Of a stretch of DNA of 64,000 nucleotides, positions 1 through 64,000 are shown in pieces. This DNA comes from Oscillospiraceae bacterium (lineage in GTDB: Bacteria > Bacillota > Clostridia > Oscillospirales > SIG627), in the NCBI GenBank assembly GCA_015063985.1, contig SVTC01000003.1, positions 5,162-69,161 of the forward strand, in the 5' to 3' direction. Below the pieces are notes generated by a model, which did no database searches, was not told the DNA's origin, and worked only from the letters and a program-made list of their open reading frames with translations. Within the stretch, counting starts at the first letter, position 1. Every line of letters begins with the position of its first letter. The position numbers were made by a program, and so were the translations under genes.

Positions 1-933
1 AGGCTTTTTGCCGGTGCGTATGCAATCCACAAAGTGCATAAGCTCGTGCTCGGTATGCTTGGAGCTCTCCCCGTCTCTCTTCCATACCAGGGATACGTTG
101 CCCTCGGAGGCGTATTCTCCGGGCTTATGCTCGGCGTGCTTATTATAAAGCTTAAGCTCTCCGGTCTTATGGTCGTATTCCAAAAGACCCTGCTCTGTAT
201 GCACCTGGAAGTTATAGCCCATTCTGGTGCCTCTTGCACCCCAGGTAGCACCGTGATAGCCGATAGCTCCGTTCTTGAACTTCAATATAACAGAGCTTGT
301 GCCCTCCTTAAGAAGCCAGGGGGTACCCACTCTTGTACCTAAGTGAGAGCCGCTTACGGGCTCGCCCAGGAACCACAAAAGCAGGTCTATATAGTGGCAT
401 CCGTGGCTGAAAAGCTGACCTCCGCCAAGCCTTGCGGTGGCAGTCCATGTACCCTCCTTGGCAACGGTGAGCTGCTCGGTCCACACGGACATCTGTATTA
501 TCTTTCCAAACTCTCCGCTGTCAAGAAGCTCCTTCAGTTTAACGATTCCCGGCCAATAGCGCACGGGGTATGCGCACATCAATACCACCTGCTCCTCCTC
601 GCAGATCTCAATAAGTCTGAGACATTCCTCCTCGGAGTTGCAAAGAGGCTTTTCCATCAAGATGTGCTTTTTCTGCCTTGCAAAGAATACTCCGCACTCA
701 AAGTGAAGATCGTGAGGCAAAACGACAAGCACCGCATCCACGTAGTCAGCCATTGTCTTATAGTCGGTGGTGACGTATGGATCATCCAGCACGCTTGCCA
801 CCTCTCTGGCTCTCTCGATCTCAATATCGCAGACCGCGGTTATCTCCACGTCCGCCTTGCATTGATTTATTCCCTGGGCATGAGTCTTCATCATACCGCC
901 GCATCCGATAAGTCCGAGTCTTATTCTTTCCAT
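1..933 (-). CDS. Gfo/Idh/MocA family NAD(P)-dependent oxidoreductase (3' end outside window)
   Basis: My own minus-strand translation from the ATG at 933-931 gives MERIRLGLIGCGGMMKTHAQGINQCKADVEI..., a Rossmann GxGxxG N-terminus. The frame is open to the window edge. Track ORFs 34-342 and 343-936 (+) are its antisense shadows. Confidence 0.8.
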   Translation of the reverse strand, partial: MERIRLGLIGCGGMMKTHAQGINQCKADVEITAVCDIEIERAREVASVLDDPYVTTDYKTMADYVDAVLVVLPHDLHFECGVFFARQKKHILMEKPLCNSEEECLRLIEICEEEQVVLMCAYPVRYWPGIVKLKELLDSGEFGKIIQMSVWTEQLTVAKEGTWTATARLGGGQLFSHGCHYIDLLLWFLGEPVSGSHLGTRVGTPWLLKEGTSSVILKFKNGAIGYHGATWGARGTRMGYNFQVHTEQGLLEYDHKTGELKLYNKHAEHKPGEYASEGNVSLVWKRDGESSKHTEHELMHFVDCIRTGKKP

Positions 934-1057
934 TGATTTTTTCTCCCCTTTATGTTATAATTGGTTTGCGAGGCTATTATAGCATTATTTTTTCACCGTG
1001 TCTTTGCACTATTTTAAGTGATTTTTTGCACTTTTTTTAGATAAAAGGAGAAAAGAC

Positions 1058-1912
1058 GTGAACCGCTATGTTAAGATTCCCCTTCAAAAGCTGATCGACG
1101 TAAGCTCCATCGTTACCGCCCACGTTTACGATCTCAGGGGAAAGATGGTAAAGGGCGAGAGGCACGATTTCCCGGAGATATTTTACGTTATGGAGGGAAA
1201 CGAGCATTGCATTACCGAGCTCGGAGACTGCTATCTCAGCGAGGGTCAGCTGATAATATACGGAGCCAACGTATACCACGGTGTTCCCACCCCCACACAA
1301 AGAGGAAACTGCATTGCGGGAATAATATCCTTTGTAAGCGAAAGCCCTGCACTTGATGCCATCTGCAATAAGGTAATAACTCTTACCGCCGCCCAAAAGG
1401 AAAGCTACCTTGAGCTCCTTGCCAAAGCCTGCAATAGCTTTGAATCGGTAAAGGATCCCGTGCTTAAGGGAATGAAGCCCAGAGAAAACGCCGATCCCGC
1501 ATCCCTGCAAAACATAAAGAACGGTCTGGAGCTCTTTTTGCTGGACATCCTTCATAATCCCGATCCTCTGACCAACCGCCACCACTTTCTGAAAATGCGA
1601 TTCGACGAGGTCTACCGTTATTTTTCAGCAAACATTCATAGGCAGATAAGCTCCGAGCAAGCAGCAAAGGAGCTGAACATGAGTGTGTTTTTCTTAAGAG
1701 AGCTGATAAAAAAGAAGAAAAATTGCGGTATAACCGAGTATTTTATATCTCTTAAGCTTGATAAGGCAAAGGAGCTTTTTCAAAGCACACCGATGAACGT
1801 AACGGAGGTATCTGCCGCTTTGGGCTTTTCCTCCATACACTACTTTTCCCGTCTTTTCAAAAAGAAAACGGGACTCTCTCCCCTGCAATACATAAAAACA
1901 AAGGGCAAATAA
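1058..1912 (+). CDS. AraC family transcriptional regulator (cupin-like sensor + HTH)
   Basis: The C-terminus ...VSAALGFSSIHYFSRLFKKKTGLSPLQY is the canonical AraC HTH. GTG start with an AAAGGAG RBS 7 nt upstream. Confidence 0.85.
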   Translation: MNRYVKIPLQKLIDVSSIVTAHVYDLRGKMVKGERHDFPEIFYVMEGNEHCITELGDCYLSEGQLIIYGANVYHGVPTPTQRGNCIAGIISFVSESPALDAICNKVITLTAAQKESYLELLAKACNSFESVKDPVLKGMKPRENADPASLQNIKNGLELFLLDILHNPDPLTNRHHFLKMRFDEVYRYFSANIHRQISSEQAAKELNMSVFFLRELIKKKKNCGITEYFISLKLDKAKELFQSTPMNVTEVSAALGFSSIHYFSRLFKKKTGLSPLQYIKTKGK

Positions 1913-1916
1913 AAAT

Positions 1917-1944
1917 ATCCGCCTTCGAAAAAACGAAGGCGGAT
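1917..1944. terminator. Bidirectional intrinsic terminator between convergent genes
   Basis: Stem atccgccttcg / cgaaggcggat with an A6 loop, flanked by A-run and T-run. Confidence 0.7.
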
Positions 1945-1950
1945 AGCTTT

Positions 1951-2220
1951 TTAATCCTCGTCGTCTACCTCGACAACGTCCTCTTCAACCTCCTTCTTGG
2001 CATTTTCATCAATACCAAGCTTTTGCTGAACCTTTTTCTTAGCTCTGCGCCAGAAAACGGTTATTACCGCACCTGCTGCCACTGCCACACCTGCAACGAC
2101 CTGAATGGTGTAGGTCATAACAGAGGGATCGATGTATGCAAAGGCGCCGACGGTAAATATCATACAAAGACAAAAGAAATTAAAGACGGTGGAAAGGCAA
2201 CCCATACCCGAGCTGTTCAT
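1951..2220 (-). CDS. Small membrane protein with acidic C-terminal tail (unknown function)
   Basis: 89 aa with two hydrophobic segments and the tail EEDVVEVDDED. Its start lies 1 nt after the stop of the upstream YidC-TagF gene, so it appears to belong to the same operon. Confidence 0.55.
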   Translation of the reverse strand: MNSSGMGCLSTVFNFFCLCMIFTVGAFAYIDPSVMTYTIQVVAGVAVAAGAVITVFWRRAKKKVQQKLGIDENAKKEVEEDVVEVDDED

Positions 2221-2221
2221 A

Positions 2222-4093
2222 TTATTTCTCCTTTTTATTTTGTTTTTCTCTTATAGCCGAGAGAATATATCTTCCTCCGACCTCTCCCGATCTGCCAAAG
2301 TTTGAAACGTATTTTTCCCTGATCTCGAGGATCTTATCACTGTATTGGTCTGCCCGCTGCAAAAGCAAGGCTATTCTTTCGCTCAGACCATCCATAGCCG
2401 CGGGATCTACCCTTATACCGACCCTGTCTCTGAGAGAAAACTCCAAAGGCTCGATCCCAAGCTCGGTATAGCGGGGATTGTTTATCTTTGGCTTAGTATC
2501 CACAAAAACCGCGGGCTTAAGGGTAACGAAGGAAAATTCATAAGCCGTGCCCGACCAATCGGTAATAAGAACGTCACTGTCAAATATGGATGAATTACCC
2601 GAAAAATCAAGCTCGAAGCTAAGGTCGTCCCCAACCTTATCGGAATACCTTGCCACAATGGCATCCATTCTCGGGCCAAAGCGCTTTACGTATTCGGGAT
2701 GCGGTCTGATCACAAGCTGAAAGCCCTTGCCGTAAAGCTCACTGATTATCTTATCCAAGCAGCTGTCAAGGATATTATCGGGCTGCCAGGACGGAGCGAT
2801 AAGCACCTTGGGCTTTTCTCTTTGGGGCTTTTCGAGAGCAAGATAGCTTTCATAAAGCTGCTCGAGCTGACCGTAGCCTGCCGCAATAAGCTTCTTTTCG
2901 GGAAGTGAATAAAGCTTTTCAGCGGCACGGATCTCATCAAACTGAAACTCGCCCACACAAAAGACGGTATCGTAATGATCCAAGGCTCCCGTATTAAGCA
3001 CCATGTGTGTGCTCAGGGGATAATGGAACATATAGATGTACTCAATATCCTTGCGGACGTAGCTGCGCTTATAATGGAAATTATCAAGATCGGGGCAGGT
3101 CATGACCACCACGTCCGCATCCATTTTCATCATTAGTGTAATAAGCCTTGTGGGTCCGATGTAATAGGGCTTTATGCGGGGCTCGGACTCTGCCAATTTA
3201 AAGATCATATCCTTGGGATCGTTGGTAACGTAATGGATAATAACGTTGGATCTTTTCAGCAAAAACTCAATAACGTCCTTGAAGTATTTATAAAATCCGC
3301 TTTTTTCGGAATAGAAGACCAAATGCTTATTGGCAACGGAGAAAAAGCGCTTATAATCTGCCTTTTCTCTCTTTTTATCCTCGGGACTGACTCCCTTGGA
3401 CAGACCACCCATAGCCTCGAGCTCCTTTTTGCTTCTTTCCAGCTCGGCGTAATCAACGCGCTTTTTCGGATCGAGAACAAGGTTCAACACAAGCTGCTGA
3501 AGGATACTGAAAAGATTTGAGAATATCCAGTAGATCCCTACTCCGAGGCTTACGAAAAAGCCAAGAAAAAGGCTTATAAAAATGCTTATGCCGTTGGTCA
3601 TCCACTGCTCCGAGCTGCCCTGCTCCCTTTGAAGGGGATTGAGCTTATTCTGGCTTAGTCCCAACGCCAATGCGGCAAGGCCTGCGGCAAAGGGCATAAG
3701 AACGCTCAGTCCTCCCGCTTGCGAGGGAATGAGGTTAAGGGGAGTGTCTACCTCTCCCATAACACTCTTGACCGCGCCTATTACCCCGATAAGCATAACA
3801 AGCTGGATTATCATGGGAACGGTGCTTGCAAGAGGATGATAATGCTCCTTTTTATAAAGCCTTTGGGTTTCTTCGGCAATAGTGTCCTTATCGCCGTAAT
3901 ACTTTATCTTCAGAGAATTGAGCTTCGGCGTGATCCTGAGCATGGATATTGCATTCTTCTGCACCCACAGACCTACCGGAAAGAGAATTATTTTTGTAAG
4001 CAAGGTAAAAGCGATTATTGCAAGGGCATAGTTATTGATAAAGCCGTAGCAAAGCTGCAAAAGCGCAGCCAAGGGCGCAACTATTATATCCAA
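2222..4093 (-). CDS. Fusion protein: N-terminal YidC/Oxa1-family insertase domain + C-terminal CDP-glycerol glycerophosphotransferase (TagB/TagF-like) domain
   Basis: Residues ~1-230 carry YidC hallmarks (AIIAFTLLTKIILFPV, LYKKEHYHPLAS, GVGIYWIFSNLFSILQQ). Residues ~260-623 resemble the Glyphos_transf family (APSWQPDN, RPHPEY, DVLITDWSGTAYEF). Confidence 0.7.
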   Translation of the reverse strand: MDIIVAPLAALLQLCYGFINNYALAIIAFTLLTKIILFPVGLWVQKNAISMLRITPKLNSLKIKYYGDKDTIAEETQRLYKKEHYHPLASTVPMIIQLVMLIGVIGAVKSVMGEVDTPLNLIPSQAGGLSVLMPFAAGLAALALGLSQNKLNPLQREQGSSEQWMTNGISIFISLFLGFFVSLGVGIYWIFSNLFSILQQLVLNLVLDPKKRVDYAELERSKKELEAMGGLSKGVSPEDKKREKADYKRFFSVANKHLVFYSEKSGFYKYFKDVIEFLLKRSNVIIHYVTNDPKDMIFKLAESEPRIKPYYIGPTRLITLMMKMDADVVVMTCPDLDNFHYKRSYVRKDIEYIYMFHYPLSTHMVLNTGALDHYDTVFCVGEFQFDEIRAAEKLYSLPEKKLIAAGYGQLEQLYESYLALEKPQREKPKVLIAPSWQPDNILDSCLDKIISELYGKGFQLVIRPHPEYVKRFGPRMDAIVARYSDKVGDDLSFELDFSGNSSIFDSDVLITDWSGTAYEFSFVTLKPAVFVDTKPKINNPRYTELGIEPLEFSLRDRVGIRVDPAAMDGLSERIALLLQRADQYSDKILEIREKYVSNFGRSGEVGGRYILSAIREKQNKKEK

Positions 4094-4109
4094 TAAAGCC
4101 TCCCCCCTT

Positions 4110-5930
4110 TTAATAGAAATTACCGATCACGGGATTTTCTTCCAGAATGGTCCAATTATCGAAATAGCCCGCCTCTCCTTTGACAAGGTAGGTAACAAAG
4201 CTATCCTCCTTGCGGCTTTCGGAGCCCATGACGCTCTTGAAATAGTATCTGTCTATCTCCTCGTCCTCGCCGATCTCGTCAAGAGCTCTTCCGTATACTG
4301 CGGGATCGTTCACCCCAACCGCCTTCATCAACGTGGGAAGAATATTTGCGGTGCATACCTGGGCGGAGCTTTTTTTCAGCTCGACTCCCGAGGAGCCCGA
4401 GGGCTTATAGAAAATACCGATCTTGGTTGCCTTCAGCAGAGGCTTGTAATCGTTTACCGCGGAGCCGTGATCGCCTGTAATGATAATGGTGGCATCATCG
4501 TAAATACCCAGATCCTTCATCTGTTGGAAGGCATCCTTAAGAATTCTGAAGGAGCCTCTTGTCTGGGCAAGAACGTCAGTGTTGGTTTCACTGCGTGTGC
4601 CCTCCTCGGTAAGAGTATAGGGCGCGTGAGGGCCGTAAAGATGGTAAAACTTGAAGCTGTTTTGCTTCTCGGTAGCGGTTGCCGTTTCAAAGCCGGGCTT
4701 GTAGGCGGCATCGTCAAACTCGTAAAGCTTTTCAGTGTCAAGCTCGTGTATACCGTTGTTGAAATAGTTGGTATCTCCCCAGAAAAAGGGCTTTAAGCAA
4801 AGAGGCGAATAGCGGTATGCGCTGAGCTCCATCAGCTTTTTCACCGTTTGAGCGGGCTTAAGACCCAGCTTTCCGTTGGTGGCGTTGTCGACGTATTTTG
4901 ATACGTATTCCGCATCACTGAAAAGATAATCTATCTTGGTGTAAAAATCAATGGTGTAGCCTGCCCCGTCAATATCCCCAAGCACGTCCTTGCCGTTAAA
5001 GGTCCAGGAGTCCTTATAAAAATCCGCAGTGGGCATATTGTATGCCATACCGTCCGAGGCGGTCATAAGCTGATTGAGAGCAGGCTTTGTACGGGCATAG
5101 CTGCTTATAGCGTTGGTATACTGGGTAAAGCCGTCCATCCAATCAAAGCAATCGGGATCGTTTGCCATCATTCGCTCTATGTAATCGTAATCAAGTCTGT
5201 CAAGAACGAAAACGAAAACGTTTTTCCCCTCGGAGTAATCGAACATATCCTCCTGGGTGAGATAATATTCACTGATGGCTCCCTTATTCGTGCTCTTGTA
5301 CGCACCTGCAAAGATCGCCACCGTAGGCGCCGCCTGCATTACGATAAGAGCTATTGAGACCACCGTGACAAGCCCCGTCCAGACCTTTCTTTTCAGATAC
5401 AGAACGAAAAGGATCACAAGAATAATGGCTATCCAAGCCAAGACGTTGATAAGAGCATCCCCTGAGGAGGCTGACCAATCCACGGCATCTCCGGTAAGCG
5501 TGCCCATTTTACCGTTGAAAATCGCCGCCTGAAGATATCCGCAAACGGTCACTCCGAAAAGAGCGGTGATAGTATAATTATAGATCCTACCTCTGAGGAT
5601 CGAGATCACAGGTGTGACAAGCGCAAACACCGACACTGCGAGAACAGCAAGGTAGCCCGCCACGTCTTTATAAGAAAAAGTAAAGGACTTCCCTGAAAAC
5701 GCAACCATTTCCAATGGACCGAAGAAGATAAAGGTATACGCCAGCGCCGCCATAACAAGCGCCGAGATCCCAAGCCTTTTCCAATAGCTTCTTTTATCGC
5801 TCCAAAGCGCCGTAAGCTTTTTGGCAATAACGCCGGGATCATTTAATTTTTTCTCTTTTACAGCTTCCGTTACCCTTTCTTCCGCCTTACTGTCGGAGGG
5901 CTCGGTGCTTTTTATCTCTTTTTCTTCCAT
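4110..5930 (-). CDS. LTA-synthase/sulfatase-like membrane phosphotransferase (alkaline-phosphatase superfamily)
   Basis: N-terminal multi-TM region followed by an extracellular domain with NVFVFVLD, HLYGPHAPY and TGDHGS motifs. It sits 16 nt upstream of the YidC-TagF gene. Confidence 0.7.
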   Translation of the reverse strand: MEEKEIKSTEPSDSKAEERVTEAVKEKKLNDPGVIAKKLTALWSDKRSYWKRLGISALVMAALAYTFIFFGPLEMVAFSGKSFTFSYKDVAGYLAVLAVSVFALVTPVISILRGRIYNYTITALFGVTVCGYLQAAIFNGKMGTLTGDAVDWSASSGDALINVLAWIAIILVILFVLYLKRKVWTGLVTVVSIALIVMQAAPTVAIFAGAYKSTNKGAISEYYLTQEDMFDYSEGKNVFVFVLDRLDYDYIERMMANDPDCFDWMDGFTQYTNAISSYARTKPALNQLMTASDGMAYNMPTADFYKDSWTFNGKDVLGDIDGAGYTIDFYTKIDYLFSDAEYVSKYVDNATNGKLGLKPAQTVKKLMELSAYRYSPLCLKPFFWGDTNYFNNGIHELDTEKLYEFDDAAYKPGFETATATEKQNSFKFYHLYGPHAPYTLTEEGTRSETNTDVLAQTRGSFRILKDAFQQMKDLGIYDDATIIITGDHGSAVNDYKPLLKATKIGIFYKPSGSSGVELKKSSAQVCTANILPTLMKAVGVNDPAVYGRALDEIGEDEEIDRYYFKSVMGSESRKEDSFVTYLVKGEAGYFDNWTILEENPVIGNFY

Positions 5931-6044
5931 TTTTCCTTTATTGCTCCTCTTTTTCTTTCACATATTATATCACAGTTAATTTTGTTTTGCAATACACCCA
6001 CTGAATTTTTATCTTTCTCGGGACTCTATCGGGATAAAGCCCGG

Positions 6045-6632
6045 CTATTCCGGATCAATACTCTCTCCAACGTCTTTATCAACGATATCACCGATGACGT
6101 CGTCACGTATATATTCCTCAACTCCCTCGGCATTACCCAAAGGATTTATCAACACGTAATAATGCACGGTGCTTATACCCTCTCCCTTATCAATAAATCT
6201 CAAGGCGACCGCGATCTCGTTTTTCACTCCGTTTATAGAATATACCTCACCGCGAAGCCTTTCAAAGGCACTCCATTCACCGTCGCCGTTCTTCCAGCCC
6301 GCCTTTACAAAAACCTCGGAAAGCTTATTTCCCAGCCTTTCCTTCGCTATGACCTTGCCCTCCTCATAGCCGGAATAATCCCCTTCCTCCACGTTAAAGG
6401 AATATACCTGCACGAGCTGTCCTTCCTCGGTGAAAGGCAAGCTTGAGGACTGAGCTTGGATCAGCGGCAACAAAACAAGCACTCCCGCAACCACACCCAT
6501 CAAAACACATGCCGCAACACAAAATCCTTTGACCCAAGCTTTCCTCCTGTTTGCAAAATGAAAGCCTCTCGCCTCGGTAATCAGCTCTTCATCTATATCT
6601 GAAAAGACCTCGAACAAAGCTTCACTTTTCAT
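6045..6632 (-). CDS. Putative anti-sigma factor / single-pass membrane protein
   Basis: One TM segment at about residues 33-55. Its start overlaps the sigma-factor stop by 4 nt (6629-6632). The function is inferred from context only. Confidence 0.45.
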   Translation of the reverse strand: MKSEALFEVFSDIDEELITEARGFHFANRRKAWVKGFCVAACVLMGVVAGVLVLLPLIQAQSSSLPFTEEGQLVQVYSFNVEEGDYSGYEEGKVIAKERLGNKLSEVFVKAGWKNGDGEWSAFERLRGEVYSINGVKNEIAVALRFIDKGEGISTVHYYVLINPLGNAEGVEEYIRDDVIGDIVDKDVGESIDPE

Positions 6633-7189
6633 AATTTAACCCCTCTTTCAGACAGATAGGTATACATTCTTTTGCGCAAGCGCTTCAATGCCATTGTTAC
6701 GGCACCCTCGCTCATTCCAAAGCGTAATGCGATGGATGCTACACTGTCGCTATACCAGTACCTGCACACAAGCATTCCTCTTTTTTCGGGAGAAAGGCTA
6801 TATAAAAAACCGTTTATCGCCATTACAAGCTCTTGTCGCTCCAACTCCGACTCAAGCTCACCGCTCCCCGATACAAGCTCTCCCAGCTCATCCAGAACAA
6901 CGGGAAGCTCTCCTCCTCCCCTTTTGGCGGCTGTATTGTACTTGTATCGGTTAAGAGATAGATTACGAACTATCTTTCCCAGAAATGCGGATAAAACGCA
7001 AGGTCTGTGTGGAGGTATCGCATTCCAGGTTTTTAAATAAGTATCGTTGACACATTCCTCCGCATCCAATCTGTTTCCCAAAATATTATTGGCGATCGCA
7101 TCACAAAAGCTTCCGTATTTTGCGGCAGTGGCAGGAATTGCCTCCTCATTTCTGTCCCAATATAAGCTGATTATCCTTTCATCATCCAC
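6629..7189 (-). CDS. RNA polymerase sigma-70 family (ECF-type) sigma factor
   Basis: The region 2-like stretch (DAEECVNDTYLKTWNAIP) and the region 4 HTH (SVASIALRFGMSEGAVTMALKRLRKRM) are recognisable. Confidence 0.8.
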   Translation of the reverse strand: MDDERIISLYWDRNEEAIPATAAKYGSFCDAIANNILGNRLDAEECVNDTYLKTWNAIPPHRPCVLSAFLGKIVRNLSLNRYKYNTAAKRGGGELPVVLDELGELVSGSGELESELERQELVMAINGFLYSLSPEKRGMLVCRYWYSDSVASIALRFGMSEGAVTMALKRLRKRMYTYLSERGVKL

Positions 7190-7266
7190 CCTTTAAGCCC
7201 CCTTTGAAAAACTTCTCTATAGATTTAGACAACATTAAAGTAATTATCTAACACAAAAAGCAAAAA

Positions 7267-7288
7267 GCCGAGTCGAAAACGACTCGGC
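7267..7288 (-). terminator. Intrinsic terminator of the 1083-aa gene
   Basis: Stem gccgagtcg / cgactcggc with a 4-nt loop, followed on the minus strand by TTTTTGCTTTTT. Confidence 0.75.
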
Positions 7289-7299
7289 TCGGCTTGTTA

Positions 7300-10200
7300 T
7301 CAGATCTCTTGGTACACAACGGGAGAAGCGTCAAAATCCACCTCAAGGGCTGTGATCTTGTTATCCTTAAGCAGTAAAAATTCCTGCTTGGAGCTTCCCT
7401 GCAAAACCGCTTTGCCATCCTCATAGGTGACTACGTCGCAATCTTCACTCTGGCAAAGTATACCCACCTTGCCATTCACGCTGAGCTTTTTCACAACGCC
7501 CAATCCAAGGGTCACGGGATAGCAGTCATCTCCTATGCAAACACGTGCTCTTCTCTGCTTATCGGCATCGTTCCACCAGTCAACGGCAACAAGATATGCC
7601 TCCTTGGTACCGTCCTCCAACTCGTACACCACTGCTTGGACGTCATCGCCCACCTTGACCTTGACATCCTGCGCCTCGAAGGCCTCGTCGCTATATCTTT
7701 CGAAGCTTTCGGTGTAGAGCTCCTTGATAGCCTCGTTCGCAGGATAAAGAAGGGTATTAAAAATAATTATCTTTCCTTCCCCAACCTTCTTTTCAGCCAT
7801 CAAGGGATATCCCTTTTGGGTCCTCTCCTTTATATCAAGTCCGTACAGGGAAAGGTTTGTTGCTACGGGAACGGTATTGCCGTTAAAATCATCCTGCTCG
7901 ATCTTTGGAACGCCTGCATATCCGATGGCATCCAAAAGCTCGTTTTCAAAGAAATCGAGCTCGTATTTCTCGGTCTTTTCTCTGAGGGAGGTACAGGAAA
8001 GATGACCGAGAGTAAGCTGAAGCACGGCACCCTTTCTGACCTTTTCGAGAATACGCTCAAGATCCTTCTTCTCGGCAAGGTTGTATCCGAAGAAGCAAAG
8101 GAAGGGATAATCCTTGAAATCCTCCTCCACGGGGATTATATTCATCGAGCCTCTGGGGTTCTGGCTGACAAGTCCGATCTTGCCGTTCTTGGTGTCGGCA
8201 TTTCCGCTTGTGGCAGGCCATTTGCTGTGAGGATAGAAGCTATGTCCGGGGATCCTCCAAGAAAGCTCCGCATCAAATTTTCTGGAAAAACGTGCGGCGG
8301 TATTTCCCCAGACACATCCGCCAAAGCAGGGCGCGCCGTCGCATCTGCCGTGGAGAACGCCCACGGTTGCCGCAAGTCTTCCCCTTCTGGAATGGGTGGA
8401 GATCCATCTGTAGAAGTCCTTTTGCTGATCAAGGTGAGATCTGCAGGCAATGCCGTGACGGTTGTGGAAGGCATATCTTTCTTCAAGCCTCCAAAGACCC
8501 TCTTCGGTGTTATTTTCGTGAGCACCCTGCATCCAGGATACGTAGAGCGCAAGGCGGTATCTGCGGTAATGGCCCTCTTCGTCGTGGGGCTGAGTAGACC
8601 ACTGCAAAGCGTGATGTACACCCACTCTTGGAATATTATAAGCCTCAGCCGCTCCTCTTAATGCCGCCATAAGAAATTCCGTGGGGCTGTCCATAGTCTC
8701 TGCACCGATCCAGGAATATCCCGCCTGACAGAAATACTTAAAGAAGATGCTGGGTCCGGTATGTCGGGTAGCGCCGGTGCAGTCCTTTGCAATGGTTCTC
8801 AAAGAATTTATCACCGCGTTTGCCTGGATCGCACTGTCTGCGGCAAGCTTGGGATCGTGGCAGAGCCACATAAGCTTTCCGTCATCAAACTGGTCCTCGG
8901 GGTAGAATTCACTGCCGGCGTGCTCGGGATCGGCGTGTCTGTATCTGTTGAACTGATCAAAATACAGAGCCGTATCATAGAATTTATTCATATTCCAGAA
9001 ATCACCGTTATTGTCGTGGGCACCCCAATAGCAGTATGCACCGTCTCTCTCGTGAAGCTGTCTGCCCAAAAATCCCGAAGGCTCGCCTGTGTCCTCGCCA
9101 AGCTCCGAAAGGGAGGGCTGAGCGCAATAGCCTGAGGGCTCTCTGCCGTCCACCATATGGGAATATTTCATTCCAAGAGAGTTCATCAGCTTAACAAACT
9201 TCTTCCACATGGGCTTGTTGAGCATTCTCGTTCCGCTCCAACGGTAGGTGGGACGGATGGTAAGCATATTACCGACGCGGTTTTGCATATACCACTTGAT
9301 GTAATTAAAGGTATCGTGATCGGTCTGCTCAACGTAGATAAGGTCGCCCGTACCGGTGATAACACCGTCGGAAAATCTGCGGATCACTCTGCCTATCTTC
9401 ACGTTGTGAGTGGTCTCGCCGTCGGAAAGAGCTATCTCAAGACCGTTCTGGAGCTTATTGGAAACAAGCCTCAGTGCCGCAAGACCTTCGCTTTCAAATA
9501 CAAGGGAGGAAACTACCGCGGCACTGCTTTCCACCTTCAGAGTGCAGGGCTTATGAATATCCAGCATCAGGCTGAATTCCTCGCCGCATACCGCCACCTC
9601 GGGAAAGCTTACAACGTCAAAGCTGTTCTTATCCTCGGATACTATTCCCACCTCGTGCAAACGGTACGGAAGTGCGCCGAACCAATCGGAAAGAAGGGTG
9701 AATCTTATACTGTTCTTTCCCTTCTTCATCACTCCGTCGGGAAGGGTTATCTCCTTTTCCGAATATCTGTGACACCTTTCAAAGAAAATGTCGCTGAAGA
9801 CCTCGGTGCCGTTTACCTCAATTCCCATCTTGGGCCATTCGCTCTTGGATAGATTTACTCCATACCAGTTGAACATATACTGATATATGGCGCTGTCTCT
9901 TGCAAAGCCGGGCATTATATTAAAGCCGTCGGAGGTGACAAGAGCGGGATGCTCAAAGTAGATATCACCCTCGGTCAATTCCGTTTCAAGAGAATAAATT
10001 ATATTGGCAGTGGTCTCCTTGGGCAAATTGAGCTTCACCGAGAACTCCTGCCAATCGTAGCTGCCCCGGGGGAAATCTATATCAATAATGGAGTCTGCGG
10101 GATATTTGGTGTGATTGTTATAGAAGTCTTCGCTCTTTTTGTTTCTTACCTCAATACGGAGTCTGGCATAGCCGCCCTCCTTTACCTTCAGCCCGTCTGC

Positions 10201-10551
10201 CTTGGCACGGACGGACAAAACGTAATCCTCCGTGGGGGAATGAAGACCGAGATAGGAAAGTCCCAGCGGAAACGCCATCTTTCTGAAGGCGCAACGGGGA
10301 AAATCGGCTCCCTCGAATTTAAGCGCCCAGGCATCCTCTTCTCCGGGAACAAGGCTTTCGTCAATGCGCTTGTACATCGTGGGGCAGCAATATTCGCACT
10401 TCCAGAAGTAGAAGTTATCCACCTCGCCGGTGAAAAATACTCGGTGCTCCTTTCCCGCTTCAAGATCGTAATCAAACTCAAACTCAAAGCTCTGAGAGGG
10501 CTTTATCTTTTGGTCATCCTCTTTGTAAAATATCTGTGTATACTTTTCCAT
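7300..10551 (-). CDS. Large cytoplasmic protein of unknown family (1083 aa); possible glycan-processing enzyme by context
   Basis: Long uninterrupted ORF. I prefer the start at MEKYTQIFY (ATG 10551-10549) because GGAGGAAGCT lies directly upstream. No signal peptide and no motif I can assign. It is divergent from the GH20 triplet. Confidence 0.6.
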   Translation of the reverse strand: MEKYTQIFYKEDDQKIKPSQSFEFEFDYDLEAGKEHRVFFTGEVDNFYFWKCEYCCPTMYKRIDESLVPGEEDAWALKFEGADFPRCAFRKMAFPLGLSYLGLHSPTEDYVLSVRAKADGLKVKEGGYARLRIEVRNKKSEDFYNNHTKYPADSIIDIDFPRGSYDWQEFSVKLNLPKETTANIIYSLETELTEGDIYFEHPALVTSDGFNIMPGFARDSAIYQYMFNWYGVNLSKSEWPKMGIEVNGTEVFSDIFFERCHRYSEKEITLPDGVMKKGKNSIRFTLLSDWFGALPYRLHEVGIVSEDKNSFDVVSFPEVAVCGEEFSLMLDIHKPCTLKVESSAAVVSSLVFESEGLAALRLVSNKLQNGLEIALSDGETTHNVKIGRVIRRFSDGVITGTGDLIYVEQTDHDTFNYIKWYMQNRVGNMLTIRPTYRWSGTRMLNKPMWKKFVKLMNSLGMKYSHMVDGREPSGYCAQPSLSELGEDTGEPSGFLGRQLHERDGAYCYWGAHDNNGDFWNMNKFYDTALYFDQFNRYRHADPEHAGSEFYPEDQFDDGKLMWLCHDPKLAADSAIQANAVINSLRTIAKDCTGATRHTGPSIFFKYFCQAGYSWIGAETMDSPTEFLMAALRGAAEAYNIPRVGVHHALQWSTQPHDEEGHYRRYRLALYVSWMQGAHENNTEEGLWRLEERYAFHNRHGIACRSHLDQQKDFYRWISTHSRRGRLAATVGVLHGRCDGAPCFGGCVWGNTAARFSRKFDAELSWRIPGHSFYPHSKWPATSGNADTKNGKIGLVSQNPRGSMNIIPVEEDFKDYPFLCFFGYNLAEKKDLERILEKVRKGAVLQLTLGHLSCTSLREKTEKYELDFFENELLDAIGYAGVPKIEQDDFNGNTVPVATNLSLYGLDIKERTQKGYPLMAEKKVGEGKIIIFNTLLYPANEAIKELYTESFERYSDEAFEAQDVKVKVGDDVQAVVYELEDGTKEAYLVAVDWWNDADKQRRARVCIGDDCYPVTLGLGVVKKLSVNGKVGILCQSEDCDVVTYEDGKAVLQGSSKQEFLLLKDNKITALEVDFDASPVVYQEI

Positions 10552-10678
10552 AGCTTCCTCCGCTTTTTTACTTACCCAAAGACTAACACAAACCACTGAA
10601 AAAGTCAAGTTATTCTTCGGATATTCTTGTATGATGTAATAAATTTTTTTAATAATATCACAAAGTATTTTTTTAATA

Positions 10679-10707
10679 TTGACACTAAAACCACTTTATG
10701 CTATTCT
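10679..10707 (+). promoter_or_regulatory. Candidate sigma-A promoter for GH20 copy 1
   Basis: TTGACA, 17-nt spacer, TATTCT, about 50 nt upstream of the start codon. Confidence 0.4.
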
Positions 10708-10759
10708 TGCCTCGGAAAAGATCCGTCCCGGGTCGTAAATTCTTTTACAGGAGAAAAAA

Positions 10760-12658
10760 ATGATAAAGCTTGATTTTGAAAATATTCACGAAAGCCTTAA
10801 GGCTCCCGCTCTGGAGGCATTGGAGCTTCTTGACATCGAGGAGGGCGAGCACGGTATACCCGTAATCGCAGAAAACAAGGGCGACGGGCTGGAAGTATAT
10901 TTTTCCAACAACGGCGCTCTTGTTATTGAATACAGCCGACTTTGCGAATTCTTCCGCGGGCTTTCCCACGTAAAGAAAATAGTTAACGACGGTATTCCCG
11001 TAAGGGAAAAGGCACACTTTGAGTGGCTGACCTATATGGCGGACGTTTCAAGAGGCGGAGTTCACAACGTAAAAAGCGTCAAGCTTTTGATAAAATATCT
11101 CGCTCTTATGGGATATAACGATCTTATGCTCTACACCGAGGATACCTATGAGCTGCCCAAATACCCATACTTCGGTCACCAGAGAGGAAAATATACCCTC
11201 GCCGAATTAAGAGAGCTTGTGGAATACGCAGAATTATTCGGTGTCACACTCTCGCCCTGCATCCAGACACTGGGTCATCTTTTCTCCGCTCTCAAGTGGC
11301 CCTGCTTTTCAAACATTAAGGACACTTCGGACGTGCTCTACGTGGGCAAAGAAGAGACCTATGAATTTCTCGACTATATGTTCGAGACCCTTTGCAGCGT
11401 ATTCAAGACCCGCCGCTTCAACATAGGTATGGACGAGGCACACTCTCTCGGCACAGGCGCAAGGCTTGAAAAGGAGGGACACGTAAGCCGCGGCAAGCTT
11501 ATGGAGATCCACCTGAAAAGAGTCGCCGAGCTTTGCAAAAAGCACGGTATCAAGCCTCTTATCTGGAGCGATATGTTCTTCAGACCCTACGCCGACGATA
11601 TCTACTATTCAAAGGACGTGGTAATTCCGCAAAGCGCCATAGACTCCGTTCCCGAGGGCTTTACCCCGGTCTACTGGGACTACTACAATTTCGACAGAGA
11701 CGAGGAATCCAAGGCCATATTTGACAATATGATGGCTCAGCATCTGCGCTTTAAAGGCCCCATCGGCTTTGCGGGCTGCACCTGGAGATATCTGGGCTTT
11801 GCCCCCAACAACGCCTTCAGCCTTATTTCAAGCAAATACCATGCGGATTCCTGCCTTGAGCACGGCATAAGGGATATTACCGTCACCTCCTGGAGCAACA
11901 ACGGCTGTGAGGCAAGTATGTTCTCCGCCTTCCCCGCAATGCTTCTCTATGCACAAAAGCTATATACCGGCTGCAGAGGCGAAACAGACGTTTCGGGTAT
12001 GCTCTACGACATTTTCGGAGTAAGTCTTGAGGATTTTATTCTTCTGGATCAGCCCAACAGAGTTCCCGATGCTCCCGGAATAGAGGTAAGCGCAGGCAGA
12101 AACCCCTGCAAATGGCTCTTATACAACGACTGTCTCTGCGGAAAAATGGACAGACACATCTCCACGGAATACGCTCCCTTCTACGCCGAGCTCAGTGAAA
12201 AGCTATATGCAAAAAAGGACTTAAAGCGCTTCGGCTACGTTTTTGAGACCCTGGGCGCTCTTTGTAAGGTCCTTGCTACGAAGGCAACACTGTCCGTAGA
12301 GCTTAGAAACGCCTACCTTTCGAAGGATCTTAAACGCCTAAAGGAGGTCTCGGATTCCATAACCCCGATGATAGAGGATCTGGACGTCTTTACGGAAGTC
12401 TACAGAAGACAATGGTTTAAAGAGAACAAGCTCTTCGGATACGAGTCCCCGGAAATGCGCTTCGGCGCCATAAGACAAAGAGCTCTGGGCACTCAAAAGA
12501 CCGTCGAGGCATACTTAAAGGGCGAGCTTGATTCCATCGAGCCGCTGGAGGAGGCGGTCTTATATTCCGATTGCAGACCCGACGACTCCCCCAGAAACAA
12601 GGTTGCAACAGTGGAAAACTACTTTGACTGTGTTCCCGTCACCTTTTCTCTGAGATAA
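10760..12658 (+). CDS. Glycoside hydrolase family 20 beta-N-acetylhexosaminidase-like protein, paralog 1
   Basis: FNIGMDEAH matches the GH20 catalytic (H/N)xGxDE signature within a TIM-barrel-like core. No signal peptide. RBS is ACAGGAGAAA. Confidence 0.75.
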   Translation: MIKLDFENIHESLKAPALEALELLDIEEGEHGIPVIAENKGDGLEVYFSNNGALVIEYSRLCEFFRGLSHVKKIVNDGIPVREKAHFEWLTYMADVSRGGVHNVKSVKLLIKYLALMGYNDLMLYTEDTYELPKYPYFGHQRGKYTLAELRELVEYAELFGVTLSPCIQTLGHLFSALKWPCFSNIKDTSDVLYVGKEETYEFLDYMFETLCSVFKTRRFNIGMDEAHSLGTGARLEKEGHVSRGKLMEIHLKRVAELCKKHGIKPLIWSDMFFRPYADDIYYSKDVVIPQSAIDSVPEGFTPVYWDYYNFDRDEESKAIFDNMMAQHLRFKGPIGFAGCTWRYLGFAPNNAFSLISSKYHADSCLEHGIRDITVTSWSNNGCEASMFSAFPAMLLYAQKLYTGCRGETDVSGMLYDIFGVSLEDFILLDQPNRVPDAPGIEVSAGRNPCKWLLYNDCLCGKMDRHISTEYAPFYAELSEKLYAKKDLKRFGYVFETLGALCKVLATKATLSVELRNAYLSKDLKRLKEVSDSITPMIEDLDVFTEVYRRQWFKENKLFGYESPEMRFGAIRQRALGTQKTVEAYLKGELDSIEPLEEAVLYSDCRPDDSPRNKVATVENYFDCVPVTFSLR

Positions 12659-12668
12659 AGCTTGCTTA

Positions 12669-12704
12669 AGCTATACCGGTTTTTCAACGGGTATAGCTTT
12701 TTTT
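12669..12704 (+). terminator. Intrinsic terminator after GH20 copy 1
   Basis: 9-bp stem agctatacc / ggtatagct, 12-nt loop, T7 run. Confidence 0.65.
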
Positions 12705-12705
12705 C

Positions 12706-12734
12706 TTGACATTGACATTGCTTTGGGATATACT
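12706..12734 (+). promoter_or_regulatory. Candidate sigma-A promoter for GH20 copies 2-3
   Basis: TTGACA (a duplicated TTGACATTGACA), 17-nt spacer, TATACT. Confidence 0.5.
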
Positions 12735-12767
12735 AAGCTCATCATCCCCACTACCACAGGAGGAAAT

Positions 12768-14663
12768 ATGATAAAGCTCGATCTGAAAAACCTCCCCGAA
12801 GATCTCAGATCCTCGGCCCAGGAAGCATTGGAGCTTCTTGACATCGAGGTGTGCGATAATGCCACCCCTCTTATAGCCAAAAGCTGCAGCGACGGCTTGG
12901 AGGTATATTTTGACAATGACGCCATAGTCATAAAATACAGCCATCTTTGCGAGTTTTTCCGCGGGCTTTACAAAATAAAAGCTCTTGTCAGAAACGGTAC
13001 TCCGGTTAAGGAAAAGGCTCATTTTGACTGGCTGAGCTATATGGCGGACGTTTCAAGAGGCGGAGTATTTAATTTAAAAACGGCAAAGCTTTTAATTAAG
13101 TACCTTGCTCTTATGGGATATAACGATCTTATGCTCTATATGGAGGACGTATACGAGCTTCCCAAATACCCCTACTTCGGTCACCACAGAGGAAGATACA
13201 CCCTCGATGAATTAAGAGAGCTGGTGGAATACGGCGAAAGATTCGGCGTGACCCTCACCCCCTGCATCCAGACTCTCGGACATCTGCGCTCCATGCTCCG
13301 TTGGCCCTGCTTTGCAAGCATCAGGGACACTGACGACGTGCTCTACGTCGGCAAGGATGAGACCTACGAATTTCTGGATTACGTATTCGAGACTCTTTGC
13401 AGTGTATTCAAGACCCGCCGCTTCAACATAGGTATGGACGAGGCACATTCCCTCGGAACAGGCGCAAGGCTTGAAAAGGAGGGCTTCGTTCCAAAGAGCG
13501 AGCTGATGAGGATCCACCTAAAAAGAATAGCCGAGCTTTGCAAAAAGCACGGCATCAAGCCGCTTATCTGGAGCGATATGTTCTTCAGGCCCCTCAATCC
13601 CGACAACGAGTATTACAGCGCAGATCTGCAGGTGCCCGATGAAGTTATAAACAGTGTACCCGAGGACTTCACATTGGTTTATTGGGAATACTATAACTGC
13701 GATATGACCGATGAATTAAAGGCCATATTCGACAATATGATGGCTCAGCATCTCAGATTCAACAACCCCACAGCCTATGCGGGCTGTACCTGGAGATGGG
13801 TGGGCTTTGCTCCGAAAAACGCCTTCAGTATGCTCACAAGCAATTATCACGTGAACGGCTGTCTTGACAACAATATCCGTGATATTACCATGACCTCCTG
13901 GAGCAACGACGGCAGTGAGTCAAGTCATTTCTCCGCGATTCCCGCGGTTATGCTTTATGCGGAAAAGCTTTATACCGGCTCAAGGGAAAGACTTGATATT
14001 TCCGATGCGCTTTTTGATATTTTCGGCTTGACCTTGGACGACTACCTGCTTTTGGACGAGCCCAACCGAGTTCCGGGCTCTCCTCCCACAAGGCTCTCAC
14101 AAGGTAAGAATCCCTGCAAGAATCTCTTTTATCAGGACTGTCTTTGCGGAAAAATGGATGCGCACTCCGATCCCTCCTACAAGGCTTTTTACGCAGAGCT
14201 CAGCAAAAAGCTGTATGCGAAAAAGGACGTAAAACGCTTCGGTTATCTTTTTGAGGTTCTGGGCGCCCTTTGCCAAGTACTCAAGACCAAGGCAACTCTA
14301 TCACTTGATCTGAGAAAGGCATATCTTGAAAACGACCGCCAAAGGCTTGACGAGCTTTGCTGGGAAATCGACACGATGATAGCCGACCTGGACGTATTCA
14401 CAGAGCTCTTCAGAAAGCAGTGGCTCAAGGAATACAAAATGTGGGGCTATGAAAATATAGAGATGCGCTTCGGCTCCGTAAAGGAACGAGCCATCGGCAC
14501 CAAAAAGACGGTGCGGGAATATCTCAACGGAGAGCTGGAGGCAATAGAGCCGCTGGAGGACGAGGTGCTCTACTTTGATTGCAGACCCGCAGACTCCGAA
14601 AAAAACAAGATAGCATCCATAGGACACTATCTGCAATGCACACCGATAAATTATTTACTTTGA
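12768..14663 (+). CDS. GH20 beta-N-acetylhexosaminidase-like protein, paralog 2
   Basis: Collinear with paralog 1 and has the same NIGMDEAH motif. The start is set at MIKLDL (ATG 12768) behind a CAGGAGGAAAT RBS rather than the track start at 12723. Confidence 0.75.
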   Translation: MIKLDLKNLPEDLRSSAQEALELLDIEVCDNATPLIAKSCSDGLEVYFDNDAIVIKYSHLCEFFRGLYKIKALVRNGTPVKEKAHFDWLSYMADVSRGGVFNLKTAKLLIKYLALMGYNDLMLYMEDVYELPKYPYFGHHRGRYTLDELRELVEYGERFGVTLTPCIQTLGHLRSMLRWPCFASIRDTDDVLYVGKDETYEFLDYVFETLCSVFKTRRFNIGMDEAHSLGTGARLEKEGFVPKSELMRIHLKRIAELCKKHGIKPLIWSDMFFRPLNPDNEYYSADLQVPDEVINSVPEDFTLVYWEYYNCDMTDELKAIFDNMMAQHLRFNNPTAYAGCTWRWVGFAPKNAFSMLTSNYHVNGCLDNNIRDITMTSWSNDGSESSHFSAIPAVMLYAEKLYTGSRERLDISDALFDIFGLTLDDYLLLDEPNRVPGSPPTRLSQGKNPCKNLFYQDCLCGKMDAHSDPSYKAFYAELSKKLYAKKDVKRFGYLFEVLGALCQVLKTKATLSLDLRKAYLENDRQRLDELCWEIDTMIADLDVFTELFRKQWLKEYKMWGYENIEMRFGSVKERAIGTKKTVREYLNGELEAIEPLEDEVLYFDCRPADSEKNKIASIGHYLQCTPINYLL

Positions 14664-14677
14664 TAAGGAGAGAAAAA

Positions 14678-16579
14678 ATGATAAAGCTTGATTTTGAAAA
14701 TCTTCCCGAAAGCCTTAAGGCACCCGCTCTGGAGGCATTGGAGCTTCTTGACATCGAGGAGGGGGAGCACGGCATACCGGTGATAGCGGAAAATAAAGGC
14801 GACGGCCTTGAGGTATATTTTTCCAACAACGGCGCTCTTGTTATTGAATACAGCCGTCTTTGCGAGTTTTTCCGCGGACTTTCCCACGTAAAGAAAATAG
14901 TTAACGACGGCATTCCCGTAAAGGAAAAGGCGAATTTTGAGTGGCTGACCTATATGGCTGACGTTTCAAGAAACGGAGTTATGAATCTCGATACGGCCAA
15001 GCTTATGATAAGATACCTTGCTCTTATGGGCTACAACGATCTTATGCTCTACACAGAGGATACCTACGAGCTTCCCAAATACCCTTATTTCGGTCACCAG
15101 AGAGGTAAATACACCTTGGAGGAGATCAAGGAGCTTATCAGCTACGGCGAAGACTTCGGCATAACCCTTTCTCCCTGCGTCCAGACTCTCGGTCATTTCC
15201 GTATGCCCCTTATCTGGCCCTGCTTTTCCGACATCAAGGACAGCTCCGAGGTGCTCTACGTTGGCAAGGAGGAGACCTACGAATTTCTGGATCATATGTT
15301 CGAGACCCTCTGCAGCGTATATAAGACCAGGCGCTTTAACATCGGAATGGACGAGGCGCATACCCTCGGAAAGGGCAGAAGGCTGGAAAAGGAGGGCTAC
15401 GTCAAGAAAAGCGAGCTGATGCAGATCCACCTCAAAAGAGTTGCCGAGCTCTGCAAAAAGCACGGCATCAAGCCACTTATCTGGAGCGATATGTTCTTCA
15501 GACCCCATACTCCCCACAACGGCTACTACAGTGCAGACGTAAGCGTGCCCGACGAGGTGATAAAGGGAGTCCCCGAGGACTTCACTCTGGTATACTGGGA
15601 TTATTACAACTGCGATATGAATCCCGATTCAAAATCCAAATTCGACCATATGATAAGCGAGCACAAGCGCTTCAACAATCCCATAGCCTTTGCAGGCGGA
15701 AGCTGGAAGTGGACGGGCTACGCTCCCAACAACGCCTTCAGCCTCAACTCAAGCAACTACCACGTAAACTCCTGCCTTGAAAACGGTATCAGAGACATCA
15801 CGGTCACCGCCTGGGGCGACGACGGCGCCGAGGCAAGCACCTTCAGCGCTCTGCCCGCAATGCTTCTCTATGCCGAAAAGCTATACAAGGGCGACACGTC
15901 AGATCACGATATATCCGATGCATTTTACGATATCTTCGGCGTGAAGCTGGAGGACTTTATGCTTCTCGATCTTCCCAACGCAGTTCCCGATTGCCCCGAG
16001 CTTAAATTCAACTGCAGCAAGAATCCTTCAAAATACCTTCTCTACAACGACTGTCTCTGCGGAAGGCTGGATGCTCACATCTCTTTCTCCTACAGAGCCT
16101 ACTACGCCGACACTGCAAGGCTGCTTGAAAAATACGTTGACCTTCCCCGTTTCGGTTACCTGTTCAAGACCCTGGCATCTCTTTGCAGGGTCCTCACAAA
16201 CAAAGCCACTCTATCGATAGATCTGAGAAGCGCATATCTTGAAAAGGACAATGCAAGGCTTAAGGCTCTGTGCGAAACCGTTGATACTCTTGTCAGCGAT
16301 ATAGACGCCTTTATAAACGATCTCAGAGAGCAGTGGTACAGCGAAAACAAGCTCTTTGGCTTCGAGACCCTTGAAATGCGACTCGGCTCCGTAAGACAGA
16401 GAGCCATCGGCGCAAGGATCACCGTTGAAAAGTATCTTAGCGGCAAGCTGAAAAAAATAGAGCCCCTCGAGGAGGCTGTGCTCTATTCGGATTGCAGAGA
16501 GGCCGACAGCGACAAGAGCAAGGTGTTATCCATTTCCATATACAACCAGTGCGTTCCCGTTACCTCACTTCAGGATTAA
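14678..16579 (+). CDS. GH20 beta-N-acetylhexosaminidase-like protein, paralog 3
   Basis: Collinear with paralogs 1 and 2. The start is set at MIKLDF (ATG 14678) behind an AAGGAGAGAAAAA RBS, 14 nt after the stop of paralog 2. Confidence 0.75.
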   Translation: MIKLDFENLPESLKAPALEALELLDIEEGEHGIPVIAENKGDGLEVYFSNNGALVIEYSRLCEFFRGLSHVKKIVNDGIPVKEKANFEWLTYMADVSRNGVMNLDTAKLMIRYLALMGYNDLMLYTEDTYELPKYPYFGHQRGKYTLEEIKELISYGEDFGITLSPCVQTLGHFRMPLIWPCFSDIKDSSEVLYVGKEETYEFLDHMFETLCSVYKTRRFNIGMDEAHTLGKGRRLEKEGYVKKSELMQIHLKRVAELCKKHGIKPLIWSDMFFRPHTPHNGYYSADVSVPDEVIKGVPEDFTLVYWDYYNCDMNPDSKSKFDHMISEHKRFNNPIAFAGGSWKWTGYAPNNAFSLNSSNYHVNSCLENGIRDITVTAWGDDGAEASTFSALPAMLLYAEKLYKGDTSDHDISDAFYDIFGVKLEDFMLLDLPNAVPDCPELKFNCSKNPSKYLLYNDCLCGRLDAHISFSYRAYYADTARLLEKYVDLPRFGYLFKTLASLCRVLTNKATLSIDLRSAYLEKDNARLKALCETVDTLVSDIDAFINDLREQWYSENKLFGFETLEMRLGSVRQRAIGARITVEKYLSGKLKKIEPLEEAVLYSDCREADSDKSKVLSISIYNQCVPVTSLQD

Positions 16580-16588
16580 GGGATATCA

Positions 16589-16622
16589 ATGCCCCGAGAG
16601 TATAGCCTCGGGGCATTATTTT
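16589..16622 (+). terminator. Intrinsic terminator after GH20 copy 3
   Basis: Stem atgccccgag / ctcggggcat followed by TATTTT. Confidence 0.7.
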
Positions 16623-16624
16623 GA

Positions 16625-16862
16625 GCATAACAAAAGCCGCAATGCCAAAAAGCATTGCGGCGATTTTTTTGACTCCCCCACCGAGCCGTGTGTCCAAGGA
16701 AGAGACCCTGCGCATGCAAGGGCGGTACCCGCTCTCTTGTTACAGTGCTCCCAACTTCCATCCGCAGAAAACAGACGGGAGGTCTGCAGCCACTTCGAGA
16801 ATAAGGGTTCCAATTAATCTTTGTGGGTCCACGCATCGGACTTCACGTGCTAAGCAGGTTAA
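16625..16862 (-). ncRNA. Candidate structured non-coding RNA or long structured 3'UTR (class unresolved; 6S-like closed rod is one possibility)
   Basis: GC-rich gap with no credible ORF or RBS. On the minus strand, the 5' arm (16825-16852) and 3' arm (16684-16708) pair as AGC/GCU, CGUG/CACG, GUCC/GGAC and GACCC/GGGUC, separated by internal loops. A terminator hairpin at 16636-16661 is followed by UUUUGUU. Confidence 0.4.
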
Positions 16863-16868
16863 AAAAGC

Positions 16869-17159
16869 TTATTCCTCGTCGTAATCGTACTCGCTCATAA
16901 GCTCGTTGTCGAAAGCATCGGCAACTCTGTCAAACTCATCGTCATCATCGATGGTGATAAGGATCTCATCATCATTTTCATCGATAACGGACTTGAGAAT
17001 GATGTACTCATCCTCGTCGCTCTCGGCGTCTACCAAAGCAAAATATGTGTTGCCGTCAAGCTCAAGGGTTCCGATAATATCAAAATTTTTCTCAACGCCA
17101 TCCTCATCGGTAAGGGTAACGCTTTCGGTCTCAAATTCAAATTCGTTGTTCTCAGCCAT
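16869..17159 (-). CDS. DUF1292 family small acidic protein
   Basis: 96 aa and very acidic. The central ...FDIIGTLELDGNTYFALVDAESDEDEYIILK... pattern is typical of DUF1292 (YrzB-like). RBS is AGGAGGAT. Confidence 0.7.
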   Translation of the reverse strand: MAENNEFEFETESVTLTDEDGVEKNFDIIGTLELDGNTYFALVDAESDEDEYIILKSVIDENDDEILITIDDDDEFDRVADAFDNELMSEYDYDEE

Positions 17160-17259
17160 TTTATAATCCTCCTAACTGTTTTTGTCTCACCGTATATATT
17201 CTACAATGAAAAAGGCTTTAAGTCAATAGTTTTTTTATCTTTTGTCCGCGCTAAGGATA

Positions 17260-17904
17260 TTATATGCCCGCCAAGGGATCCTTATGCTCCTTCCAGGAAA
17301 TAAAAAACTCATCGTGCTCGGTCTTTATTCCGCCAACCTCAATAAAGTAGTCAATTTCGATCCTACCGCCGTTTTTTCCCCTTTTGATCTTAAGATCCCT
17401 GGTGTAAACGGTGACCGGCAAGGGAGCCGTCGCCTTTGTCTGAAAAACGCACTGTATCCTTCGCTTTTTCTCAAAGACCAGATTCGTGGACACCTGCCCG
17501 GATCGGTTCATGGTGACCGTGCCCAGCGGAGAAAGATTTATCAAGGTCGCAGTGTCCCCCATTCCGGTGATATTGGTCTCGCCGTAGCTTAAAGAAATGC
17601 CGTCCTCGTCCTCCTTAAGGTACCCCACGGTGTAAAACTCCGTCTGCGGACTGAGCTGGTGAGCGGTGTCCAATATTCTTCCCACAAGCTCGCCTATGGT
17701 CCGTTCCTTTTCGTCGGAAAATTCATTCTCCGCCGCCTCATCACCCACGAGGCAGATCTCCAGGGGCTTTCCGTTTCCCTCGTTGAGCTTATTGAGAGAT
17801 TCAAATTCCTTGTCGCACTCTTTTCTCAGCGTGCTTTCCATAAGAGGGGTTCCGGGCATTGCAAAATGCTGCTTTCCTATAACGCTCAGATCTATCCTGG
17901 TCAT
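17260..17904 (-). CDS. DUF1934 (YwiB-like beta-barrel) domain protein
   Basis: The C-terminal part (ISLSYGETNITGMGDTATLINLSP...NRSGQVSTNLVFEKK...IEIDYFIEVGG) resembles DUF1934. It sits 6 nt downstream of murI. Confidence 0.45.
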   Translation of the reverse strand: MTRIDLSVIGKQHFAMPGTPLMESTLRKECDKEFESLNKLNEGNGKPLEICLVGDEAAENEFSDEKERTIGELVGRILDTAHQLSPQTEFYTVGYLKEDEDGISLSYGETNITGMGDTATLINLSPLGTVTMNRSGQVSTNLVFEKKRRIQCVFQTKATAPLPVTVYTRDLKIKRGKNGGRIEIDYFIEVGGIKTEHDEFFISWKEHKDPLAGI

Positions 17905-17910
17905 TTTCTC

Positions 17911-18729
17911 TTACAGCCCGTAGGACAATATGTCCACCCTTTCAAAATCCTTTATAGCCTCGCCCAGATACATGGCGGCGGCATCGATAAAATTCTCCGC
18001 ACTGTCGGAGGAATAGAGCTTGAGCCCTCCCCTCGAGCCGTCGGGGGAAAGAGCATCGGATGCTTTGAGAATATCGGAAAGCGCCACAGCCGCCTCTCTT
18101 CCCGTATTTATCAGCTCTCCCTCAGCCCATTCCGCCTTGAACACCCTCTCCAGCAAGGGATAATGGGTACAGCCGAGAATAATGCAATCACAGCCGCTTT
18201 TTTCAATGGGCTCAATATATTCTCTCACCGCAAGGCGGGTTATTTGATTATTCTCGGAAACGTAGCCGTTTTCCACCAGCGGCACAAGCAAGGGGCAGGC
18301 AACTCCGACTGTGCTCACCTTGCCGTCAAGAGTCCTGATAAACCTTTCATAGGAGCCGCTTTTTACGGTCGCCTTAGTTCCCAGAACACCGATCATTCCC
18401 TTTTTACTTAGCGCCAGAGCCCTTTTGGCGGCAGGCTCTATAACTCCCACAACGGGTACGCTTATCTTTTCCTTGAGCACGTCGATGGCCACACTGCTGA
18501 CGGTTCCGCAAGCCACAAGGATCGCCTTCACACCCAAGGAAAGCAAAAACGCAGCATCCTGACAAGCGTATTTTATTATCGTCTCGGCGCTTTTATCTCC
18601 GTAGGGGATCCTGGCATTATCTCCAAAGTAAACTATATTCTCGCCCGGAAGTATCCGCCTTAATTCCCTTACTGCCGTAAGCCCTCCGAAGCCGGAATCG
18701 AAAACGCCTATGGGCGCACAGTTACTCAC
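17911..18729 (-). CDS. murI: Glutamate racemase
   Basis: Contains the VFDSGFGGLT, ACGT and ILGCTHYPLL motifs. It overlaps ddl by 4 nt. Confidence 0.92.
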   Translation of the reverse strand: MSNCAPIGVFDSGFGGLTAVRELRRILPGENIVYFGDNARIPYGDKSAETIIKYACQDAAFLLSLGVKAILVACGTVSSVAIDVLKEKISVPVVGVIEPAAKRALALSKKGMIGVLGTKATVKSGSYERFIRTLDGKVSTVGVACPLLVPLVENGYVSENNQITRLAVREYIEPIEKSGCDCIILGCTHYPLLERVFKAEWAEGELINTGREAAVALSDILKASDALSPDGSRGGLKLYSSDSAENFIDAAAMYLGEAIKDFERVDILSYGL

Positions 18730-19805
18730 TCTTTATCTTCCTCCGTTGCAAAGCCGACCAGACGATCCACAAGCTCCTTGAAGCCTATGCCGCAATACTC
18801 CCAAAGCTTGGGATACATACTTATGGACGTAAAGCCGGGGAAGGTGTTTATCTCATTGAAAATGACCTCTCCGCTATCCTTAACGAAAAAGTCTGCTCTG
18901 GAAAGACCTCTGCAATCCAGGAGAGAAAACACTCTTTTCGCGGTAGCTATCACCTTATCGGAAACCTCCTCCGAAAGGGGCGCGGGGATAACGCAGAAGG
19001 ACTGAGGGGAAACGTACTTGCTCTCATAGCTGTAAAAATCAGCCTCGGAGCATATCTGACCGCAGCAGGTCGCCTTAACTCCGTCCCTTTCTTCAAGAAG
19101 AGCCACCTCTATTTCCATTCCGCAAATATTCTCTTCCGCTACGATCTTGTTATCTATCCTTGCGGCAAGCTCCACAGCCTCACGAAGCCCTTCGGGAGAC
19201 TTTACCTTGCTTATTCCCAGAGAAGAGCCGGCATTGGCGGGCTTCACGTACATAGGATATCCCAAGTCCGAGAGCTTTTCGGTCCACTCCCCTTCATTCC
19301 CGAAAAAGTCTGCTGCGGTAAAGGAATACCACCTCGCCTGAGGTATACCGTGAAGATCGAGAACGGTTTTTGTGAAGGCCTTGTCCATAGTAAGAGCCGA
19401 GGAGCAGGTCTTACATCCAACGTATGCCACTCCCGACGCCTCCATCAAGCCCTGCAGCCTTCCGTCCTCGCCGTTTTCGCCGTGCATAACGGGGATGATG
19501 CAATCAAGGGGCAGGATATCGTATTTCTTTTCGGGCTTATTAAAAACAACGAGCCCCTTATGTACAGAGCAGGGACTGAGCACTGCGGGAACGAGGTTTT
19601 CACTGTCCCTTTCCCACTCTCCGTTTCCTATACGGGAGAAATCTCCCTTATATAGCCACCACACTCCGTCCCTGGTGATGCCCACCGGGAATATTTCGTA
19701 TTTTTCTTTATCGCAATTATTAAGCACCGCTTCGGCGCTGATGCAGGATATATTATGCTCCGAGCTTCTTCCGCCGAACATAACGCAAAGCTTGGTCTTA
19801 CTCAT
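18726..19805 (-). CDS. ddl: D-alanine--D-alanine ligase
   Basis: ATP-grasp protein with MFGGRSSEHNISCISA, HGENGEDG, YVKPANAGSSLGISKV and NEINTFPGFT. Confidence 0.92.
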   Translation of the reverse strand: MSKTKLCVMFGGRSSEHNISCISAEAVLNNCDKEKYEIFPVGITRDGVWWLYKGDFSRIGNGEWERDSENLVPAVLSPCSVHKGLVVFNKPEKKYDILPLDCIIPVMHGENGEDGRLQGLMEASGVAYVGCKTCSSALTMDKAFTKTVLDLHGIPQARWYSFTAADFFGNEGEWTEKLSDLGYPMYVKPANAGSSLGISKVKSPEGLREAVELAARIDNKIVAEENICGMEIEVALLEERDGVKATCCGQICSEADFYSYESKYVSPQSFCVIPAPLSEEVSDKVIATAKRVFSLLDCRGLSRADFFVKDSGEVIFNEINTFPGFTSISMYPKLWEYCGIGFKELVDRLVGFATEEDKE

Positions 19806-19982
19806 TTAAATCTGCCCCTTTCAAAAAGGATAATGTATTATATGCAAGGTTTACGGTTGTGTCTTAAAGGATATTGTAGCACATTCTTTCAAAAAAATCA
19901 AGCAAAGGCACGGAATATAAGTATATTTATATATTTTACAATAATTTTTTTAAAATATTTACTATTTACTTCAATATTGCCC

Positions 19983-20012
19983 TTGACATAATCACCGAAA
20001 AAAGGTTATAAT
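19983..20012 (+). promoter_or_regulatory. Near-consensus sigma-A promoter for rny
   Basis: TTGACA (19983-19988), 18-nt spacer, TATAAT (20007-20012). Confidence 0.6.
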
Positions 20013-20109
20013 ATAGTGTATTTGAGCACTCTTCTTTTTTGATATTTCATTCGGATATAAAAATTTGATTAAGATTAAACAACGTAAAGGAGGATAAAAC
20101 GACAAAACA

Positions 20110-21705
20110 ATGCTGGAAAACAGAATAGTTAACCTGCTTGATGCATCGGGCGCGATAGATCCAATGCTCATTACCGTCGCGGCGGTAGGCGCTGTAGCAA
20201 TGCTTGCTTTGGGCTTTGCCATAGGCTTTATAATCCGCAAGAAGGTAGCAGAGAAAAAGATCGGCAGTGCCGAGACTCAGGCTGAGATAATCATTGACAA
20301 CGCAAAAAAAGAGGCAGAACGCAAAAAGAAAGAAATTATTGTAGAAGGCAAAGAAGAAATTCTCAAAAACAAGAACGAAACTGAAAAAGAACTCAAAGAA
20401 CGCAGAAACGAAGTAAACCGTCTGGAGAGAAGAGCCATCCAGAAGGAAGAGAACCTTGACAAAAAGCTTGAAAACCTTGAAAAGAAGGAAGAGCAGTGCA
20501 ACCAGAAAATAAAAAATCTGGAGGCTCAGGAGGCAGAGATCTCCGCTCTCAAGGAAAAGCAGCTTGCAATTTTGGAAGAGTATGCCGGTCTGACCAGCGA
20601 GCAGGCAAAGGCATTCCTCATTGAAAAGATCGAAAGCGAAGCCCGCCGCGAGGCAGCGATCCGCGTGGGCGAGATCGAGCAGGAGATCAAGGACACCGCC
20701 GACGAAAAGGCAAAGAACATAATCACCGCCGCCATCCAGAGATGCGCGGCAAACCACGTTACCGAAGCAACCGTTTCGGTAGTTATGCTTCCCAATGACG
20801 ATATGAAGGGAAGGATCATCGGACGCGAGGGAAGAAACATCCGTACCATCGAATCTCTCACCGGCGTTGATCTTATTATTGACGATACCCCCGAGGCTAT
20901 CACCCTTTCAAGCTTCGATCCCATGAGAAGAGAGGTTGCCCGCCTCTCCATTGAAAAGCTTATGACCGACGGAAGGATCCATCCCACAAGGATAGAGGAG
21001 ACCGTCGAAAAGTCCAAGAAGGAAGTCGAAGCCATCATCAAGCAGGAGGGCGAGAAGGCGGTCCTCACCACCGGCGTTCACAGTATGAACAGTGAGCTTA
21101 TCAAGCTTCTGGGAAGGCTGAAGTACCGCACAAGCTACGGTCAGAACGTTCTTATGCACTCCATCGAGGTAAGCTACATTGCGGGAATGATCGCAGACGA
21201 GTTGGGCATCGAGCCCGCTTTGGCAAGACGTGCAGGTCTTCTCCACGATATAGGCAAGGCTCTCAACCACGAGGTTGAGGGAAGCCACGCTCAGATCGGT
21301 GTTGACATCGCAAAGAAATACCGCGAGAACAAGGAAGTTATCCACGCCATCGAGGCGCACCATAACGATGTCGAGCCCCAGACTCTTGTGGCAGTTATCG
21401 TTCAGGCGGCAGACGCAATCAGTGCAGCCCGTCCCGGCGCACGCAGAGAGGACATTGAAAACTACATCAAGAGACTTCAGAAGCTGGAGGAGATCGCAAA
21501 CAGCTTTAACGGTGTTGAGAAATCCTTTGCCATCCAGGCAGGCAGAGAGCTCAGACTTATGGTCAAGCCCGAGGTCATCAACGATGAAAGCATGGCTCTT
21601 ATCGCCCGCGAGATAGTACGCAAGATCGAGACCGAAATGGAATATCCCGGTCAGATCAAGGTCCACGTCATCCGCGAGAGCAGAGCTATCGAGTACGCGA
21701 AGTAA
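20110..21705 (+). CDS. rny: Ribonuclease Y
   Basis: N-terminal TM segment, a Lys/Glu-rich coiled coil, a KH domain ([12 protein letters not shown]) and an HD domain (LLHDIGKA...HH). Confidence 0.93.
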
Positions 21706-22487
21706 TGAAGCCGCTTCGCATCGCCGCCTTCGGCGATATGGTCTCCCCCGCCGCAGTTGCCCTTTTTGAAAAAAAGATTGGCTGCTTCAAAAGGGAAAAT
21801 CAAGTCGATTTTGTCATTGTCAACGGCGAGAACGCCGCCAAGGGCAACGGCTTGGATCCCGACAGCGCACTCAGTCTCAGACAAAGCGGCGCAGACGTGG
21901 TAACGGGCGGAAACCACACCCTCAGAAGGTTTGATCTCTACCCATTTCTTGACGACGAACCCTGGCTCATACGCCCCATCAACTACCCCGATAGCGTTCC
22001 GGGAATGGGCTACGTTATTTCCGATACCCCCTATGGCAGGATAATGGTGATCAACGTAATGGGCTGCGTATACATGGACAGTCTCAACTCCCCCTTTGAC
22101 ACGGTAGACAGACTTCTGGCTAAGGAAAAAGGCAATTACGATCTGTGCGTTATGGACGTTCACGGAGAAGCAACCAGTGAAAAAGCGGCTTTGGCGCACT
22201 ATTTTGACGGCAGGATAGATGCAATATTCGGCACCCACACCCACGTTCAGACCTCCGATATCCGAATTTTAAAAAGGAATACCGGATTCATAACCGATCT
22301 TGGAATGTGCGGTCCTGTTGATTCTATCTTAGGTGTGGATCCGCAAAAGGTCATCGACAAATTCCGCACCAAGCTCCCAACGCAGTTTAAGGCTGCATCG
22401 GGGCCCTGCTCCCTTGAGGGCGCTCTGTTCACCCTCCAAGCGGGAAAGGGATGCATTGAAGCGAAGAGCTTCAGAATACACGAATGA
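21705..22487 (+). CDS. ymdB: YmdB-family metallophosphoesterase (2',3'-cyclic-nucleotide 2'-phosphodiesterase)
   Basis: FGDMVS...VNGENAAKGNGL...GNH... calcineurin-like motifs. It overlaps the rny stop by 1 nt, which is the conserved rny-ymdB arrangement. Confidence 0.88.
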   Translation: MKPLRIAAFGDMVSPAAVALFEKKIGCFKRENQVDFVIVNGENAAKGNGLDPDSALSLRQSGADVVTGGNHTLRRFDLYPFLDDEPWLIRPINYPDSVPGMGYVISDTPYGRIMVINVMGCVYMDSLNSPFDTVDRLLAKEKGNYDLCVMDVHGEATSEKAALAHYFDGRIDAIFGTHTHVQTSDIRILKRNTGFITDLGMCGPVDSILGVDPQKVIDKFRTKLPTQFKAASGPCSLEGALFTLQAGKGCIEAKSFRIHE

Positions 22488-22505
22488 AATAATCAAATAT
22501 AAGTT

Positions 22506-22535
22506 AAAGCAGTCGCAATTGCGACTGCTTTTTCA
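22506..22535. terminator. Bidirectional intrinsic terminator
   Basis: Stem aaagcagtcgc / gcgactgcttt with loop aatt, followed by a T-run. Confidence 0.7.
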
Positions 22536-23354
22536 TTTTCCTATTTCCGTTTCTCTGAACGCCTTAGGTGATGCTCCATAATACTTTTTAAACATTTTGG
22601 AAAACAGGAGAGGATCGCTATAGCCCACCGAATTTGATATAAAGCCTATATTAAGCTCGGTGCTTTTCAAAAGAAAGCCTGCCTTTTCCATACGAAGCTC
22701 CATTAAGATCTCCTTGGGAGATCTGCCGCAAGCCTTCTTGAAAAGGCTGAAAAGATAAGTCCTGCTGACTCCCACGGCCTTTGATACTTCATCCACGGTA
22801 ATGGGCTCGTAATAGTGATTCTTCATATATCTGACCGCATCTCGATAATAAGGGTGTTCCTTCTCCTCCCTCTCCTTATTACTTGAAAACGTACTGAAAA
22901 GCTCGTAAAGCTTTGATGTAAACAAAAGGTTTTCTCCCAGATCACTGCTTCTGTCTCTGGGCATAGCCCTGATCAAGGCGGCAACACCCTTTCCGTCCTC
23001 GGGCCGTATCAACGGCTCATCCACACTCACACCAAGCTTTGAGAAAAGCCCCTCCGCCTCAGCTCCGGTAAATGCCACCCAGATATAATGCCAGGGATCT
23101 TCGGCATCTGCGCAGTATTTGACTACAGTATAGGGAAAAATAACAAAGGCCTCCCCTGCTTCAACCGGGTACTCACGGTCGGAGCAATAGTATTTTCCCT
23201 TTCCCGAGATAACGTAATGAATTATAAAGTGATTTCTTATACCCGCCCCCCAGCTATGAAGCGGAGGGCACCTTTGCTCGTTTGTAAGCAATGGATAAAG
23301 GCCCACCTTACTCTCGGCATCGGGATCGTCGAACCGTATAAAATAGCTTATCAT
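22533..23354 (-). CDS. AraC family transcriptional regulator
   Basis: Cupin-like N-terminus and a C-terminal HTH (ISNSVGYSDPLLFSKMFKKYYGASPKAFR). Divergent from the GH4 gene. Confidence 0.85.
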   Translation of the reverse strand: MISYFIRFDDPDAESKVGLYPLLTNEQRCPPLHSWGAGIRNHFIIHYVISGKGKYYCSDREYPVEAGEAFVIFPYTVVKYCADAEDPWHYIWVAFTGAEAEGLFSKLGVSVDEPLIRPEDGKGVAALIRAMPRDRSSDLGENLLFTSKLYELFSTFSSNKEREEKEHPYYRDAVRYMKNHYYEPITVDEVSKAVGVSRTYLFSLFKKACGRSPKEILMELRMEKAGFLLKSTELNIGFISNSVGYSDPLLFSKMFKKYYGASPKAFRETEIGK

Positions 23355-23519
23355 ATTTTCACCTCTTTTACAGAAAACATTTTACCATAAAATCAATACA
23401 TAATGCAATAGACATTTTTAAAAAATATGATAAAATATCACTTATAACCGTTACAAAAAATCAAATCCGTCCATAAAAAAACAATTAAACTTTTTTCAAT
23501 GAAAAGAGAGGATCACACA

Positions 23520-24842
23520 ATGAAAAAATTTGCATTCATCGGCGGCGGAAGCTTTGGCTTTACAAGGACTCTTGTAAGAGACATTTTAACATTTCCCGCC
23601 TTCAGAGATGCCCACATCGCCCTGATGGACATCGATGAGGAGCGACTGGGCTACATCAAAAAGGCCTGCGATAAGCTTGTGGAGCTTGGAAATTATCCCG
23701 CAACCGTCACCGCCACCACAAACAGAGCGGAGGCACTTAAGGATGCCGACGGTGTTCTCTGCACCATCCTTGCAGGCGACGTTGACGTTTGGCAGCATGA
23801 CGTTCTCATTCCCGAAAAGTACGGCGTGGATATCAACGTCGGTGATACCCGCGGTCCCTCGGGAATCTTCCGCGCTCTGAGAACCATCCCCGTTATGCTG
23901 GACATCTGCGCCGATATAGAAAAATACTGCCCCAACGCAGTATTTTTAAACTACACTAACCCCATGGCAATGCTCTGCAGAGCAATGCAGGAAAAGTATC
24001 CTCATTTGAAGATCACGGGTCTTTGCCACAGTGTTCAAGGAACCGCCGAAATGCTTGCAAAATGGGTGGGAGCAGATCCCAAGGACGTCACCTACACCTG
24101 CGCGGGCATAAACCATCAGGCATTTTATCTTGATCTGAAGTGGAACGGAAAGGATATGTATCCCCTTCTCAGAGAAGCGATGAACAAGCCCGAGGTAGCC
24201 GAAAGCGAGACCGTAAGAAACAATATGTTCAAGCACCTCGACTACTACGTCACCGAATCCAGCGGCCACAACAGCGAGTACGTTTCCTGGTACAGAAAAA
24301 GAGCGGATCTTGTGGAAAAATATTGCAACGGAACCTGCTGGAATCCCGGCAAGCACGCATATATCCTCAACCACTACAAGAAGCGCAAGGACACCTGGCG
24401 CAACGAGATCAAGGAATGGCTCGACAAGCCCACCCACAATCTGGAAAGAGGCGCAGAATACGCCGCTTATATCTTCAACGCAGTCTTCGGCGATAACACC
24501 ATGTTCCGCTTTAACGGAAACGTCAGAAACTTCAACCTTATTGACAACCTTCCCTACGGCTGCTGCGTTGAGGTACCCGTTATTGCATCAAAGGATTCTC
24601 TGGAAGCGGTTGCGGTGGGAGCACTTCCCGATCAGCTTGCAGTGCTGATCAACACCAGCGCCCGTTGCGAGGAGCTTGCCGTACAGGGCGCATTGGAGGG
24701 CGATCCCAGAAAGGTATTCCACGCCATTGCCTTCGACCCCCTCACAAGCGCAGTTCTCTCCCTTGACGAGATACAGTCAATGGTAGACGAAATGTTTGAA
24801 GCCAATAAGGATTATCTGCCGCAGTTTAAAACACTGAGATAA
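23520..24842 (+). CDS. Glycoside hydrolase family 4 alpha-galactosidase/alpha-glucosidase
   Basis: [14 protein letters not shown] is an NAD-binding N-terminus, and NYTNPM and GLCHSVQGT motifs are present. The start is set at ATG 23520 (RBS AGAGAGGA) rather than 23499. Confidence 0.85.
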
Positions 24843-24931
24843 CCTTAAGCTTTATTCCAACTCAAGTGAGCAAGTGATTTTAAATAAAAAGTTTCGTTAA
24901 AATTCACGAAAAAGTTTCGTAAGGAAAACAC

Positions 24932-24960
24932 TTGGCAGAGAAATATTCCTACTGTATAAT
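24932..24960 (+). promoter_or_regulatory. Candidate extended -10 sigma-A promoter for the GLUG/MBL gene
   Basis: TTGGCA, 17-nt spacer, TG-n-TATAAT (24955-24960). Confidence 0.5.
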
Positions 24961-25053
24961 TTATTTGTATATTTTAATCTTTCTTTTGTATTATCAGTCG
25001 CCTACAGTATAAAACAGAGGAAAGATAAAAATAAAAAACAAAAGGAGAAAAAT

Positions 25054-28002
25054 ATGAAAAAAATCATATCGATCGTGCTTGCTTTAGTTATGATCGTTCC
25101 TATGATGTGCTTCAGCGCTTCTGCTGCTGCAAGCATCACACCGGACACGTCATGGTACGACGCAAGCAAGTCGGAATTTGTGATCGACTCAGCTGCCGAT
25201 CTCTATGGCTTTGCTCAGCTTGCAAACGGTGGAAATACCTTTGCAGGTAAGACAGTCAAGCTCGGCGCAGACATCACGATCAACGAAGGAAAAGCCTCCG
25301 ATTGGGCTTTGGCTCAGGATAACGATTCCTTCTTAGAGCTTGAGCTCATCAGATGGACTCCCATTAATGGCTTTGCAGGAACCTTTGACGGCCAGGACCA
25401 TACCATCAGCGGTGTGGCAAGCTTGGGTGCTTATTCGGCTCTTTTCAAAAGCACAAGCGCCAATTGCGTTATCAAAAATCTTAACGTTGTAAACAGCTAC
25501 TTCTGTGATCCTTCAGAAACCGGATTTGTAGGTGTTGTTTCTTCCATCGGCGGAGGAAACTTCGAAAAGATCTATTCCGACGCATACTCTTACACAAAGG
25601 GTCACCATGCAGGCGGTATCTTCGGATGCGCTACTGCTCCCGTAACTGTTAAGAACTCCTGGTTTGACGGCTCTGTTTTACTGGGACGCAGATTCGGCGG
25701 CGGTATCGTCGGTAACGGAAACGGCAACGTTGTCGTTATCGAAAACTGTCTCAACTCCGGCTCTGTACATTCCAAGGAAGTACAGTATCAGCTTGCTCAC
25801 ATCGGCGGTATGTGCGGACGTAACGACAGCTTCACCACCATCAAAAACTGTCTCAACGTAGGCGCTATCACCTCCGACTACTCTAATGCAGGAGTAAACG
25901 ACGTTCTCGGCGGCATCTTCGGTGCTAACTCCCAGGGCGACGCTACCAAGGGCGGAACCGTTATTGAAAACTGCTGGACCACTGTTGAGTCCTGCGTTAA
26001 GGCAGTAGGTACGACCGGTCCTGCCGCATCCGCAAAGATCGACGTTAACGTTATCAGCGAGTCTCTTCTTGTCGGCTACGGCGCATACACCAACACAACT
26101 CTCGACTTTGAAAACGTTTGGGCAGTAGATACTGACGGTTACCCCGTTTTGCAGTGCTTTGCCGATGTAATTCCCACTCTTTACAAGGTCAACAATCCCC
26201 AGATCGTTGATTACGAGGTCAAAGCTGAAGGCTTCTACGGCCCCAGATGGTACGTTGAGCTTGAGATTCCCGAAGGAATGACCAAGGACAACGTCACTCT
26301 CGGCGCTCTTATCGTTCCTACCAAGGCTCTTCCCGCAGGCCGCGAGATCGGCTTGAACGATGAGTCCCTTACTTACAGAGACGTTGAGTACAAGGTAGCA
26401 AACGTTGAAGCAAAGATATTCCGTGAGAGTGAAGAAGGCAAGCTTCTGGCTTCCTTTGTCATCACAGATCTTGATGCCGAGCTTGTTCGCACCTCCTTTA
26501 CTCTTAAGCCCTATGCCATCTATACAGTAAAAGAGGGCGATATCATTTCCTACGGCGACAGTGCAAGCGCAGCCTTCTACAAGGATGCAGTTCTTGAAAG
26601 CAAGGATAGCGCTACCGCTGCTGAAAAGAAGGCTCTTCTTGACAAGGTCCTGGCTCCCATATACGAAGGTCTGGGCGGCGAATTCCCCGTTATCGAGGAA
26701 TGGAGCGAGATTGACGAATTCGTCGAGGTTCCCGCATACAAGGCCGATTCCATCGCTATCAACCCCGCAGAGGATTACGGTCCCGAGCACGCAGAGGCAG
26801 GTAATCCCACCAAGGTGATCCGTCTTGACAATGCAGAGGATAAGCACTACTACGAATACAGAAAGCTGCTTGAGCAGTTTGGCTTTAAGCTCTACGTTGA
26901 TAACGGCGAGACCGGTCTGAACGATTCCGTTTACACCGCTATCTACACCAAGGGCGACCTTGTTGTTACCGTTACCATGATCAGCTATCAGTTCCAGCTC
27001 TACGTAACCGCAACCTACGATATGCCTCTTTCCGAGCATCTCTTTGACAACTTCAAGGATGAAGCGGTTGCAGGCGCAAAGGACAGCTTGAGTATGCTTG
27101 AAATGAACAACTGGGGTAACAGCTTCGTTATCCAGCTCAAGAACGGTCACTTCCTCGTAAACGACGGTGCAGGTGACGAAGAGTTCCCCTACCTTATGCA
27201 GTACCTCCAGAAGCTGGCAGGCGAAGGCAAGCCCGTTGTAATCGAGGCTTGGTTTGTTACCCATGCTCATTACGACCACTACTGTATTATCAGAGGACTT
27301 GAGAAGCATCCCGAATTCCTTCCCGAGGAGTTCTACGTAGAAGGCTTCTACATCAACTTCCCCAGCTATGATGTCAACCAGTTTGACCTCGGCGTTTACA
27401 ATGAGATCCCTCAGGTAGTTTCCGCAATCAAGACTGTTAAGACCACAAAGGGAACCACTCCCGAGATCTACAGACCTATGACCGGCCAGAGATACTATTT
27501 CTGCGATTCTATCGTTGAAATTCCCCATTCTCAGGAGCAGCTGACCACCGATGAATATTACGTCAGATCCTCACAGAAGCAGTTCAACGATTCCTCCACA
27601 TGGTACAAGCATTACCTCAACGTTGGAAACGGCGAATACCAGACCTTCCTCGTCGGCGGTGACAGCGACCATGGCGGACAGCAGGAATTGATGTGGAACT
27701 ACGACGAGGAATACCTCGACGTTGATATCACTGCTGTGCTTCACCACGGTTACAACAGCTGGAATGAATTCACAGACTTCATCAGCTACAAGACTCTTCT
27801 CGTTCCTCAGAGAGAGAAGAACCTCGGCGCTGAAACCAGCTATGCTTACACCTTTGCCGAAGAGTACTTCTTCGAGGGCAACGGAAACGTGATGCTCACC
27901 TTCCCCTATAAGGTTGGAGAGGCTGTTCAGAAGCATGAATTCCAGTGGGAATATGCTTCTGTATACGGCGGAGTAAACGGTCAGAAGAAGGGAGGCGCTT
28001 AA
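25054..28002 (+). CDS. Secreted multidomain protein: signal peptide + GLUG-type repeat region + C-terminal metallo-beta-lactamase-fold domain
   Basis: The signal peptide is MKKIISIVLALVMIVPMMCFSASA. Repeated GG(I/M)xG...I(K/E)NC units appear at about residues 185-320. The MBL signature is VTHAHYDHY plus a later GGDSDHGG...VLHHG. Confidence 0.7.
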   Translation: MKKIISIVLALVMIVPMMCFSASAAASITPDTSWYDASKSEFVIDSAADLYGFAQLANGGNTFAGKTVKLGADITINEGKASDWALAQDNDSFLELELIRWTPINGFAGTFDGQDHTISGVASLGAYSALFKSTSANCVIKNLNVVNSYFCDPSETGFVGVVSSIGGGNFEKIYSDAYSYTKGHHAGGIFGCATAPVTVKNSWFDGSVLLGRRFGGGIVGNGNGNVVVIENCLNSGSVHSKEVQYQLAHIGGMCGRNDSFTTIKNCLNVGAITSDYSNAGVNDVLGGIFGANSQGDATKGGTVIENCWTTVESCVKAVGTTGPAASAKIDVNVISESLLVGYGAYTNTTLDFENVWAVDTDGYPVLQCFADVIPTLYKVNNPQIVDYEVKAEGFYGPRWYVELEIPEGMTKDNVTLGALIVPTKALPAGREIGLNDESLTYRDVEYKVANVEAKIFRESEEGKLLASFVITDLDAELVRTSFTLKPYAIYTVKEGDIISYGDSASAAFYKDAVLESKDSATAAEKKALLDKVLAPIYEGLGGEFPVIEEWSEIDEFVEVPAYKADSIAINPAEDYGPEHAEAGNPTKVIRLDNAEDKHYYEYRKLLEQFGFKLYVDNGETGLNDSVYTAIYTKGDLVVTVTMISYQFQLYVTATYDMPLSEHLFDNFKDEAVAGAKDSLSMLEMNNWGNSFVIQLKNGHFLVNDGAGDEEFPYLMQYLQKLAGEGKPVVIEAWFVTHAHYDHYCIIRGLEKHPEFLPEEFYVEGFYINFPSYDVNQFDLGVYNEIPQVVSAIKTVKTTKGTTPEIYRPMTGQRYYFCDSIVEIPHSQEQLTTDEYYVRSSQKQFNDSSTWYKHYLNVGNGEYQTFLVGGDSDHGGQQELMWNYDEEYLDVDITAVLHHGYNSWNEFTDFISYKTLLVPQREKNLGAETSYAYTFAEEYFFEGNGNVMLTFPYKVGEAVQKHEFQWEYASVYGGVNGQKKGGA

Positions 28003-28005
28003 GCA

Positions 28006-28191
28006 ATGAAGAAATACACATCTCCCGAAGCTAAGCTTCTTTCCCTGGAGATAGAGGACGTGATCACTGCATCCGCAGTTGCTCCCTCCTCCAGCGTAAA
28101 CGCAAGTGTTCCCCCCACATCCACTGTGGCTCCCACAGTATCCGATGCAGGTCTTGACAACACAGTAAGCGCTGACACCTGGAAGCAGTAA
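28006..28191 (+). CDS. Small 61-aa protein/peptide, unknown function (translationally coupled to the upstream gene)
   Basis: The ATG lies 3 nt after the upstream stop, with GGAGG 10 nt upstream. The N-terminus is MKKYTSPEAKLLSLEIEDVITAS, followed by an Ala/Ser/Thr/Pro/Val-rich tail. A strong terminator follows. Confidence 0.5.
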   Translation: MKKYTSPEAKLLSLEIEDVITASAVAPSSSVNASVPPTSTVAPTVSDAGLDNTVSADTWKQ

Positions 28192-28204
28192 GCAAAAAAC
28201 AACC

Positions 28205-28240
28205 AAAGAGCTATGTCCCTTCGGGACATAGCTCTTTTTT
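28205..28240 (+). terminator. Intrinsic terminator
   Basis: 15-bp stem aaagagctatgtccc / gggacatagctcttt followed by a T-run. Confidence 0.85.
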
Positions 28241-28250
28241 CGTAAAAAAG

Positions 28251-28277
28251 CGGCGTATCCGAAATTCGGATACGCCG
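28251..28277 (-). terminator. Intrinsic terminator of the rhamnose-operon transcript
   Basis: Stem cggcgtatccgaa / ttcggatacgccg, followed on the minus strand by CTTTTTTAC. Confidence 0.8.
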
Positions 28278-28284
28278 TAACCGT

Positions 28285-29565
28285 TTATTTTGCCAAAGAA
28301 GCGAAATGCTTTATTCTATCCTTAAGATCGGGCATCTTTTCCTTAGTCTTTGCACTGAACATATTATCTTCCACGTTCTCGGTACCGCAGTTTTCGTGTC
28401 CGATAAGAGCGTAGGTAGCCTCGATAAGGTGGCCGAATTTGGGATCGTCAAGAGCTACGCAGATGAACTTCTGTCTGGGAGAGTTGATATCCTCGCCGCT
28501 GATCTGGAAGAAGCCGTTCTTATCGCAAAGAGCCATAAGTCTGTCAAGCTGCTGAGGAGTATTTCTTGTGGGCATATAAGTAATTGCGTTGAAGCGCTTT
28601 TCCTTGAGCACCTCAATAAGCTCATCGAGATAATCATCCTCAAACTTCTGAGCCTTCTTATCACCGGTAACAGAATTTCCGACGTCGCCCAGATAAGCGT
28701 AAGCGGCAATACCGCCCACTCTGTTGGCAAGAGCAATATAATCATCCACCTTGGGACATTCCTCCGTAGCGTCGATATAGAACTTTTCAACCATATTACC
28801 CTTCAAAAGGCCCAGCACGTCGTAAGCATAACGGATATCGTCGGTGGGAGTGCTTCTGAGAAGATCCTTTATCTTGTCGCTGACCGCGATCTTCATTTCG
28901 TTCTCTGCAAAGTCTATAAGGCTTTCGGCAGTGGGGTAGCGCTCCATTATCTTCTTTGTGAGAGCATAAAGGATGTGGCGCTCCGTAACGCTTCCGCCTA
29001 TTGCAAAATTGCTGAGAGGCACTACGTCCTTGTCAAAATCAAGGCTGAGGCCGTAGGGGCTCACAAGAGCGGTGATGTTTTGGCACATCTTTTTATTTCT
29101 TTCGTTTCTCTTGGCTCTGTAGTAAGCAAAAAACTCGTTTACCTCATCGATAAACTGATGAGGAATGCCGTGAAGTGCAACGTAAGCCACGGATTTCTGG
29201 TCGGGGTTATTGATGCGCTTTCCGTTAAGCGAGGTTCCAGACATATCCACTCTGCACTCCACACCGCAGGTAACAGGCATACCGAGGATCTCTGCAGCCT
29301 TAAGGAATTCCTTGCAGCCGCCGGTGGAATCGTGATCCATAATTCCCGCGGTCTTAAGTCCGTTCTGCCAAGCCATATAAAGCGCCTTGGTCGGGGAATA
29401 GGGAGAGAAGGAATAAGTAGTATGAATGTGGTTGTTAACGTAATTTGTTACTGCGGGCTTAGCAAGCTTTCCTTCATCGGTAAGCTTCTTCAGCTCCTTA
29501 AGAGCCTCCAGTCTTTTACATTCGCAGGAATCGTTAAGTTGTTCAATAAGCTTGGTGATATCCAT
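28285..29565 (-). CDS. PHP-domain metal-dependent phosphoesterase-like protein
   Basis: NNHIHTTYSFSPYSP...GIMDHDS is the PHP N-terminal His/Asp motif. This is the last gene of the rha operon. Confidence 0.6.
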   Translation of the reverse strand: MDITKLIEQLNDSCECKRLEALKELKKLTDEGKLAKPAVTNYVNNHIHTTYSFSPYSPTKALYMAWQNGLKTAGIMDHDSTGGCKEFLKAAEILGMPVTCGVECRVDMSGTSLNGKRINNPDQKSVAYVALHGIPHQFIDEVNEFFAYYRAKRNERNKKMCQNITALVSPYGLSLDFDKDVVPLSNFAIGGSVTERHILYALTKKIMERYPTAESLIDFAENEMKIAVSDKIKDLLRSTPTDDIRYAYDVLGLLKGNMVEKFYIDATEECPKVDDYIALANRVGGIAAYAYLGDVGNSVTGDKKAQKFEDDYLDELIEVLKEKRFNAITYMPTRNTPQQLDRLMALCDKNGFFQISGEDINSPRQKFICVALDDPKFGHLIEATYALIGHENCGTENVEDNMFSAKTKEKMPDLKDRIKHFASLAK

Positions 29566-29624
29566 TTTTATACCTCTTTATCAGTTTTTCAAGGGGGAGA
29601 AGCTCCCCCTTGATATGTTCTTTA

Positions 29625-31592
29625 TTACTTAAGCATTTCCTGACCGCCGGTTACGGGAATAGCCTGACCGGTCTCGTACTTCTGCTCAACCGCATAGACA
29701 ACAGCCTTAGCAACGTCCTCAGGCAGACATCCTCTTCCCAAGGGCACCTTGGACATATAGAACTTTCTTACGTCCTCAACGTTCTTTGCGCCGGGAACCT
29801 TTCCTGCGTTGAGGTACTGTACGAACAGACCCTTTTCGGGATCGCTCCACAGGGGACCGTCAAGGAAGTTACCGGGGCAGATAGCGTTTACCTTGATGTT
29901 ATAGGGTGCAAGCTCGAGAGCAAAGCTCTGAGTAAGACCGATTCCGCCGAATTTACTGCCTGCGTAAGCAAAATTCTTGTTGCTTCCCGCAAGACCGCTC
30001 TTGGAGTTGATGCTGATGATATCAGCGGCATAATCGGGGCATACCGCGTTCTGTATCTTCATGGGACGGGTGCAATACTTTGTGCAGAGGAAGAATGCGG
30101 TGTAGTTTACAGCGGTAACAAGCTCAAAGGTAGGCTTAGTCATTTCCTCAAGGCTTCCCGCTCTTGCAATACCTGCATTATTAACAAGAATATCAAGACC
30201 GCCGTAATTCAAAACGGTCTGATCGACCATTGCCTTAACGGCATCCTCATCGCTGACGTTTACCATAACCGCAATAGCGGTGCCCTTGCCGTACTTTTCA
30301 CAAAGTCCGTCTGCAACCTCCTGAGCGGAGTTGATATTCATATCAGCGATAACGGTGTAAGCGCCGTCTGCAGCCATACATTCCGCAATACCCTTACCAA
30401 AGCCCTGACCTGCACCTGTGATGATGGCGATCTTGTTGGTAAGGCGCTTTGCACTGCCTGCGCTGAGGCTGACCTTACTGCGGTAGCTCTCGACCTCCCA
30501 GTTCTGGATAAAGAGGCTGAGCTCATCGTTAAGAGGAGCCGCTCCGCCGAAGCTCTGCGCAAAAACTGCGATCTTTACGCCGTCAAGGAAGACCTCTGCA
30601 GCGGTGGAAGCATCCTTGTAGGAGCCGCCGCAAACAAAGCAACCCAGCTTTTCAACCGCAATAACCTTGGGGATGATGCCGTTTGCATCAACGTACTCCT
30701 TGTGAAGCTTTTTAAGAAGCTCGAGAGTCTCTTCCTTGGTCTCGCAGTAAGGGATCCACAAGGGAGCCTTCTTGCAATATACGATGTGATCGGGAGTAAA
30801 GCTCTTTGCCAAAGGCTCAAAGCTCTTTTCATCCTTCAAGAAGCCTGCAAGCTCCTTATTGCAAACAAACTTACAAACGGATTTTCCTTCTGCATTAAAG
30901 AGCATTCTTGCCGCGGGAGCAAGATAAGCCGCCTTATCCACGTCATACTCTGCATCGGAAAAGTCATAGGTCCTCACAAGCTTGCCGTTGATGGCATCCA
31001 TAACGCTGCCAACTATAGTGTCGATCTCCTCTGTGGTGTCTGCCGCAAAGAAGATTCCGTGATTCTCAAGGAAGAGCACCTGGCAATCCTTGCCCTTTTC
31101 TGCCTTATACTCAGCCATTCTCTTGTTACAGAGATCAGCAAGAATGTAACCGGGCTTTGTGGCGTCAGTCCAGATAGCATCGGGGAACATTTCAGCTACC
31201 ACCTCTGCACCCTTCAAGCAGCAGGTAATGCCGTTAACTGCGGCAGGATGAACGTGAAGAACGTACTTCTGAGGGAAGAGATTGTGCAAAAGGCACTCAA
31301 CACTGGGGCGCTTTGCTTCCTCGCCCTTGCAACGGGCATCCATCATATCGCCGAGAACCTCAGCCTCTCTTGCAGCCTCGTCCGCAGAATAGGTCTTTGT
31401 CATTACCTCGTTAAGGCTCTTTCTGCAAAGCTTAACAAACTGCTCGGGGCAGATCGTTGCAAGAGATGAACCGGATCCCTTAACAAAAAGAAGCTCGTCG
31501 GTCTTATAAGATGTGTTTCCGCCTCCGGCAAGAACAAAATCGGGGTTCTTACCGTATTTCTGAGACATTTCAACAAGTTTTTTCATTTCCAT
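29625..31592 (-). CDS. rhaEW: Bifunctional rhamnulose-1-phosphate aldolase / short-chain dehydrogenase (YuxG/RhaEW-like)
   Basis: An N-terminal class II aldolase/adducin-like domain (GGGNTS) is followed by a C-terminal SDR domain (ITGAGQGFG...YAGSK). It is about 655 aa, like B. subtilis YuxG, and sits in a rha context. Confidence 0.8.
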   Translation of the reverse strand: MEMKKLVEMSQKYGKNPDFVLAGGGNTSYKTDELLFVKGSGSSLATICPEQFVKLCRKSLNEVMTKTYSADEAAREAEVLGDMMDARCKGEEAKRPSVECLLHNLFPQKYVLHVHPAAVNGITCCLKGAEVVAEMFPDAIWTDATKPGYILADLCNKRMAEYKAEKGKDCQVLFLENHGIFFAADTTEEIDTIVGSVMDAINGKLVRTYDFSDAEYDVDKAAYLAPAARMLFNAEGKSVCKFVCNKELAGFLKDEKSFEPLAKSFTPDHIVYCKKAPLWIPYCETKEETLELLKKLHKEYVDANGIIPKVIAVEKLGCFVCGGSYKDASTAAEVFLDGVKIAVFAQSFGGAAPLNDELSLFIQNWEVESYRSKVSLSAGSAKRLTNKIAIITGAGQGFGKGIAECMAADGAYTVIADMNINSAQEVADGLCEKYGKGTAIAVMVNVSDEDAVKAMVDQTVLNYGGLDILVNNAGIARAGSLEEMTKPTFELVTAVNYTAFFLCTKYCTRPMKIQNAVCPDYAADIISINSKSGLAGSNKNFAYAGSKFGGIGLTQSFALELAPYNIKVNAICPGNFLDGPLWSDPEKGLFVQYLNAGKVPGAKNVEDVRKFYMSKVPLGRGCLPEDVAKAVVYAVEQKYETGQAIPVTGGQEMLK

Positions 31593-31611
31593 TTTTTATT
31601 CTTCCTTTCTA

Positions 31612-32520
31612 TCAGTTCCAAAGCCTTTCGGGATATTCTCCCGCAGCTATCATAGCATTAAGGGCATCCACCACGGCCTGTCTGTCCTCGTGATAGGTAA
31701 CTCCGTACCACCTTGCATCGGTTCCCAGCACCTTTACGTCGCAAAGCCCCTTGGAGATCATATTCTTAACCGCACTGGGCAAATAATACTCGCATTTTTC
31801 AAGATTAGCCTTGTTTTCCTCAAAGAACTCCGCGATACCGCCTTCAAGCTCTTTAAAGAACTCCTTGGTAAAGCCCCAGCAGTTCATACTTGCGATGGCA
31901 TTCTCGGAAAGATCGAACCACTTATCATCCTCAAAATACTGAATGGTGCCGTTATTTCTCTGGATCTTGGTGCGCTCTGTTATAACCGAAAGTATTCCGT
32001 TTTCATCGGTCTCGCATATACCTCTGGATACGTGTCCGTTCTCGGTGAGAGTGTTGCAAAGCTTGAAGCCGCTCATACAAAAATGAGCCTTTGCCTCGCC
32101 CTTCTTGGCAGCTCTGAGATGATCGGCGATGATAGCAAAGGAAGCCTTGCCGTAGAAATCATCGGAGTTGATGACCGCAAAATCGTCATCCCCTACAGCC
32201 TCACGGGCACAAAGCACTGCGTGAGCCGTTCCCCAGGGCTTCTTTCTCGCTTCGGGGATATCAACGCCGTCCGCATATTTTTCTATCTTCTGGAAAACAA
32301 ACTCAATATCTATCTTTCCTTCGATCCTGCGGCTTACAGTTTCCTTGAATGCCTCAAGATTTTCTTCCTTAATGATGAAAACAACCTTATTAAAGCCCGC
32401 TCTGATGGCGTCGTAAATGGAATAATCTATGATAAATTCCCCACCGGGGCCAACGGGATCAAGCTGCTTCAGTCCGCCGTAACGGCTTCCCATACCTGCA
32501 GCCATAATAACAAGAGTCAT
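31612..32520 (-). CDS. Sugar-phosphate nucleotidyltransferase family protein
   Basis: MTLVIMAAGMGSRYGGLKQ is a G-x-G-x-R NTP-transferase loop. The start is set at ATG 32520 behind GGAAAGGAAAGG rather than the track start at 32595. Confidence 0.65.
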   Translation of the reverse strand: MTLVIMAAGMGSRYGGLKQLDPVGPGGEFIIDYSIYDAIRAGFNKVVFIIKEENLEAFKETVSRRIEGKIDIEFVFQKIEKYADGVDIPEARKKPWGTAHAVLCAREAVGDDDFAVINSDDFYGKASFAIIADHLRAAKKGEAKAHFCMSGFKLCNTLTENGHVSRGICETDENGILSVITERTKIQRNNGTIQYFEDDKWFDLSENAIASMNCWGFTKEFFKELEGGIAEFFEENKANLEKCEYYLPSAVKNMISKGLCDVKVLGTDARWYGVTYHEDRQAVVDALNAMIAAGEYPERLWN

Positions 32521-32597
32521 AATAGCCTTTCCTTTCCCATATTTATTACGAGCATTAAGCCAATGCCCCAAGAGACATCGGCTTAATGATATCATTT

Positions 32598-33848
32598 TCA
32601 GTTTCTCTTAAGAAGAACCTCGTTCTCGTACTCTTCAACGACCTTGAACCAGCTTTCATCGGCAATAACACCGTTGTCCAGGCAGAATTTCTTCCAAACG
32701 TCGCCGACGGGAAGAGTCTTGATCTCCTCGGTGATAGCCATCTTCTCGCTGAATCTGCCTTCATCCTGCATATTCTTAAGAAATGCATTGGGGGTAAGAA
32801 GAGCTCCCAGAAGCGCCTTCTGCATATTTCTCATACCGACTACCCAAGCACAGAGACGGTTGATGCTTGCATCAAAATAGTCAAGACCGATAAGAACTCT
32901 GTCGGTAGCATCGCAACGAACTATCTCCTTTGCGATCTCCTTAAGCTCGTCGTCAAGAACCACAACGTGGTCACTGTCCCAACGGATACCTCTGGTAACG
33001 TGCAGAGCCACCTTGTCGGAGAAGAGAAGCATAGAGGGGATCTTATCGCTTACAACCTCAGTGGGATGGTAATGACCGTTGTCAAGCAGGCAAAGAATAT
33101 TGTTCTTTGCTGCGTAATTCATATAAAACTCGTGAGATCCGACGGTATAAGCCTCAACGCCGATACCGAACACCTTACTCTCTACGGAGTCAACTATGTA
33201 TCTGGGGTCGAGCTTCTCGGAATAGATCTCATCCAGGGAAGCCTTCAGTCTTGCACGGGGTCCCAGTCTGTCAGCGGGAACGTCCTTAAGACCGTCGCCG
33301 ATCCAAAGGTTGCAAAGACAGGTAGTGCCAAGCTCCTTACCCATATACTCTGCTATACGTCTGCAAGCCTTACCGTGGCGGATCCAATAGTTTCTGATCT
33401 CGTCATCGGGGCTGGAAAGGGTAAGTCCGCTGTCTGCCATGGGATGGCTGAAGAACGTGGGGTTAAAATCAAGTCCGACTCCGAGCTCCTTTGCAAATTC
33501 CACCCAGGGAGCGAAGTGCTTGGGCTCAAGAGCATCGCGCTCAACGGGAGTATCGGAAACCGCATAGCTTGCGTGAAGATTGATGCGATGCTTGCCGGGG
33601 ATAAGGCTGAAGGCCTTTCTGATGTCCGCCTTAAGCTCCTCAAAGTTTCTTGCACGGCCGGGATAGTTACCGGTGGTCTGAATACCGCCGGAAAGTGTGG
33701 TAGCACCCTCAAAGCCCTTTACGTCGTCGCCCTGCCAGCAATGCATTGAGATCGGAATGTTCTTCAAGGCCTCCAAAGCCTTGTCGGCGTCAACGCCAAA
33801 AGCCGCAAACTGCTCTTTTGCACTGAGATATCTTTCGTTGATGTTCAT
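32598..33848 (-). CDS. rhaA: L-rhamnose isomerase
   Basis: 416 aa. The N-terminus ...ISMHCWQGDDVKGFE... and the overall length match RhaA. It is adjacent to rhaB. Confidence 0.88.
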   Translation of the reverse strand: MNINERYLSAKEQFAAFGVDADKALEALKNIPISMHCWQGDDVKGFEGATTLSGGIQTTGNYPGRARNFEELKADIRKAFSLIPGKHRINLHASYAVSDTPVERDALEPKHFAPWVEFAKELGVGLDFNPTFFSHPMADSGLTLSSPDDEIRNYWIRHGKACRRIAEYMGKELGTTCLCNLWIGDGLKDVPADRLGPRARLKASLDEIYSEKLDPRYIVDSVESKVFGIGVEAYTVGSHEFYMNYAAKNNILCLLDNGHYHPTEVVSDKIPSMLLFSDKVALHVTRGIRWDSDHVVVLDDELKEIAKEIVRCDATDRVLIGLDYFDASINRLCAWVVGMRNMQKALLGALLTPNAFLKNMQDEGRFSEKMAITEEIKTLPVGDVWKKFCLDNGVIADESWFKVVEEYENEVLLKRN

Positions 33849-33860
33849 AGCTGTTCTCCT

Positions 33861-35288
33861 TTATTTTGTGTATTCCTTAACCGCGAAGGAATCGTGTATT
33901 TTTTCTCTTGCGTGTCTGAGGTTTTCAAGCTCGCCCGCCTTTATCATCTGAGCGCAAAGGTTACCGATGGAGGTCGCCTCCTTGGGACCTGCATAAACCT
34001 TTCTGCCGGAGAGACGCGCCGTAAGACGGCTGAGATACTCATCGTTGCAGCCACCGCCGACGATCTTGATGGAGTGGAACTTTGTTCCCGTCATCTTCTC
34101 CAGATCGTCTGCCACTCTCGCATAGGTTCCCGCAAGACTCTGATATATGGCACTGAGAAGCTGGCCGTTATTTTCGGGGACCTTTTGAGAGGTCTTGGCA
34201 CAGTAATCCTTGATGGCCTCGATCATACTGTCAGGAGCGAGGAATATCGTGCTGTCAACGTCAAGCCTGGAGGGGAAGCCCTCTTCAGCTATAGCCATAT
34301 CGCAAAGCTCGTCGAAGGTATACTTTTCCCCCTTCTCCTCAAGCTCGCGCTTAACGGATTGGATCATCCAAAGACCCATTATGTTCTTCAGATAGCGATA
34401 TCTGAGATCATATCCGCCCTCGTTGGAGAAGTTGAGCTTCATACTCTGCGCACTGCAATCGGGCTCGCTTCTTTCGATACCCACAAGGCTCCAGGTTCCG
34501 GAGGAAATGAACACACTGTCAAATCCGCTGTCACCCTTGCCCATAGGCAGACTGAGCACTGCGGAGCCGGTGTCATGAGTGCAGGGAAGCACTACCTCGC
34601 AATCGAAGCCAACCATTTCAACGATCTCCTTTTTGAACATTCCCACGCTGGTGCCCGGAGAATTGAGCTTACCGAAAATGGACGTGGGATATCCCAGCTT
34701 TTCCATCAGCTCAAAGTCCCAGGTCGCCTTTTTGGCATTTACCATCTGGGTTGTGGAGGCGTTTGTATATTCATTCATACATACTCCCGTAAGAAGGAAG
34801 TTGAAATATTCGGGAGTCATCAAAAAGCGCTTTGCTCTTTCAAAGTACTCGGGATGGTTCTTCTTGATAGCCCAGAACTGATTGATTGTGTTGAAATCAA
34901 CCCTCTGGATACCCGTTCTGGCATACAGCTCCTCCTCGGGAACTATCTTGAATATCTCCTCGTCAGCACCCTTTGTTCTGGGGTCTCTGTAAGAAACGGT
35001 GTCTCCGATGACCTTATTGTTCTCATCAAGCAACACAAAATCAACACCCCAGGTATCTATACCCATTGATGAGGGGATCATATTCTCCTCTTTGCACTTC
35101 TTCAAGCCGTTGAGTATCTCTGTAAACAACAGCTCAAAATCCCAACAAAGATAACCGTTCTTCTTGTAGAGACGGTTGGTAAAGCGATACATCTCCTTGG
35201 TCTTTATAAGACCGTTTTCCAAATAACCGATAATATGTCTTCCGCTGGAAGCTCCGATATCTACGGCAAGATAATAATTGCAGGCCAT
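33861..35288 (-). CDS. rhaB: Rhamnulokinase
   Basis: FGGY kinase: YLAVDIGASSGRHI, GIDTWGVDF, and a C-terminal GGG...L. It is the first gene of the rha operon. Confidence 0.88.
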   Translation of the reverse strand: MACNYYLAVDIGASSGRHIIGYLENGLIKTKEMYRFTNRLYKKNGYLCWDFELLFTEILNGLKKCKEENMIPSSMGIDTWGVDFVLLDENNKVIGDTVSYRDPRTKGADEEIFKIVPEEELYARTGIQRVDFNTINQFWAIKKNHPEYFERAKRFLMTPEYFNFLLTGVCMNEYTNASTTQMVNAKKATWDFELMEKLGYPTSIFGKLNSPGTSVGMFKKEIVEMVGFDCEVVLPCTHDTGSAVLSLPMGKGDSGFDSVFISSGTWSLVGIERSEPDCSAQSMKLNFSNEGGYDLRYRYLKNIMGLWMIQSVKRELEEKGEKYTFDELCDMAIAEEGFPSRLDVDSTIFLAPDSMIEAIKDYCAKTSQKVPENNGQLLSAIYQSLAGTYARVADDLEKMTGTKFHSIKIVGGGCNDEYLSRLTARLSGRKVYAGPKEATSIGNLCAQMIKAGELENLRHAREKIHDSFAVKEYTK

Positions 35289-35340
35289 ATTAAATGCCTC
35301 CTTTTTTCATTGCTTCGGCAGTAAATCTACCTTACATTAT

Positions 35341-35370
35341 ATGATAACATATTTCTTATAACCTTGTCAA
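35341..35370 (-). promoter_or_regulatory. Candidate sigma-A promoter of the rha operon
   Basis: Minus strand: TTGACA (35370-35365), 18-nt spacer, TATCAT (35346-35341). Confidence 0.45.
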
Positions 35371-35491
35371 GACGACAAAGGAAAATGTTGGTGATTTGTT
35401 TAAGATTATATCAGACATATTACAACTAAACCGAATTTTCCCTTTTATTTTTCCTATTTATAAACAATTTTAAAATTCTTTTGTAAAGCCC

Positions 35492-35520
35492 TTGCGATAA
35501 TCGAAAGTATAAGCTATAAT
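35492..35520 (+). promoter_or_regulatory. Candidate sigma-A promoter of the sortase gene
   Basis: TTGCGA, 17-nt spacer, TATAAT. Confidence 0.5.
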
Positions 35521-35561
35521 AACTACAAAGACAAAAAACAATACTTTTACGGATGATATAA

Positions 35562-36758
35562 ATGAAAAAGAAAAAAACACTGATCACCGAGGAAGCTCTG
35601 ATCAACCCCAAGGAAGCCAACTTGAGCAGTACGGCTCCCGAAAAGGCATCTCCCCGCCCCTCAAAGCGCTTTACTATGCCAAGGGTAAACGACAAGGAGG
35701 GAAAAAGAGTTCTGCTTGTTGAAAGGGTCAAGGCTGCAAACACACCCAAGGAAGACCCTAAAGAGAAGAAAAGAAAAGATAAAAAGAACAGATCGCTTAA
35801 GGCTCCCAAGCCCTCGGAAAAGCTTTTGTTGAATGCCATTTTCAACGAAGAGGAAGAAGCCCCGCAGGAGAAGGAGGTCAAAAAGCAAAGAAGCTTCGGC
35901 GCCATAGACTACGTCAGATACCTGATGCTTTTTATTTGCTTCTCTGTATTTTTATACTCCTCCTACACGCTTGTAAGCTCGCTTCTCAACAGAGCCGAAA
36001 GCCGCGAGCTTTACGACCAGCTGGATAATTTCTGGAACAGCGAGGACCGTTTCGGATCATCGTACCTTAAAAGCTCTGTCCAAAGCGCTCCCGCAGTTGA
36101 TCTGCTCAGCGCCTACGTGGGAGTAACTCCCCCCGAGGAGGATCCCCTTTTGAAGGAGGATCAGAATTTCTCCTCGATCATGGCAAAGATCAATTACCTT
36201 AAGACTCAGAACAAAGACACCGTGGGCTGGATAACCGTTTCGGGAACCAACATCAGCTACCCCGTTGTACACACCACGGACAATGATTATTATCTGCGCA
36301 GAAGCTTCTACGGAAGAAGCAATCTGGCGGGCACACTGTTTGTGGATTACCGCAACAGCAAAAAGCTTATGGAAAACCGCAACACCGTTATCTACGGTCA
36401 TAATATGAACGACGGCTCCATGTTCAACAACCTTCACGACTTCAAAAACGAGGACGTTTTTAAAAACGGCATCATCGAGGTCGCCACAGCAAACGGAGTG
36501 TTTATCTACGAGGTATTCTCCGTCCACAAGCCCCTTGATACCAGCGAGTATTTCCAGACGGACTTTGAAAACGACGAGCAGTTTATCGCTTTTCTTGAGG
36601 AGATAACGGTAAACAGCCTCTATATCAAGGAAGGTCTTGAGCTCTCCCCCGGAGACAAGGTCATAACCCTTTCCACCTGCGTGGATCCCATTCTGCAAAG
36701 CGAATACCGCTGGGCAGTTCACGGAAAGCTCATACAGGTGATCAACTATATCCCCTGA
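35562..36758 (+). CDS. srtB: Class B sortase with a long Lys-rich N-terminal extension
   Basis: The catalytic region has GWITVSGTNISYPVV, VIYGHNM and VITLSTC (TLxTC). About 115 Lys/Pro/Glu-rich residues precede the TM anchor. Confidence 0.8.
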   Translation: MKKKKTLITEEALINPKEANLSSTAPEKASPRPSKRFTMPRVNDKEGKRVLLVERVKAANTPKEDPKEKKRKDKKNRSLKAPKPSEKLLLNAIFNEEEEAPQEKEVKKQRSFGAIDYVRYLMLFICFSVFLYSSYTLVSSLLNRAESRELYDQLDNFWNSEDRFGSSYLKSSVQSAPAVDLLSAYVGVTPPEEDPLLKEDQNFSSIMAKINYLKTQNKDTVGWITVSGTNISYPVVHTTDNDYYLRRSFYGRSNLAGTLFVDYRNSKKLMENRNTVIYGHNMNDGSMFNNLHDFKNEDVFKNGIIEVATANGVFIYEVFSVHKPLDTSEYFQTDFENDEQFIAFLEEITVNSLYIKEGLELSPGDKVITLSTCVDPILQSEYRWAVHGKLIQVINYIP

Positions 36759-36766
36759 TAAAAAAG

Positions 36767-36792
36767 CCCGACGCAAAAATATTTGCGTCGGG
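36767..36792. terminator. Bidirectional intrinsic terminator
   Basis: Stem cccgacgcaaa / tttgcgtcggg flanked by an A-run and a T-rich sequence. Confidence 0.7.
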
Positions 36793-36814
36793 AAGTTCAT
36801 TTATAAAGCAAGGC

Positions 36815-37378
36815 TTATTTGACCTGTACATTCCTTATCAAGGCATCGCTTTCCTTTTTTAGCAAAGCGGCGCAGCAGGCGGTCATCATAGCTCTAAGGC
36901 TTTCCTTAAGAAGCTCTTTTCCGCTATCGGTACCGGAAAAATCCTCCAGAAGCAGCTCGGACACCCTACGAAAGCTATCGTCCGACACATCTGCCGAGGC
37001 ACATATTCTCTTCATTCCCTTACAAAGGCAGTCAAAAAGCTTCGACTCGGCAATAATATCGTCGCTCTTATCCTCGACCGAGCCGTTTATCCTCGCCAAA
37101 AGCCCAACTATCTGCTCCAGGCTCAAAGCATCCCTGAGGGCATTTATGATCAATATTCTCGATATCTGCCTTTCGGCGTATTTCTTATTCACGGGCTTTG
37201 CCACCCATCCGCGCTTGATCCAATTCTGTATGGTCGTAGGCTCAAGCCCCGTCAGCGAGCAGACCTGAGAAAGGCTGAAGCCCCCCGAAAGCCTCAAGGC
37301 GGGCTCAATACTTCCAAACGTCCCTTCAGCGTATTCATCCAATGGCAAAACAGTTCCCGGAACCTTTTCAAGATGCAT
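36815..37378 (-). CDS. DUF1836-like HTH protein
   Basis: ...LTGLEPTTIQNWIKRGWVAKPVNKKYAERQISRILIINALRDALSLEQI... resembles the DUF1836 core. Confidence 0.45.
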   Translation of the reverse strand: MHLEKVPGTVLPLDEYAEGTFGSIEPALRLSGGFSLSQVCSLTGLEPTTIQNWIKRGWVAKPVNKKYAERQISRILIINALRDALSLEQIVGLLARINGSVEDKSDDIIAESKLFDCLCKGMKRICASADVSDDSFRRVSELLLEDFSGTDSGKELLKESLRAMMTACCAALLKKESDALIRNVQVK

Positions 37379-37492
37379 ATGATCTCCTCCTTAAAGTCTT
37401 TAAAACGTTCTTTACGTTAGCTTGATTATACCACAAGTTCCGCTGAACTTCAATAGAAAAACAAAAAAAGAACCCCAAACAAGGAGAAAACC

Positions 37493-38566
37493 ATGACTTC
37501 ATTTGAACAATATCTCTCTACACTGCAAGACGACCAAGCAGTACTGCTCACCTCGCCCATAAGCCGCCGTTACGTAACCGCCTTTCAGTCCAGCGACGGA
37601 GCCGTATTTGCATATCAAAACAAGATACTGCTTTTTCTGGATATGCGATACTACGAAATGGCAACCATTGCAAAAAGCCAAGGCAAGCTGCCGACATCTG
37701 TGGAGATCCTTCATTCAAAGGACTTTAAGGACACCGTAATAGGGCTTACAGACAAGGGTGTAGATCGAATCTATTTCGAGGAAAAGAGGACGTATTGCTC
37801 TCAGCTTGACAGATACAAGCTCGCATACCCCAAGGCAAGCTTTCTCCCCTTCGGCGACACTCTCGAAAAGCTGAGAAGCCAAAAGACGCCCCAAGAGCTG
37901 GAAAAGATAAAGGCCTCCCAAAATATCACGGAAAAAGCCTTCGAGCATGCTCTCGGCTGCATCCGCGAGGGTATGAGAGAAGCTGAGCTTGCTTTGGAGC
38001 TGGATTTTGCAATGAGGCGCTTCGGCGCTCAAGCCATAGCCTTTGAGACTGTTTGCGTCTTCGGATCAAACACCTCTCTTCCCCACGGCAAGCCCGGAGA
38101 CAGAGCTCTCCGCCGCGGCGATTTCATTACCATGGACTTCGGAGCCAATCTCGACGGCTACTGCTCCGATATGACAAGGACCGTATGCTTCGGAAAAGCA
38201 AGCGAAAAGCAAAAGGAGGTCTATAATTTAGTCCTGCGTGCCCAGCTTGAGGCTCTTGATAAGATCAAAGGAAATATAAAGGGAAGTCTTGCGGACTCCT
38301 ACGGAAGAAAAATAATTGAGGACGGCGGCTACGGAGAATATTTCAATCACTCCTTGGGCCACAGTCTCGGCCTTGAGGTGCACGAATCCCCCAACTTCTC
38401 CCCAAGAGAGGAGAACATCGTCCCCTGTTCAGCGGTGGTCAGCGTCGAACCGGGCATCTACCTTCCCGGAGAATTCGGTGTGAGAATAGAAGACATCGTT
38501 TATCTGACAGAAGATGGATGCATTAATCTCACCCATAGCCCCAAGGAGCTCTTGGAGTTGGACTAA
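37493..38566 (+). CDS. M24 family Xaa-Pro aminopeptidase
   Basis: Creatinase-like N-terminal domain plus a pita-bread fold with the metal ligands DFG...D...HSLGHSLGLEVHE...E. Confidence 0.85.
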   Translation: MTSFEQYLSTLQDDQAVLLTSPISRRYVTAFQSSDGAVFAYQNKILLFLDMRYYEMATIAKSQGKLPTSVEILHSKDFKDTVIGLTDKGVDRIYFEEKRTYCSQLDRYKLAYPKASFLPFGDTLEKLRSQKTPQELEKIKASQNITEKAFEHALGCIREGMREAELALELDFAMRRFGAQAIAFETVCVFGSNTSLPHGKPGDRALRRGDFITMDFGANLDGYCSDMTRTVCFGKASEKQKEVYNLVLRAQLEALDKIKGNIKGSLADSYGRKIIEDGGYGEYFNHSLGHSLGLEVHESPNFSPREENIVPCSAVVSVEPGIYLPGEFGVRIEDIVYLTEDGCINLTHSPKELLELD

Positions 38567-38639
38567 AAACAGATACCGCGCTCATAAAACCAAGTCACCC
38601 AAAAGTACAAAAATTTATTCACCAAAAAGGATCAAGATA

Positions 38640-39506
38640 ATGAATGTTTTTTTCGTAAGTAACAGCACTTGTTACTACTTCACCCCCTGCCTTTTCGGAA
38701 TGCTTAATGAAGTCGGCCTCGGGGACTGCAAGCTTGCCCTCGTTTACTATGGCGGCTGTTCGGTTCAGCAACACTGTGAATGGCTGAGAGACGACCTGCC
38801 CAACTATCAATTCAGAGTCATCGACAGGGATGGGCTTCATATATACCCCCAATACAGCCTGAAACAAGCATTGAGCACGGATAAATGGGACGTTATCAGC
38901 TTTGATAACAATTCAAAGTCATTTGCTTCGGGAGATATGAAAACCGCTCTCACCATCACAGAACCCTATTTCAACGAGCTTTTTGGAAAGGTGAAGGAAA
39001 TGCATCCCAATGCACGCTATATCTGGCACGAGGTGTGGGCAAACGAAGTGGGATACACCATCTCCTTTGAAATGAAGGACAAAGCCCAGCGTTCAAGCAT
39101 TTTCAAAGCAAAGCAAGATTTGATGTATCATATGATGAACGAATATTCTCTCGACGGTGCTCCCACGGGTGATGCTTGGGAGAAGGTGCGCGATCTTCCC
39201 ATTATCACAACTCCCATGCCCGATTTTTCAAAAGAAGAAAAATTCACCCTCTGCTCGCGTATCAAAAACGGTAAATTTATCGACGATTTCACCCACGACG
39301 GAGATATCGGCGGCGGACAGTATCTGAATGCTTGCGTATGGTTTGAAACCCTCACCGGCAAAAGCTGTATCGGCAATGCTTTTCGCCCAAAATTTACTTA
39401 TAACGAAAAAGAGCTCTCTCTTGGCGAAGAAAAGATCCGCATCCTTCAAAATGCGGCTCACGAGGCAGTGAAGGAGCATCTCAACAAAATAAAGCCGATG
39501 CTCTGA
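38640..39506 (+). CDS. DUF4886/SGNH-like hydrolase-fold protein
   Basis: The FFVSNSTCYY N-terminus and ...THDGDIGGGQYLNACVWFETLTG C-terminal block resemble DUF4886. The start is moved to ATG 38640 to avoid overlap with the M24 gene. Confidence 0.45.
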   Translation: MNVFFVSNSTCYYFTPCLFGMLNEVGLGDCKLALVYYGGCSVQQHCEWLRDDLPNYQFRVIDRDGLHIYPQYSLKQALSTDKWDVISFDNNSKSFASGDMKTALTITEPYFNELFGKVKEMHPNARYIWHEVWANEVGYTISFEMKDKAQRSSIFKAKQDLMYHMMNEYSLDGAPTGDAWEKVRDLPIITTPMPDFSKEEKFTLCSRIKNGKFIDDFTHDGDIGGGQYLNACVWFETLTGKSCIGNAFRPKFTYNEKELSLGEEKIRILQNAAHEAVKEHLNKIKPML

Positions 39507-39520
39507 TATCCTTTTTAACT

Positions 39521-39553
39521 ATGACACCTTCAAACCGAAGGTGTCATTTTTTA
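39521..39553 (+). terminator. Intrinsic terminator
   Basis: Stem atgacaccttc / gaaggtgtcat followed by T6. Confidence 0.8.
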
Positions 39554-39563
39554 TATAAAAATC

Positions 39564-39590
39564 GGGAGAAGCTTTTATAAAGCCTCTCCC
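39564..39590 (-). terminator. Intrinsic terminator of the M20 gene
   Basis: Imperfect 11-bp stem gggagaggctt / aagcttctccc, followed on the minus strand by GATTTTTA. Confidence 0.6.
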
Positions 39591-39608
39591 AAAGTGTTTT
39601 CTTGAATT

Positions 39609-40952
39609 TTAAAGCTTGACCTCAGCCGAGCTTTTGTCTTCGCTATAGTTGATCCTGCATCCCGAGCACTCCAAGCTATCCACGTATTTGAAAAATTCCT
39701 CAGTGGAAGAAAACTCGGGGACGTACTCCGCCTTGACGTGCTTTGCCCTTTCTCCGCCGTTTTTCAAAAGCAATTCTATCATTGCAAGCTGCCATTTAGC
39801 CGATGCCACGCAAGCAAGATCAGGATCTGCGATCTTGTAAGTTGCACCGTGGGAAATACCCTCCGCTCCGGGAACGTAAGGATGCACCACCGGCATTACG
39901 CAGGAAAGGTCGCCCATATCGGTGCTTCCGCTGCCTACCCTATCACGGTATTCAAACTCGGGAAGCTCCTCCACCTCCCCGGCAGCTTCTGCGGCAAGCT
40001 CTAACATAGCCGCGGAATTTACCAAAGGTGCATAACCGGGATAATCGCGAATATCAACGTTTGCGCCCAGAGACAATGCCGCACCCACCAAGGCACGATT
40101 TACTTTTGCATTAGCGTCTTCAATGGCTTTAAAGGTCCTGCCGCGCACGTAGCTTTCCACTATCACCTCATCGGGAATGGCGTTTACCGCATTGCCGCCC
40201 TTTGTAATGATGGGGTGAACGCGGATAACGTCGCTTTCCTTAAAGGTCTCACGAATGGAATTTATGGCAGAAAGACCAAGCTGAGCCGCATACAGCGCAT
40301 TGCAACCGTTCCAGGGACTTCCGCCGGCGTGAGCAGAGCGCCCCTTATAGATCACGCTCTTGGCAAGACAGCCCACCCAGCTCTTAAAGGCACTGGGCAC
40401 GGAATCGACGGTAGTGTGGACCATCAAAGCAACGTCGACACCGTCAAAATAACCCCTGCGTAAAAACTCGCTTTTTCCGCCGTAGGACTTTATTATTCCT
40501 TGCTCCTTGAGCTTAGAGCGGTATTCTATCTCGATAAGCTCCTCCGCGGGAACGGCACAAAGGCGGATCCTTCCGCTCAGACTGTCCAACACTCCCGGCT
40601 CCTTCAATGCCGCGGCAATTCCGATAAATGCTCCTATCTGCGCCGCATGCCCGCAGCAGTGCACTGCGCCGGTTTCGGGATCGGCTTCGGGGTGGTCGGG
40701 ACAAATAAGAGAATCCATCTCACCCAGCACCAGCACCTCGGGACCCGGACGGCCCGTGTCAACAACGGTGTAAAAGCCGGGAATATTTCCTGCCAAAGTC
40801 AATTCATATCCCAGCTTTTCAAAGGCTTCCTTCAGATATTTGTTTGTCTTGACCTCCCTGTAGCCCGTCTCGGGATTTCTCCACACGTAGTCAAAGGTAT
40901 CAAGAATAAGCTTGCGGTGCTTTTCCACCGCCTCATTAAATCTTCCGCTCAT
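39609..40952 (-). CDS. M20 family metallopeptidase/amidohydrolase (AbgB-like)
   Basis: ...VLGEMDSL...HCCGHAAQ...AEE... metal-binding pattern at about 447 aa. Confidence 0.75.
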   Translation of the reverse strand: MSGRFNEAVEKHRKLILDTFDYVWRNPETGYREVKTNKYLKEAFEKLGYELTLAGNIPGFYTVVDTGRPGPEVLVLGEMDSLICPDHPEADPETGAVHCCGHAAQIGAFIGIAAALKEPGVLDSLSGRIRLCAVPAEELIEIEYRSKLKEQGIIKSYGGKSEFLRRGYFDGVDVALMVHTTVDSVPSAFKSWVGCLAKSVIYKGRSAHAGGSPWNGCNALYAAQLGLSAINSIRETFKESDVIRVHPIITKGGNAVNAIPDEVIVESYVRGRTFKAIEDANAKVNRALVGAALSLGANVDIRDYPGYAPLVNSAAMLELAAEAAGEVEELPEFEYRDRVGSGSTDMGDLSCVMPVVHPYVPGAEGISHGATYKIADPDLACVASAKWQLAMIELLLKNGGERAKHVKAEYVPEFSSTEEFFKYVDSLECSGCRINYSEDKSSAEVKL

Positions 40953-41050
40953 AAAACCTCACAAAATCACCTGTAAAAAATACCGCCCCGAATTATTACC
41001 ACTATCGTCTGTAGGGGGCTCATCTTTCGGGGCGGTCATTACCGTTTATT

Positions 41051-42442
41051 TCAGAATGCGCACTTTTCCTCGAGGTAAGCTTCAAGCTCATCGATGGAAA
41101 TTCTGACCTGCTCCATGGTGTCGCGGTCACGGACTGTTACGCAGTTATCCTCTACGCTGTCAAAGTCATAGGTGATGCAGAAGGGAGTACCGATCTCATC
41201 CTCTCTTCTGTAACGCTTGCCGATGGAGCCTGCGTCGTCAAAATCAACCATAAACTTCTTGGAAAGCTTTGCGTGTACCTCAAGAGCCTTGTCGGAAAGC
41301 TTCTTGGACAAAGGCAGTATCGCTGCCTTGAAGGGAGCGAGAGCGGGATGAAGTCTGAGTACCACACGGCTGTCCTTTTCGTCCAGCTGCTCCTCGTCGT
41401 ATGCCTCGCAAAGGAATGCAAGAGTAACGCGGTCTGCGCCCAAAGAGGGCTCGATAACGTAAGGAACGTACTTCTCGTTGGTTTCGGGATCGAAGTATTC
41501 CATAGGCTTGCCGGAATGGTTTGCGTGCTGGGTAAGATCGTAGTCGGTACGGTCAGCAACGCCCCAGAGCTCGCCCCATCCGAAGGGGAACATAAACTCA
41601 AAGTCGGTAGTAGCCTTGGAATAGAAGCAGAGCTCTTCCTTATCGTGGTCCCTAAGACGGAGATTTTCCTTAGCCATACCGAGGCTGTAAAGGAACTCTG
41701 CGCAGTAGCTTCTCCAATAATCAAACCATTCAAGATCAGTACCGGGCCTGCAGAAGAATTCAAGCTCCATCTGCTCAAACTCTCTGGTACGGAAGGTGAA
41801 GTTACCGGGGGTGATCTCGTTACGGAAGCTCTTTCCGATCTGAGCAACTCCGAAGGGAACCTTCTTTCTTGTGGTTCTCTGGATATTGTTGAAGTTTACA
41901 AATATACCCTGGGCGGTCTCGGGACGCAGATACAGCTCGCTGGACTTGTCCTCGGTAACGCCCTGGAAGGTCTTGAACATAAGGTTGAACTTTCTGATGT
42001 CGGTGAAATCACCGGATCCGCAATCGGGGCAGGAGATATGGTTTTCCTTGATGAAGTCCATCATCTGCTGATCGGTCCAGCCTGCGGGGTTTTCGCTTCT
42101 GTTGTTTGCGGCAATAAAGTCCTCGATAAGCTTGTCGGCTCTGTGACGGGTCTTGCAGACCTTACAGTCCATAAGAGGATCGCTGAAGCCACCCAAGTGA
42201 CCGGAGGCTACCCACGTCTCGGGATTCATAATGATGGCGCTGTCCAGACCTACGTTGTAGGGGCACTCTTGAACGAACTTCTTCCACCAAGCCTTTTTCA
42301 CGTTGTTCTTCAGTTCAACTCCCAAGGGACCGTAATCCCAGGAGTTTGCCAAGCCGCCGTAGATCTCACTGCCTGCGTATACAAATCCGCGATTTTTGCA
42401 GAGAGCGACTATCTTTTCCATTGTCTTTTCTGTGTTAAGCAT
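41051..42442 (-). CDS. glyQS: Glycine--tRNA ligase (single-chain GlyQS type)
   Basis: [34 protein letters not shown] and class II motifs. About 460 aa. Confidence 0.93.
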
Positions 42443-42476
42443 ATCTATATCATCCTTTATATTATTGTCACCCGAT

Positions 42477-42505
42477 ATTTTACCTTATTTTTTTGTTTTA
42501 GTCAA
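42477..42505 (-). promoter_or_regulatory. Candidate sigma-A promoter of glyQS
   Basis: Minus strand: TTGACT (42505-42500), 17-nt spacer, TAAAAT (42482-42477), leaving a 5'UTR of only about 35 nt. Confidence 0.55.
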
Positions 42506-42523
42506 TAGTTTAATGCTATTTTA

Positions 42524-42562
42524 TCCAAAAAATGAAATACCGACCGCGACCGCGGTCGGTAT
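42524..42562 (-). terminator. Intrinsic terminator of the upstream sugar cassette
   Basis: Stem ataccgaccgcg / cgcggtcggtat, followed on the minus strand by TTCATTTTTTGG. Confidence 0.75.
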
Positions 42563-42575
42563 CAAGCACCAAGGC

Positions 42576-43553
42576 TTAAAAGTTAAGCTCGCCCATAAGG
42601 AATTCCAAAGAAGCGACCGCTTGGCAAAGAGTTGCGTTTTCGATCTCCTCTCCCTTGGCTGCCTTGCTTGTGAAGTATACAAGCTCGTTATAGTATCCGC
42701 CCAGATCGGAAATGTTTCCGCCCGAGTCGGAGGCGGTATCCAGAGCCACCTTTTCTATCTCGAGCTTTTCCATTTTGTCCTTCTTGTATACAACGAAGCC
42801 GTTTTTGTCGTTCTCTACGACCGCGTCCTCAAATACTACTCTGAAGGATGCGGTAAAGGGATAGCTCTCGGGGAGTCCCCAGGTGCCTTCGACGGAGACA
42901 ACGAAATCATCGTACTTCATCAAGGTGCATACGTAGTCGTTTTCAACGGCAAGAGTGTTCTTCACACTGTAGAAGGTGTTGGGCTTGGAGAAAAGACTGA
43001 GAACGTAGTCTATATCGTGGATGTGCAGATCCTGTCCCGCTCCTCCCGAGCGCACGGGATCCGTCAACCAGCCATCCCATCCCCAGGTGGGAACGGGGCT
43101 GAGTCTGCGGAAATTTGCACTGACCACATTGCCGTATACCTTGCTGTCAACGATCTTTTTAAGCTCAACGTATTCATCCCAGAAACGGATGACCTGTCCA
43201 ACCTGCACTCTTGCGCCGGTAGAGTTCATCTTCTCTATGAGAGCCCTTCCCTGCTCCACCGTGAGAGCAACGGGCTTTTCAATAAAGACGTATTTTACCT
43301 TATCCATTGCCAGAAGAGCGTGCTCTGCGTGAAGGAAGGTGGGCAGACAGATGTCAATAACGTCAACGTCTGCATTGGCAATGAGCTCCTTGCCGTCTTT
43401 ATAGCTTTTCGCTCCGCTGAGCTTTACCGCCTCCGCCGCCTTTTCCGGTCTTACGTCAGCTATTGCCACTACCTTTACGTCGGGGATATTCAGATAACAG
43501 TTAAGGTGCATGCTTCCCATAAAGCCGCAACCGATAAGTCCTATCTTAAGCAT
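42576..43553 (-). CDS. Gfo/Idh/MocA family oxidoreductase
   Basis: MLKIGLIGCGFMGSMH N-terminus. The start is set at ATG 43553 behind GGGAAGGAAG, 1 nt after the upstream stop. Confidence 0.8.
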   Translation of the reverse strand: MLKIGLIGCGFMGSMHLNCYLNIPDVKVVAIADVRPEKAAEAVKLSGAKSYKDGKELIANADVDVIDICLPTFLHAEHALLAMDKVKYVFIEKPVALTVEQGRALIEKMNSTGARVQVGQVIRFWDEYVELKKIVDSKVYGNVVSANFRRLSPVPTWGWDGWLTDPVRSGGAGQDLHIHDIDYVLSLFSKPNTFYSVKNTLAVENDYVCTLMKYDDFVVSVEGTWGLPESYPFTASFRVVFEDAVVENDKNGFVVYKKDKMEKLEIEKVALDTASDSGGNISDLGGYYNELVYFTSKAAKGEEIENATLCQAVASLEFLMGELNF

Positions 43554-43554
43554 A

Positions 43555-44394
43555 TTACTTCCTTCCCAAAATTCTGTCCATCGCATTGGACGTATTGTAA
43601 ATGATGGTTTCCGTAAAGTGCTTATAATTGGGGATCATTTCGGCACTTACCCAACCGTCGTATCCGATCTTCTTAAGAGCTTCCATAACCGCGGGATAAT
43701 CCACGTCGCCCGCAAGAAGATCCACAAATCCGTGAAGACCGCCCGCCTGGACCCTGTAATCCTTGAAGTGAACCTTCTTTATGCGGTGTCCCAGGATCTT
43801 GATCCACTGCTCGGGATAGCCGTTGAACAAAACGTTTCCAACGTCAAAATAGCTTCCCACGTAGGGGCTGTCTATACGGTCGATAAAGTCTCTCATCTCC
43901 AGAGGAGATACCAAGAATTTATTCCAAACGTTTTCTATACCGATGCTTACTCTCAGGCTTCTTGCCTCTTCCTTAAGCTCAAGGAAGGCCTCAAGACTTC
44001 TATGGTATGCATCCTGATAGTCCACCACCTTGCCGGGAGCGGCAAAATCAGCGTTAACTGAGCCCGGCACAACAAGTATGGTATCCGCACCCAGGACCTT
44101 TGCGGTCCAGAGATGACGCTTTACGATATCCTTGGCCTTTTCTCTTGCGGCGAGAGAATCGTCCGTAAGCCAGTTATCCCAATAAAGTCCGCTGGCAACG
44201 CTGTAAAGCTTAAGACCGTGATCCTCGGCGCTTTGCTTTACCGCAAGAAGATCCTTCTCCTTGCTATTAAGACTGACCTCGCCCTCAGCATCAAGAGCAA
44301 GCTCTATACCGTCAAAGCCCGCAGATTTTGCCAGAACAAAGTTTCTGTTAAGACTCTGCACGGGAAAAGACCAAATGCTTATTCCTTTTTTCAT
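43555..44394 (-). CDS. Sugar phosphate isomerase/epimerase (xylose-isomerase-like TIM barrel)
   Basis: About 279 aa with the typical AP-endonuclease-2/TIM pattern (GFDGIEL...ENV...FDVGN...H.KD). Confidence 0.75.
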   Translation of the reverse strand: MKKGISIWSFPVQSLNRNFVLAKSAGFDGIELALDAEGEVSLNSKEKDLLAVKQSAEDHGLKLYSVASGLYWDNWLTDDSLAAREKAKDIVKRHLWTAKVLGADTILVVPGSVNADFAAPGKVVDYQDAYHRSLEAFLELKEEARSLRVSIGIENVWNKFLVSPLEMRDFIDRIDSPYVGSYFDVGNVLFNGYPEQWIKILGHRIKKVHFKDYRVQAGGLHGFVDLLAGDVDYPAVMEALKKIGYDGWVSAEMIPNYKHFTETIIYNTSNAMDRILGRK

Positions 44395-44406
44395 TTAATG
44401 ACCTCT

Positions 44407-45366
44407 TTATCTTTCAAAACCTCTGATATTTTCTAAAAGTAAGCTTTCTTCCATAATACCGCCGGTGGCATCCACCTCGGTAAGAGAGGCTACTGCGGCG
44501 GCCTCCGCCAATTCAAGTATATCAAGATCGCTCATACCCTTTTCGATACCGATAAGCGCACCTGAGCAAAAGGCGTCGCCCGCACCGGTCTTGCCCTTAA
44601 CGTATCCCTTGGGAAGCTTGGTGGACTTAAGCACGGTCACCCCGTCCTTACTGCAGCAAAGTCCCATGGAGGGCTGATGAATGATAACTCTGTGTCCGAC
44701 TCCCATATCAAGAAGCTTCCTTGCTATAACGGGAAGGATTTCATCCGTGGGCTCCATCCCCGCAAGCTTGCCCGCCTCCAGCTCGTTGATAATAAGGTTA
44801 TCCACGTATTTAAGGCAAGGAAGAACGCATTTATATCTGTCACTGTTTTCACTCACAAGGTCGATGCTGGTCATGATCCCCAGCTCCTTTGCCTTTTTAA
44901 GGATCTTCTCGCCCTCTCCCCCGTCTACTCTGTCAAGAAGAAGGAAATAACCCAGATGAAGCATCTTGCAATTAAGATTATCCCAATCAACGTGCTCCGA
45001 TCCGAATACCGCACAAGCGCCCGGATAGGTAAAGAAGGTCCTTTGGGCACCCGGGACACTCATAACGTGAGTAAAGCTCGTCTTTTCATCCGCTAAAGTG
45101 AGAACGTGGCTTACGTCCACTCCCGCATCTGCCATATACTGCTTTGCAAAGGCGCCGGCATCATCGTCTCCTATAACACCAACAGCATAAACAGGCATAT
45201 CGGGAGCGATTTTTTTAAGTCCGATGCCGTTATTGGGAACGAGTCCGCCCACCGACATCTTCAAGGAATTAATCTTTGTAAGCTCGCCCTCTTGGGGATA
45301 GGATGATATTTCGCAAAGGTTATCGACCAGAAGCGTTCCTACAACGGCAATACCTTTTCTTTCCAT
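44407..45366 (-). CDS. PfkB family carbohydrate kinase
   Basis: GGLVPNNG N-terminal region and the C-terminal TGAGDAFCSG signature. The start is set at MERKGIAV (ATG 45366). Confidence 0.8.
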   Translation of the reverse strand: MERKGIAVVGTLLVDNLCEISSYPQEGELTKINSLKMSVGGLVPNNGIGLKKIAPDMPVYAVGVIGDDDAGAFAKQYMADAGVDVSHVLTLADEKTSFTHVMSVPGAQRTFFTYPGACAVFGSEHVDWDNLNCKMLHLGYFLLLDRVDGGEGEKILKKAKELGIMTSIDLVSENSDRYKCVLPCLKYVDNLIINELEAGKLAGMEPTDEILPVIARKLLDMGVGHRVIIHQPSMGLCCSKDGVTVLKSTKLPKGYVKGKTGAGDAFCSGALIGIEKGMSDLDILELAEAAAVASLTEVDATGGIMEESLLLENIRGFER

Positions 45367-45368
45367 AA

Positions 45369-46316
45369 TCAGTTGCACTCCGCAACCAAGGGACCTGCCA
45401 GCTCATCAAGGAAGAACAAACGGCCTGCAAGGGTGGGAATGTAACTGGAGGTGATCCAGGGAGTCTTGCCGTAGCGCAGAGTCATCCAAAGGCTCATACC
45501 CTGCCACTGCATTCCTCTGCCCAGTGTTCCGTCTGCGCCGCCGATGGCATAGTCAGCCTGCAAAAAGAGGCCGGGGCCGATAGTGTTGGCGCGGCAGGGA
45601 ACGAGAGTTGTGCGGCTCTTGAAGCTTGTAAGAGCGTTCTGCTCAACTGTGAGGGGATGGATCTTTGCGGCGATGCGGTAGGGTGCCTTTTCCCAATCTG
45701 CGACGTTGTCGTAATCAGCTGCGAAGGTGGGCTCCCAGAAAGCGATGTGGCACATTCTGCCGATACCGTATACCAATACCAGCTTTGCGCCCTCAGCCTT
45801 CAATGCTGCGATCTTCTCGGGATAGGTGGGAAGATTGTCCTTGGTTGCAAAGTTTCTCTGAGAAGAGGGAACGGTAAGCTCGCCCAGGGGCTCGAAGAGA
45901 GCCTTTTCCATAGCGTACTGGAATGCACCGCTGTTATCGGGACTGAGAGTGTTACCCTCGCTGTCTGCCCATTCGTCCATATTAAAGGTGTAAACGTGGT
46001 CGCACTTGACCTTCCACTCACTGAGGAAGTAAACGACCCACTTGTACATTCCCATAGGTCCTACGGGAAGGATTATTGCAAGCTTTTCGCCTCTTTCCTT
46101 TGCCAAGCGGATCTGCATTGCTATCTCGTGACCCATATAGGTCTCAAATTCACCGAGACTCTGGCACTTTACGGGATTGAAATCCTTGTTCCAATGAGCC
46201 TGACGGTCAAGAATGGTCTCGGGTGCGCCGATGCACTGATCGATCTTTTCAAAATCCCATCCTGCGGGATAGAAGCCCTCAAGGGCGGAGCCTTTTACCG
46301 TATCGTTAAAATTCAT
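45369..46316 (-). CDS. Glucosamine-6-phosphate deaminase/6-phosphogluconolactonase superfamily protein (long NagB-like)
   Basis: ...[15 protein letters not shown]...FNMDEW... resembles the NagB/RpiA/CoA-transferase-like fold motifs. At 315 aa it is longer than canonical NagB. Confidence 0.6.
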
Positions 46317-46351
46317 TTTCTTATCTCCTTAAAAAATAATAATATGTCCCA

Positions 46352-47062
46352 TCAGGGAAGATATCTCTTTGTGGTGCCCTTAAGATATACCTGGCACTGT
46401 CTGAAGCCCTCGGCGTATTCAACGCCCGCCTGATAGCCTCTGTACTTACTGCAGGTCCTTACCATATCGGCAAAGTCGATGCCGTCGTGGTCACGCATCC
46501 ATACAAGCTGGCTTTCGTGGCATTCAAGCATATCGAGCTTCTTGTCGATAAAGGGAGTAACGTCAACGTACTCCGTGGGGTTGAAGTTTACGCCTGCGAG
46601 GGTGTCCATATAGTAAACGGGAACCATCTTTGCGGCGCCCTCGGTCTTTGTGTGGTAGTTGGGAAGAGTAGCGGTAAAGCAAGCATCAAAGACAAGTCTT
46701 GAGGTTGCGGTATGATCGGGCATATAGTCGTTGGGGTCGTGGGTGATGATGAAGTCGGGATCAACACGCTTTATAACGTCCACCACCTTGTCACGGGCCT
46801 CCCTGTTGTTGTCATAGATCTCCAGATCGTCAAAGCCGCCCCAGATCACCTCGTCAAAGCCACCGATGGCGGCGCTTTTCCGTGCCTCGTTGGCACGGAT
46901 CACACTCAATTCATCGGGGGGGATGATAACGTGGCCGAGATTTCCGCTGGAAAGATGGCAGACCACCACCCTGTCGCCTCTCTCCTTGCATTTGAGCAGG
47001 GTTCCCGCACAAGCCAATTCCATATCATCGGGATGGCAGGAAATAACAAGAACTGTATACAT
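46352..47062 (-). CDS. PIG-L/LmbE family N-acetylglucosaminyl deacetylase
   Basis: VLVISCHPDDMELACAGTL...HxDH pattern (PDHTAT). Confidence 0.8.
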   Translation of the reverse strand: MYTVLVISCHPDDMELACAGTLLKCKERGDRVVVCHLSSGNLGHVIIPPDELSVIRANEARKSAAIGGFDEVIWGGFDDLEIYDNNREARDKVVDVIKRVDPDFIITHDPNDYMPDHTATSRLVFDACFTATLPNYHTKTEGAAKMVPVYYMDTLAGVNFNPTEYVDVTPFIDKKLDMLECHESQLVWMRDHDGIDFADMVRTCSKYRGYQAGVEYAEGFRQCQVYLKGTTKRYLP

Positions 47063-47136
47063 TTTGTATTTTCCTCCTTTTGCCCGAGAAAGCTCCCGAG
47101 CTTTTTCTCTTTGAGCCTATTTTATCACATTATCTC

Positions 47137-47165
47137 TTGCAAATAAATACAAAATCGGTTATAAT
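47137..47165 (+). promoter_or_regulatory. Candidate sigma-A promoter of the AraC regulator
   Basis: TTGCAA, 17-nt spacer, TATAAT. Confidence 0.5.
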
Positions 47166-47194
47166 ACTTATAAATTCGGACAAGGAGAAACATC

Positions 47195-48082
47195 GTGACT
47201 GATAATTTTATAAGATACGGCTTTGACAAGGTGATCAACGTCGAAAAAGTTATTACTCTGTTTTACATAGAGTTTTCAAAAAGCTTTACCTATGACGGCG
47301 AGACTCACGATTTTTGGGAAATGGTCTACGTCGACAGAGGCGAGACCATCTGCACCGCAGGCAAAAATCAATTCGTTTTAAAGGGCGGAGAATTGACCTT
47401 CCACAAGCCCAACGAATTCCACGCTATCCGTGCGGGAGAAAACAGCGCTCCCAACGTATCCATAATCACCTTTGAATCAAAAAGCCGCGCCATGAAATAT
47501 TTTGAGGGCAAGATTATAAGGCTCTCCGCAGAAGAAAAAGCTCTCATCGGAATGCTCTTCAAGGAGGGACTCAGCGCCTTCAGTCTTGTGGACAAAAAGA
47601 ATCCCCTTCTGCAAAGAATGGAAAAGCTCCCCGACGCCCCCTTCGGAAGCAGTCAGATGACAAAAAACCTTCTCGAGATCTTCCTTATAAGCCTCCACAG
47701 AAGAACGGATATGCTGGCAAAGCGCTCCAGATACCGCTATAAGGTAAACGGCGTGGCGATCCCCTTTCAGGTAAAGGAGATACTCGACTGTCTTGAAAGA
47801 AACGTGTATAAAAAGCTCAGCGTTGAGGACATCGCCCGAGAGGTGGGAAAAAGCGCCAGCGCCTTAAAAAGCCTGTTTTCCACCTATAAGGACGGCGGAA
47901 TAATGAAATATTTCAATCAGCTGAAAATAGAGGAAGCCAAAAAGCTGATCCGCGAGGGAAGCCTGAACTTCGCCCAGATATCCACCCAGCTCAATTTCGA
48001 CACCCCCCAATATTTTTCCACCTGCTTCAAGCGATTTACCAATATGTCCCCCCAGGAATATAAAAGCTCAATTTTGCAGTAA
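47195..48082 (+). CDS. AraC family transcriptional regulator
   Basis: Cupin N-terminus and a C-terminal HTH (FAQISTQLNFDTPQYFSTCFKRFTNMSPQEY). GTG start behind AAGGAGA. Divergent from the PIG-L cassette. Confidence 0.85.
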   Translation: MTDNFIRYGFDKVINVEKVITLFYIEFSKSFTYDGETHDFWEMVYVDRGETICTAGKNQFVLKGGELTFHKPNEFHAIRAGENSAPNVSIITFESKSRAMKYFEGKIIRLSAEEKALIGMLFKEGLSAFSLVDKKNPLLQRMEKLPDAPFGSSQMTKNLLEIFLISLHRRTDMLAKRSRYRYKVNGVAIPFQVKEILDCLERNVYKKLSVEDIAREVGKSASALKSLFSTYKDGGIMKYFNQLKIEEAKKLIREGSLNFAQISTQLNFDTPQYFSTCFKRFTNMSPQEYKSSILQ

Positions 48083-48093
48083 AGGATATATAA

Positions 48094-48684
48094 ATGAATA
48101 CCAAAGAGCACTATGATCTTCTGATAGAAGAAAATAACGACCCCGTTTTTGATCCGCCCGGGCTTAAAGAATATATGGATAAATGGGACGGAGAGGTTTT
48201 TATTGAAAAGCTTGCGCTGACAAAGGAAAAAACGGTCCTCGAGATCGGCGTGGGAACGGGAAGACTCGCACTTAAAACCGCCCCGCTATGCAAGACTTTT
48301 TGCGGAATAGACCTCTCCCCGAAGACCGTGGAAAAAGCAAGAGTAAATTTGTCTGCATTTTCAAACGTAGAGCTCATCTGCGCAAATTTCTTAAGCTTTC
48401 GCTTTGACGAAAGCTATGACGTCATCTATTCCTCTCTCACCTTTATGCATATTCAAAACAAGAAAAAATGCATAAAAAAGATAAGCCGCCTCCTTAACGA
48501 AAAGGGAATCTTCGTGCTGTCCGTCGACAAAAGCAAAAACAAGCATCTCGACTACGGCAACAGAAAAATAAAGCTTTACCCCGACGATCCCGAAAAGATA
48601 AGAAAATATATAAAATCCGCGGGACTAAATCCGATAAAAGAACAAGAAACCGAATTTGCAAGCATATTTGTCTGCGAGAAGTGA
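48094..48684 (+). CDS. Class I SAM-dependent methyltransferase
   Basis: VLEIGVGTGRLA is motif I. About 196 aa. Confidence 0.75.
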   Translation: MNTKEHYDLLIEENNDPVFDPPGLKEYMDKWDGEVFIEKLALTKEKTVLEIGVGTGRLALKTAPLCKTFCGIDLSPKTVEKARVNLSAFSNVELICANFLSFRFDESYDVIYSSLTFMHIQNKKKCIKKISRLLNEKGIFVLSVDKSKNKHLDYGNRKIKLYPDDPEKIRKYIKSAGLNPIKEQETEFASIFVCEK

Positions 48685-48690
48685 AAAGAA

Positions 48691-48717
48691 AAACACCGAG
48701 CCAACGGTGTTTTTTTC
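48691..48717 (+). terminator. Intrinsic terminator
   Basis: Stem aaacaccg / cggtgttt followed by a T-run. Confidence 0.7.
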
Positions 48718-48766
48718 GTTGACTCGGCGAAAAGTGTCGGGAGAGAAAAATAACTTTTTTATGAGA

Positions 48767-50059
48767 TTAGAGTAATCCCTTCATTTTACAAGCAAGATAC
48801 AACGGCATATTTGTAATATAACCATCCTTGCGATAGCCGCGTTTAGAAAAGCGCACGGCATATTCCGGTTGATGCTCCGAGATATATTTCTTGAACGTGG
48901 GTGCAGACTTATCTTCTCCGCCTTTTGCTTCAATGGGGATGATTGTTGTTCCATACTGGACTACGAAATCAATTTCGCCGCTTCGCTCCGAGTAATAATG
49001 AGGTGCAACATCATACTGTCCACAAAGTTGTTGCAGTACGTAGTTTTCGGTCAAGGGACCTTTAAACTGATAATCTGCCTTTAACAAAATCGCACTGTTG
49101 TCAATGCCCGCCATATGCTTTAGCAAACCGGTATCAAATACAAAGAGTTTAAACTGATCCAATTTTTCAAAGGCAGATAACGGATGCTCCAATTTAGAAA
49201 CATTATAAACGCGGTTTAACATACCCGCAGAAACAAGCCATTCAATCGCTTCTTCAAAATCACGCGCTCTCGCTCCATCGCGTACGGCTCCGTACATAAA
49301 CTTTTCATTCGACTTTGCAAGTTGAGTAACAATACTGCGGAAAACCATAAGTATTCTGCCGCTATTGACCTTTCCGTTATGCTTTGAAAAATCGTTTTCG
49401 TATATCTGAATCAATTCTCTTTGAATTTGTGAAATCTTAGCGGGATCCTTATATTTTATCCAAGAGGAAACACATTCCGGCATACCGCCAATAATCAAAT
49501 AGTTATTATATGCTTCCATTAACCGATTGTGGAAGATAGCTTCAATTTGCTGTTCCTTGGTAACGCTTTGATAAAATTCAAATAACGATTCATCGCTTGC
49601 CTCAAGAAATTCATCAAACGTAAGCGGTTTGATATCTAAAAGATTAACCATACCCACAGGATATGACTTTGGCTGAGCAAGTAAGGTACCAAGCAAACTA
49701 CCTGCGGCAATAACATGATACTCGTTCGCCTTTTCTTTGAAATACTTTAAAGCATTTAAGGCGGCGGGACATTCCTGAATTTCGTCGAAAATAATAAGTG
49801 TATCTTGCGGTAGAATTCTCTCTACTGCTATCATCGAGAGTAATTCTATAATACGAGTCGGATTCTTGTTTGACTCAAAAACCGATTTTAACTCATCTTC
49901 TTCATCAAAGTTGAAATAAACCGAGTTTTTATAATTAGTTCTGCCAAACTCTTTCATTAACCAAGTCTTTCCAACCTGACGCGCGCCACGCAAAACCATC
50001 GGCTTGCGTTCTGCATCATTTTTCCATTTGATAAGTTCTTCTAAAACTTTTCTTCTCAT
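48767..50059 (-). CDS. AAA+ ATPase with C-terminal DUF4143-like domain
   Basis: Walker A is RGARQVGKT and Walker B is LIIFDEIQ. The architecture and length are typical of AAA_14/DUF4143 proteins. The gene is visibly more AT-rich than its neighbours. Confidence 0.75.
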   Translation of the reverse strand: MRRKVLEELIKWKNDAERKPMVLRGARQVGKTWLMKEFGRTNYKNSVYFNFDEEDELKSVFESNKNPTRIIELLSMIAVERILPQDTLIIFDEIQECPAALNALKYFKEKANEYHVIAAGSLLGTLLAQPKSYPVGMVNLLDIKPLTFDEFLEASDESLFEFYQSVTKEQQIEAIFHNRLMEAYNNYLIIGGMPECVSSWIKYKDPAKISQIQRELIQIYENDFSKHNGKVNSGRILMVFRSIVTQLAKSNEKFMYGAVRDGARARDFEEAIEWLVSAGMLNRVYNVSKLEHPLSAFEKLDQFKLFVFDTGLLKHMAGIDNSAILLKADYQFKGPLTENYVLQQLCGQYDVAPHYYSERSGEIDFVVQYGTTIIPIEAKGGEDKSAPTFKKYISEHQPEYAVRFSKRGYRKDGYITNMPLYLACKMKGLL

Positions 50060-50094
50060 CGAACATCACCTCACAAACTGCTACGATTATAGTA

Positions 50095-50173
50095 TAACAC
50101 ATTTTTTCAAGTTTATCAAGGCTGTTTTAACACATTTTTTCAAGTTTACAATGTCGAAAATAACACATTTTTC
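50095..50173. repeat. Three direct repeats (TAACACATTTTT[T]C...) at exact 33-bp phasing in the promoter region of the AAA+ gene
   Basis: Copies start at 50095, 50128 and 50161. The first two share 21 identical nt (TAACACATTTTTTCAAGTTTA). On the minus strand, a TTGATA-17-TATACT promoter overlaps copy 1. Confidence 0.6.
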
Positions 50174-50334
50174 CAAAAAAGAGCAAAAGAAACTCCGCTG
50201 GACTTAACCTGATAAAAGATAAAAATCGAATTTGCAAATGTTTTCTTATGTCAAAAAATTTGAAAGAATAACAAAAACACTCCCCTCTCGGCGCCGCAAA
50301 ACGCTTTGAAGGGAGTGATTTTTTCTATTTGTTT

Positions 50335-51288
50335 TTATTCCTTATCCTCACAGCAGGGATCGGGCTTGACTTGGGGAGCAGGCTCGGCGGCGGGAGGAGT
50401 AACGTCACCGATTCCGGTGGTCTCGCTGAACATTACGTTTTCCTTAGCCATATTGACCGCATCTGTGGGAACTATGATCTTGGATGCCCTTCCGTTGGAC
50501 ATTGCAACCAGAGCCTCGTATTTTTTAAGGATCAGCACCGCTTCGTCAACACCCGCCGCCTTCAATGCGGCAAGACCGTCGGCTTCAGCCTTCTTGGCAA
50601 GGAGGATCGCCTGAGCTTCACCCTGAGCCCTTGCGATGCGGGCATCTCTTTCGCCCTCTGCGGCAAGAATGAGAGCCTGCTTATCACCCTCGGCTCTTGT
50701 GATGACCGCCGCCTTGTGACCTTCAGCCTCAAGAAGGGTCTCACGTCTGTCGCGCTCCGCCTTCATCTGCTTTTCCATGGCATTCTGTATCTCGGCGGGA
50801 GGGATGATATTCTTAAGCTCCACTCTGTTGACCTTGATTCCCCACTGATCGGTGGCGCAATCAAGGATCTCGGTCATTTTTCCGTTGATGGTATCACGGC
50901 TCGTAAGGGTATCGTCAAGCTCCAACTCACCTACCAGGTTTCTCAGGGTAGTAGCAGTGAGATTTGCCAAAGCGCTGATGGGATTTACCGCTCCGTAGGT
51001 GAAAAGATTGGAATCAAAGACCTTGAAATACACTACTGTGTCTATCTGCATTGTAACGTTATCCTTTGTGATAACGGGCTGAGGCGGGCTATCCAGCACC
51101 TGCTCCTTGAGAGTTACCTTTTTAGCTATCCTATCCACAACGGGAATAAGAAAATGAAGTCCCGCGCTCCAGGTCCGCTTGTACTTTCCGATGCGCTCGA
51201 TAACAAACTCCGTTGCCTGAGGCACCACCTTCAGGCATCCTACCAAAAGCAGGATGACAAGAACTGCGATTACTGCAAATACTTCCAT
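50335..51288 (-). CDS. SPFH/band-7 (stomatin-like) membrane protein
   Basis: An N-terminal TM segment is followed by VVPQATEFVIERIGKY...HFLIPVVD and a coiled coil rich in AE(A/G) repeats. Confidence 0.85.
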   Translation of the reverse strand: MEVFAVIAVLVILLLVGCLKVVPQATEFVIERIGKYKRTWSAGLHFLIPVVDRIAKKVTLKEQVLDSPPQPVITKDNVTMQIDTVVYFKVFDSNLFTYGAVNPISALANLTATTLRNLVGELELDDTLTSRDTINGKMTEILDCATDQWGIKVNRVELKNIIPPAEIQNAMEKQMKAERDRRETLLEAEGHKAAVITRAEGDKQALILAAEGERDARIARAQGEAQAILLAKKAEADGLAALKAAGVDEAVLILKKYEALVAMSNGRASKIIVPTDAVNMAKENVMFSETTGIGDVTPPAAEPAPQVKPDPCCEDKE

Positions 51289-51306
51289 AATTAAAACCTC
51301 TTTTCC

Positions 51307-52251
51307 TTAATTATCTTCAAAAAGCTCGGCGGCTTTTAAAAGCTCTGTCATAGTCAGTGCTCGGTTCACCTTATCTCTGAGCATCGCCGCCCCCTTAAAG
51401 CCCTTGATATAGGCGGCTATATGCTTTCTCAATTCCTTAACGGCTATCTCCTCGCCCTTTTTTTGGCAAGCCAGGCGGATATGCTCGGTCATCACCGAAG
51501 CCACGCTCTTACCGAGGGTAAAGCTCTCGCCCTTAAGATATGCTTTTATCTCGGAAAATATCCACGGTCTGCCCAATGCGGCTCTGCCGATCATAAGGTG
51601 ATCGCAGTCTGTATATTCCAGCATTCTTTTTGCGCTCTCACCGTCGGTTATCTCTCCGTTTGCCGCAACGGGAAAATCTCTTCCCAGCGCCGTCTTGACT
51701 TCCTTGATAATATCAAGATCCACGGGAGGTGCGTACATCTGAGCGGCTGTCTTTCCGTGAACGGCTACCATATCGGCTCCGCCCCTTTTTGCCGCCAAAG
51801 CGACCTCTACGGCGTTTTTCCTCGCCTCCGTCCTTCCCGAACGGATCTTTACCGTAAGCGGCACGTCCACGGCATCTTTAATGGCTGCCACGATGGAATA
51901 CACCCTTTCGGGATCCTTCATCAAGGCACTGCCGTCGCCGCTTTTTACTATCTTTCCAACGGGACAACCCATATTAACGTCTATCCAATCGGGGTGAAAG
52001 CTATCGCAAAGAGCTTTTGCGGCTCTTGCCATGGTATGCTCTTCACTGCCGAAGATCTGAAGGGCTACAGGTCTCTCACAAGGGTCGAAATCCGCAAGCT
52101 GAAAGGTCTTCTTATCGTTGAAGCATACCGCCTTGGCGCTTATCATCTCACTTACCAAAAGATCCGCACCGTATTTTTTACAGATCTGTCTGAAGGCGCT
52201 GTCTGCCACCCCCGCCATAGGGGCAAGTATAAGTTTCGGTTTTTTAATCAT
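51307..52251 (-). CDS. dusB: tRNA-dihydrouridine synthase
   Basis: LAPMAGVADSAFRQIC...VNMGCP...HGKT motifs. Confidence 0.88.
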   Translation of the reverse strand: MIKKPKLILAPMAGVADSAFRQICKKYGADLLVSEMISAKAVCFNDKKTFQLADFDPCERPVALQIFGSEEHTMARAAKALCDSFHPDWIDVNMGCPVGKIVKSGDGSALMKDPERVYSIVAAIKDAVDVPLTVKIRSGRTEARKNAVEVALAAKRGGADMVAVHGKTAAQMYAPPVDLDIIKEVKTALGRDFPVAANGEITDGESAKRMLEYTDCDHLMIGRAALGRPWIFSEIKAYLKGESFTLGKSVASVMTEHIRLACQKKGEEIAVKELRKHIAAYIKGFKGAAMLRDKVNRALTMTELLKAAELFEDN

Positions 52252-54389
52252 TACTTTTTCTTTGATCTGAGGATATCAACGCTTCCGTCTATCTCGTAAA
52301 GACCGCAGTCCGCTTTTTCAAAGGAGTCTGTCTCCACACGGTAGCCCAAAGCATAACGATAGTAGAAGTACAAGGGCACACTGGACCAGCCGTGACAAAG
52401 ACTGCCGGCGTAACTGAAATCATCGGCACCTGCAATGGTCTCCCAGAAGCTCGTAGCCCCGTTATAAAGCATATGCCCCCAATCGCGGGCAATGATATCA
52501 AATACCCTTCTTGCATACTTTTCGGGGCGCTTCATCAGGGCATCGAAAACAAATATCGAGTAGCTCAAGGTCGCGGGAAGAAGCTCGGTGTTTTCCATCA
52601 TTGTCTCCAGAACTCTGTCAAGCTTATCCTCCCCGCAGGCACCGCAGAACACCGCCAGAGCCTGAGTGAGCTGATTGAGGTGGCAAAGCTTATCCTCTTG
52701 AGTGTATCTGGTGTAATACAAGGCCCTTTCGGGATCGTAGAATAATCGGTTGATCGCCTCGTTTATCTCCTTCACCCTTGCAAAATAGAACTTGCTTCTT
52801 TCGTCGCCCGCCGCCTCAAATATCATAGCGGCACTGCGGTAAGCCATACTGATAAAGGCATTGAAGGGAGCGTCAAACACTTCCCGCCCGTTTACCTTGA
52901 AGCCGTCCGTATTCTTCTGCCATTCGTAGAAATTCCACACTCTTGAATCGTTGGTATAAAGGCTTGCAAGTCCATTGGAGCAAAACTGCCCCTCAAAGCT
53001 TTTGAGAACGCCCTCGGTATCACATAGAGTCTTATATGCAAAATCCACGTCCTTGGAATAGAGCATATACTCATAAAGCTCCACGAAATACATCGCACTG
53101 AAGCTGGGAATAGCTCTCGAGCCTCTGCTGGGAGAGGTCATCTCCAAAAGGCCGTCGTCCCTCTGCACCTTGCTGAGAAGCTCTAAAGACGCCCTGGGAA
53201 AATCAAACTCACCGAAGGCGTAATATCCGCAGAGCATCTGATTTCTGGAATCCATAGGATAGAGCGCCTGCTCTCTCCAGGGACAGTCCTCGTAATGCTC
53301 GTGCATACAAAGCTCCAGAGTCCTTGCGGAGACCTCGCATATCTTGTTATGAAGCTTATCGCTGCAGGAAAAATACTGACTGTGATCCAGGGGATACTCG
53401 GTAGGCTTAACACTTAAATGGTGCAGAATCGCAGAATCGGCAAAAACGTTTATCTGCAAGAATCTTGCGCCTATTCTTCTGTAGGGATAAAGAAAGCGCC
53501 TTCTTCCCTTTTTCAGCTTAAGATCCAGACAGAAGTTTCTTCCTCCAAGCCAGCTTCTCACTCTTCCGTCCTGGATATGCTCGCCCCATCCTATCAGCAC
53601 GCGGCAATCCTTTTCAAGGGTGATATCAAGGCTGACAAGACCGACCGTCTCTTCACCCAGATCCACTATCGCCCAGCAGCCGTCCTTTTCACCCTTCAGG
53701 GGGATCTCGCTATCGGGAAGGTATCTTACCTTACGCTTATCGTCAAGCTTGTGGTAAGCAAAATATGCCTTTTTGCCCTGGTTGGGTTCATTTTCGTCCA
53801 CCGTGGAGATAAAGCTTCCCGTGTTGATAAGCTTTACCCTTTTCTCGGGAAGGATAAGCTGCTTTTTTACGGGGCGGCAAAGAAGCTCTTTGGTCTTATC
53901 CACCTCATCGGCGCGGACAAAAACCCCATTATCGCAGTCAAGCTCGTCGTACACCGCATTTTTTCCGATCTGATTGGAGCTTACGTTATCACAAAGGTAT
54001 TTTGTATTGACACTGCACAAGGTCCTGCCGCTGCTGAAGGCTCTCTCCTCACCGTCTATCCAAAGAGAGAATATAAGTCCTGCGCTTTGTACGGCACTGC
54101 AAGCGGTCTCTCTGCCCTCGTGCCACGCAGATATTTTTATAAGGTTCGTACCCTCGCAAAGCTTGTCCAGGGTAATGCTGTCGTAGATCTTATATTCCTC
54201 AAAATCGGCATACTGACCGTAGTTTATAAATTCCCCGTTGAGATAAAGAGCGTACTGAAAATCACAGCTTAAGAAAAGCTCGGCGCTCTGACCCTTTTTC
54301 GCAACGAAATCAACCACGAAGTCAATGCGGACGTTTTTTGTCTCTCTGTCGCCGCACCATATCCACTTGGCATTTTCGAAAACGTTCAT
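52251..54389 (-). CDS. Six-hairpin glycoside hydrolase, GH78-like (alpha-L-rhamnosidase family)
   Basis: The N-terminus AKWIWCGD... is typical of rhamnosidase-like proteins, and the central HEHYEDCPWREQALYPMDSR block resembles the GH78-related (alpha/alpha)6 domain. No signal peptide. Confidence 0.5.
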   Translation of the reverse strand: MNVFENAKWIWCGDRETKNVRIDFVVDFVAKKGQSAELFLSCDFQYALYLNGEFINYGQYADFEEYKIYDSITLDKLCEGTNLIKISAWHEGRETACSAVQSAGLIFSLWIDGEERAFSSGRTLCSVNTKYLCDNVSSNQIGKNAVYDELDCDNGVFVRADEVDKTKELLCRPVKKQLILPEKRVKLINTGSFISTVDENEPNQGKKAYFAYHKLDDKRKVRYLPDSEIPLKGEKDGCWAIVDLGEETVGLVSLDITLEKDCRVLIGWGEHIQDGRVRSWLGGRNFCLDLKLKKGRRRFLYPYRRIGARFLQINVFADSAILHHLSVKPTEYPLDHSQYFSCSDKLHNKICEVSARTLELCMHEHYEDCPWREQALYPMDSRNQMLCGYYAFGEFDFPRASLELLSKVQRDDGLLEMTSPSRGSRAIPSFSAMYFVELYEYMLYSKDVDFAYKTLCDTEGVLKSFEGQFCSNGLASLYTNDSRVWNFYEWQKNTDGFKVNGREVFDAPFNAFISMAYRSAAMIFEAAGDERSKFYFARVKEINEAINRLFYDPERALYYTRYTQEDKLCHLNQLTQALAVFCGACGEDKLDRVLETMMENTELLPATLSYSIFVFDALMKRPEKYARRVFDIIARDWGHMLYNGATSFWETIAGADDFSYAGSLCHGWSSVPLYFYYRYALGYRVETDSFEKADCGLYEIDGSVDILRSKKK

Positions 54390-54925
54390 TATCCTATTAT
54401 CCTTTCGATCTGCTCTACGGTCTGTTCCACCGAGCCGTTATTGAAAACGAAATAATCCGCCATTGCAATAGGACCGCCCTTCTCAAGCTTTTCTATCTCG
54501 GCATAATCTCTGCTTCTGGCCCCCTCCTCATCAAGGGGACGGATCACTCTGTTTTTGATCCTCTCATATCTGATCCTTCTGTCAGCTACTATGGCGATCA
54601 CCTCAAGAGTATCTCCGAAGGCCTCCTTTAAGACCTTATATTCACTCCAGGAATAAAGCCCGTCAAGAACAACGTTTCCGATCTCAAGCTTTTCTTTTAT
54701 GGTAGGAAGCAGAAGCTTTGCAAAGGCGGCGGGACCGTGCACACTTCTCAATTCCTCCCTGACCGCTCTCTCGTTGGCCTCGTTTTTCTCAAGACCTCTT
54801 CTTTTCAGCTCGTCCATAGTGACTCCGCCGAAATACACGTACTCCCAGCCCTTTTCCTTAAAATAATCACAAACGACGCTCTTTCCCACGCCGCACATTC
54901 CCACAAGTGCATATATACGGTTCAT
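54389..54925 (-). CDS. P-loop nucleotide/nucleoside kinase-like protein
   Basis: Walker A is GMCGVGKS. About 178 aa. Its stop overlaps the start of the GH78-like gene (TAATG). Confidence 0.55.
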   Translation of the reverse strand: MNRIYALVGMCGVGKSVVCDYFKEKGWEYVYFGGVTMDELKRRGLEKNEANERAVREELRSVHGPAAFAKLLLPTIKEKLEIGNVVLDGLYSWSEYKVLKEAFGDTLEVIAIVADRRIRYERIKNRVIRPLDEEGARSRDYAEIEKLEKGGPIAMADYFVFNNGSVEQTVEQIERIIG

Positions 54926-55092
54926 TACTTATCTCCTTAAAGTTTTTATTATCATAAATAATTTTATAATATCCTTTAATGGGAGTCAAGTGTTTTTTTG
55001 ATTTTATTGCAGGAATAAAGAAAATAAAGTCAAATTGGGTATTGAAAAATCAAAGCCTCGGTGCTATAATCACAAAAAAGGAGGAGATAACC

Positions 55093-55815
55093 ATGTCGCT
55101 TTACGAGGAATACAAAAAGGATGAATTTTTATTTGAGGATATGACCGCAATAGTGGTGATCCCCCACGAACCCGAGAAGGGTGCCCCACTGGCACTGAAG
55201 ACCGAATATTGGCCGGCATTTCCCGAAACCGAAAAGCTTCTTCTGGAAAAGGGCTTTTACCTTTGCTACGTAAAAAACAAGAACCGTTGGGGAATAGACG
55301 AGGATCTTGACAGAAAGGCCCGCTTTATCGACTTCGTCAGCCAAAAATATTCCACGGCGGCTAAATGCGTACCCGTAGGTATGAGCTGCGGAGGTCTGAT
55401 AGCAATAGATCTCGCTGCAAAGTATCCTGAAAAGATCGCCTGCCTCTATCTGGACGCCCCCGTGACAAACTTTATGAGCTGTCCCTTGGGATGCGGAGTC
55501 GGAGAGCCCTTGGCGGAAAACAACGATGAGATCTTAAAGGCTCTGGGAATGACCATATCCCAGCTTATCTCCTACAGAGAAATGCCTATGGACCGCATCC
55601 CCGCGCTTATAGAAAACCGCATACCCCTTGCTTTGGTTGCGGGAGACAGTGACAGGGTCGTGCCCTACTGCGAAAACGGCATACATCTTGAGAAGGCATA
55701 CGAAAAAACCTCTATCCCCTTTAAGCTCTGGATAAAGCCCGGCTGTGACCATCACCCGCACGGAGCCACCGATCCCTCGGAGGTAGTTGACTTCATTTTG
55801 GCAAATATGCGCTAA
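55093..55815 (+). CDS. Alpha/beta hydrolase
   Basis: Nucleophile elbow GMSCGG, a later DSDRVVP, and a C-terminal His. The start is set at MSLYEEY behind AAGGAGGAG. Confidence 0.65.
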   Translation: MSLYEEYKKDEFLFEDMTAIVVIPHEPEKGAPLALKTEYWPAFPETEKLLLEKGFYLCYVKNKNRWGIDEDLDRKARFIDFVSQKYSTAAKCVPVGMSCGGLIAIDLAAKYPEKIACLYLDAPVTNFMSCPLGCGVGEPLAENNDEILKALGMTISQLISYREMPMDRIPALIENRIPLALVAGDSDRVVPYCENGIHLEKAYEKTSIPFKLWIKPGCDHHPHGATDPSEVVDFILANMR

Positions 55816-55821
55816 AAAAAG

Positions 55822-55852
55822 CCCGGATAAGCCATAAAAATGCTTATCCGGG
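55822..55852. terminator. Bidirectional intrinsic terminator
   Basis: Stem cccggataagc / gcttatccggg flanked by A7 and a T-rich sequence. Confidence 0.75.
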
Positions 55853-55859
55853 TATTCTT

Positions 55860-56885
55860 TTATTTTCCGAACTCGTCAATATCCACAGTGGTGTTGGTCT
55901 TGATCGCCTCGTCTGCCGCAAGAGCCACTGCAAAGGCTCTCCAGGCTTCGTCGATGGTGGGATTGCCTTCGGTATCGTTTTCGATCATATCTATAAGGGT
56001 CTGAAGCTGAGCATACATATTCTTATACTCAGTCTTTACGTTGACCGACTCATAAACACCCGTATCACTGTGATAGATGGTGATAAGATCGCCCTCCTCG
56101 GAGTCTCCGCTTCTGTAAAGAGCCATTTCAAGGGTTATTCTGCCTCTTGTACCGATAAACTCCTTAAGATTCGCGGCTCTTATGGTCTGTCCCCAGCCCG
56201 CCTCGTAAAAGCCCTTACAGCCGTTATCCATGGTAAAGTTCACCATGGTGTAGTTATCTCTGGGGGCATCGAATTGAGTTTTGGTACCAAAGCCGGTGAC
56301 GGATGTGATGTTCGCTCCGGTAAGCCACTGGGCAACGTCGTAATAATGCACTCCGCAATCTACCGTGGGACTGCAATCCTCCATCAAGCGGCAATACCTT
56401 TTCCAATTCATTGCGTGGTGGTTCTGGGTCATTCTCATAAGGCGTATGTCGCCGATAACTCCGCAATCCATAAGCTCCTTGATCTTCTGGTAGGAATTAT
56501 TGTGCCTTAAAATATGGGCGATCAGCACCTTTTGAGGATAGCTCTTTACCAATCGCAAAAATTCCCTGCCCTCCTCCAGATTGGAGGTTATGGGCTTCTC
56601 GCAAAGAACGTGCTTTCCTGCCTCGAGGCAATCCTTTAAAATGGAAAGGTGGCTGTTTACGTAGGTGGCGATAATGACTATCTCGGCACCGTCGGGACCG
56701 AGAAACCTTTTATAGTCGGTACCCCAATTCCGCGAACCGTAGCGGCGTGCGGTGCTTTTTGCCGCTTCCTCGTTAAGGTCCACCACCGCTTCAACGATCA
56801 CGTTATCTCTGTAATATATATCCTGAAGATGCTCCAAGCCTATGTGTCCGCATCCTATCAGCATTACTTTGTAGGTCTTACTCAT
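55860..56885 (-). CDS. Gfo/Idh/MocA family oxidoreductase
   Basis: YKVMLIGCGHIGLEH N-terminus. The start is set at ATG 56885 behind CGGAGGAAT. Confidence 0.8.
   Translation of the reverse strand: MSKTYKVMLIGCGHIGLEHLQDIYYRDNVIVEAVVDLNEEAAKSTARRYGSRNWGTDYKRFLGPDGAEIVIIATYVNSHLSILKDCLEAGKHVLCEKPITSNLEEGREFLRLVKSYPQKVLIAHILRHNNSYQKIKELMDCGVIGDIRLMRMTQNHHAMNWKRYCRLMEDCSPTVDCGVHYYDVAQWLTGANITSVTGFGTKTQFDAPRDNYTMVNFTMDNGCKGFYEAGWGQTIRAANLKEFIGTRGRITLEMALYRSGDSEEGDLITIYHSDTGVYESVNVKTEYKNMYAQLQTLIDMIENDTEGNPTIDEAWRAFAVALAADEAIKTNTTVDIDEFGK

Positions 56886-64000: not shown

Follow-up and report, generated by a model that had tools for sequence, protein, structure and literature searches.

Organization of the locus

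The window, i.e. the whole stretch of DNA that was analysed (64,000 nt), carries a three-gene operon on its minus strand. The genes code for an LtaS-like enzyme (4110-5930, 606 aa), a protein in which YidC-type and TagF-like domains are fused (2222-4093, TTG start, 623 aa), and a small protein (1951-2220, 89 aa). The strand and coordinates of the three ORFs and the intergenic gaps of 16 nt and 1 nt agree with the initial annotation. The following features were delineated.

5964..5992, minus strand: promoter-like site ahead of the LtaS-like gene, with TTGCAA and TATAAT (with TG) separated by a spacer of 17 nt
4110..5930, minus strand: LtaS/EptA-like membrane phosphotransferase (Pfam Sulfatase, hydropathy, profile A3)
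3470..4093, minus strand: YidC/Oxa1-type membrane domain, fusion residues 1-208 (PF02096, TIGR03592, AF2, Foldseek)
3338..3469, minus strand: helical linker, fusion residues 209-252, which joins the last YidC transmembrane (TM) segment to the catalytic domain
2222..3337, minus strand: cytoplasmic GT-B domain of the TagF/TagB/TarL superfamily, fusion residues 253-623 and stop codon (PF04464, profile A1, fold)
1951..2220, minus strand: small procoat-like subunit, 89 aa (homologue alignment, hydropathy, locus co-occurrence)
1916..1945, either strand: hairpin resembling a bidirectional intrinsic terminator (12-bp stem, then a T run)

The promoter-like site was obtained by a consensus scan of the sequence and is a consensus match only. 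A Shine-Dalgarno sequence (GGGGGAGG) is located upstream of the TTG start of the fusion gene, and AAGGAG upstream of the small gene. The terminator-like hairpin lies 6 nt past the stop codon of the small gene and ends the operon.

The fusion is genuine. The identical 623-aa protein is encoded on 9 contigs, and at least 273 matches in species-representative genomes of Clostridia and Coriobacteriia are collinear over residues 1-623, so that the proposed junction is covered. Sequence identity is 69-100% for more than 120 full-length homologues, and more than 240 full-length homologues are found among the matches listed, from isolates and MAGs and including complete chromosomes. As nothing was found in favour of an assembly or frameshift artefact that merged two separate genes, and as invariant residues span the junction, this explanation is already refuted. 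The tight operon proposed initially is borne out, and the three-part unit of fusion, LtaS-like enzyme and small membrane protein is conserved in two phyla. An ECF sigma/anti-sigma pair, which had been counted as a neighbour of the module, is found beside it in none of 80 genome loci.

The YidC-TagF-like fusion protein

The initially claimed complete YidC domain is borne out, with the entire profile of Pfam 60KD_IMP (PF02096) matched by residues 22-204 (111.2 bits, cut-off 35) and TIGR03592 passed with 91.3 bits (cut-off 84.3). In this domain, an amphipathic helix at the N-terminus is combined with a core of five TM helices and a hairpin on the cytoplasmic side (residues 38-82). Its AF2 model has a pLDDT of 87, and structural matches by Foldseek include 3wo7 (target-normalised TM-score 0.70) and 6al2. 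Its scores lie far below all NCBIfam equivalog cut-offs for YidC (e.g. 76 vs. 365), so the protein is a paralogue rather than the housekeeping insertase. The groove residues T30, K34, Q97, Y188, W189, S192, N193, and Q200 are conserved in 159 fusion proteins. The groove is intact, but its conserved Arg, which is R366 in E. coli YidC and aligns to K34, is replaced by Lys in 154 of the 159 fusions (97%).

The linker contains residues P209, D214, Y215, L218, R242, D246, and F250, which are invariant in 38 sequences from two phyla. In the AF2 model it forms helices at 209-212, 215-232, and 237-252, with a pLDDT of about 70 at residues 221-240.

In the GT-B domain, His357 (FHxxxSTHM) and His465 (RPHPE) are invariant. 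The match of the window protein to Glyphos_transf (PF04464) is weak (21.1 bits) and just under the cut-off of 22.1, which is clearly passed by its relatives (35-61 bits). The family profile A1 matches the TagF-family enzyme TarL (8va1, E 4.8e-5), with RPHP aligned to KMHP, and the Foldseek matches to the GT-B fold include the CMP-bound capsule multienzyme 8a0c. The superfamily assignment of the C-terminal domain and its covalent fusion to YidC hold, with the reservation that the window protein itself stays below the Pfam threshold.

The LtaS-like enzyme and the small protein

Hydropathy places five TM segments at the N-terminus of the LtaS-like protein (residues 53-208), ahead of an extracellular domain of the alkaline-phosphatase superfamily (Pfam Sulfatase, 34.4 bits, cut-off 25). 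A putative metal site is formed by D244/D247 and D487/H488, and Thr281 occupies the position of the nucleophile, which is Thr or Ser and never Cys in 25 homologues. Like LtaS and EptA, the enzyme has Asp/His metal ligands, and it lacks the Cys of true sulfatases. Profile A3 matches LtaS (2w5q, E 2.7e-12), phosphonate monoester hydrolase (4upk, E 6e-14), and YejM; there is no NCBIfam match.

The small protein begins with a signal-peptide-like segment (residues 1-28) which ends in G-A-F-A, with predicted cleavage before Y29. The mature N-terminus would be YIDPSVMTYTIQ, followed by one TM segment, the basic stop-transfer sequence RRAKKK, and GIDENAKKEVE with an acidic tail. Among 120 homologues, Y[ILVM]DP follows an AxA-type site in 119, with Ala at -1 in 118 and Ala/Val at -3 in 118; YIDPSVMTY is the invariant N-terminus after this signal-peptidase site. 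The protein, initially described as having two TM segments, is better described as having one, preceded by a signal peptide. Its acidic tail, which had also been pointed out, is not conserved in its exact sequence but retains a net acidic character and the IDEN..KEVE motif. Neither Pfam nor NCBIfam has a family for this protein.

Conservation, natural fusions, and neighbouring genes

Among 59 well-flanked loci (at least 6 kb on each side), the small gene is present in 55, the LtaS-like gene in 44, and a cytidylyl- or nucleotidyltransferase, mostly of the LicC/PntC type, in 38. In the remaining 15 loci, an LtaS-like gene is absent from the surrounding 8 kb or so; the operon of an LtaS-less clade consists of YidC-TagF-like, small, AEP (aminoethylphosphonate) transaminase, PEP mutase, and Ppd genes.

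Parts of the module are also joined into single chains: YidC, TagF-like domain, small element, and sulfatase (P0134, P0126, P0136, P0152); sulfatase, YidC, and TagF-like domain (P0128, P0123); and YidC, TagF-like domain, and choline kinase (P0140). For P0122, whose YidC domain alone passed the Pfam filter, the order sulfatase, YidC, and TagF-like domain is deduced from length and match positions. The AxA|YIDPS element of the triple fusions lies exactly where the chain is required to cross the membrane outward and back. The small element is joined to the LtaS-like enzyme in Coriobacteriia and to the TagF-like domain elsewhere; in P0230, P0239, and L094 the TagF-like domain is borne on a hairpin resembling the small protein, without YidC. 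Other lineages have a free-standing version of the catalytic domain (about 380 aa). At 24 of 160 loci, the small gene has an S26 signal peptidase gene next to it; in P0146, the peptidase is fused to YidC-TagF-like.

The donor genes beside or in the operon are LicC plus choline-kinase fusions, nucleotidyltransferase plus aminotransferase fusions, and AEP genes (CTP-transferase/PEP mutase, phosphonopyruvate decarboxylase, AEP transaminase). A stand-alone cytidylyltransferase of the TagD type was confirmed at only two of 160 loci (L014, L124); looser TagD-like matches also catch PEP mutase through its cytidylyltransferase domain. In L001, the closest genome relative, the nucleotidyltransferases are IspD-like and LicC/PntC-like. 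Olsenella uli carries the module (L076). This species and Atopobium rimae have been reported to make CMP-AEP, with the steps after activation left uncharacterised and only candidate LicD-like transferases suggested (PMC6697681). The module would fill this gap in the literature.

A proposed head-group relay

Domain identities, topology, conserved co-occurrence, natural part-to-part fusions, and the tie to head-group activation genes being established, we propose, with a probability of roughly 0.4, that the three proteins form one membrane-spanning machine, by which the cell envelope would be decorated with a small head group linked through phosphate or phosphonate. The TagF-like domain would load a lipid, the YidC groove and the small subunit would pass the head group, and the LtaS-like enzyme would transfer it outside. 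Such a relay from inside to outside is compatible with the topology: the GT-B domain is cytoplasmic because of the five-TM YidC core, and the catalytic domain of the LtaS-like enzyme is outside.

Judging from the neighbours at other loci, a head group X would be activated in the cytoplasm as a CDP or CMP derivative; likely groups are of the choline/ethanolamine type, an amine from the nucleotidyltransferase-aminotransferase fusion, or 2-aminoethylphosphonate; glycerol phosphate or that of another polyol would be rare. By the chemistry of its family, the TagF-like domain would then move phospho-X from CDP-X to the hydroxyl of a membrane-embedded acceptor. With diacylglycerol or a glycolipid as the proposed acceptor, this would yield a dedicated donor lipid. 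The TagF-like domain probably adds a single head group and not a polymer. It counts against this step that, to our knowledge, TagF-family enzymes act on glycans or polyols and are not known to accept diacylglycerol.

The conserved linker may fix the YidC-type domain rigidly next to the catalytic one, so that the polar head group could cross to the outer leaflet via the hydrophilic groove. The small subunit, which would be inserted like phage procoat and cleaved at AxA|Y, may sit with the YidC domain and bridge it to the partner enzyme. E. coli YidC is a scramblase for glycerophospholipids in vitro (PMC11047089). The conserved groove and linker are in keeping with the earlier suggestion that the recruited YidC fold is more than an anchor. 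Finally, phospho-X would be passed to the LtaS/EptA-like Thr nucleophile and on to the surface acceptor, with the lipid freed for reuse; where two or three LtaS-like paralogues occur in tandem, one donor could serve several acceptors.

Several observations count against the relay. The proteins in which the TagF-like domain is borne without YidC indicate that YidC is dispensable for the chemistry in some lineages, and the 15 loci without an LtaS-like gene indicate that the outside step is not always encoded with the module. No head-group activation gene was found in the window or in the approximately 7 kb of contig beyond the small gene, and the pTM of the AF2 model of the fusion is only 0.66.

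Alternative explanations

A somewhat less probable alternative to the relay is that the YidC domain serves specifically for insertion and as a platform for assembly. It would insert and then hold the procoat-like subunit or the equivalent N-terminal hairpin of the LtaS-like enzyme, and so bring the cytoplasmic TagF-like and extracellular LtaS-like enzymes into one complex. A dedicated S26 signal peptidase would assist, no lipid would pass through the groove, and the TagF-like domain would modify a cytoplasmic precursor directly, like LicD. The exact M13 procoat layout of the small protein and the adjacent or fused S26 peptidase suggest an insertase role at least as naturally; every groove residue used by canonical insertases is retained, and movement of the module between phyla would favour its having its own biogenesis factors. 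However, this leaves the rigid covalent fusion of insertase and enzyme via a conserved linker unexplained, as well as the family-wide change from Arg to Lys. Furthermore, most loci lack the dedicated signal peptidase, such small proteins are normally handled by the housekeeping YidC, and P0230 and P0239 do without a fused YidC.

That the YidC domain is a passive membrane anchor for the TagF-like enzyme, with its insertase or scramblase properties as irrelevant relics, is improbable. The membrane surface is the required place of work of TagF-family enzymes, and elsewhere a simple hairpin (P0230, P0239, L094) or no anchor at all suffices for the catalytic domain. Yet T30, K34, Q97, Y188, W189, N193, and Q200 are nearly invariant in about 160 sequences from two phyla which share 46-50% overall identity. 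A relic would not retain the cytoplasmic hairpin, and the regular company of a procoat-like partner would be unexpected.

Synthesis of a teichoic-acid-like polymer was the weakest part of the initial annotation, and we consider it highly improbable that the fusion polymerises or primes a glycerol-phosphate polymer from CDP-glycerol which the LtaS-like enzyme extends or attaches. This reading draws on the name of the Pfam family (CDP-glycerol glycerophosphotransferase), the resemblance of the partner to LtaS, the lack of choline or AEP genes near the window locus, and the two loci with TagD-type genes. Against these two stand the 38 of 59 well-flanked loci with mostly LicC/PntC-type transferases. 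Neighbours are mostly of the LicC/LicA type, nucleotidyltransferase-aminotransferase or AEP genes, and CDP-glycerol genes are rare; L001 has other nucleotidyltransferases instead. Phosphocholine and AEP are not polymerisable because they have no free hydroxyl, and TagO/TagA/TagGH-type or LCP genes are not recurrent beside the module.

Comparison with known systems

No paper on the YidC-TagF-like module was found, and databases name its proteins only "YidC insertase" or "hypothetical". The fusion stands beside the small protein, and usually an LtaS-like enzyme, in Gram-positive species of the gut and mouth that number in the hundreds. If the proposed relay is right, the module would represent an undescribed machine for phosphate-linked envelope head groups.

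With YidC/Oxa1/SpoIIIJ insertases, the fusion shares the five-TM core, the cytoplasmic hairpin, the passed Pfam and TIGRFAM domain cut-offs, and the positions aligned to E. coli T362, R366, Q429, Y516, Y517, S520, N521, and Q528. It differs in that a 370-aa enzyme domain, attached via the conserved linker, replaces the ribosome-binding C-terminal tail, in its groove Lys, and in the lack of an N-terminal lipoprotein signal and an extra TM segment. Phage procoat is the classic YidC-only substrate and is cut by leader peptidase. The small protein has the layout of M13 procoat: signal peptide, short acidic loop (with the invariant Asp of YIDPS), TM segment, and basic tail. Such a partner accompanies the fusion, with an S26 peptidase at some loci; reference cases are the M13 procoat/YidC/leader peptidase pathway and MifM-YidC2.

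TagF/TagB/TarL/TarK and TagF-like capsule polymerases have in common with the fusion the GT-B fold, the family-level Pfam assignment, the TarL profile match including the HP motif, the two invariant histidines, the cytoplasmic location at the membrane, and the genomic tie to cytidylyltransferases. The fusion is very divergent, however, and membrane-integral via YidC instead of peripheral, and its associated donors are mostly choline-type, amine, and AEP rather than CDP-glycerol or CDP-ribitol.

The LtaS-like enzyme resembles LtaS, EptA/MCR-1, PptA, OpgB, and GacH in its N-terminal multi-TM anchor (five segments, as in LtaS), extracellular catalytic domain, Thr/Ser nucleophile, and Asp/His metal ligands, but LtaS is no closer to it than phosphonate monoester hydrolase or choline sulfatase is. 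Those enzymes take their head groups from bulk membrane phospholipids, whereas the LtaS-like enzyme is paired with a cytoplasmic CDP-X enzyme and, in Coriobacteriia, carries a small procoat-like element at its N-terminus.

The genes for choline kinase, LicC/PntC, PEP mutase, Ppd, and AEP transaminase which adjoin or are fused to the module are those of the Lic-1 (LicA/LicB/LicC/LicD) and Pnt (PntC) systems. YidC-TagF-like acts as the presumed transferase, alone or together with the LtaS-like enzyme, and LicD was not noted among the neighbour clusters that recur. The module would unite the CDP-donor logic with the extracellular logic of the PptA/EptA type; a 2023 survey found no evidence for the coexistence of Lic-1 and PptA in one species (PMC10434233).

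By analogy only, in GtrA/B/C, ArnC/ArnE-F/ArnT, and DltABCD a cytoplasmic loader, a translocation element in the membrane, and a transferase on the outside are also encoded together. The protein families are entirely different, and the translocator proposed for the module has a YidC fold.

Gene organization and flanking signals

The three genes of the module are encoded on the minus strand, and the following features were identified (window positions).

5992-5964, minus strand: promoter-like site (TTGCAA, 17 nt, TATAAT, with an upstream TG)
5930-4110, minus strand: ORF of the LtaS-like enzyme, 606 aa
4093-2222, minus strand: ORF of the YidC-TagF-like fusion, 623 aa, TTG start
2220-1951, minus strand: ORF of the small protein, 89 aa
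1945-1916: terminator-like hairpin with a 12-bp stem, after the stop codon of the small gene

The ORF coordinates bear out the gaps reported in the initial annotation, which are 16 nt between the LtaS-like and fusion genes and 1 nt between the fusion and small genes. Each ORF is preceded by a Shine-Dalgarno sequence: GGGGGAGG for the fusion gene (6 bases 5' of the TTG start), AAGGAG for the small gene, and AGAGGAG for the LtaS-like gene. Because of the promoter-like site, the terminator-like hairpin, and the close spacing, the three genes look like a single transcription unit. When regulatory RNAs were sought in window positions 1-8000, no Rfam family was matched.

The gene of an ECF sigma factor (6629-7189, minus strand) shares 4 nt with that of a 195-aa single-TM protein (6045-6632, minus strand) which has no Pfam match and is likely an anti-sigma factor. 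This pair had been described as neighboring the module and does lie upstream of the operon in the window, but it adjoins the module in none of the 80 genome loci and was thus rejected as a part of it. Further upstream, positions 7300-10608 (minus strand) carry a 1102-aa ORF without a Pfam match, followed by a strong terminator-like hairpin (7290-7265). Two paralogous plus-strand genes (10760-12658 and 14579-16579, about 630-670 aa) have the N-terminal sequence MIKLDFEN..SLKAPA in common; the former is annotated on the contig as Glyco_hydro_20.

Distribution of the fusion and conservation of the module

An artefact or frameshift at the domain junction, which the initial annotation had named as a risk, is rejected by collinear homologues and by residues which are invariant through the junction (P209, D214, Y215, L218, R242, D246, F250). 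The fusion is real, and the identical 623-aa protein is encoded on 9 contigs. The best 120 database matches are mostly 618-653 aa long and 69-100% identical, with a single 480-aa fragment among them. A scan of one genome per species gave 273 matches to the fusion; the 80 which were retrieved align over essentially residues 1-623 with 46-75% identity. Carriers among the Clostridia are Acutalibacteraceae, Oscillospiraceae, Lachnospiraceae including Lachnospira eligens, and Anaerotruncus. Those among the Coriobacteriia are Eggerthellaceae, Olsenella uli, Atopobium minutum, Collinsella, Adlercreutzia, Gordonibacter, and Berryella wangjianweii (complete chromosome); an Atopobium-seeded search adds Lancefieldella parvula, from a cluster with 1972 members. 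In the databases, the fusions are named only "membrane protein insertase YidC", "membrane protein" or "hypothetical protein".

Gene neighborhoods were compared in 59 related loci which extend at least 6 kb to either side of the fusion gene (well-flanked loci). Near the fusion gene, the small gene was found in 55 of these, the LtaS-like gene in 44, a cytidylyl- or nucleotidyltransferase in 38, an S26 signal peptidase in 15, and a PEP mutase in 12. The three-gene module originally proposed is thus a conserved unit among the well-flanked loci. In Coriobacteriia, the LtaS-like ORF is about 720 aa long and includes the small protein as its N-terminal portion. Tandem LtaS-like paralogues follow a single YidC-TagF-like gene on the Berryella chromosome (three; L058:9907-17014) and at loci L080, L033, and L076 (two each), and several of them carry the small-protein element N-terminally. 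This suggests that one loading enzyme serves several transferases on the outside.

When the C-terminal domain alone was compared to a library of 50%-identity representatives, 2126 proteins were matched at E <=1e-3 and 514 at E <=1e-30. The domain occurs in several architectures, as listed in the table.

Table. Domain architectures of TagF-like proteins (P, homologous proteins; L, a related locus)
Architecture; examples
YidC + TagF-like; the common architecture
YidC + TagF-like + small element + sulfatase in one chain; P0134, P0126, P0136, P0152
Sulfatase + YidC + TagF-like; P0128, P0123, and P0122 (inferred from length and match positions, only YidC having passed the Pfam filter)
YidC + TagF-like + choline kinase; P0140
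S26 signal peptidase + YidC + TagF-like; P0146
Small-protein-like hairpin (AYIDPMTGS or AYLDPGTGS) + TagF-like, no YidC; P0230, P0239, L094
TagF-like, free-standing; about 380 aa

Such natural single-chain fusions between the parts are strong evidence that the parts act together. A metagenome scan with a profile built from stand-alone TagF-like homologues, aimed at finding the membrane partner that takes the place of YidC, returned 80 loci, 76 of which were YidC-fused.

Some Eggerthellaceae carry two complete copies of the module (L034 and L049 on contig CAJUQH010000006.1; L037/L048; L019/L063), one of which adjoins aminoethylphosphonate (AEP) and LicC/LicA genes while the other does not. Four module-bearing contigs (L020, L053, L054, L056) come from bins labelled Bacteroidaceae, Prevotella, Bacteroidales or Alistipes. 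The ABC-transporter protein of L020 is 95% identical to its counterpart from L022, a Subdoligranulum bin, so L020 is probably mis-binned rather than truly from Bacteroidota.

The fusion protein

The N-terminal region is YidC-like, as initially annotated, with scores above the curated cut-offs for PF02096 (60KD_IMP; 111.2 bits vs 35, residues 22-204, profile positions 1-162 of 163) and TIGR03592 (91.3 vs 84.3). The NCBIfam equivalogs for housekeeping YidC failed by a wide margin (best 76.3 vs 365; SpoIIIJ 54.1 vs 377), and the domain is therefore classified, on these profile scores, as a divergent paralogue and not an ortholog of the housekeeping insertase.

Modelling with AlphaFold2, for which 38 sequences of two phyla were used (mean pLDDT 87, pTM 0.66), gave a YidC-type helical bundle at residues 2-206, with helices at 22-36, 38-64/69-82 (a hairpin), 87-112, 128-151, 160-180, and 183-206. 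The five-TM core and the cytoplasmic coiled-coil hairpin after its first TM (38-82), a YidC feature, are both present in the model. Foldseek matched YidC from Bacillus halodurans (3wo7; target-normalised TM-score 0.70, rmsd 3.2) and also that from E. coli (6al2). In the fusion, the enzyme domain stands in place of the usual C-terminal tail of YidC and follows a helical linker modelled at residues 209-252.

We aligned those positions of E. coli YidC which line the hydrophilic groove in published YidC structures, and counted the corresponding residues in 159 fusion-type YidC domains.

Table. Groove positions of E. coli YidC and their counterparts in the fusion
E. coli YidC; fusion; occurrence among 159 domains
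T362; T30; 152
R366; K34; Lys 154, Arg 5
Q429; Q97; 158
Y516/Y517; Y188/W189; 158/159
S520/N521; S192/N193; N193 159
Q528; Q200; 137

Based on these counts, the groove, the state of which had initially been raised as a question, is considered intact, with a family-specific change from Arg to Lys that differs from the canonical residue and retains the positive charge.

The assignment of the C-terminal half to the TagF type holds for the family: several relatives clear the cut-off for PF04464 (Glyphos_transf; P0121 35.8 bits, P0124 52.0, P0181 60.9, P0134 45.2, P0140 42.3), but the window protein itself, with 21.1 bits, stays slightly under the gathering score of 22.1, so that its membership as judged by this profile is marginal. 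A profile of the domain (A1) matches TarL, a TagF-family ribitol-phosphate polymerase (8va1; E 4.8e-5), and aligns the invariant RPHPE of the TagF-like family on KMHP of TarL. The catalytic histidine pair of S. epidermidis TagF is His444/His584. In the AlphaFold2 model, residues 256-622 form a two-Rossmann GT-B domain with alternating strands and helices (pLDDT mostly 85-96), for which Foldseek reports many GT-B enzymes at E about 1e-7, including the CMP-bound capsule multienzyme 8a0c.

The LtaS-like enzyme

The 606-aa protein has five hydrophobic segments (53-71, 94-112, 120-138, 159-177, 190-208) followed by a Pfam Sulfatase domain (residues 238-540; 34.4 bits vs 25). It thus has the multi-TM anchor and extracellular alkaline-phosphatase-superfamily domain which are a feature of LtaS/EptA-type enzymes. 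An NCBIfam scan of the protein gave no family, and a PDB search with the single sequence gave nothing significant, so that a family profile was required for matches. The profile of 25 homologues matches phosphonate monoester hydrolase (4upk; E 6e-14), choline sulfatase (7oz8; E 5.8e-13), LtaS (2w5q; E 2.7e-12), and also YejM/PbgA. Because 4upk and 7oz8 score slightly better than LtaS, the enzyme is best filed, as far as profile matches go, at the superfamily level.

Among the 25 homologues, the putative metal ligands D244 (invariant) and D247 (near-invariant; VLDxxD), H435 (invariant; H..G.H.PY), and D487 and H488 (invariant; ADHG) are retained. The nucleophile position, assigned by position and not by structure, is Thr or Ser in 25 of 25 (T281 in the window), and the CxPxR motif of true sulfatases is absent from all aligned homologues. 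The protein is therefore a predicted phosphotransferase-type member of the alkaline phosphatase superfamily. It has a common design (five-TM anchor, Thr nucleophile) with LtaS, EptA, PptA, OpgB, and GacH, which transfer a head group from a membrane phospholipid via such a Thr to an extracellular acceptor.

The small procoat-like protein

The 89-aa protein, which had been read as having two TM segments, instead has a signal-peptide-like segment and one TM. Pfam and NCBIfam scans assigned no family. Among 120 homologues, Y[ILVM]DP occurs near position 25 in 119, with Ala at -1 in 118 and Ala or Val at -3 in 118. This AxA before an invariant Tyr has the form of a textbook signal-peptidase-I site, and cleavage is predicted. 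The predicted mature protein of about 63 aa (from Y29 in the window) begins with YIDPSVMTY(T/A)IQ, the Asp of YIDPS being invariant. A single TM (38-56) is followed by RRAKKK and then by (G)IDEN..KEVE, kept in 114 of 119 proteins, and a net-acidic tail. The acidic tail EEDVVEVDDED had been pointed out initially; its net acidic character is conserved among homologues, but its exact sequence is not. Stalling by this tail in the manner of MifM was set aside because the gene order varies (here the small gene follows the fusion gene, whereas elsewhere it precedes the LtaS-like gene) and because nothing beyond net charge is conserved in the tail.

In its layout, with a signal peptide, an acidic residue in a short loop, a single TM, and a basic flank, the protein matches M13 procoat, the classic YidC-dependent substrate, which is cleaved by leader peptidase. 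For the small protein, we infer both YidC dependence and cleavage. At 24 of 160 loci (L024, L032, L036, L045, L059, L067, L068, L100, L143, L145-L159), the small gene has an S26 signal peptidase gene as its immediate neighbor, and in P0146 (861 aa) this peptidase is at the N-terminus of the YidC-TagF-like protein. A dedicated signal peptidase is unusual for this kind of module.

In the triple fusions, a hydrophobic segment and AxA|Y(I/V)DPS are located exactly where the chain would have to exit from and return to the cytoplasm. This supports a topology with the TagF-like domain inside and the YIDPS loop and the LtaS-like catalytic domain outside. P0230, P0239, and L094:107-286 have a signal-peptide-like segment, AY(I/L)DP(M/G)TGS, and a TM fused to a TagF-like domain, with no YidC. 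The YxDP element therefore belongs to a wider class of N-terminal membrane hairpins on envelope enzymes, for which there is no Pfam family.

Neighboring genes and the likely head group

Several activation genes recur beside the module according to Pfam. These are a fusion of a LicC-type nucleotidyltransferase with a choline/ethanolamine kinase (kinase part in 21 of 160 loci), a fusion of a nucleotidyltransferase with a class I/II aminotransferase (aminotransferase part in 23 of 160), and a set for aminoethylphosphonate, composed of cytidylyltransferase-PEP mutase, phosphonopyruvate decarboxylase (Ppd), and AEP transaminase. An Orn/Arg-type decarboxylase recurs as well. Stand-alone cytidylyltransferases of the TagD type (CDP-glycerol) were confirmed at two loci only. 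These recurring genes tie the module family, as judged by gene content, to cytidylyl-activated small head groups, mostly zwitterionic and non-polymerisable. The context argues for CDP or CMP donors other than CDP-glycerol in most loci.

In a human-gut clade represented by L127, genes for the YidC-TagF-like protein, the small protein, AEP transaminase (a class-V aminotransferase), PEP mutase (cytidylyltransferase-PEP mutase), and Ppd are on one strand. No LtaS-like gene is found within 8 kb in this clade; its product may be a phosphonolipid, or the partner enzyme may be encoded at a distance. The same consecutive order, plus an FrhB-like protein, is seen at L127:7038-14068 and about 15 near-identical human-gut loci (L125-L142).

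At L001, which with 73% identity is the window's nearest relative among the genomes, the small gene is directly followed by genes for an HTH-IspD-like cytidylyltransferase, a LicC/PntC-like nucleotidyltransferase, and an MFS transporter. Head-group activation genes were found neither within the 64-kb window nor in the adjoining contig sequence, which reaches about 7 kb beyond the small gene and thus some 5 kb outside the window. This stretch of the contig codes for an AraC regulator, an oxidoreductase, a PBP5-type carboxypeptidase, and a UgtP/MGDG-synthase-like diacylglycerol glycosyltransferase (L161:13608-14723, about 3.3 kb beyond the window start). Enzymes of this last type make the glycolipid anchor of LTA; it is absent from the other 160 loci and was rejected as a conserved partner.

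Proposed mechanism and alternatives

According to the data, a CDP-X-type transferase in the cytoplasm and a head-group transferase with a Thr nucleophile on the outside are tied together, often covalently, by a YidC-type domain and a procoat-like subunit. The most economical reading, to which we assign a probability of about 0.4, is a relay across the membrane. The TagF-like domain would load phospho-X on a membrane-embedded hydroxyl, the head group would cross the membrane at the groove of the YidC domain, and one or several LtaS-like enzymes would hand it to the final acceptor(s). Diacylglycerol or a glycolipid is the favoured lipid acceptor because TagF naturally acts on a glycerol hydroxyl and diacylglycerol is the product released by LtaS-type enzymes; the two half-reactions would hence close a cycle. 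E. coli YidC scrambles glycerophospholipids in proteoliposomes (PMC11047089). Against the relay stand the 15 of 59 well-flanked loci without a nearby LtaS-like gene and the hairpin-anchored TagF-like proteins without YidC; its lipid intermediate is purely hypothetical.

The main rival, which we consider possible though somewhat unlikely, is that the YidC domain is specialised in inserting the small subunit and holding it in place, aided by S26 peptidases, with no lipid passing through the groove. It accounts well for the procoat-like design of the small protein and for the signal-peptidase fusions, but leaves unexplained why fusion to the enzyme is rigid and conserved and why Arg was switched to Lys. 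Insertion and relay are compatible with each other. That the YidC domain is a purely passive anchor is improbable and agrees poorly with the conservation of the groove. The synthesis of a teichoic-acid-like poly(glycerol phosphate), as initially annotated, is conceivable in this organism but very doubtful, being contradicted by the gene context of the family with its mostly non-polymerisable head groups and TagD-type enzymes at two loci.

We tentatively suggest that the YidC/Oxa1 fold, joined to a TagF-like synthase inside and paired or even fused with LtaS-like transferases outside, might have been co-opted as the membrane-crossing element of an enzyme pathway, its groove moving either a dedicated head-group lipid or the head-group-bearing N-terminal loop of the small protein. 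If so, the module would be a self-contained donor-lipid cycle that puts choline-type, amine or phosphonate groups on Gram-positive surfaces, and a natural in-vivo case of an insertase as a lipid conduit.

Significance and comparison with known systems

YidC is among the most studied proteins of membrane biogenesis. We are not aware of any publication on a covalent fusion of YidC to an enzyme, and full-text literature searches for such a fusion returned incidental co-mentions only. The database label "YidC" hides a distinct and widespread paralogue, which is carried by common inhabitants of the human gut and mouth, among them Lachnospira eligens, Lancefieldella parvula, Olsenella, Collinsella, Adlercreutzia, and Gordonibacter. 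Zwitterionic groups on the cell surface, for example phosphocholine, shape recognition by the host.

Lipids are scrambled in vitro by insertases of the Oxa1 family (PMC11047089). With its groove placed between cytoplasmic and extracellular head-group transferases, the module offers a direct genetic and biochemical system for testing whether this activity matters in the cell.

Individually, the parts of the module belong to known superfamilies (YidC/Oxa1, TagF-like GT-B, and the LtaS/EptA-like alkaline phosphatase fold), and its neighbor genes come from families of the Lic-1 and Pnt pathways of head-group activation. No LicD was noted among the recurring neighbors. Activation of AEP as CMP-AEP was established in Olsenella uli and Atopobium rimae in 2019, with the subsequent steps left uncharacterised and only candidate LicD-like transferases proposed (PMC6697681). 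O. uli carries the module beside a LicC/LicA-type gene (L076), and the module is a concrete candidate for these steps in oral and gut Actinobacteria such as this species. The donor for PptA-type enzymes is described as unknown (PMC10434233), and the module is a concrete candidate for CDP-choline chemistry feeding outside transferases of the PptA/EptA type, a link unexplained so far (PMC10434233). The novelty lies in combining a covalent union of YidC and enzyme with a procoat-like partner and with CDP-donor chemistry coupled to an outside transferase of the PptA/EptA type.

Follow-up and report, generated by a model that had tools for sequence, protein, structure and literature searches.

The window that we analysed is a 64,000-nt stretch of DNA from an Oscillospiraceae bacterium, and it carries three GH20 genes, hereafter c1, c2 and c3, arranged head to tail on the plus strand. 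ORF calling and alignment gave three intact, collinear reading frames: c1, a gene of the GcnA/GH20C type of beta-N-acetylhexosaminidase (10760..12658, 632 aa), and its GH20 paralogues c2 (12768..14663, 631 aa) and c3 (14678..16579, 633 aa), exactly as located in the preliminary description. When the three copies were aligned, amino acid identity was 68% between c1 and c2, 69% between c1 and c3, and 64% between c2 and c3. The spacers measure 109 nt between c1 and c2, where a predicted terminator and promoter lie, and 14 nt between c2 and c3. Two contigs, L082 and L083, which were assembled from two further samples by different tools, match the window at 100% identity throughout the array, and another contig (L084) is 99.95% identical over the part that it covers, namely the end of c2, c3 and the downstream region. 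Direct reading of the sequence revealed no hydrophobic N-terminus in c1, c2 or c3, and no Pfam transporter domain was found among the large ORFs scanned from position 1 to ~46 kb of the window, in agreement with the earlier statement that signal peptides and nearby transporters are absent. To our knowledge, the streptococcal enzymes GH20C and GcnA also lack a signal peptide.

All three proteins match PF00728, the GH20 catalytic domain (45-48 bits, cut-off 22.3), and PF18088 (Glyco_H_20C_C), the C-terminal helical domain specific to the subgroup (157-167 bits, cut-off 27). Sequence matches in the PDB were to Streptococcus pneumoniae GH20C (SP_2141; PDB 5a69, 5ac4, 5ac5) and Streptococcus gordonii GcnA (PDB 2epk-2epo), with E values of 1e-115 to 1e-123 and 31-33% identity. 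An AlphaFold2 model of c1 (pLDDT 92.6) superposed over its full length (~630 columns) with a TM score of 0.90 to GcnA (2epo) and 0.89 to GH20C (5a6k), showing the same succession of a GH20b-like N-terminal domain, a (beta/alpha)8 GH20 barrel and the helical PF18088 domain. The adjacent catalytic Asp-Glu (D225-E226, in NIGMDEAH) is invariant in c1-c3, as are R98, W269, W306, Y308 and W378; the catalytic pair, the Arg, the Trp cage and the Tyr are thus kept. These residues align to R94, D222/E223, W266, W306, Y308 and W373 of GH20C, in which D222/E223 are the catalytic pair and the others belong to the -1 subsite (PMC11308363). GH20C is an exo-beta-hexosaminidase that takes both GlcNAc and GalNAc (PMC5215778, PMC11308363). 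We infer that all three copies encode cytoplasmic exo-beta-N-acetylhexosaminidases of the GcnA/GH20C subgroup. Their setting differs: GH20C is a single gene in a tabulated carbohydrate-processing locus of S. pneumoniae (PMC5215778), whereas here there are three tandem paralogues, and their neighbours do not form a glycan-processing locus.

The copies are not alike in the -1 subsite. c3 has the canonical active site of the family (GGSWKW, WGD), with D381 and W345 at the positions of GH20C Asp375 and Trp339. In c1 the subsite is non-canonical, with C340, R343, Y344, S379 and N380, and that of c2 is c1-type (C, R, S, N) but with Trp at the Y344 position. Compared with GH20C, Asp375 is therefore replaced by Asn in both c1 (N380) and c2, and Trp339 by Tyr in c1 (Y344), Trp being kept in c2. 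Asp375 (D376 in GcnA) binds O4 and O6 of GlcNAc and O6 of GalNAc (PMC11308363). An Asp was found at this position in 111 of the 114 homologues with a readable motif, and in 100% of a separate 114-sequence alignment from which the c1-type clade was left out. By their fold and catalytic machinery c1 and c2 belong to the family, but their subsite is non-canonical. Diversifying selection on substrate-facing regions had been suggested; pairwise pN/pS is below 1 everywhere, which does not favour it, yet c1 and c2 are substituted at -1 subsite positions that are invariant in the family.

Transcription signals were located as consensus predictions. For c1, a sigma-70 promoter is predicted at 10679..10707 on the plus strand (TTGACA-17-TATTCT, with an extended -10 TG), and its sequence is also kept upstream of the 93%-identical c1 orthologue in contig L089. 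On the 3' side of c1, an intrinsic-terminator-like 13-bp hairpin followed by a U-run (12668..12706, plus strand) has a dG of -16.7 kcal/mol and a z of -4.1, with 0 of 200 shuffled sequences folding equally well. Directly 3' of this hairpin lies the predicted promoter of a c2-c3 unit (12706..12734, plus strand; TTGACA-17-TATACT, 11/12 matches), the top score in the region. The same layout, terminator then promoter, recurs between the two genes of the related contig L081 and after the c1 orthologue of L089. Downstream of c3, a GC-rich hairpin with T-runs on both strands (16636..16661) is a probable terminator, which would end the c2-c3 unit and/or a convergent small-RNA region. We infer two transcription units, c1 alone and a c2-c3 bicistron, and the own terminator of c1 and separate promoter of c2-c3 that had been noted before were thus both recovered as predictions.

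Outside the N-terminal region described below, synonymous sites are saturated (dS 1.1-1.8): the copies are ancient, and older events lie beyond dating. The metagenome contig L081 carries two genes, o1, the orthologue of c1, and o3, the orthologue of c3 (P0004), and the pair of c1-type and c3-type genes is older than the split from the L081 lineage. The array had been called a triplication; as one recent event, this is contradicted both by the dS values and by the age of the pair. c2 is roughly equidistant from the other two copies (pN 0.20 to c1, 0.23 to c3), deeply diverged from both in codons 316-470 and 511-632 (pN 0.23-0.30), and has an N-terminus of its own (63-65% identity). No c2 orthologue was found outside the window's species in 5.8 billion proteins searched, and c2 appears to be a further c1-type copy, so far seen only in this species. 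Divergence among the three copies peaks in the C-terminal domain that forms the dimer (pN 0.26-0.32). Because the comparison draws on two orthologous loci, the two-gene L081 and the single gene of the close relative L089, and on no c2 orthologue, what follows on c1-c2 and c2-c3 rests on few sequences.

Recombination was tested formally by permutation of informative-site labels, by bootstrapped segment trees and by a region-by-topology chi-square. Similarity along the array is mosaic, as the preliminary description had proposed: across 659 informative sites the pair label switched 327 times, whereas 10,000 permutations gave 438 +/- 12 switches and never fewer than 395, and the best c1=c3, c1=c2 and c2=c3 segments each had a permutation p <= 6e-4. 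Sliding-window identity between c1 and c3 was not uniform either, with ~0.9 over nt 1-300 and ~0.7 elsewhere. This similarity corresponds to a tract of codons 1 to ~98, with one arm in c1 (10760..11055) and the other in c3 (14678..14973), both on the plus strand, which according to the c1 model extends over the GH20b-like domain I and barrel strand 1 as far as the YMADVSR motif. Within the tract c1 and c3 differ at only four residues (I9L, H10P, R82K, H86N), and the DNA, ~92% identical with 24 differences over 294 nt, changes mostly at synonymous sites (20 synonymous, 4 non-synonymous), both as previously described. dS falls to 0.41 and dN is 0.018, compared with a c1-c3 dS of 1.1-1.6 elsewhere.

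Segment-wise trees with the orthologues changed topology along the gene. In the N-terminal segment, c1 grouped with c3 (and P0001) with 100% bootstrap, and o1 and o3 paired together. In the body, c1 grouped with o1 with 99-100% bootstrap in four of five segments, the short 471-510 segment giving no resolution, and c3 grouped with o3 in codons 99-240 (93%). Amino acid quartets of c1, c3, o1 and o3 counted as same-genome:orthology:third gave 24:0:0 for codons 1-98 and 8:60:2 thereafter. At the nucleotide level, the first 62 informative sites supported same-genome pairing with one exception, and the count for the tract was 62 same-genome to 0 orthology sites; beyond the N-terminus, such nucleotide patterns are confounded by the GC3 gap between the genomes (0.60 vs 0.74). 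N-terminal pN is 0.02 for c1-c3 and 0.07 for o1-o3 but 0.23-0.26 across genomes, where no other segment is conserved as poorly as the N-terminus (65% identity vs 75-87% in most others). As a control, a third lineage with a tandem pair (L086-L088) was inspected, and its N-termini are not homogenised. These results are decisive: c1 and c3 underwent gene conversion over the N-terminal GH20b domain and barrel strand 1, and the N-terminal homogenisation, a case of concerted evolution, was independent in the window's lineage and in that of L081. Between c1 and c3 there were probably at least two such events. Against s1, the 93% orthologue of c1, nt 1-138 favour c1=s1 (12:4) and nt 139-294 favour c1=c3 (13:5), a difference with a Fisher p of 0.015.

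A second relation links c1 and c2. Over codons ~81-250, for which the c1 side lies at approximately 11000..11509 on the plus strand and includes the catalytic D225-E226 codons (11432-11437), c1 is nearer to c2 than to its own orthologue o1 by both sliding windows and triplet counts. For codons 99-240, pN is 0.09 for c1-c2 vs 0.16 for c1-o1; triplet counts were 21:13:9 in codons ~81-250 vs 7:49:5 in codons 251-450, region-by-topology heterogeneity had a chi-square p of 1.4e-5, and no rate acceleration was found in o1. A second similar patch, at codons ~451-530 where the helical domain starts (c1 side approximately 12107..12346, plus strand), is indicated with moderate strength. Statistics thus support an exchange between c1 and c2 over codons ~81-250 and ~451-530. 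The alignment does show the stretches pointed out before, c1=c2 at SLGTGARLEKEG and KAIFDNMMAQHLRF and c2=c3 after FFRP, but the idea that conversion between paralogues produced the patchwork holds in part: it applies to the c1/c3 N-terminus, as trees, quartets and the drop in dS indicate, and to the c1-c2 exchange. o1 and P0006 share the active-site residues common to c1 and c2, which makes these clade synapomorphies (o1 has the same N323, C340, R343, S379 and N380 as c1), and much of the agreement near the catalytic block is shared ancestry. After FFRP, c1 has a derived loop with a 1-residue deletion, common to o1 and P0001, and the state of c2 and c3 is the family consensus. Because c1 and its orthologue share the derived loop, the c2=c3 agreement is for the most part a retained ancestral state.

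A reading in which the whole patchwork, including the post-FFRP c2=c3 and catalytic c1=c2 blocks, arose by repeated conversion among all three copies is possible but distinctly the less likely. It draws on the significance of all three kinds of segment by permutation and on codons 241-315, in which pN is lower for c2-c3 (0.11) than for c3-o3 (0.18). Moreover, a composition-controlled nucleotide quartet gave c2c3|o3c1 8:1:3, and triplet heterogeneity had a p of 0.028, which weakly suggests additional c2-c3 conversion. However, in codons 241-315 c2 and c1 are equally distant from the outgroups (0.43, vs 0.37 for c3), whereas a recent copy of c3 should be closer, and pS is saturated (0.63). The derived c1 loop and the synapomorphies described above also count against it, and shared ancestry with change in the c1 lineage would explain most of the pattern. 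It is improbable that c2 is a chimeric middle gene, born by unequal crossing-over of c1 and c3 in a two-copy ancestor. The two-copy arrangement of L081 and the equidistance of c2, with its c1-like and c3-like segments, would suit such an origin, but it should have duplicated the c1-c3 spacer on both sides of c2 (109 nt and 14 nt are observed) and left one 5'-c3/3'-c1 junction in place of alternating patches, and c2 is far from both supposed parents in two long segments and at its own N-terminus. Still less credible is an origin without recombination, in which old paralogues differ only in regional constraint and in the rates of their lineages. Constraint does vary along the gene, the three copies being nearly identical around IHLKRVAELCKKHGIKPLIWSDMFFRP, and c1/o1 do have a lineage-specific derived loop. 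Constraint cannot, however, bring paralogues of one genome closer than orthologues, as the 24 sites vs 0 at the N-terminus demand, in the very segment that is least conserved between genomes and where dS drops from >1.1 to 0.41; nor does it account for codons 81-250, where the orthologue is not accelerated. For codons 1-98, this reading is refuted. Lastly, although metagenome assemblies are known to go wrong at tandem paralogues, a chimeric assembly behind the c1/c3 5' near-identity can practically be dismissed, given the identical (L082, L083) or 99.95% identical (L084) contigs, the same pattern in a different organism (L081), and arms that differ at 24/294 nt and are therefore not collapsed.

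The best explanation, to which we give a probability of about 0.8, is that of old tandem GH20 paralogues partly overwritten by gene conversion and expressed from two predicted units. A canonical c3-type and a derived c1-type gene were present before the split from the L081 lineage, and c2 would be an additional c1-type copy. RecA-type homologous recombination between misaligned copies would then have replaced parts of their sequence. Over the first ~295 nt, from the ribosome-binding-site/ATG region to the YMADVSR motif, the non-adjacent c1 and c3 were homogenised, and the same region separately in the L081 lineage, and c1 and c2 would have swapped pieces of the catalytic barrel (codons ~81-250) and of the region where the helical domain begins (~451-530). 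The post-FFRP loop, the GGxWKW and WGD motifs of the -1 subsite, the dimer-forming C-terminal domain and the C-terminal tail have stayed orthologous and divergent. The pattern is consistent with selection that rejects conversions in copy-specific regions and so sets the tract ends; alternatively, the 3' boundary, at a motif identical in all copies, could simply be a place where heteroduplexes are easily resolved.

Concerted evolution by gene conversion is known for duplicated bacterial genes such as rRNA operons and tufA/tufB (PMC6053082). As in these, paralogues within a genome are closer than orthologues between genomes, this recurs in separate lineages, and the tract runs without a break between sharp ends and has a lowered dS. 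Unlike in these, ~15% of the gene is concerned (one domain and one strand) and the rest diverges, and the non-adjacent copies c1 and c3 are joined with the middle copy c2 skipped. The array is an ordinary, cleanly documented case of partial gene conversion. Human HEXA and HEXB are also paralogous GH20 subunits, which dimerise, each completing the active site of its partner, and they differ at an acidic-to-Asn position governing the acceptance of negatively charged substrates. The Asn of c1 and c2 sits at a structural position different from that of HexA alpha-N423, and nothing in the genes or the c1 model points to hetero-dimerisation of the kind seen in HEXA/HEXB. GH20C D375 is the equivalent of HexB E491, and GcnA is a homodimer in which the C-terminal tail of the partner reaches the -1 subsite (PMC4449183).

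Tentatively, and with a low likelihood, the c1-type copies (c1, c2, o1, P0001 and P0006) may form a class of their own in the GcnA/GH20C subgroup, with a new specificity and with conversion tolerated only in the substrate-neutral GH20b domain. The changes concerned, from the invariant acidic Asp to Asn and, in GGxWKW, from Gly to Cys, from Lys to Arg and in c1 also from Trp to Tyr, are of the kind expected for acceptance of a HexNAc whose C6 or C4 bears a negatively charged or bulky substituent (6-sulfo, 6-phospho) or of a different epimer. If this were true, the array would provide the cell with one canonical and two specialised enzymes.

Three open reading frames of the plus strand, c1 (10760-12658, 632 aa), c2 (12768-14663, 631 aa), and c3 (14678-16579, 633 aa), lie head to tail in the window and are all intact genes. 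In each product, Pfam recognised the GH20 catalytic domain together with the C-terminal domain specific to GH20C, both well over the curated cut-offs, and no NCBIfam model matched any of the three. Their closest solved relatives were S. pneumoniae GH20C and S. gordonii GcnA (E 1e-115 to 1e-123), on which an AlphaFold2 model of c1 (pLDDT 92.6) superposed over its full length (TM 0.89-0.90). Catalytic and -1 subsite residues were mapped by alignment to GH20C, with residue roles taken from PMC11308363 and PMC4449183. The catalytic Asp-Glu pair (D225-E226, in NIGMDEAH) was identical in the three copies, and the -1 subsite Arg, three Trp, and Tyr were likewise invariant. By homology, all three would be exo-acting beta-N-acetylhexosaminidases using substrate-assisted catalysis. 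Between c1 and its 93% orthologue, pN/pS was ~0.10. The N-termini of the copies are hydrophilic and acidic, in line with the lack of a signal peptide reported in the preliminary description, suggesting that the proteins are presumably cytoplasmic. In this they would resemble the streptococcal GH20C/GcnA enzymes, which are not known to carry a signal peptide. Among 185,579 GTDB species representatives, no close relative of the three proteins was found, the best reaching 50% identity, and the species of the window seems to be absent from that collection or not to be a representative in it. Identical DNA nevertheless occurs in at least three metagenome assemblies. In addition, a gene neighbouring the array has an exact protein match in an NCBI MAG labelled 'Ruminococcaceae bacterium'.

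We then looked at the transcription signals. A predicted promoter precedes c1 (TTGACA-17-TATTCT, 10679-10707, by sequence match), and a predicted hairpin with a U-run follows it (12668-12706, dG -16.7 kcal/mol, z -4.1). This hairpin abuts the top promoter match of the region (TTGACA-17-TATACT, 12706-12734), and only 14 nt separate the c2 stop from the c3 start. These predicted elements agree with the earlier proposal that c1 has its own terminator and that c2-c3 are served by a separate promoter. The same terminator-then-promoter spacer was found 3' of the c1 orthologue on each of two further metagenome contigs. An Rfam scan of the leaders (10600-10760 and 12658-12768) found nothing, and a regulatory RNA there was dropped.

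Overall amino acid identity was nearly even across the pairs (68, 69, and 64%). Along the gene, the closest pair shifted, as the preliminary description had proposed: c1 and c3 were ~0.9 identical over nt 1-300, c1-c2 identity peaked near nt 391-540, 631-720, 961-1050, and 1381-1530, and c2-c3 identity peaked at nt 781-960. The pair label switched 327 times among 659 informative sites, against 438 +/- 12 after permutation, and the best segment of each pair had p <= 6e-4 (permutation). The mosaic is real, and all the details quoted for it were recovered in our alignment and counts. An assembly artefact was ruled out, since the whole array was 100% identical in contigs from two other samples and a third contig was 99.95% identical over c3 and its surroundings.

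Contig L081, a related metagenome contig, holds only two tandem genes, o1 (77% identical to c1) and o3 (the c3 orthologue). Past codon 98, four of five segment trees grouped c1 with o1 at 99-100% bootstrap, as did the full-length tree; the short 471-510 segment left this grouping unresolved. c3 grouped with o3 at 93% over codons 99-240. Contrarily, in the tree of codons 1-98, c1, c3, and the close c1 orthologue P0001 formed a clade at 100%, and o1 paired with o3. Non-synonymous distances in this tract were 0.02 for c1-c3 and 0.07 for o1-o3, versus 0.23-0.26 across genomes. Quartets over codons 1-98 gave 24 amino acid and 62 nucleotide sites grouping by genome and 0 by orthology, while past codon 98, 60 amino acid sites grouped by orthology and 8 by genome. 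Moreover, c1-c3 dS was 0.41 inside the tract and 1.1-1.6 outside. Purifying selection cannot explain this and was excluded, because no segment is less conserved between the two genomes than the N-terminus (65% identity). These results show that the N-terminal c1/c3 tract is the product of gene conversion, so the recombination suggested in the preliminary description holds for codons 1-98. Starting around the initiation codon, the tract extends as far as the YMADVSR motif and corresponds, in the c1 model, to the GH20b-like domain I (strands and helices to ~residue 83) and barrel strand 1 (89-95). Compared with s1, the 93% c1 orthologue on contig L089, its 5' half favoured c1=s1 (12:4) and its 3' half c1=c3 (13:5; Fisher p = 0.015), which suggests more than one conversion event. 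The outgroups gave no direction as to donor and acceptor. On L089, the same terminator and promoter spacer (2037-2161) precedes a second gene starting ATGATTAAGCTTGATTTTGAA (MIKLDFE) at the contig end. This start resembles the 5' end of c1/c3 and not that of c2 (MIKLDLK), and the gene may be a c2 orthologue whose 5' end was homogenised, or belong to a two-copy array. A third lineage (L086-L088) served as a control: its tandem GH20C-type pair (L086 6055-9902; 634 and 633 aa, 41-nt gap), which adjoins a primary sigma-factor gene and whose two genes fall in different subclades, showed no N-terminal homogenisation. Homogenisation as a general trait was thus rejected, a second copy also being rare.

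In codons ~81-250 and ~451-530, c1 was nearer to c2 than to its orthologue o1 (pN 0.09 vs 0.16 and 0.13 vs 0.22), whereas in codons 251-450 and 531-633 it was far nearer to o1. Triplet counts differed strongly by region (21:13:9 vs 7:49:5, chi-square p = 1.4e-5), and o1 showed no rate acceleration against nine outgroups. Together, these observations support c1-c2 exchange in the two former regions. The agreement of c1 and c2 near the catalytic block, pointed out in the preliminary description, is nevertheless only partly a matter of exchange. N323, C340, R343, S379, and N380 are common to c1, c2, o1, and P0006 (a c1-type relative), while 114 other family members have H, G, K, G, and D at 96-100%, so some of the agreement is simply common descent. 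The c2=c3 block after FFRP is present as described: c1, P0001, and o1 have a common derived loop with a one-residue deletion, and c2, c3, o3, and the outgroups hold the consensus, indicating that the block is mostly ancestral retention. A slight and weak surplus of c2-c3 over c3-o3 similarity remains. Finally, same-genome nucleotide clusters past the N-terminus (codons 121-150, 181-210, and 241-270) were rejected as conversion because they largely reflect codon usage, the genomes compared differing in GC3 (0.60 vs 0.74; for example AAA AGA vs AAG CGG).

Outside the main tract, synonymous sites were saturated, so the duplications are ancient and the reading of the array as a recent triplication was abandoned. 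The c3-type active-site motifs and the ...LQD C-terminal ending are common to the nearest outgroups, and for this reason the canonical c3-type looks ancestral and the c1-type (c1, c2, o1, P0001, and P0006) derived. c2 branched with the c1-type at 98% bootstrap. Among 5.8 billion clustered proteins, no c2 orthologue was found: the search recovered c2 itself (P0005), and its next best match, at 66%, was of the c1-type. Either L081 has lost c2 or c2 is poorly sampled. The alternating patches, together with spacers of unequal length (109 and 14 nt), disfavour an origin of c2 as a simple unequal-crossover hybrid. A second GH20C copy lay nearby in 1 of 80 GTDB-species loci, and tandem multiplicity is uncommon in the GcnA/GH20C family.

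GH20C accepts both GlcNAc and GalNAc (PMC11308363, PMC5215778), and GcnA is a homodimer formed via its C-terminal domain, the partner's C-terminal tail entering the -1 subsite (PMC4449183). The C-terminal domain and tail were the most diverged parts of c1-c3 (pN 0.26-0.32), the tails ending in ...VTFSLR, ...INYLL, and ...VTSLQD. While c3 has a canonical -1 subsite, c1 and c2 have Asn in place of GH20C Asp375, which hydrogen-bonds GlcNAc O4/O6 and GalNAc O6, and c1 additionally has Tyr in place of Trp339, which packs on the hydroxymethyl group (PMC11308363). These substitutions lead us to infer that the copies have diverged in function at the C4-C6 edge of the -1 sugar.

The neighbourhood of the array gave no clue to its substrate. 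The flanks carry housekeeping genes (murI, ddl, rny, and ymdB), an ECF-type sigma factor, and an LtaS-like protein, and, in agreement with the earlier statement that no transporter is nearby, none of the large ORFs that we scanned in the first ~46 kb of the window had a transporter domain. A 606-aa protein (4110-5930, minus strand) has a Sulfatase-family domain solely at residues 238-540; its neighbour (2222-4093, minus strand) is a 623-aa fusion of YidC/60KD_IMP with a weak CDP-glycerol glycerophosphotransferase-like part. From this domain layout and the YidC-like neighbour, the 606-aa protein looks like an LtaS-type enzyme and not a glycan sulfatase, and the pair like cell-envelope machinery of the teichoic-acid type. 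A link of the array to sulfated glycans was dropped on this ground. Divergent from c1 is a 1083-aa ORF (7300-10551, minus strand) for which sequence comparison to Pfam, NCBIfam, and PDB gave no match. Its product is identical to a Ruminococcaceae MAG protein that NCBI lists as 'hypothetical protein', and ~118 homologues were found. Its AlphaFold2 model is confident (pLDDT 91.9, pTM 0.91) and has N-terminal beta-sandwich domains, then a TIM barrel, next a GH42M-like alpha/beta domain, and finally another beta-sandwich. Foldseek matched it to a GH35 beta-1,2-glucosyltransferase, a GH164 beta-mannosidase, and GH42 beta-galactosidases at just 10-11% identity (E ~1e-13, TM ~0.5). The invariant E501 (QLHERDG) and E683/E684 (NTEEG) lie at strand ends, placed like the acid/base and nucleophile of clan GH-A, and the modelled protein is a candidate member of a glycoside hydrolase family not yet characterised. 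Its functional coupling with the GH20 array was rejected, as none of the 85 other GH20C loci retrieved had a homologue and the adjacency is thus not conserved. A 982-aa ORF (25054-28002, plus strand), which lies downstream of genes for an AraC regulator and a GH4 enzyme, has no more than a faint metallo-beta-lactamase match at residues 688-756. Directly upstream of the GH20C homologue P0006, contig L085 encodes a 424-aa protein whose Lactamase_B match is also faint. Between c3 and a DUF1292 gene, the minus strand at 16671-16863 matched 6S/SsrS RNA (RF00013, model positions 1-187/187) below threshold (32 bits vs gathering 46.4; E 0.002 in a 12-kb search, 5e-5 in a local search). It folds into a long imperfect rod with an energy no better than shuffles (z -0.67), and may be a divergent 6S RNA. 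Sub-threshold matches to the small-RNA families ncr1175 (33 bits vs gathering 60) and Srn266 at 16584-16666 (minus strand), consisting in essence of two terminator-like hairpins and overlapping a bidirectional hairpin (16636-16661), are probably just terminators.

Partial gene conversion among duplicated bacterial genes is well known (PMC6053082) and GcnA/GH20C-type enzymes are already structurally characterised, so the array is a well-resolved case of known kinds, and neither its evolution nor its biochemistry alters the current view of GH20 enzymes or gene conversion. It is a clean bacterial case of domain-restricted concerted evolution, in which two lineages each keep one structural module of a glycosidase identical across paralogues, while the parts that face the substrate or form the dimer diverge. 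As a caution, any tree that rests on the N-terminal region of such CAZyme paralogues will assign orthology wrongly. Wider interest attaches to a single lead, which is also the sole non-routine element: the c1-type clade, with its Asn for the family-invariant -1 Asp. If this swap alters specificity, it would be a new activity for a GH20 subgroup known so far from two streptococcal enzymes.

Follow-up and report, generated by a model that had tools for sequence, protein, structure and literature searches.

In the window, by which we mean the whole 64,000-nt stretch of DNA analyzed, a GH20 gene (14579-16579, plus strand) and a DUF1292 gene (16869-17159, minus strand) converge on a gap of 289 bp. 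This gap has a GC content of 0.54 to 0.56, as against 0.39 to 0.50 in the adjacent stretches, so that the GC-rich gap of about 290 bp between convergent genes described in the initial annotation is confirmed in size and, with a modest enrichment, in composition. On the minus strand, DUF1292 comes after DUF1934, murI, and ddl. For comparison, 80 loci were taken from species-representative genomes using the DUF1292 protein as an anchor, and all of them stem from metagenome-assembled uncultured Clostridia, Eubacteriales, or Oscillospiraceae, mostly of the ruminant gut. Among these 80 related loci, the DUF1934/murI/ddl context upstream is common to the two closest relatives of the window only; the ddl-murI-DUF1934-DUF1292 unit that had been proposed is hence a local arrangement and not a conserved unit. 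The convergent GH20 neighbor downstream is found at a single one of the 80 (L006). A DUF1292 protein identical (100%) to that of the window, labeled "MAG: Ruminococcaceae bacterium," was present among the best 120 matches listed. The features of the region are as follows, in the direction of the minus strand, where R1 is the clade-specific covariance model introduced below.

17198-17226, minus strand: promoter-like TTGACT-17-TAGAAT located 5' of DUF1292, detected by motif scan and recurring among relatives
16869-17159, minus strand: DUF1292 (YrzB-family) gene, 96 aa, Pfam PF06949, 57 bits
16884-16912, minus strand: weak promoter-like TCGACA-17-TACGAT within the 3' end of the DUF1292 coding sequence, detected by motif scan
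16673-16861, minus strand: 6S RNA (ssrS) body, a 189-nt rod, matched by R1 over its full length with 153.6 to 153.7 bits; Rfam alignment 16671-16863
16837-16858, minus strand: 5' strand of the closing stem, CCUGCUUAGCACGUGAAGUCCG, pairing with 16677-16696
16825-16830, minus strand: 5' strand of the bubble-proximal helix, GGACCC, pairing with 16703-16708 and predicted to template the initial nucleotides of the product RNA (pRNA)
16812-16824, minus strand: 5' side of the central bubble, 13 nt, ACAAAGAUUAAUU, unpaired in the RNAalifold and R1 structures
16758-16778, minus strand: apical hairpin, variable in length and sequence among orthologues, with 4 of 4 pairs covarying
16709-16723, minus strand: 3' side of the central bubble, 15 nt, GCCCUUGCAUGCGCA, for which an alternative hairpin with the GGG at 16706-16708 is possible
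16703-16708, minus strand: 3' strand of the bubble-proximal helix, GGGUCU, also the switch element for the 3'-bubble hairpin
16677-16696, minus strand: 3' strand of the closing stem, UGGACACACGGCUCGGUGGG, with covariation in orthologues
16628-16661, minus strand: bidirectional intrinsic terminator, GCCGCAAUGC-UUUUU-GGCAUUGCGGC and then UUUUGUUA

Three tandem GH20 paralogues (10760-12658, 12723-14663, and 14579-16579, plus strand), each with Glyco_H_20C_C, converge on the terminator of the 6S gene. As listed, the second and third of these ORFs overlap by 85 bp, and the real start of the third gene is probably located downstream of the listed TTG.

At default settings, Rfam gave zero matches anywhere in the window, whereas a permissive scan of positions 16500-16950 placed a match to the 6S family, RF00013, on the minus strand at 16671-16863. 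This match has a score of 32.0 bits (E = 7.2e-5, from a local search) and covers model positions 1-187, i.e., the full length. The comparison with Rfam thus came out empty at the default setting and positive for 6S at a score that is below the gathering score of this family (46.4). The lower score of the window copy is due to a 5-nt deletion beside the bubble and to a longer apical loop. R1, the covariance model built from 37 sequences of this clade, produced exactly one full-length match in the window (153.7 bits) and in each of 77 of the 80 loci, with scores of 72 to 191 bits for these 77 orthologues. At two of the three R1-negative loci the contigs stop short of the site, and L058 (Candidatus Flemingiibacterium sp., DUF1292 at 891-1151) is truly devoid of the element, being the only locus with ample downstream sequence but no 6S; it may harbor a paralogous DUF1292 copy or represent a lineage whose DUF1292 and 6S genes have moved apart.

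The orthologues provide the link to the known family. Twenty-two of the 77 exceed the RF00013 gathering score (47.7 to 65.1 bits), at coordinates identical to those of the R1 matches. The same was observed for 9 of 20 sampled metagenomic relatives that are more distant (48.0 to 69.1 bits), these 20 corresponding to the lower-scoring, more divergent R1 matches. There is therefore a continuum from 6S RNAs at the curated threshold to the window copy, and the homology of the latter to 6S is established in a transitive manner, via the clade model R1 and the Rfam-passing orthologues. The 6S-like RNA suggested in the initial annotation has consequently been traced to a full-length match of a known family: the element is an additional member of this family, its homology to 6S is demonstrated, and we are highly confident that the region is the 6S RNA (ssrS) gene of an uncultured Ruminococcaceae/Oscillospiraceae-type gut bacterium. 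The synteny-based rescue of 6S RNAs that score below threshold is standard practice (PMC8414754). The rod comprises 189 nt in the window and 180 to 233 nt in the R1 matches of the orthologues, as measured between predicted ends. Canonical 6S RNAs are 160 to 200 nt in length and form a rod with a central bubble and a hairpin facing the 5' bubble strand, and the synthesis of a product RNA begins within the bubble (PMC8414754, PMC10578484, PMC10117727).

With filters off, the next-best R1 match in the window scored 11.3 bits, and no second 6S copy was found there. Other candidates from the permissive scan were rejected: at 16584-16666, sub-threshold matches to ncr1175 (33.3 bits, threshold 60) and to Srn266 correspond to two back-to-back terminator hairpins, each serving one of the convergent transcription units, and are likely spurious; HCV_5BSL1, Spot_42, and the remaining sub-threshold Rfam matches were considered noise.

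The region is kept on the same strand just 3' of DUF1292 at 73 loci according to a single-sequence search and at 77 according to a profile search. The RNA was placed on the minus strand on the basis of the Rfam match and of the 78 full-length R1 matches, which are co-oriented with DUF1292; the only R1 echo on the opposite strand was detected at L007 (20.7 bits). When the single sequence was folded, the minimum free energy of the minus strand was -88.1 kcal/mol, which is weakly better than that of shuffled sequences (z = -2.36), and the plus strand has a z-score of -3.83. An RNA on the plus strand was nevertheless rejected, since the strand is set by the Rfam match and the R1 co-orientation; the good score of the plus-strand fold is explained by the self-complementarity that a rod has on the opposite strand too and by the inclusion of the terminators.

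RNAalifold applied to an unbiased MAFFT alignment recovered the rod, with compensatory changes in 20 of its 39 pairs. When a 46-pair structure was evaluated on the MAFFT alignment A2, 93.4% of the cells were paired, compared to 43 to 50% once the 3' partners had been slid, and changes on both sides occurred in 22 pairs, compared to 6 to 14; none of 500 shuffles attained the observed values. Alignment A3, containing 77 distinct sequences, was fitted to the R1 model and hence leans towards the structure; here, 93.7% of the cells were paired (42 to 52% when slid) and 29 of the 46 pairs were compensatory (16 to 20 when slid). The closing stem (helix 1) has 18 pairs in A2, of which 8 show compensatory changes, and all 6 pairs of its inner segment covary in A3. 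Covariation thus backs the closing stem, the large central bubble, and the apical stem, which together are the canonical 6S rod, and conservation of the element is documented in 77 of the 80 related genomes. The outer interrupted stem noted initially (AGC/GCU, CGUG/CACG, GUCC/GGAC, and GACCC/GGGUC) is present in the minus-strand minimum free energy structure and is supported by covariation in the orthologues. The inner hairpins CAGAC/GUCUG and GCGG/CCGC did not hold up: they can pair in the window but are not conserved (62% of cells paired; covariation score 0.038, compared to 0.034 in shuffles), and their bases form part of the long-range rod.

Conservation is highest around the bubble. The flanking motifs AAACCYAC and GGGUUU show a conservation of 100% or close to it, and A34, C35, C36, A38, and C39 are invariant. 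Within them, the 5' strand of the bubble-proximal helix has the family consensus AAACCY, including the invariant A34, C35, and C36, and the 3' strand has the consensus GGGUUU, in which GGGU is invariant and the next two positions are U in 99% of cases; the window has G33-C158 in place of the A-U pair of the family. The hairpin on the 3' side of the bubble is 91% paired and contains one covarying pair (UA 20 / CG 13). Its GGG is shared with the bubble-proximal helix, which results in competing pairings, and blocking the template strand in silico yields computed folds that contain this hairpin. Such a rearrangement is known to free the polymerase following product-RNA synthesis. The competition has been described likewise for canonical 6S RNAs (PMC8414754, PMC10578484).

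From just the Rfam-model alignment and conservation, the invariant C at 16823 is predicted to be the start site of the product RNA (pRNA). This residue, C39, is one position off the column of the Rfam alignment that we assign to U44 of E. coli 6S RNA. The predicted pRNA would begin with 5'-GUGGGUCCAC, complementary to 16823-16832, and extend toward 16838. 6S RNA is a near-universal small RNA; it imitates an open promoter and keeps RNA polymerase sequestered. By homology with characterized 6S RNAs, the rod described here would likewise imitate an open promoter and would bind and sequester the housekeeping sigma-A RNA polymerase holoenzyme. Upon a nutrient upshift, the polymerase would use the 5' bubble strand as a template, starting pRNA synthesis at C16823 and reading into the invariant ACC (16828-16826). 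The short product RNAs would displace the GGGU strand (16705-16708), which would then pair with the CCC of the 3' bubble (16720-16722), and this rearrangement would lead to the collapse of the bubble and the release of the polymerase.

The manner in which this RNA is likely produced is suggested by its position. A motif of the form TTGAC[AGT]-17-TA[ACG]AAT precedes DUF1292 at 75 of 77 loci, and at 72 of those 75 it matches at least 10 of 12 positions, a level reached by 4% of shuffles. The same trend, although weaker, is apparent in the divergent metagenomic set. A dedicated 6S promoter is not conserved: the motif scan found a consensus-like site directly before 6S at about 10 of 78 loci, mostly one motif within the DUF1292 coding sequence. 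The weak promoter-like site within the DUF1292 gene of the window recurs at only about 6 of 78 loci, where it lies inside a conserved peptide motif; this site (16912-16884) may be an alternative source of a 6S precursor. The distance from the DUF1292 stop codon to the 6S body is 7 nt in the window, with no terminator between, and 25 nt or less at most loci. Downstream of the RNA, the terminator hairpin at 16636-16661 with its U-tract that had been noted previously was recovered and is bidirectional, and an equivalent terminator-like hairpin with a U-tract follows 6S at 76 of 78 loci, its sequence being unconserved. A second hairpin at about 16590-16616, absent from the terminator-scan listing, was read from the sequence as the terminator of GH20.

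Because of the 7-nt gap, the lack of a terminator between the two genes, the lack of a conserved promoter of its own, and the presence of a near-consensus promoter motif 5' of DUF1292, we infer that 6S is probably made as the 3' part of a DUF1292 transcript that starts from the promoter at 17226-17198 and ends at the terminator at 16661-16636. Promoter, DUF1292, 6S, and terminator would accordingly form one unit, and RNases would cut the 5' end of 6S out of the DUF1292-6S transcript. The maturation of 6S RNAs out of longer precursors has been reported for E. coli, B. subtilis, and the B. cereus group (PMC10578484, PMC7726162). The alternative raised in the initial annotation, namely an RNA derived from the 3'UTR of the DUF1292 gene, is compatible with a 6S RNA; its position fits, and co-transcription is the arrangement proposed here.

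Several relatives contain promoter-like sites at a fixed distance before 6S. L037 (~3380-3410) has TTGTAA-17-TATACT with an upstream TG before 6S, and L047, L042, L045, and L030 have a promoter-like -10 element (TATAAT/TATACT) about 17 to 18 nt before the CCUGC start of 6S. The gaps between DUF1292 and 6S are longer in these relatives (L037 etc.), and, as far as such motifs can indicate, the mode of 6S expression may vary between lineages.

Other explanations of the conserved region need to be weighed against a 6S gene. The sequence does contain overlapping ORFs of 51 to 87 aa, among them one of 86 aa (minus strand, 16576-16836) and one of 87 aa (plus strand, 16621-16884), and a small protein could in principle be encoded by either of them. 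However, in the 78 orthologous regions compared, the longest ORF is anywhere between 23 and 87 aa in length and lies now on one strand, now on the other: 37 regions reach 60 aa, 21 on the strand of the RNA and 16 on the opposite one. Furthermore, the substitutions track base-pair compensation and not codon positions, indels are located in loops and have lengths other than multiples of three, and no ribosome-binding site was seen in the initial annotation. Given this lack of conservation in length and strand, protein coding was rejected and retains hardly any probability. A long terminator or insulator between the convergent genes, without a separate RNA, would account for the two terminator hairpins at 16590-16661, but the 189-nt rod is far better conserved than the terminators, whose sequences differ by locus, and it persists although a convergent GH20 gene is present at 1 of the 80 loci only (L006). 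We consider this explanation very improbable.

A third explanation is closer to the arrangement proposed above. The region could be a structured 3'UTR, or an sRNA derived from the 3'UTR, of the DUF1292 mRNA that resembles 6S in shape only and has a role unrelated to polymerase, for example as an mRNA-stabilizing element or as a base-pairing regulator. Its location 7 nt past the stop codon, with neither an intervening terminator nor a conserved promoter of its own, would be expected in that case, and the window copy does score below the Rfam threshold. On the other hand, the orthologues and the more distant relatives that exceed the curated 6S threshold argue against a mere likeness in shape, as does the fact that covariation has kept the entire 6S architecture, including the bubble and the 3'-bubble hairpin; moreover, an origin from a 3'UTR and a 6S identity can coexist. 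An RNA of this kind that lacks a 6S function is therefore unlikely, if somewhat less so than the terminator or the small protein, and the 6S gene is retained as the identity of the region.

Clear links emerge between the occurrence of 6S and that of DUF1292. In the protein-anchored set, 6S is adjacent to and co-oriented with DUF1292, following it at 77 of the 80 genome loci. A second route made use of the RNA only: a DNA pattern derived from the apical region brought up 120 metagenome stretches, and R1 matches are present in 99 of these (97 over the full model length and 2 clipped by the contig end). At 86 of the 88 loci found in this manner that have enough upstream sequence, a DUF1292 homologue is located directly upstream on the same strand. 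These metagenomic homologues share 31 to 74% identity, nearly all of them less than 60%, with the best-matching DUF1292 of the genome loci. The linkage thus holds whichever starting point is used (77 of 80 loci via the protein, 86 of 88 via the RNA), and it outlives the turnover of the flanking genes. In the literature searched, no paper mentioning both 6S RNA and DUF1292 was found. A bolder reading is that DUF1292 and 6S are a two-gene module that is obligate throughout a broad clade of gut Clostridia and whose linkage persists because the protein works with 6S or RNA polymerase; we regard this as speculative and rather unlikely. In such a module, a single strong promoter would drive the synthesis of a small acidic YrzB-family protein and then of 6S, matured from the 3'UTR, and the DUF1292 protein may act in the maturation, loading, or release of 6S. 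The functional coupling of the protein to 6S is purely conjectural; if the reading were true, it would offer the first functional lead for the DUF1292 family.

Other structured RNAs were noted in the vicinity of the 6S locus of several relatives. Gut-1 RNA (RF01706) adjoins it with scores above the gathering score, none being present in the window. The sites are located at 3521-3597 (plus strand) in L004, at 1870-1940 (plus strand) and 235-305 (minus strand) in L022, at 3438-3510 (minus strand) in L026, at 2767-2837 (minus strand) in L029, and at 3135-3208 (minus strand) in L034. They directly follow 6S or occupy the gap that separates it from DUF1292, and both orientations occur. In L026, L027, L031, L033, L034, L036, and L041, an S10-Clostridia ribosomal-protein leader (RF03136) was found on the opposite strand, some 2.6 kb upstream of DUF1292. 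In this subclade, the DUF1292-6S pair adjoins a ribosomal protein operon and not ddl-murI.

The element shares a number of features with 6S/SsrS RNAs of RF00013, such as B. subtilis 6S-1 (bsrA) and Clostridioides difficile 6S, namely, a length of about 190 nt, a closing stem, a central bubble, and an apical stem. It also resembles them in the hairpin facing the 5' bubble strand, in the terminator that follows the RNA (PMC8414754, PMC10578484, PMC10117727), and in a conserved pyrimidine in the 5' bubble as the likely start of the pRNA, which is predicted in the present case. Its genomic setting is different from that of the 6S genes of Lactobacillales, which are usually flanked by rarA and uspA (PMC8414754), whereas here 6S is located behind DUF1292. 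A longer transcript matured by RNases, as proposed here, has parallels in E. coli ssrS-ygfA and in the tandem ssrSA-ssrSB of the B. cereus group (PMC10578484, PMC7726162). In E. coli, however, 6S is promoter proximal and upstream of a protein gene, whereas here it would be the 3' part, and the partner in the B. cereus group is another 6S RNA, whereas it is a protein-coding gene here. The literature searched yielded no example of a 6S RNA that makes up the 3' part of a transcript and is preceded by a protein-coding gene. A further RNA to be considered is Ms1, which binds core polymerase and is confined to Actinobacteria. Like the element described here, Ms1 is rod-like and binds polymerase (a property that is predicted in our case), and it has often been located by synteny (PMC9130861). 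Unlike the relatives of the element, which pass the 6S model, Ms1 was not matched.

6S RNA is a global transcription regulator, and its gene deserves annotation in the abundant uncultured Clostridia of the rumen and gut. With the present Rfam model and its threshold, the window copy and about 70% of the orthologues (55 of 77) escape detection, and the addition of this clade to the Rfam seed alignment would cure such omissions. The 6S family itself is already known, and what is modestly novel is the widely conserved DUF1292-6S arrangement. This tight and widespread arrangement behind what is probably a common strong promoter is a small new observation that hints at the mode of 6S expression in this clade and that may bear on the function of the uncharacterized DUF1292 (YrzB) family.
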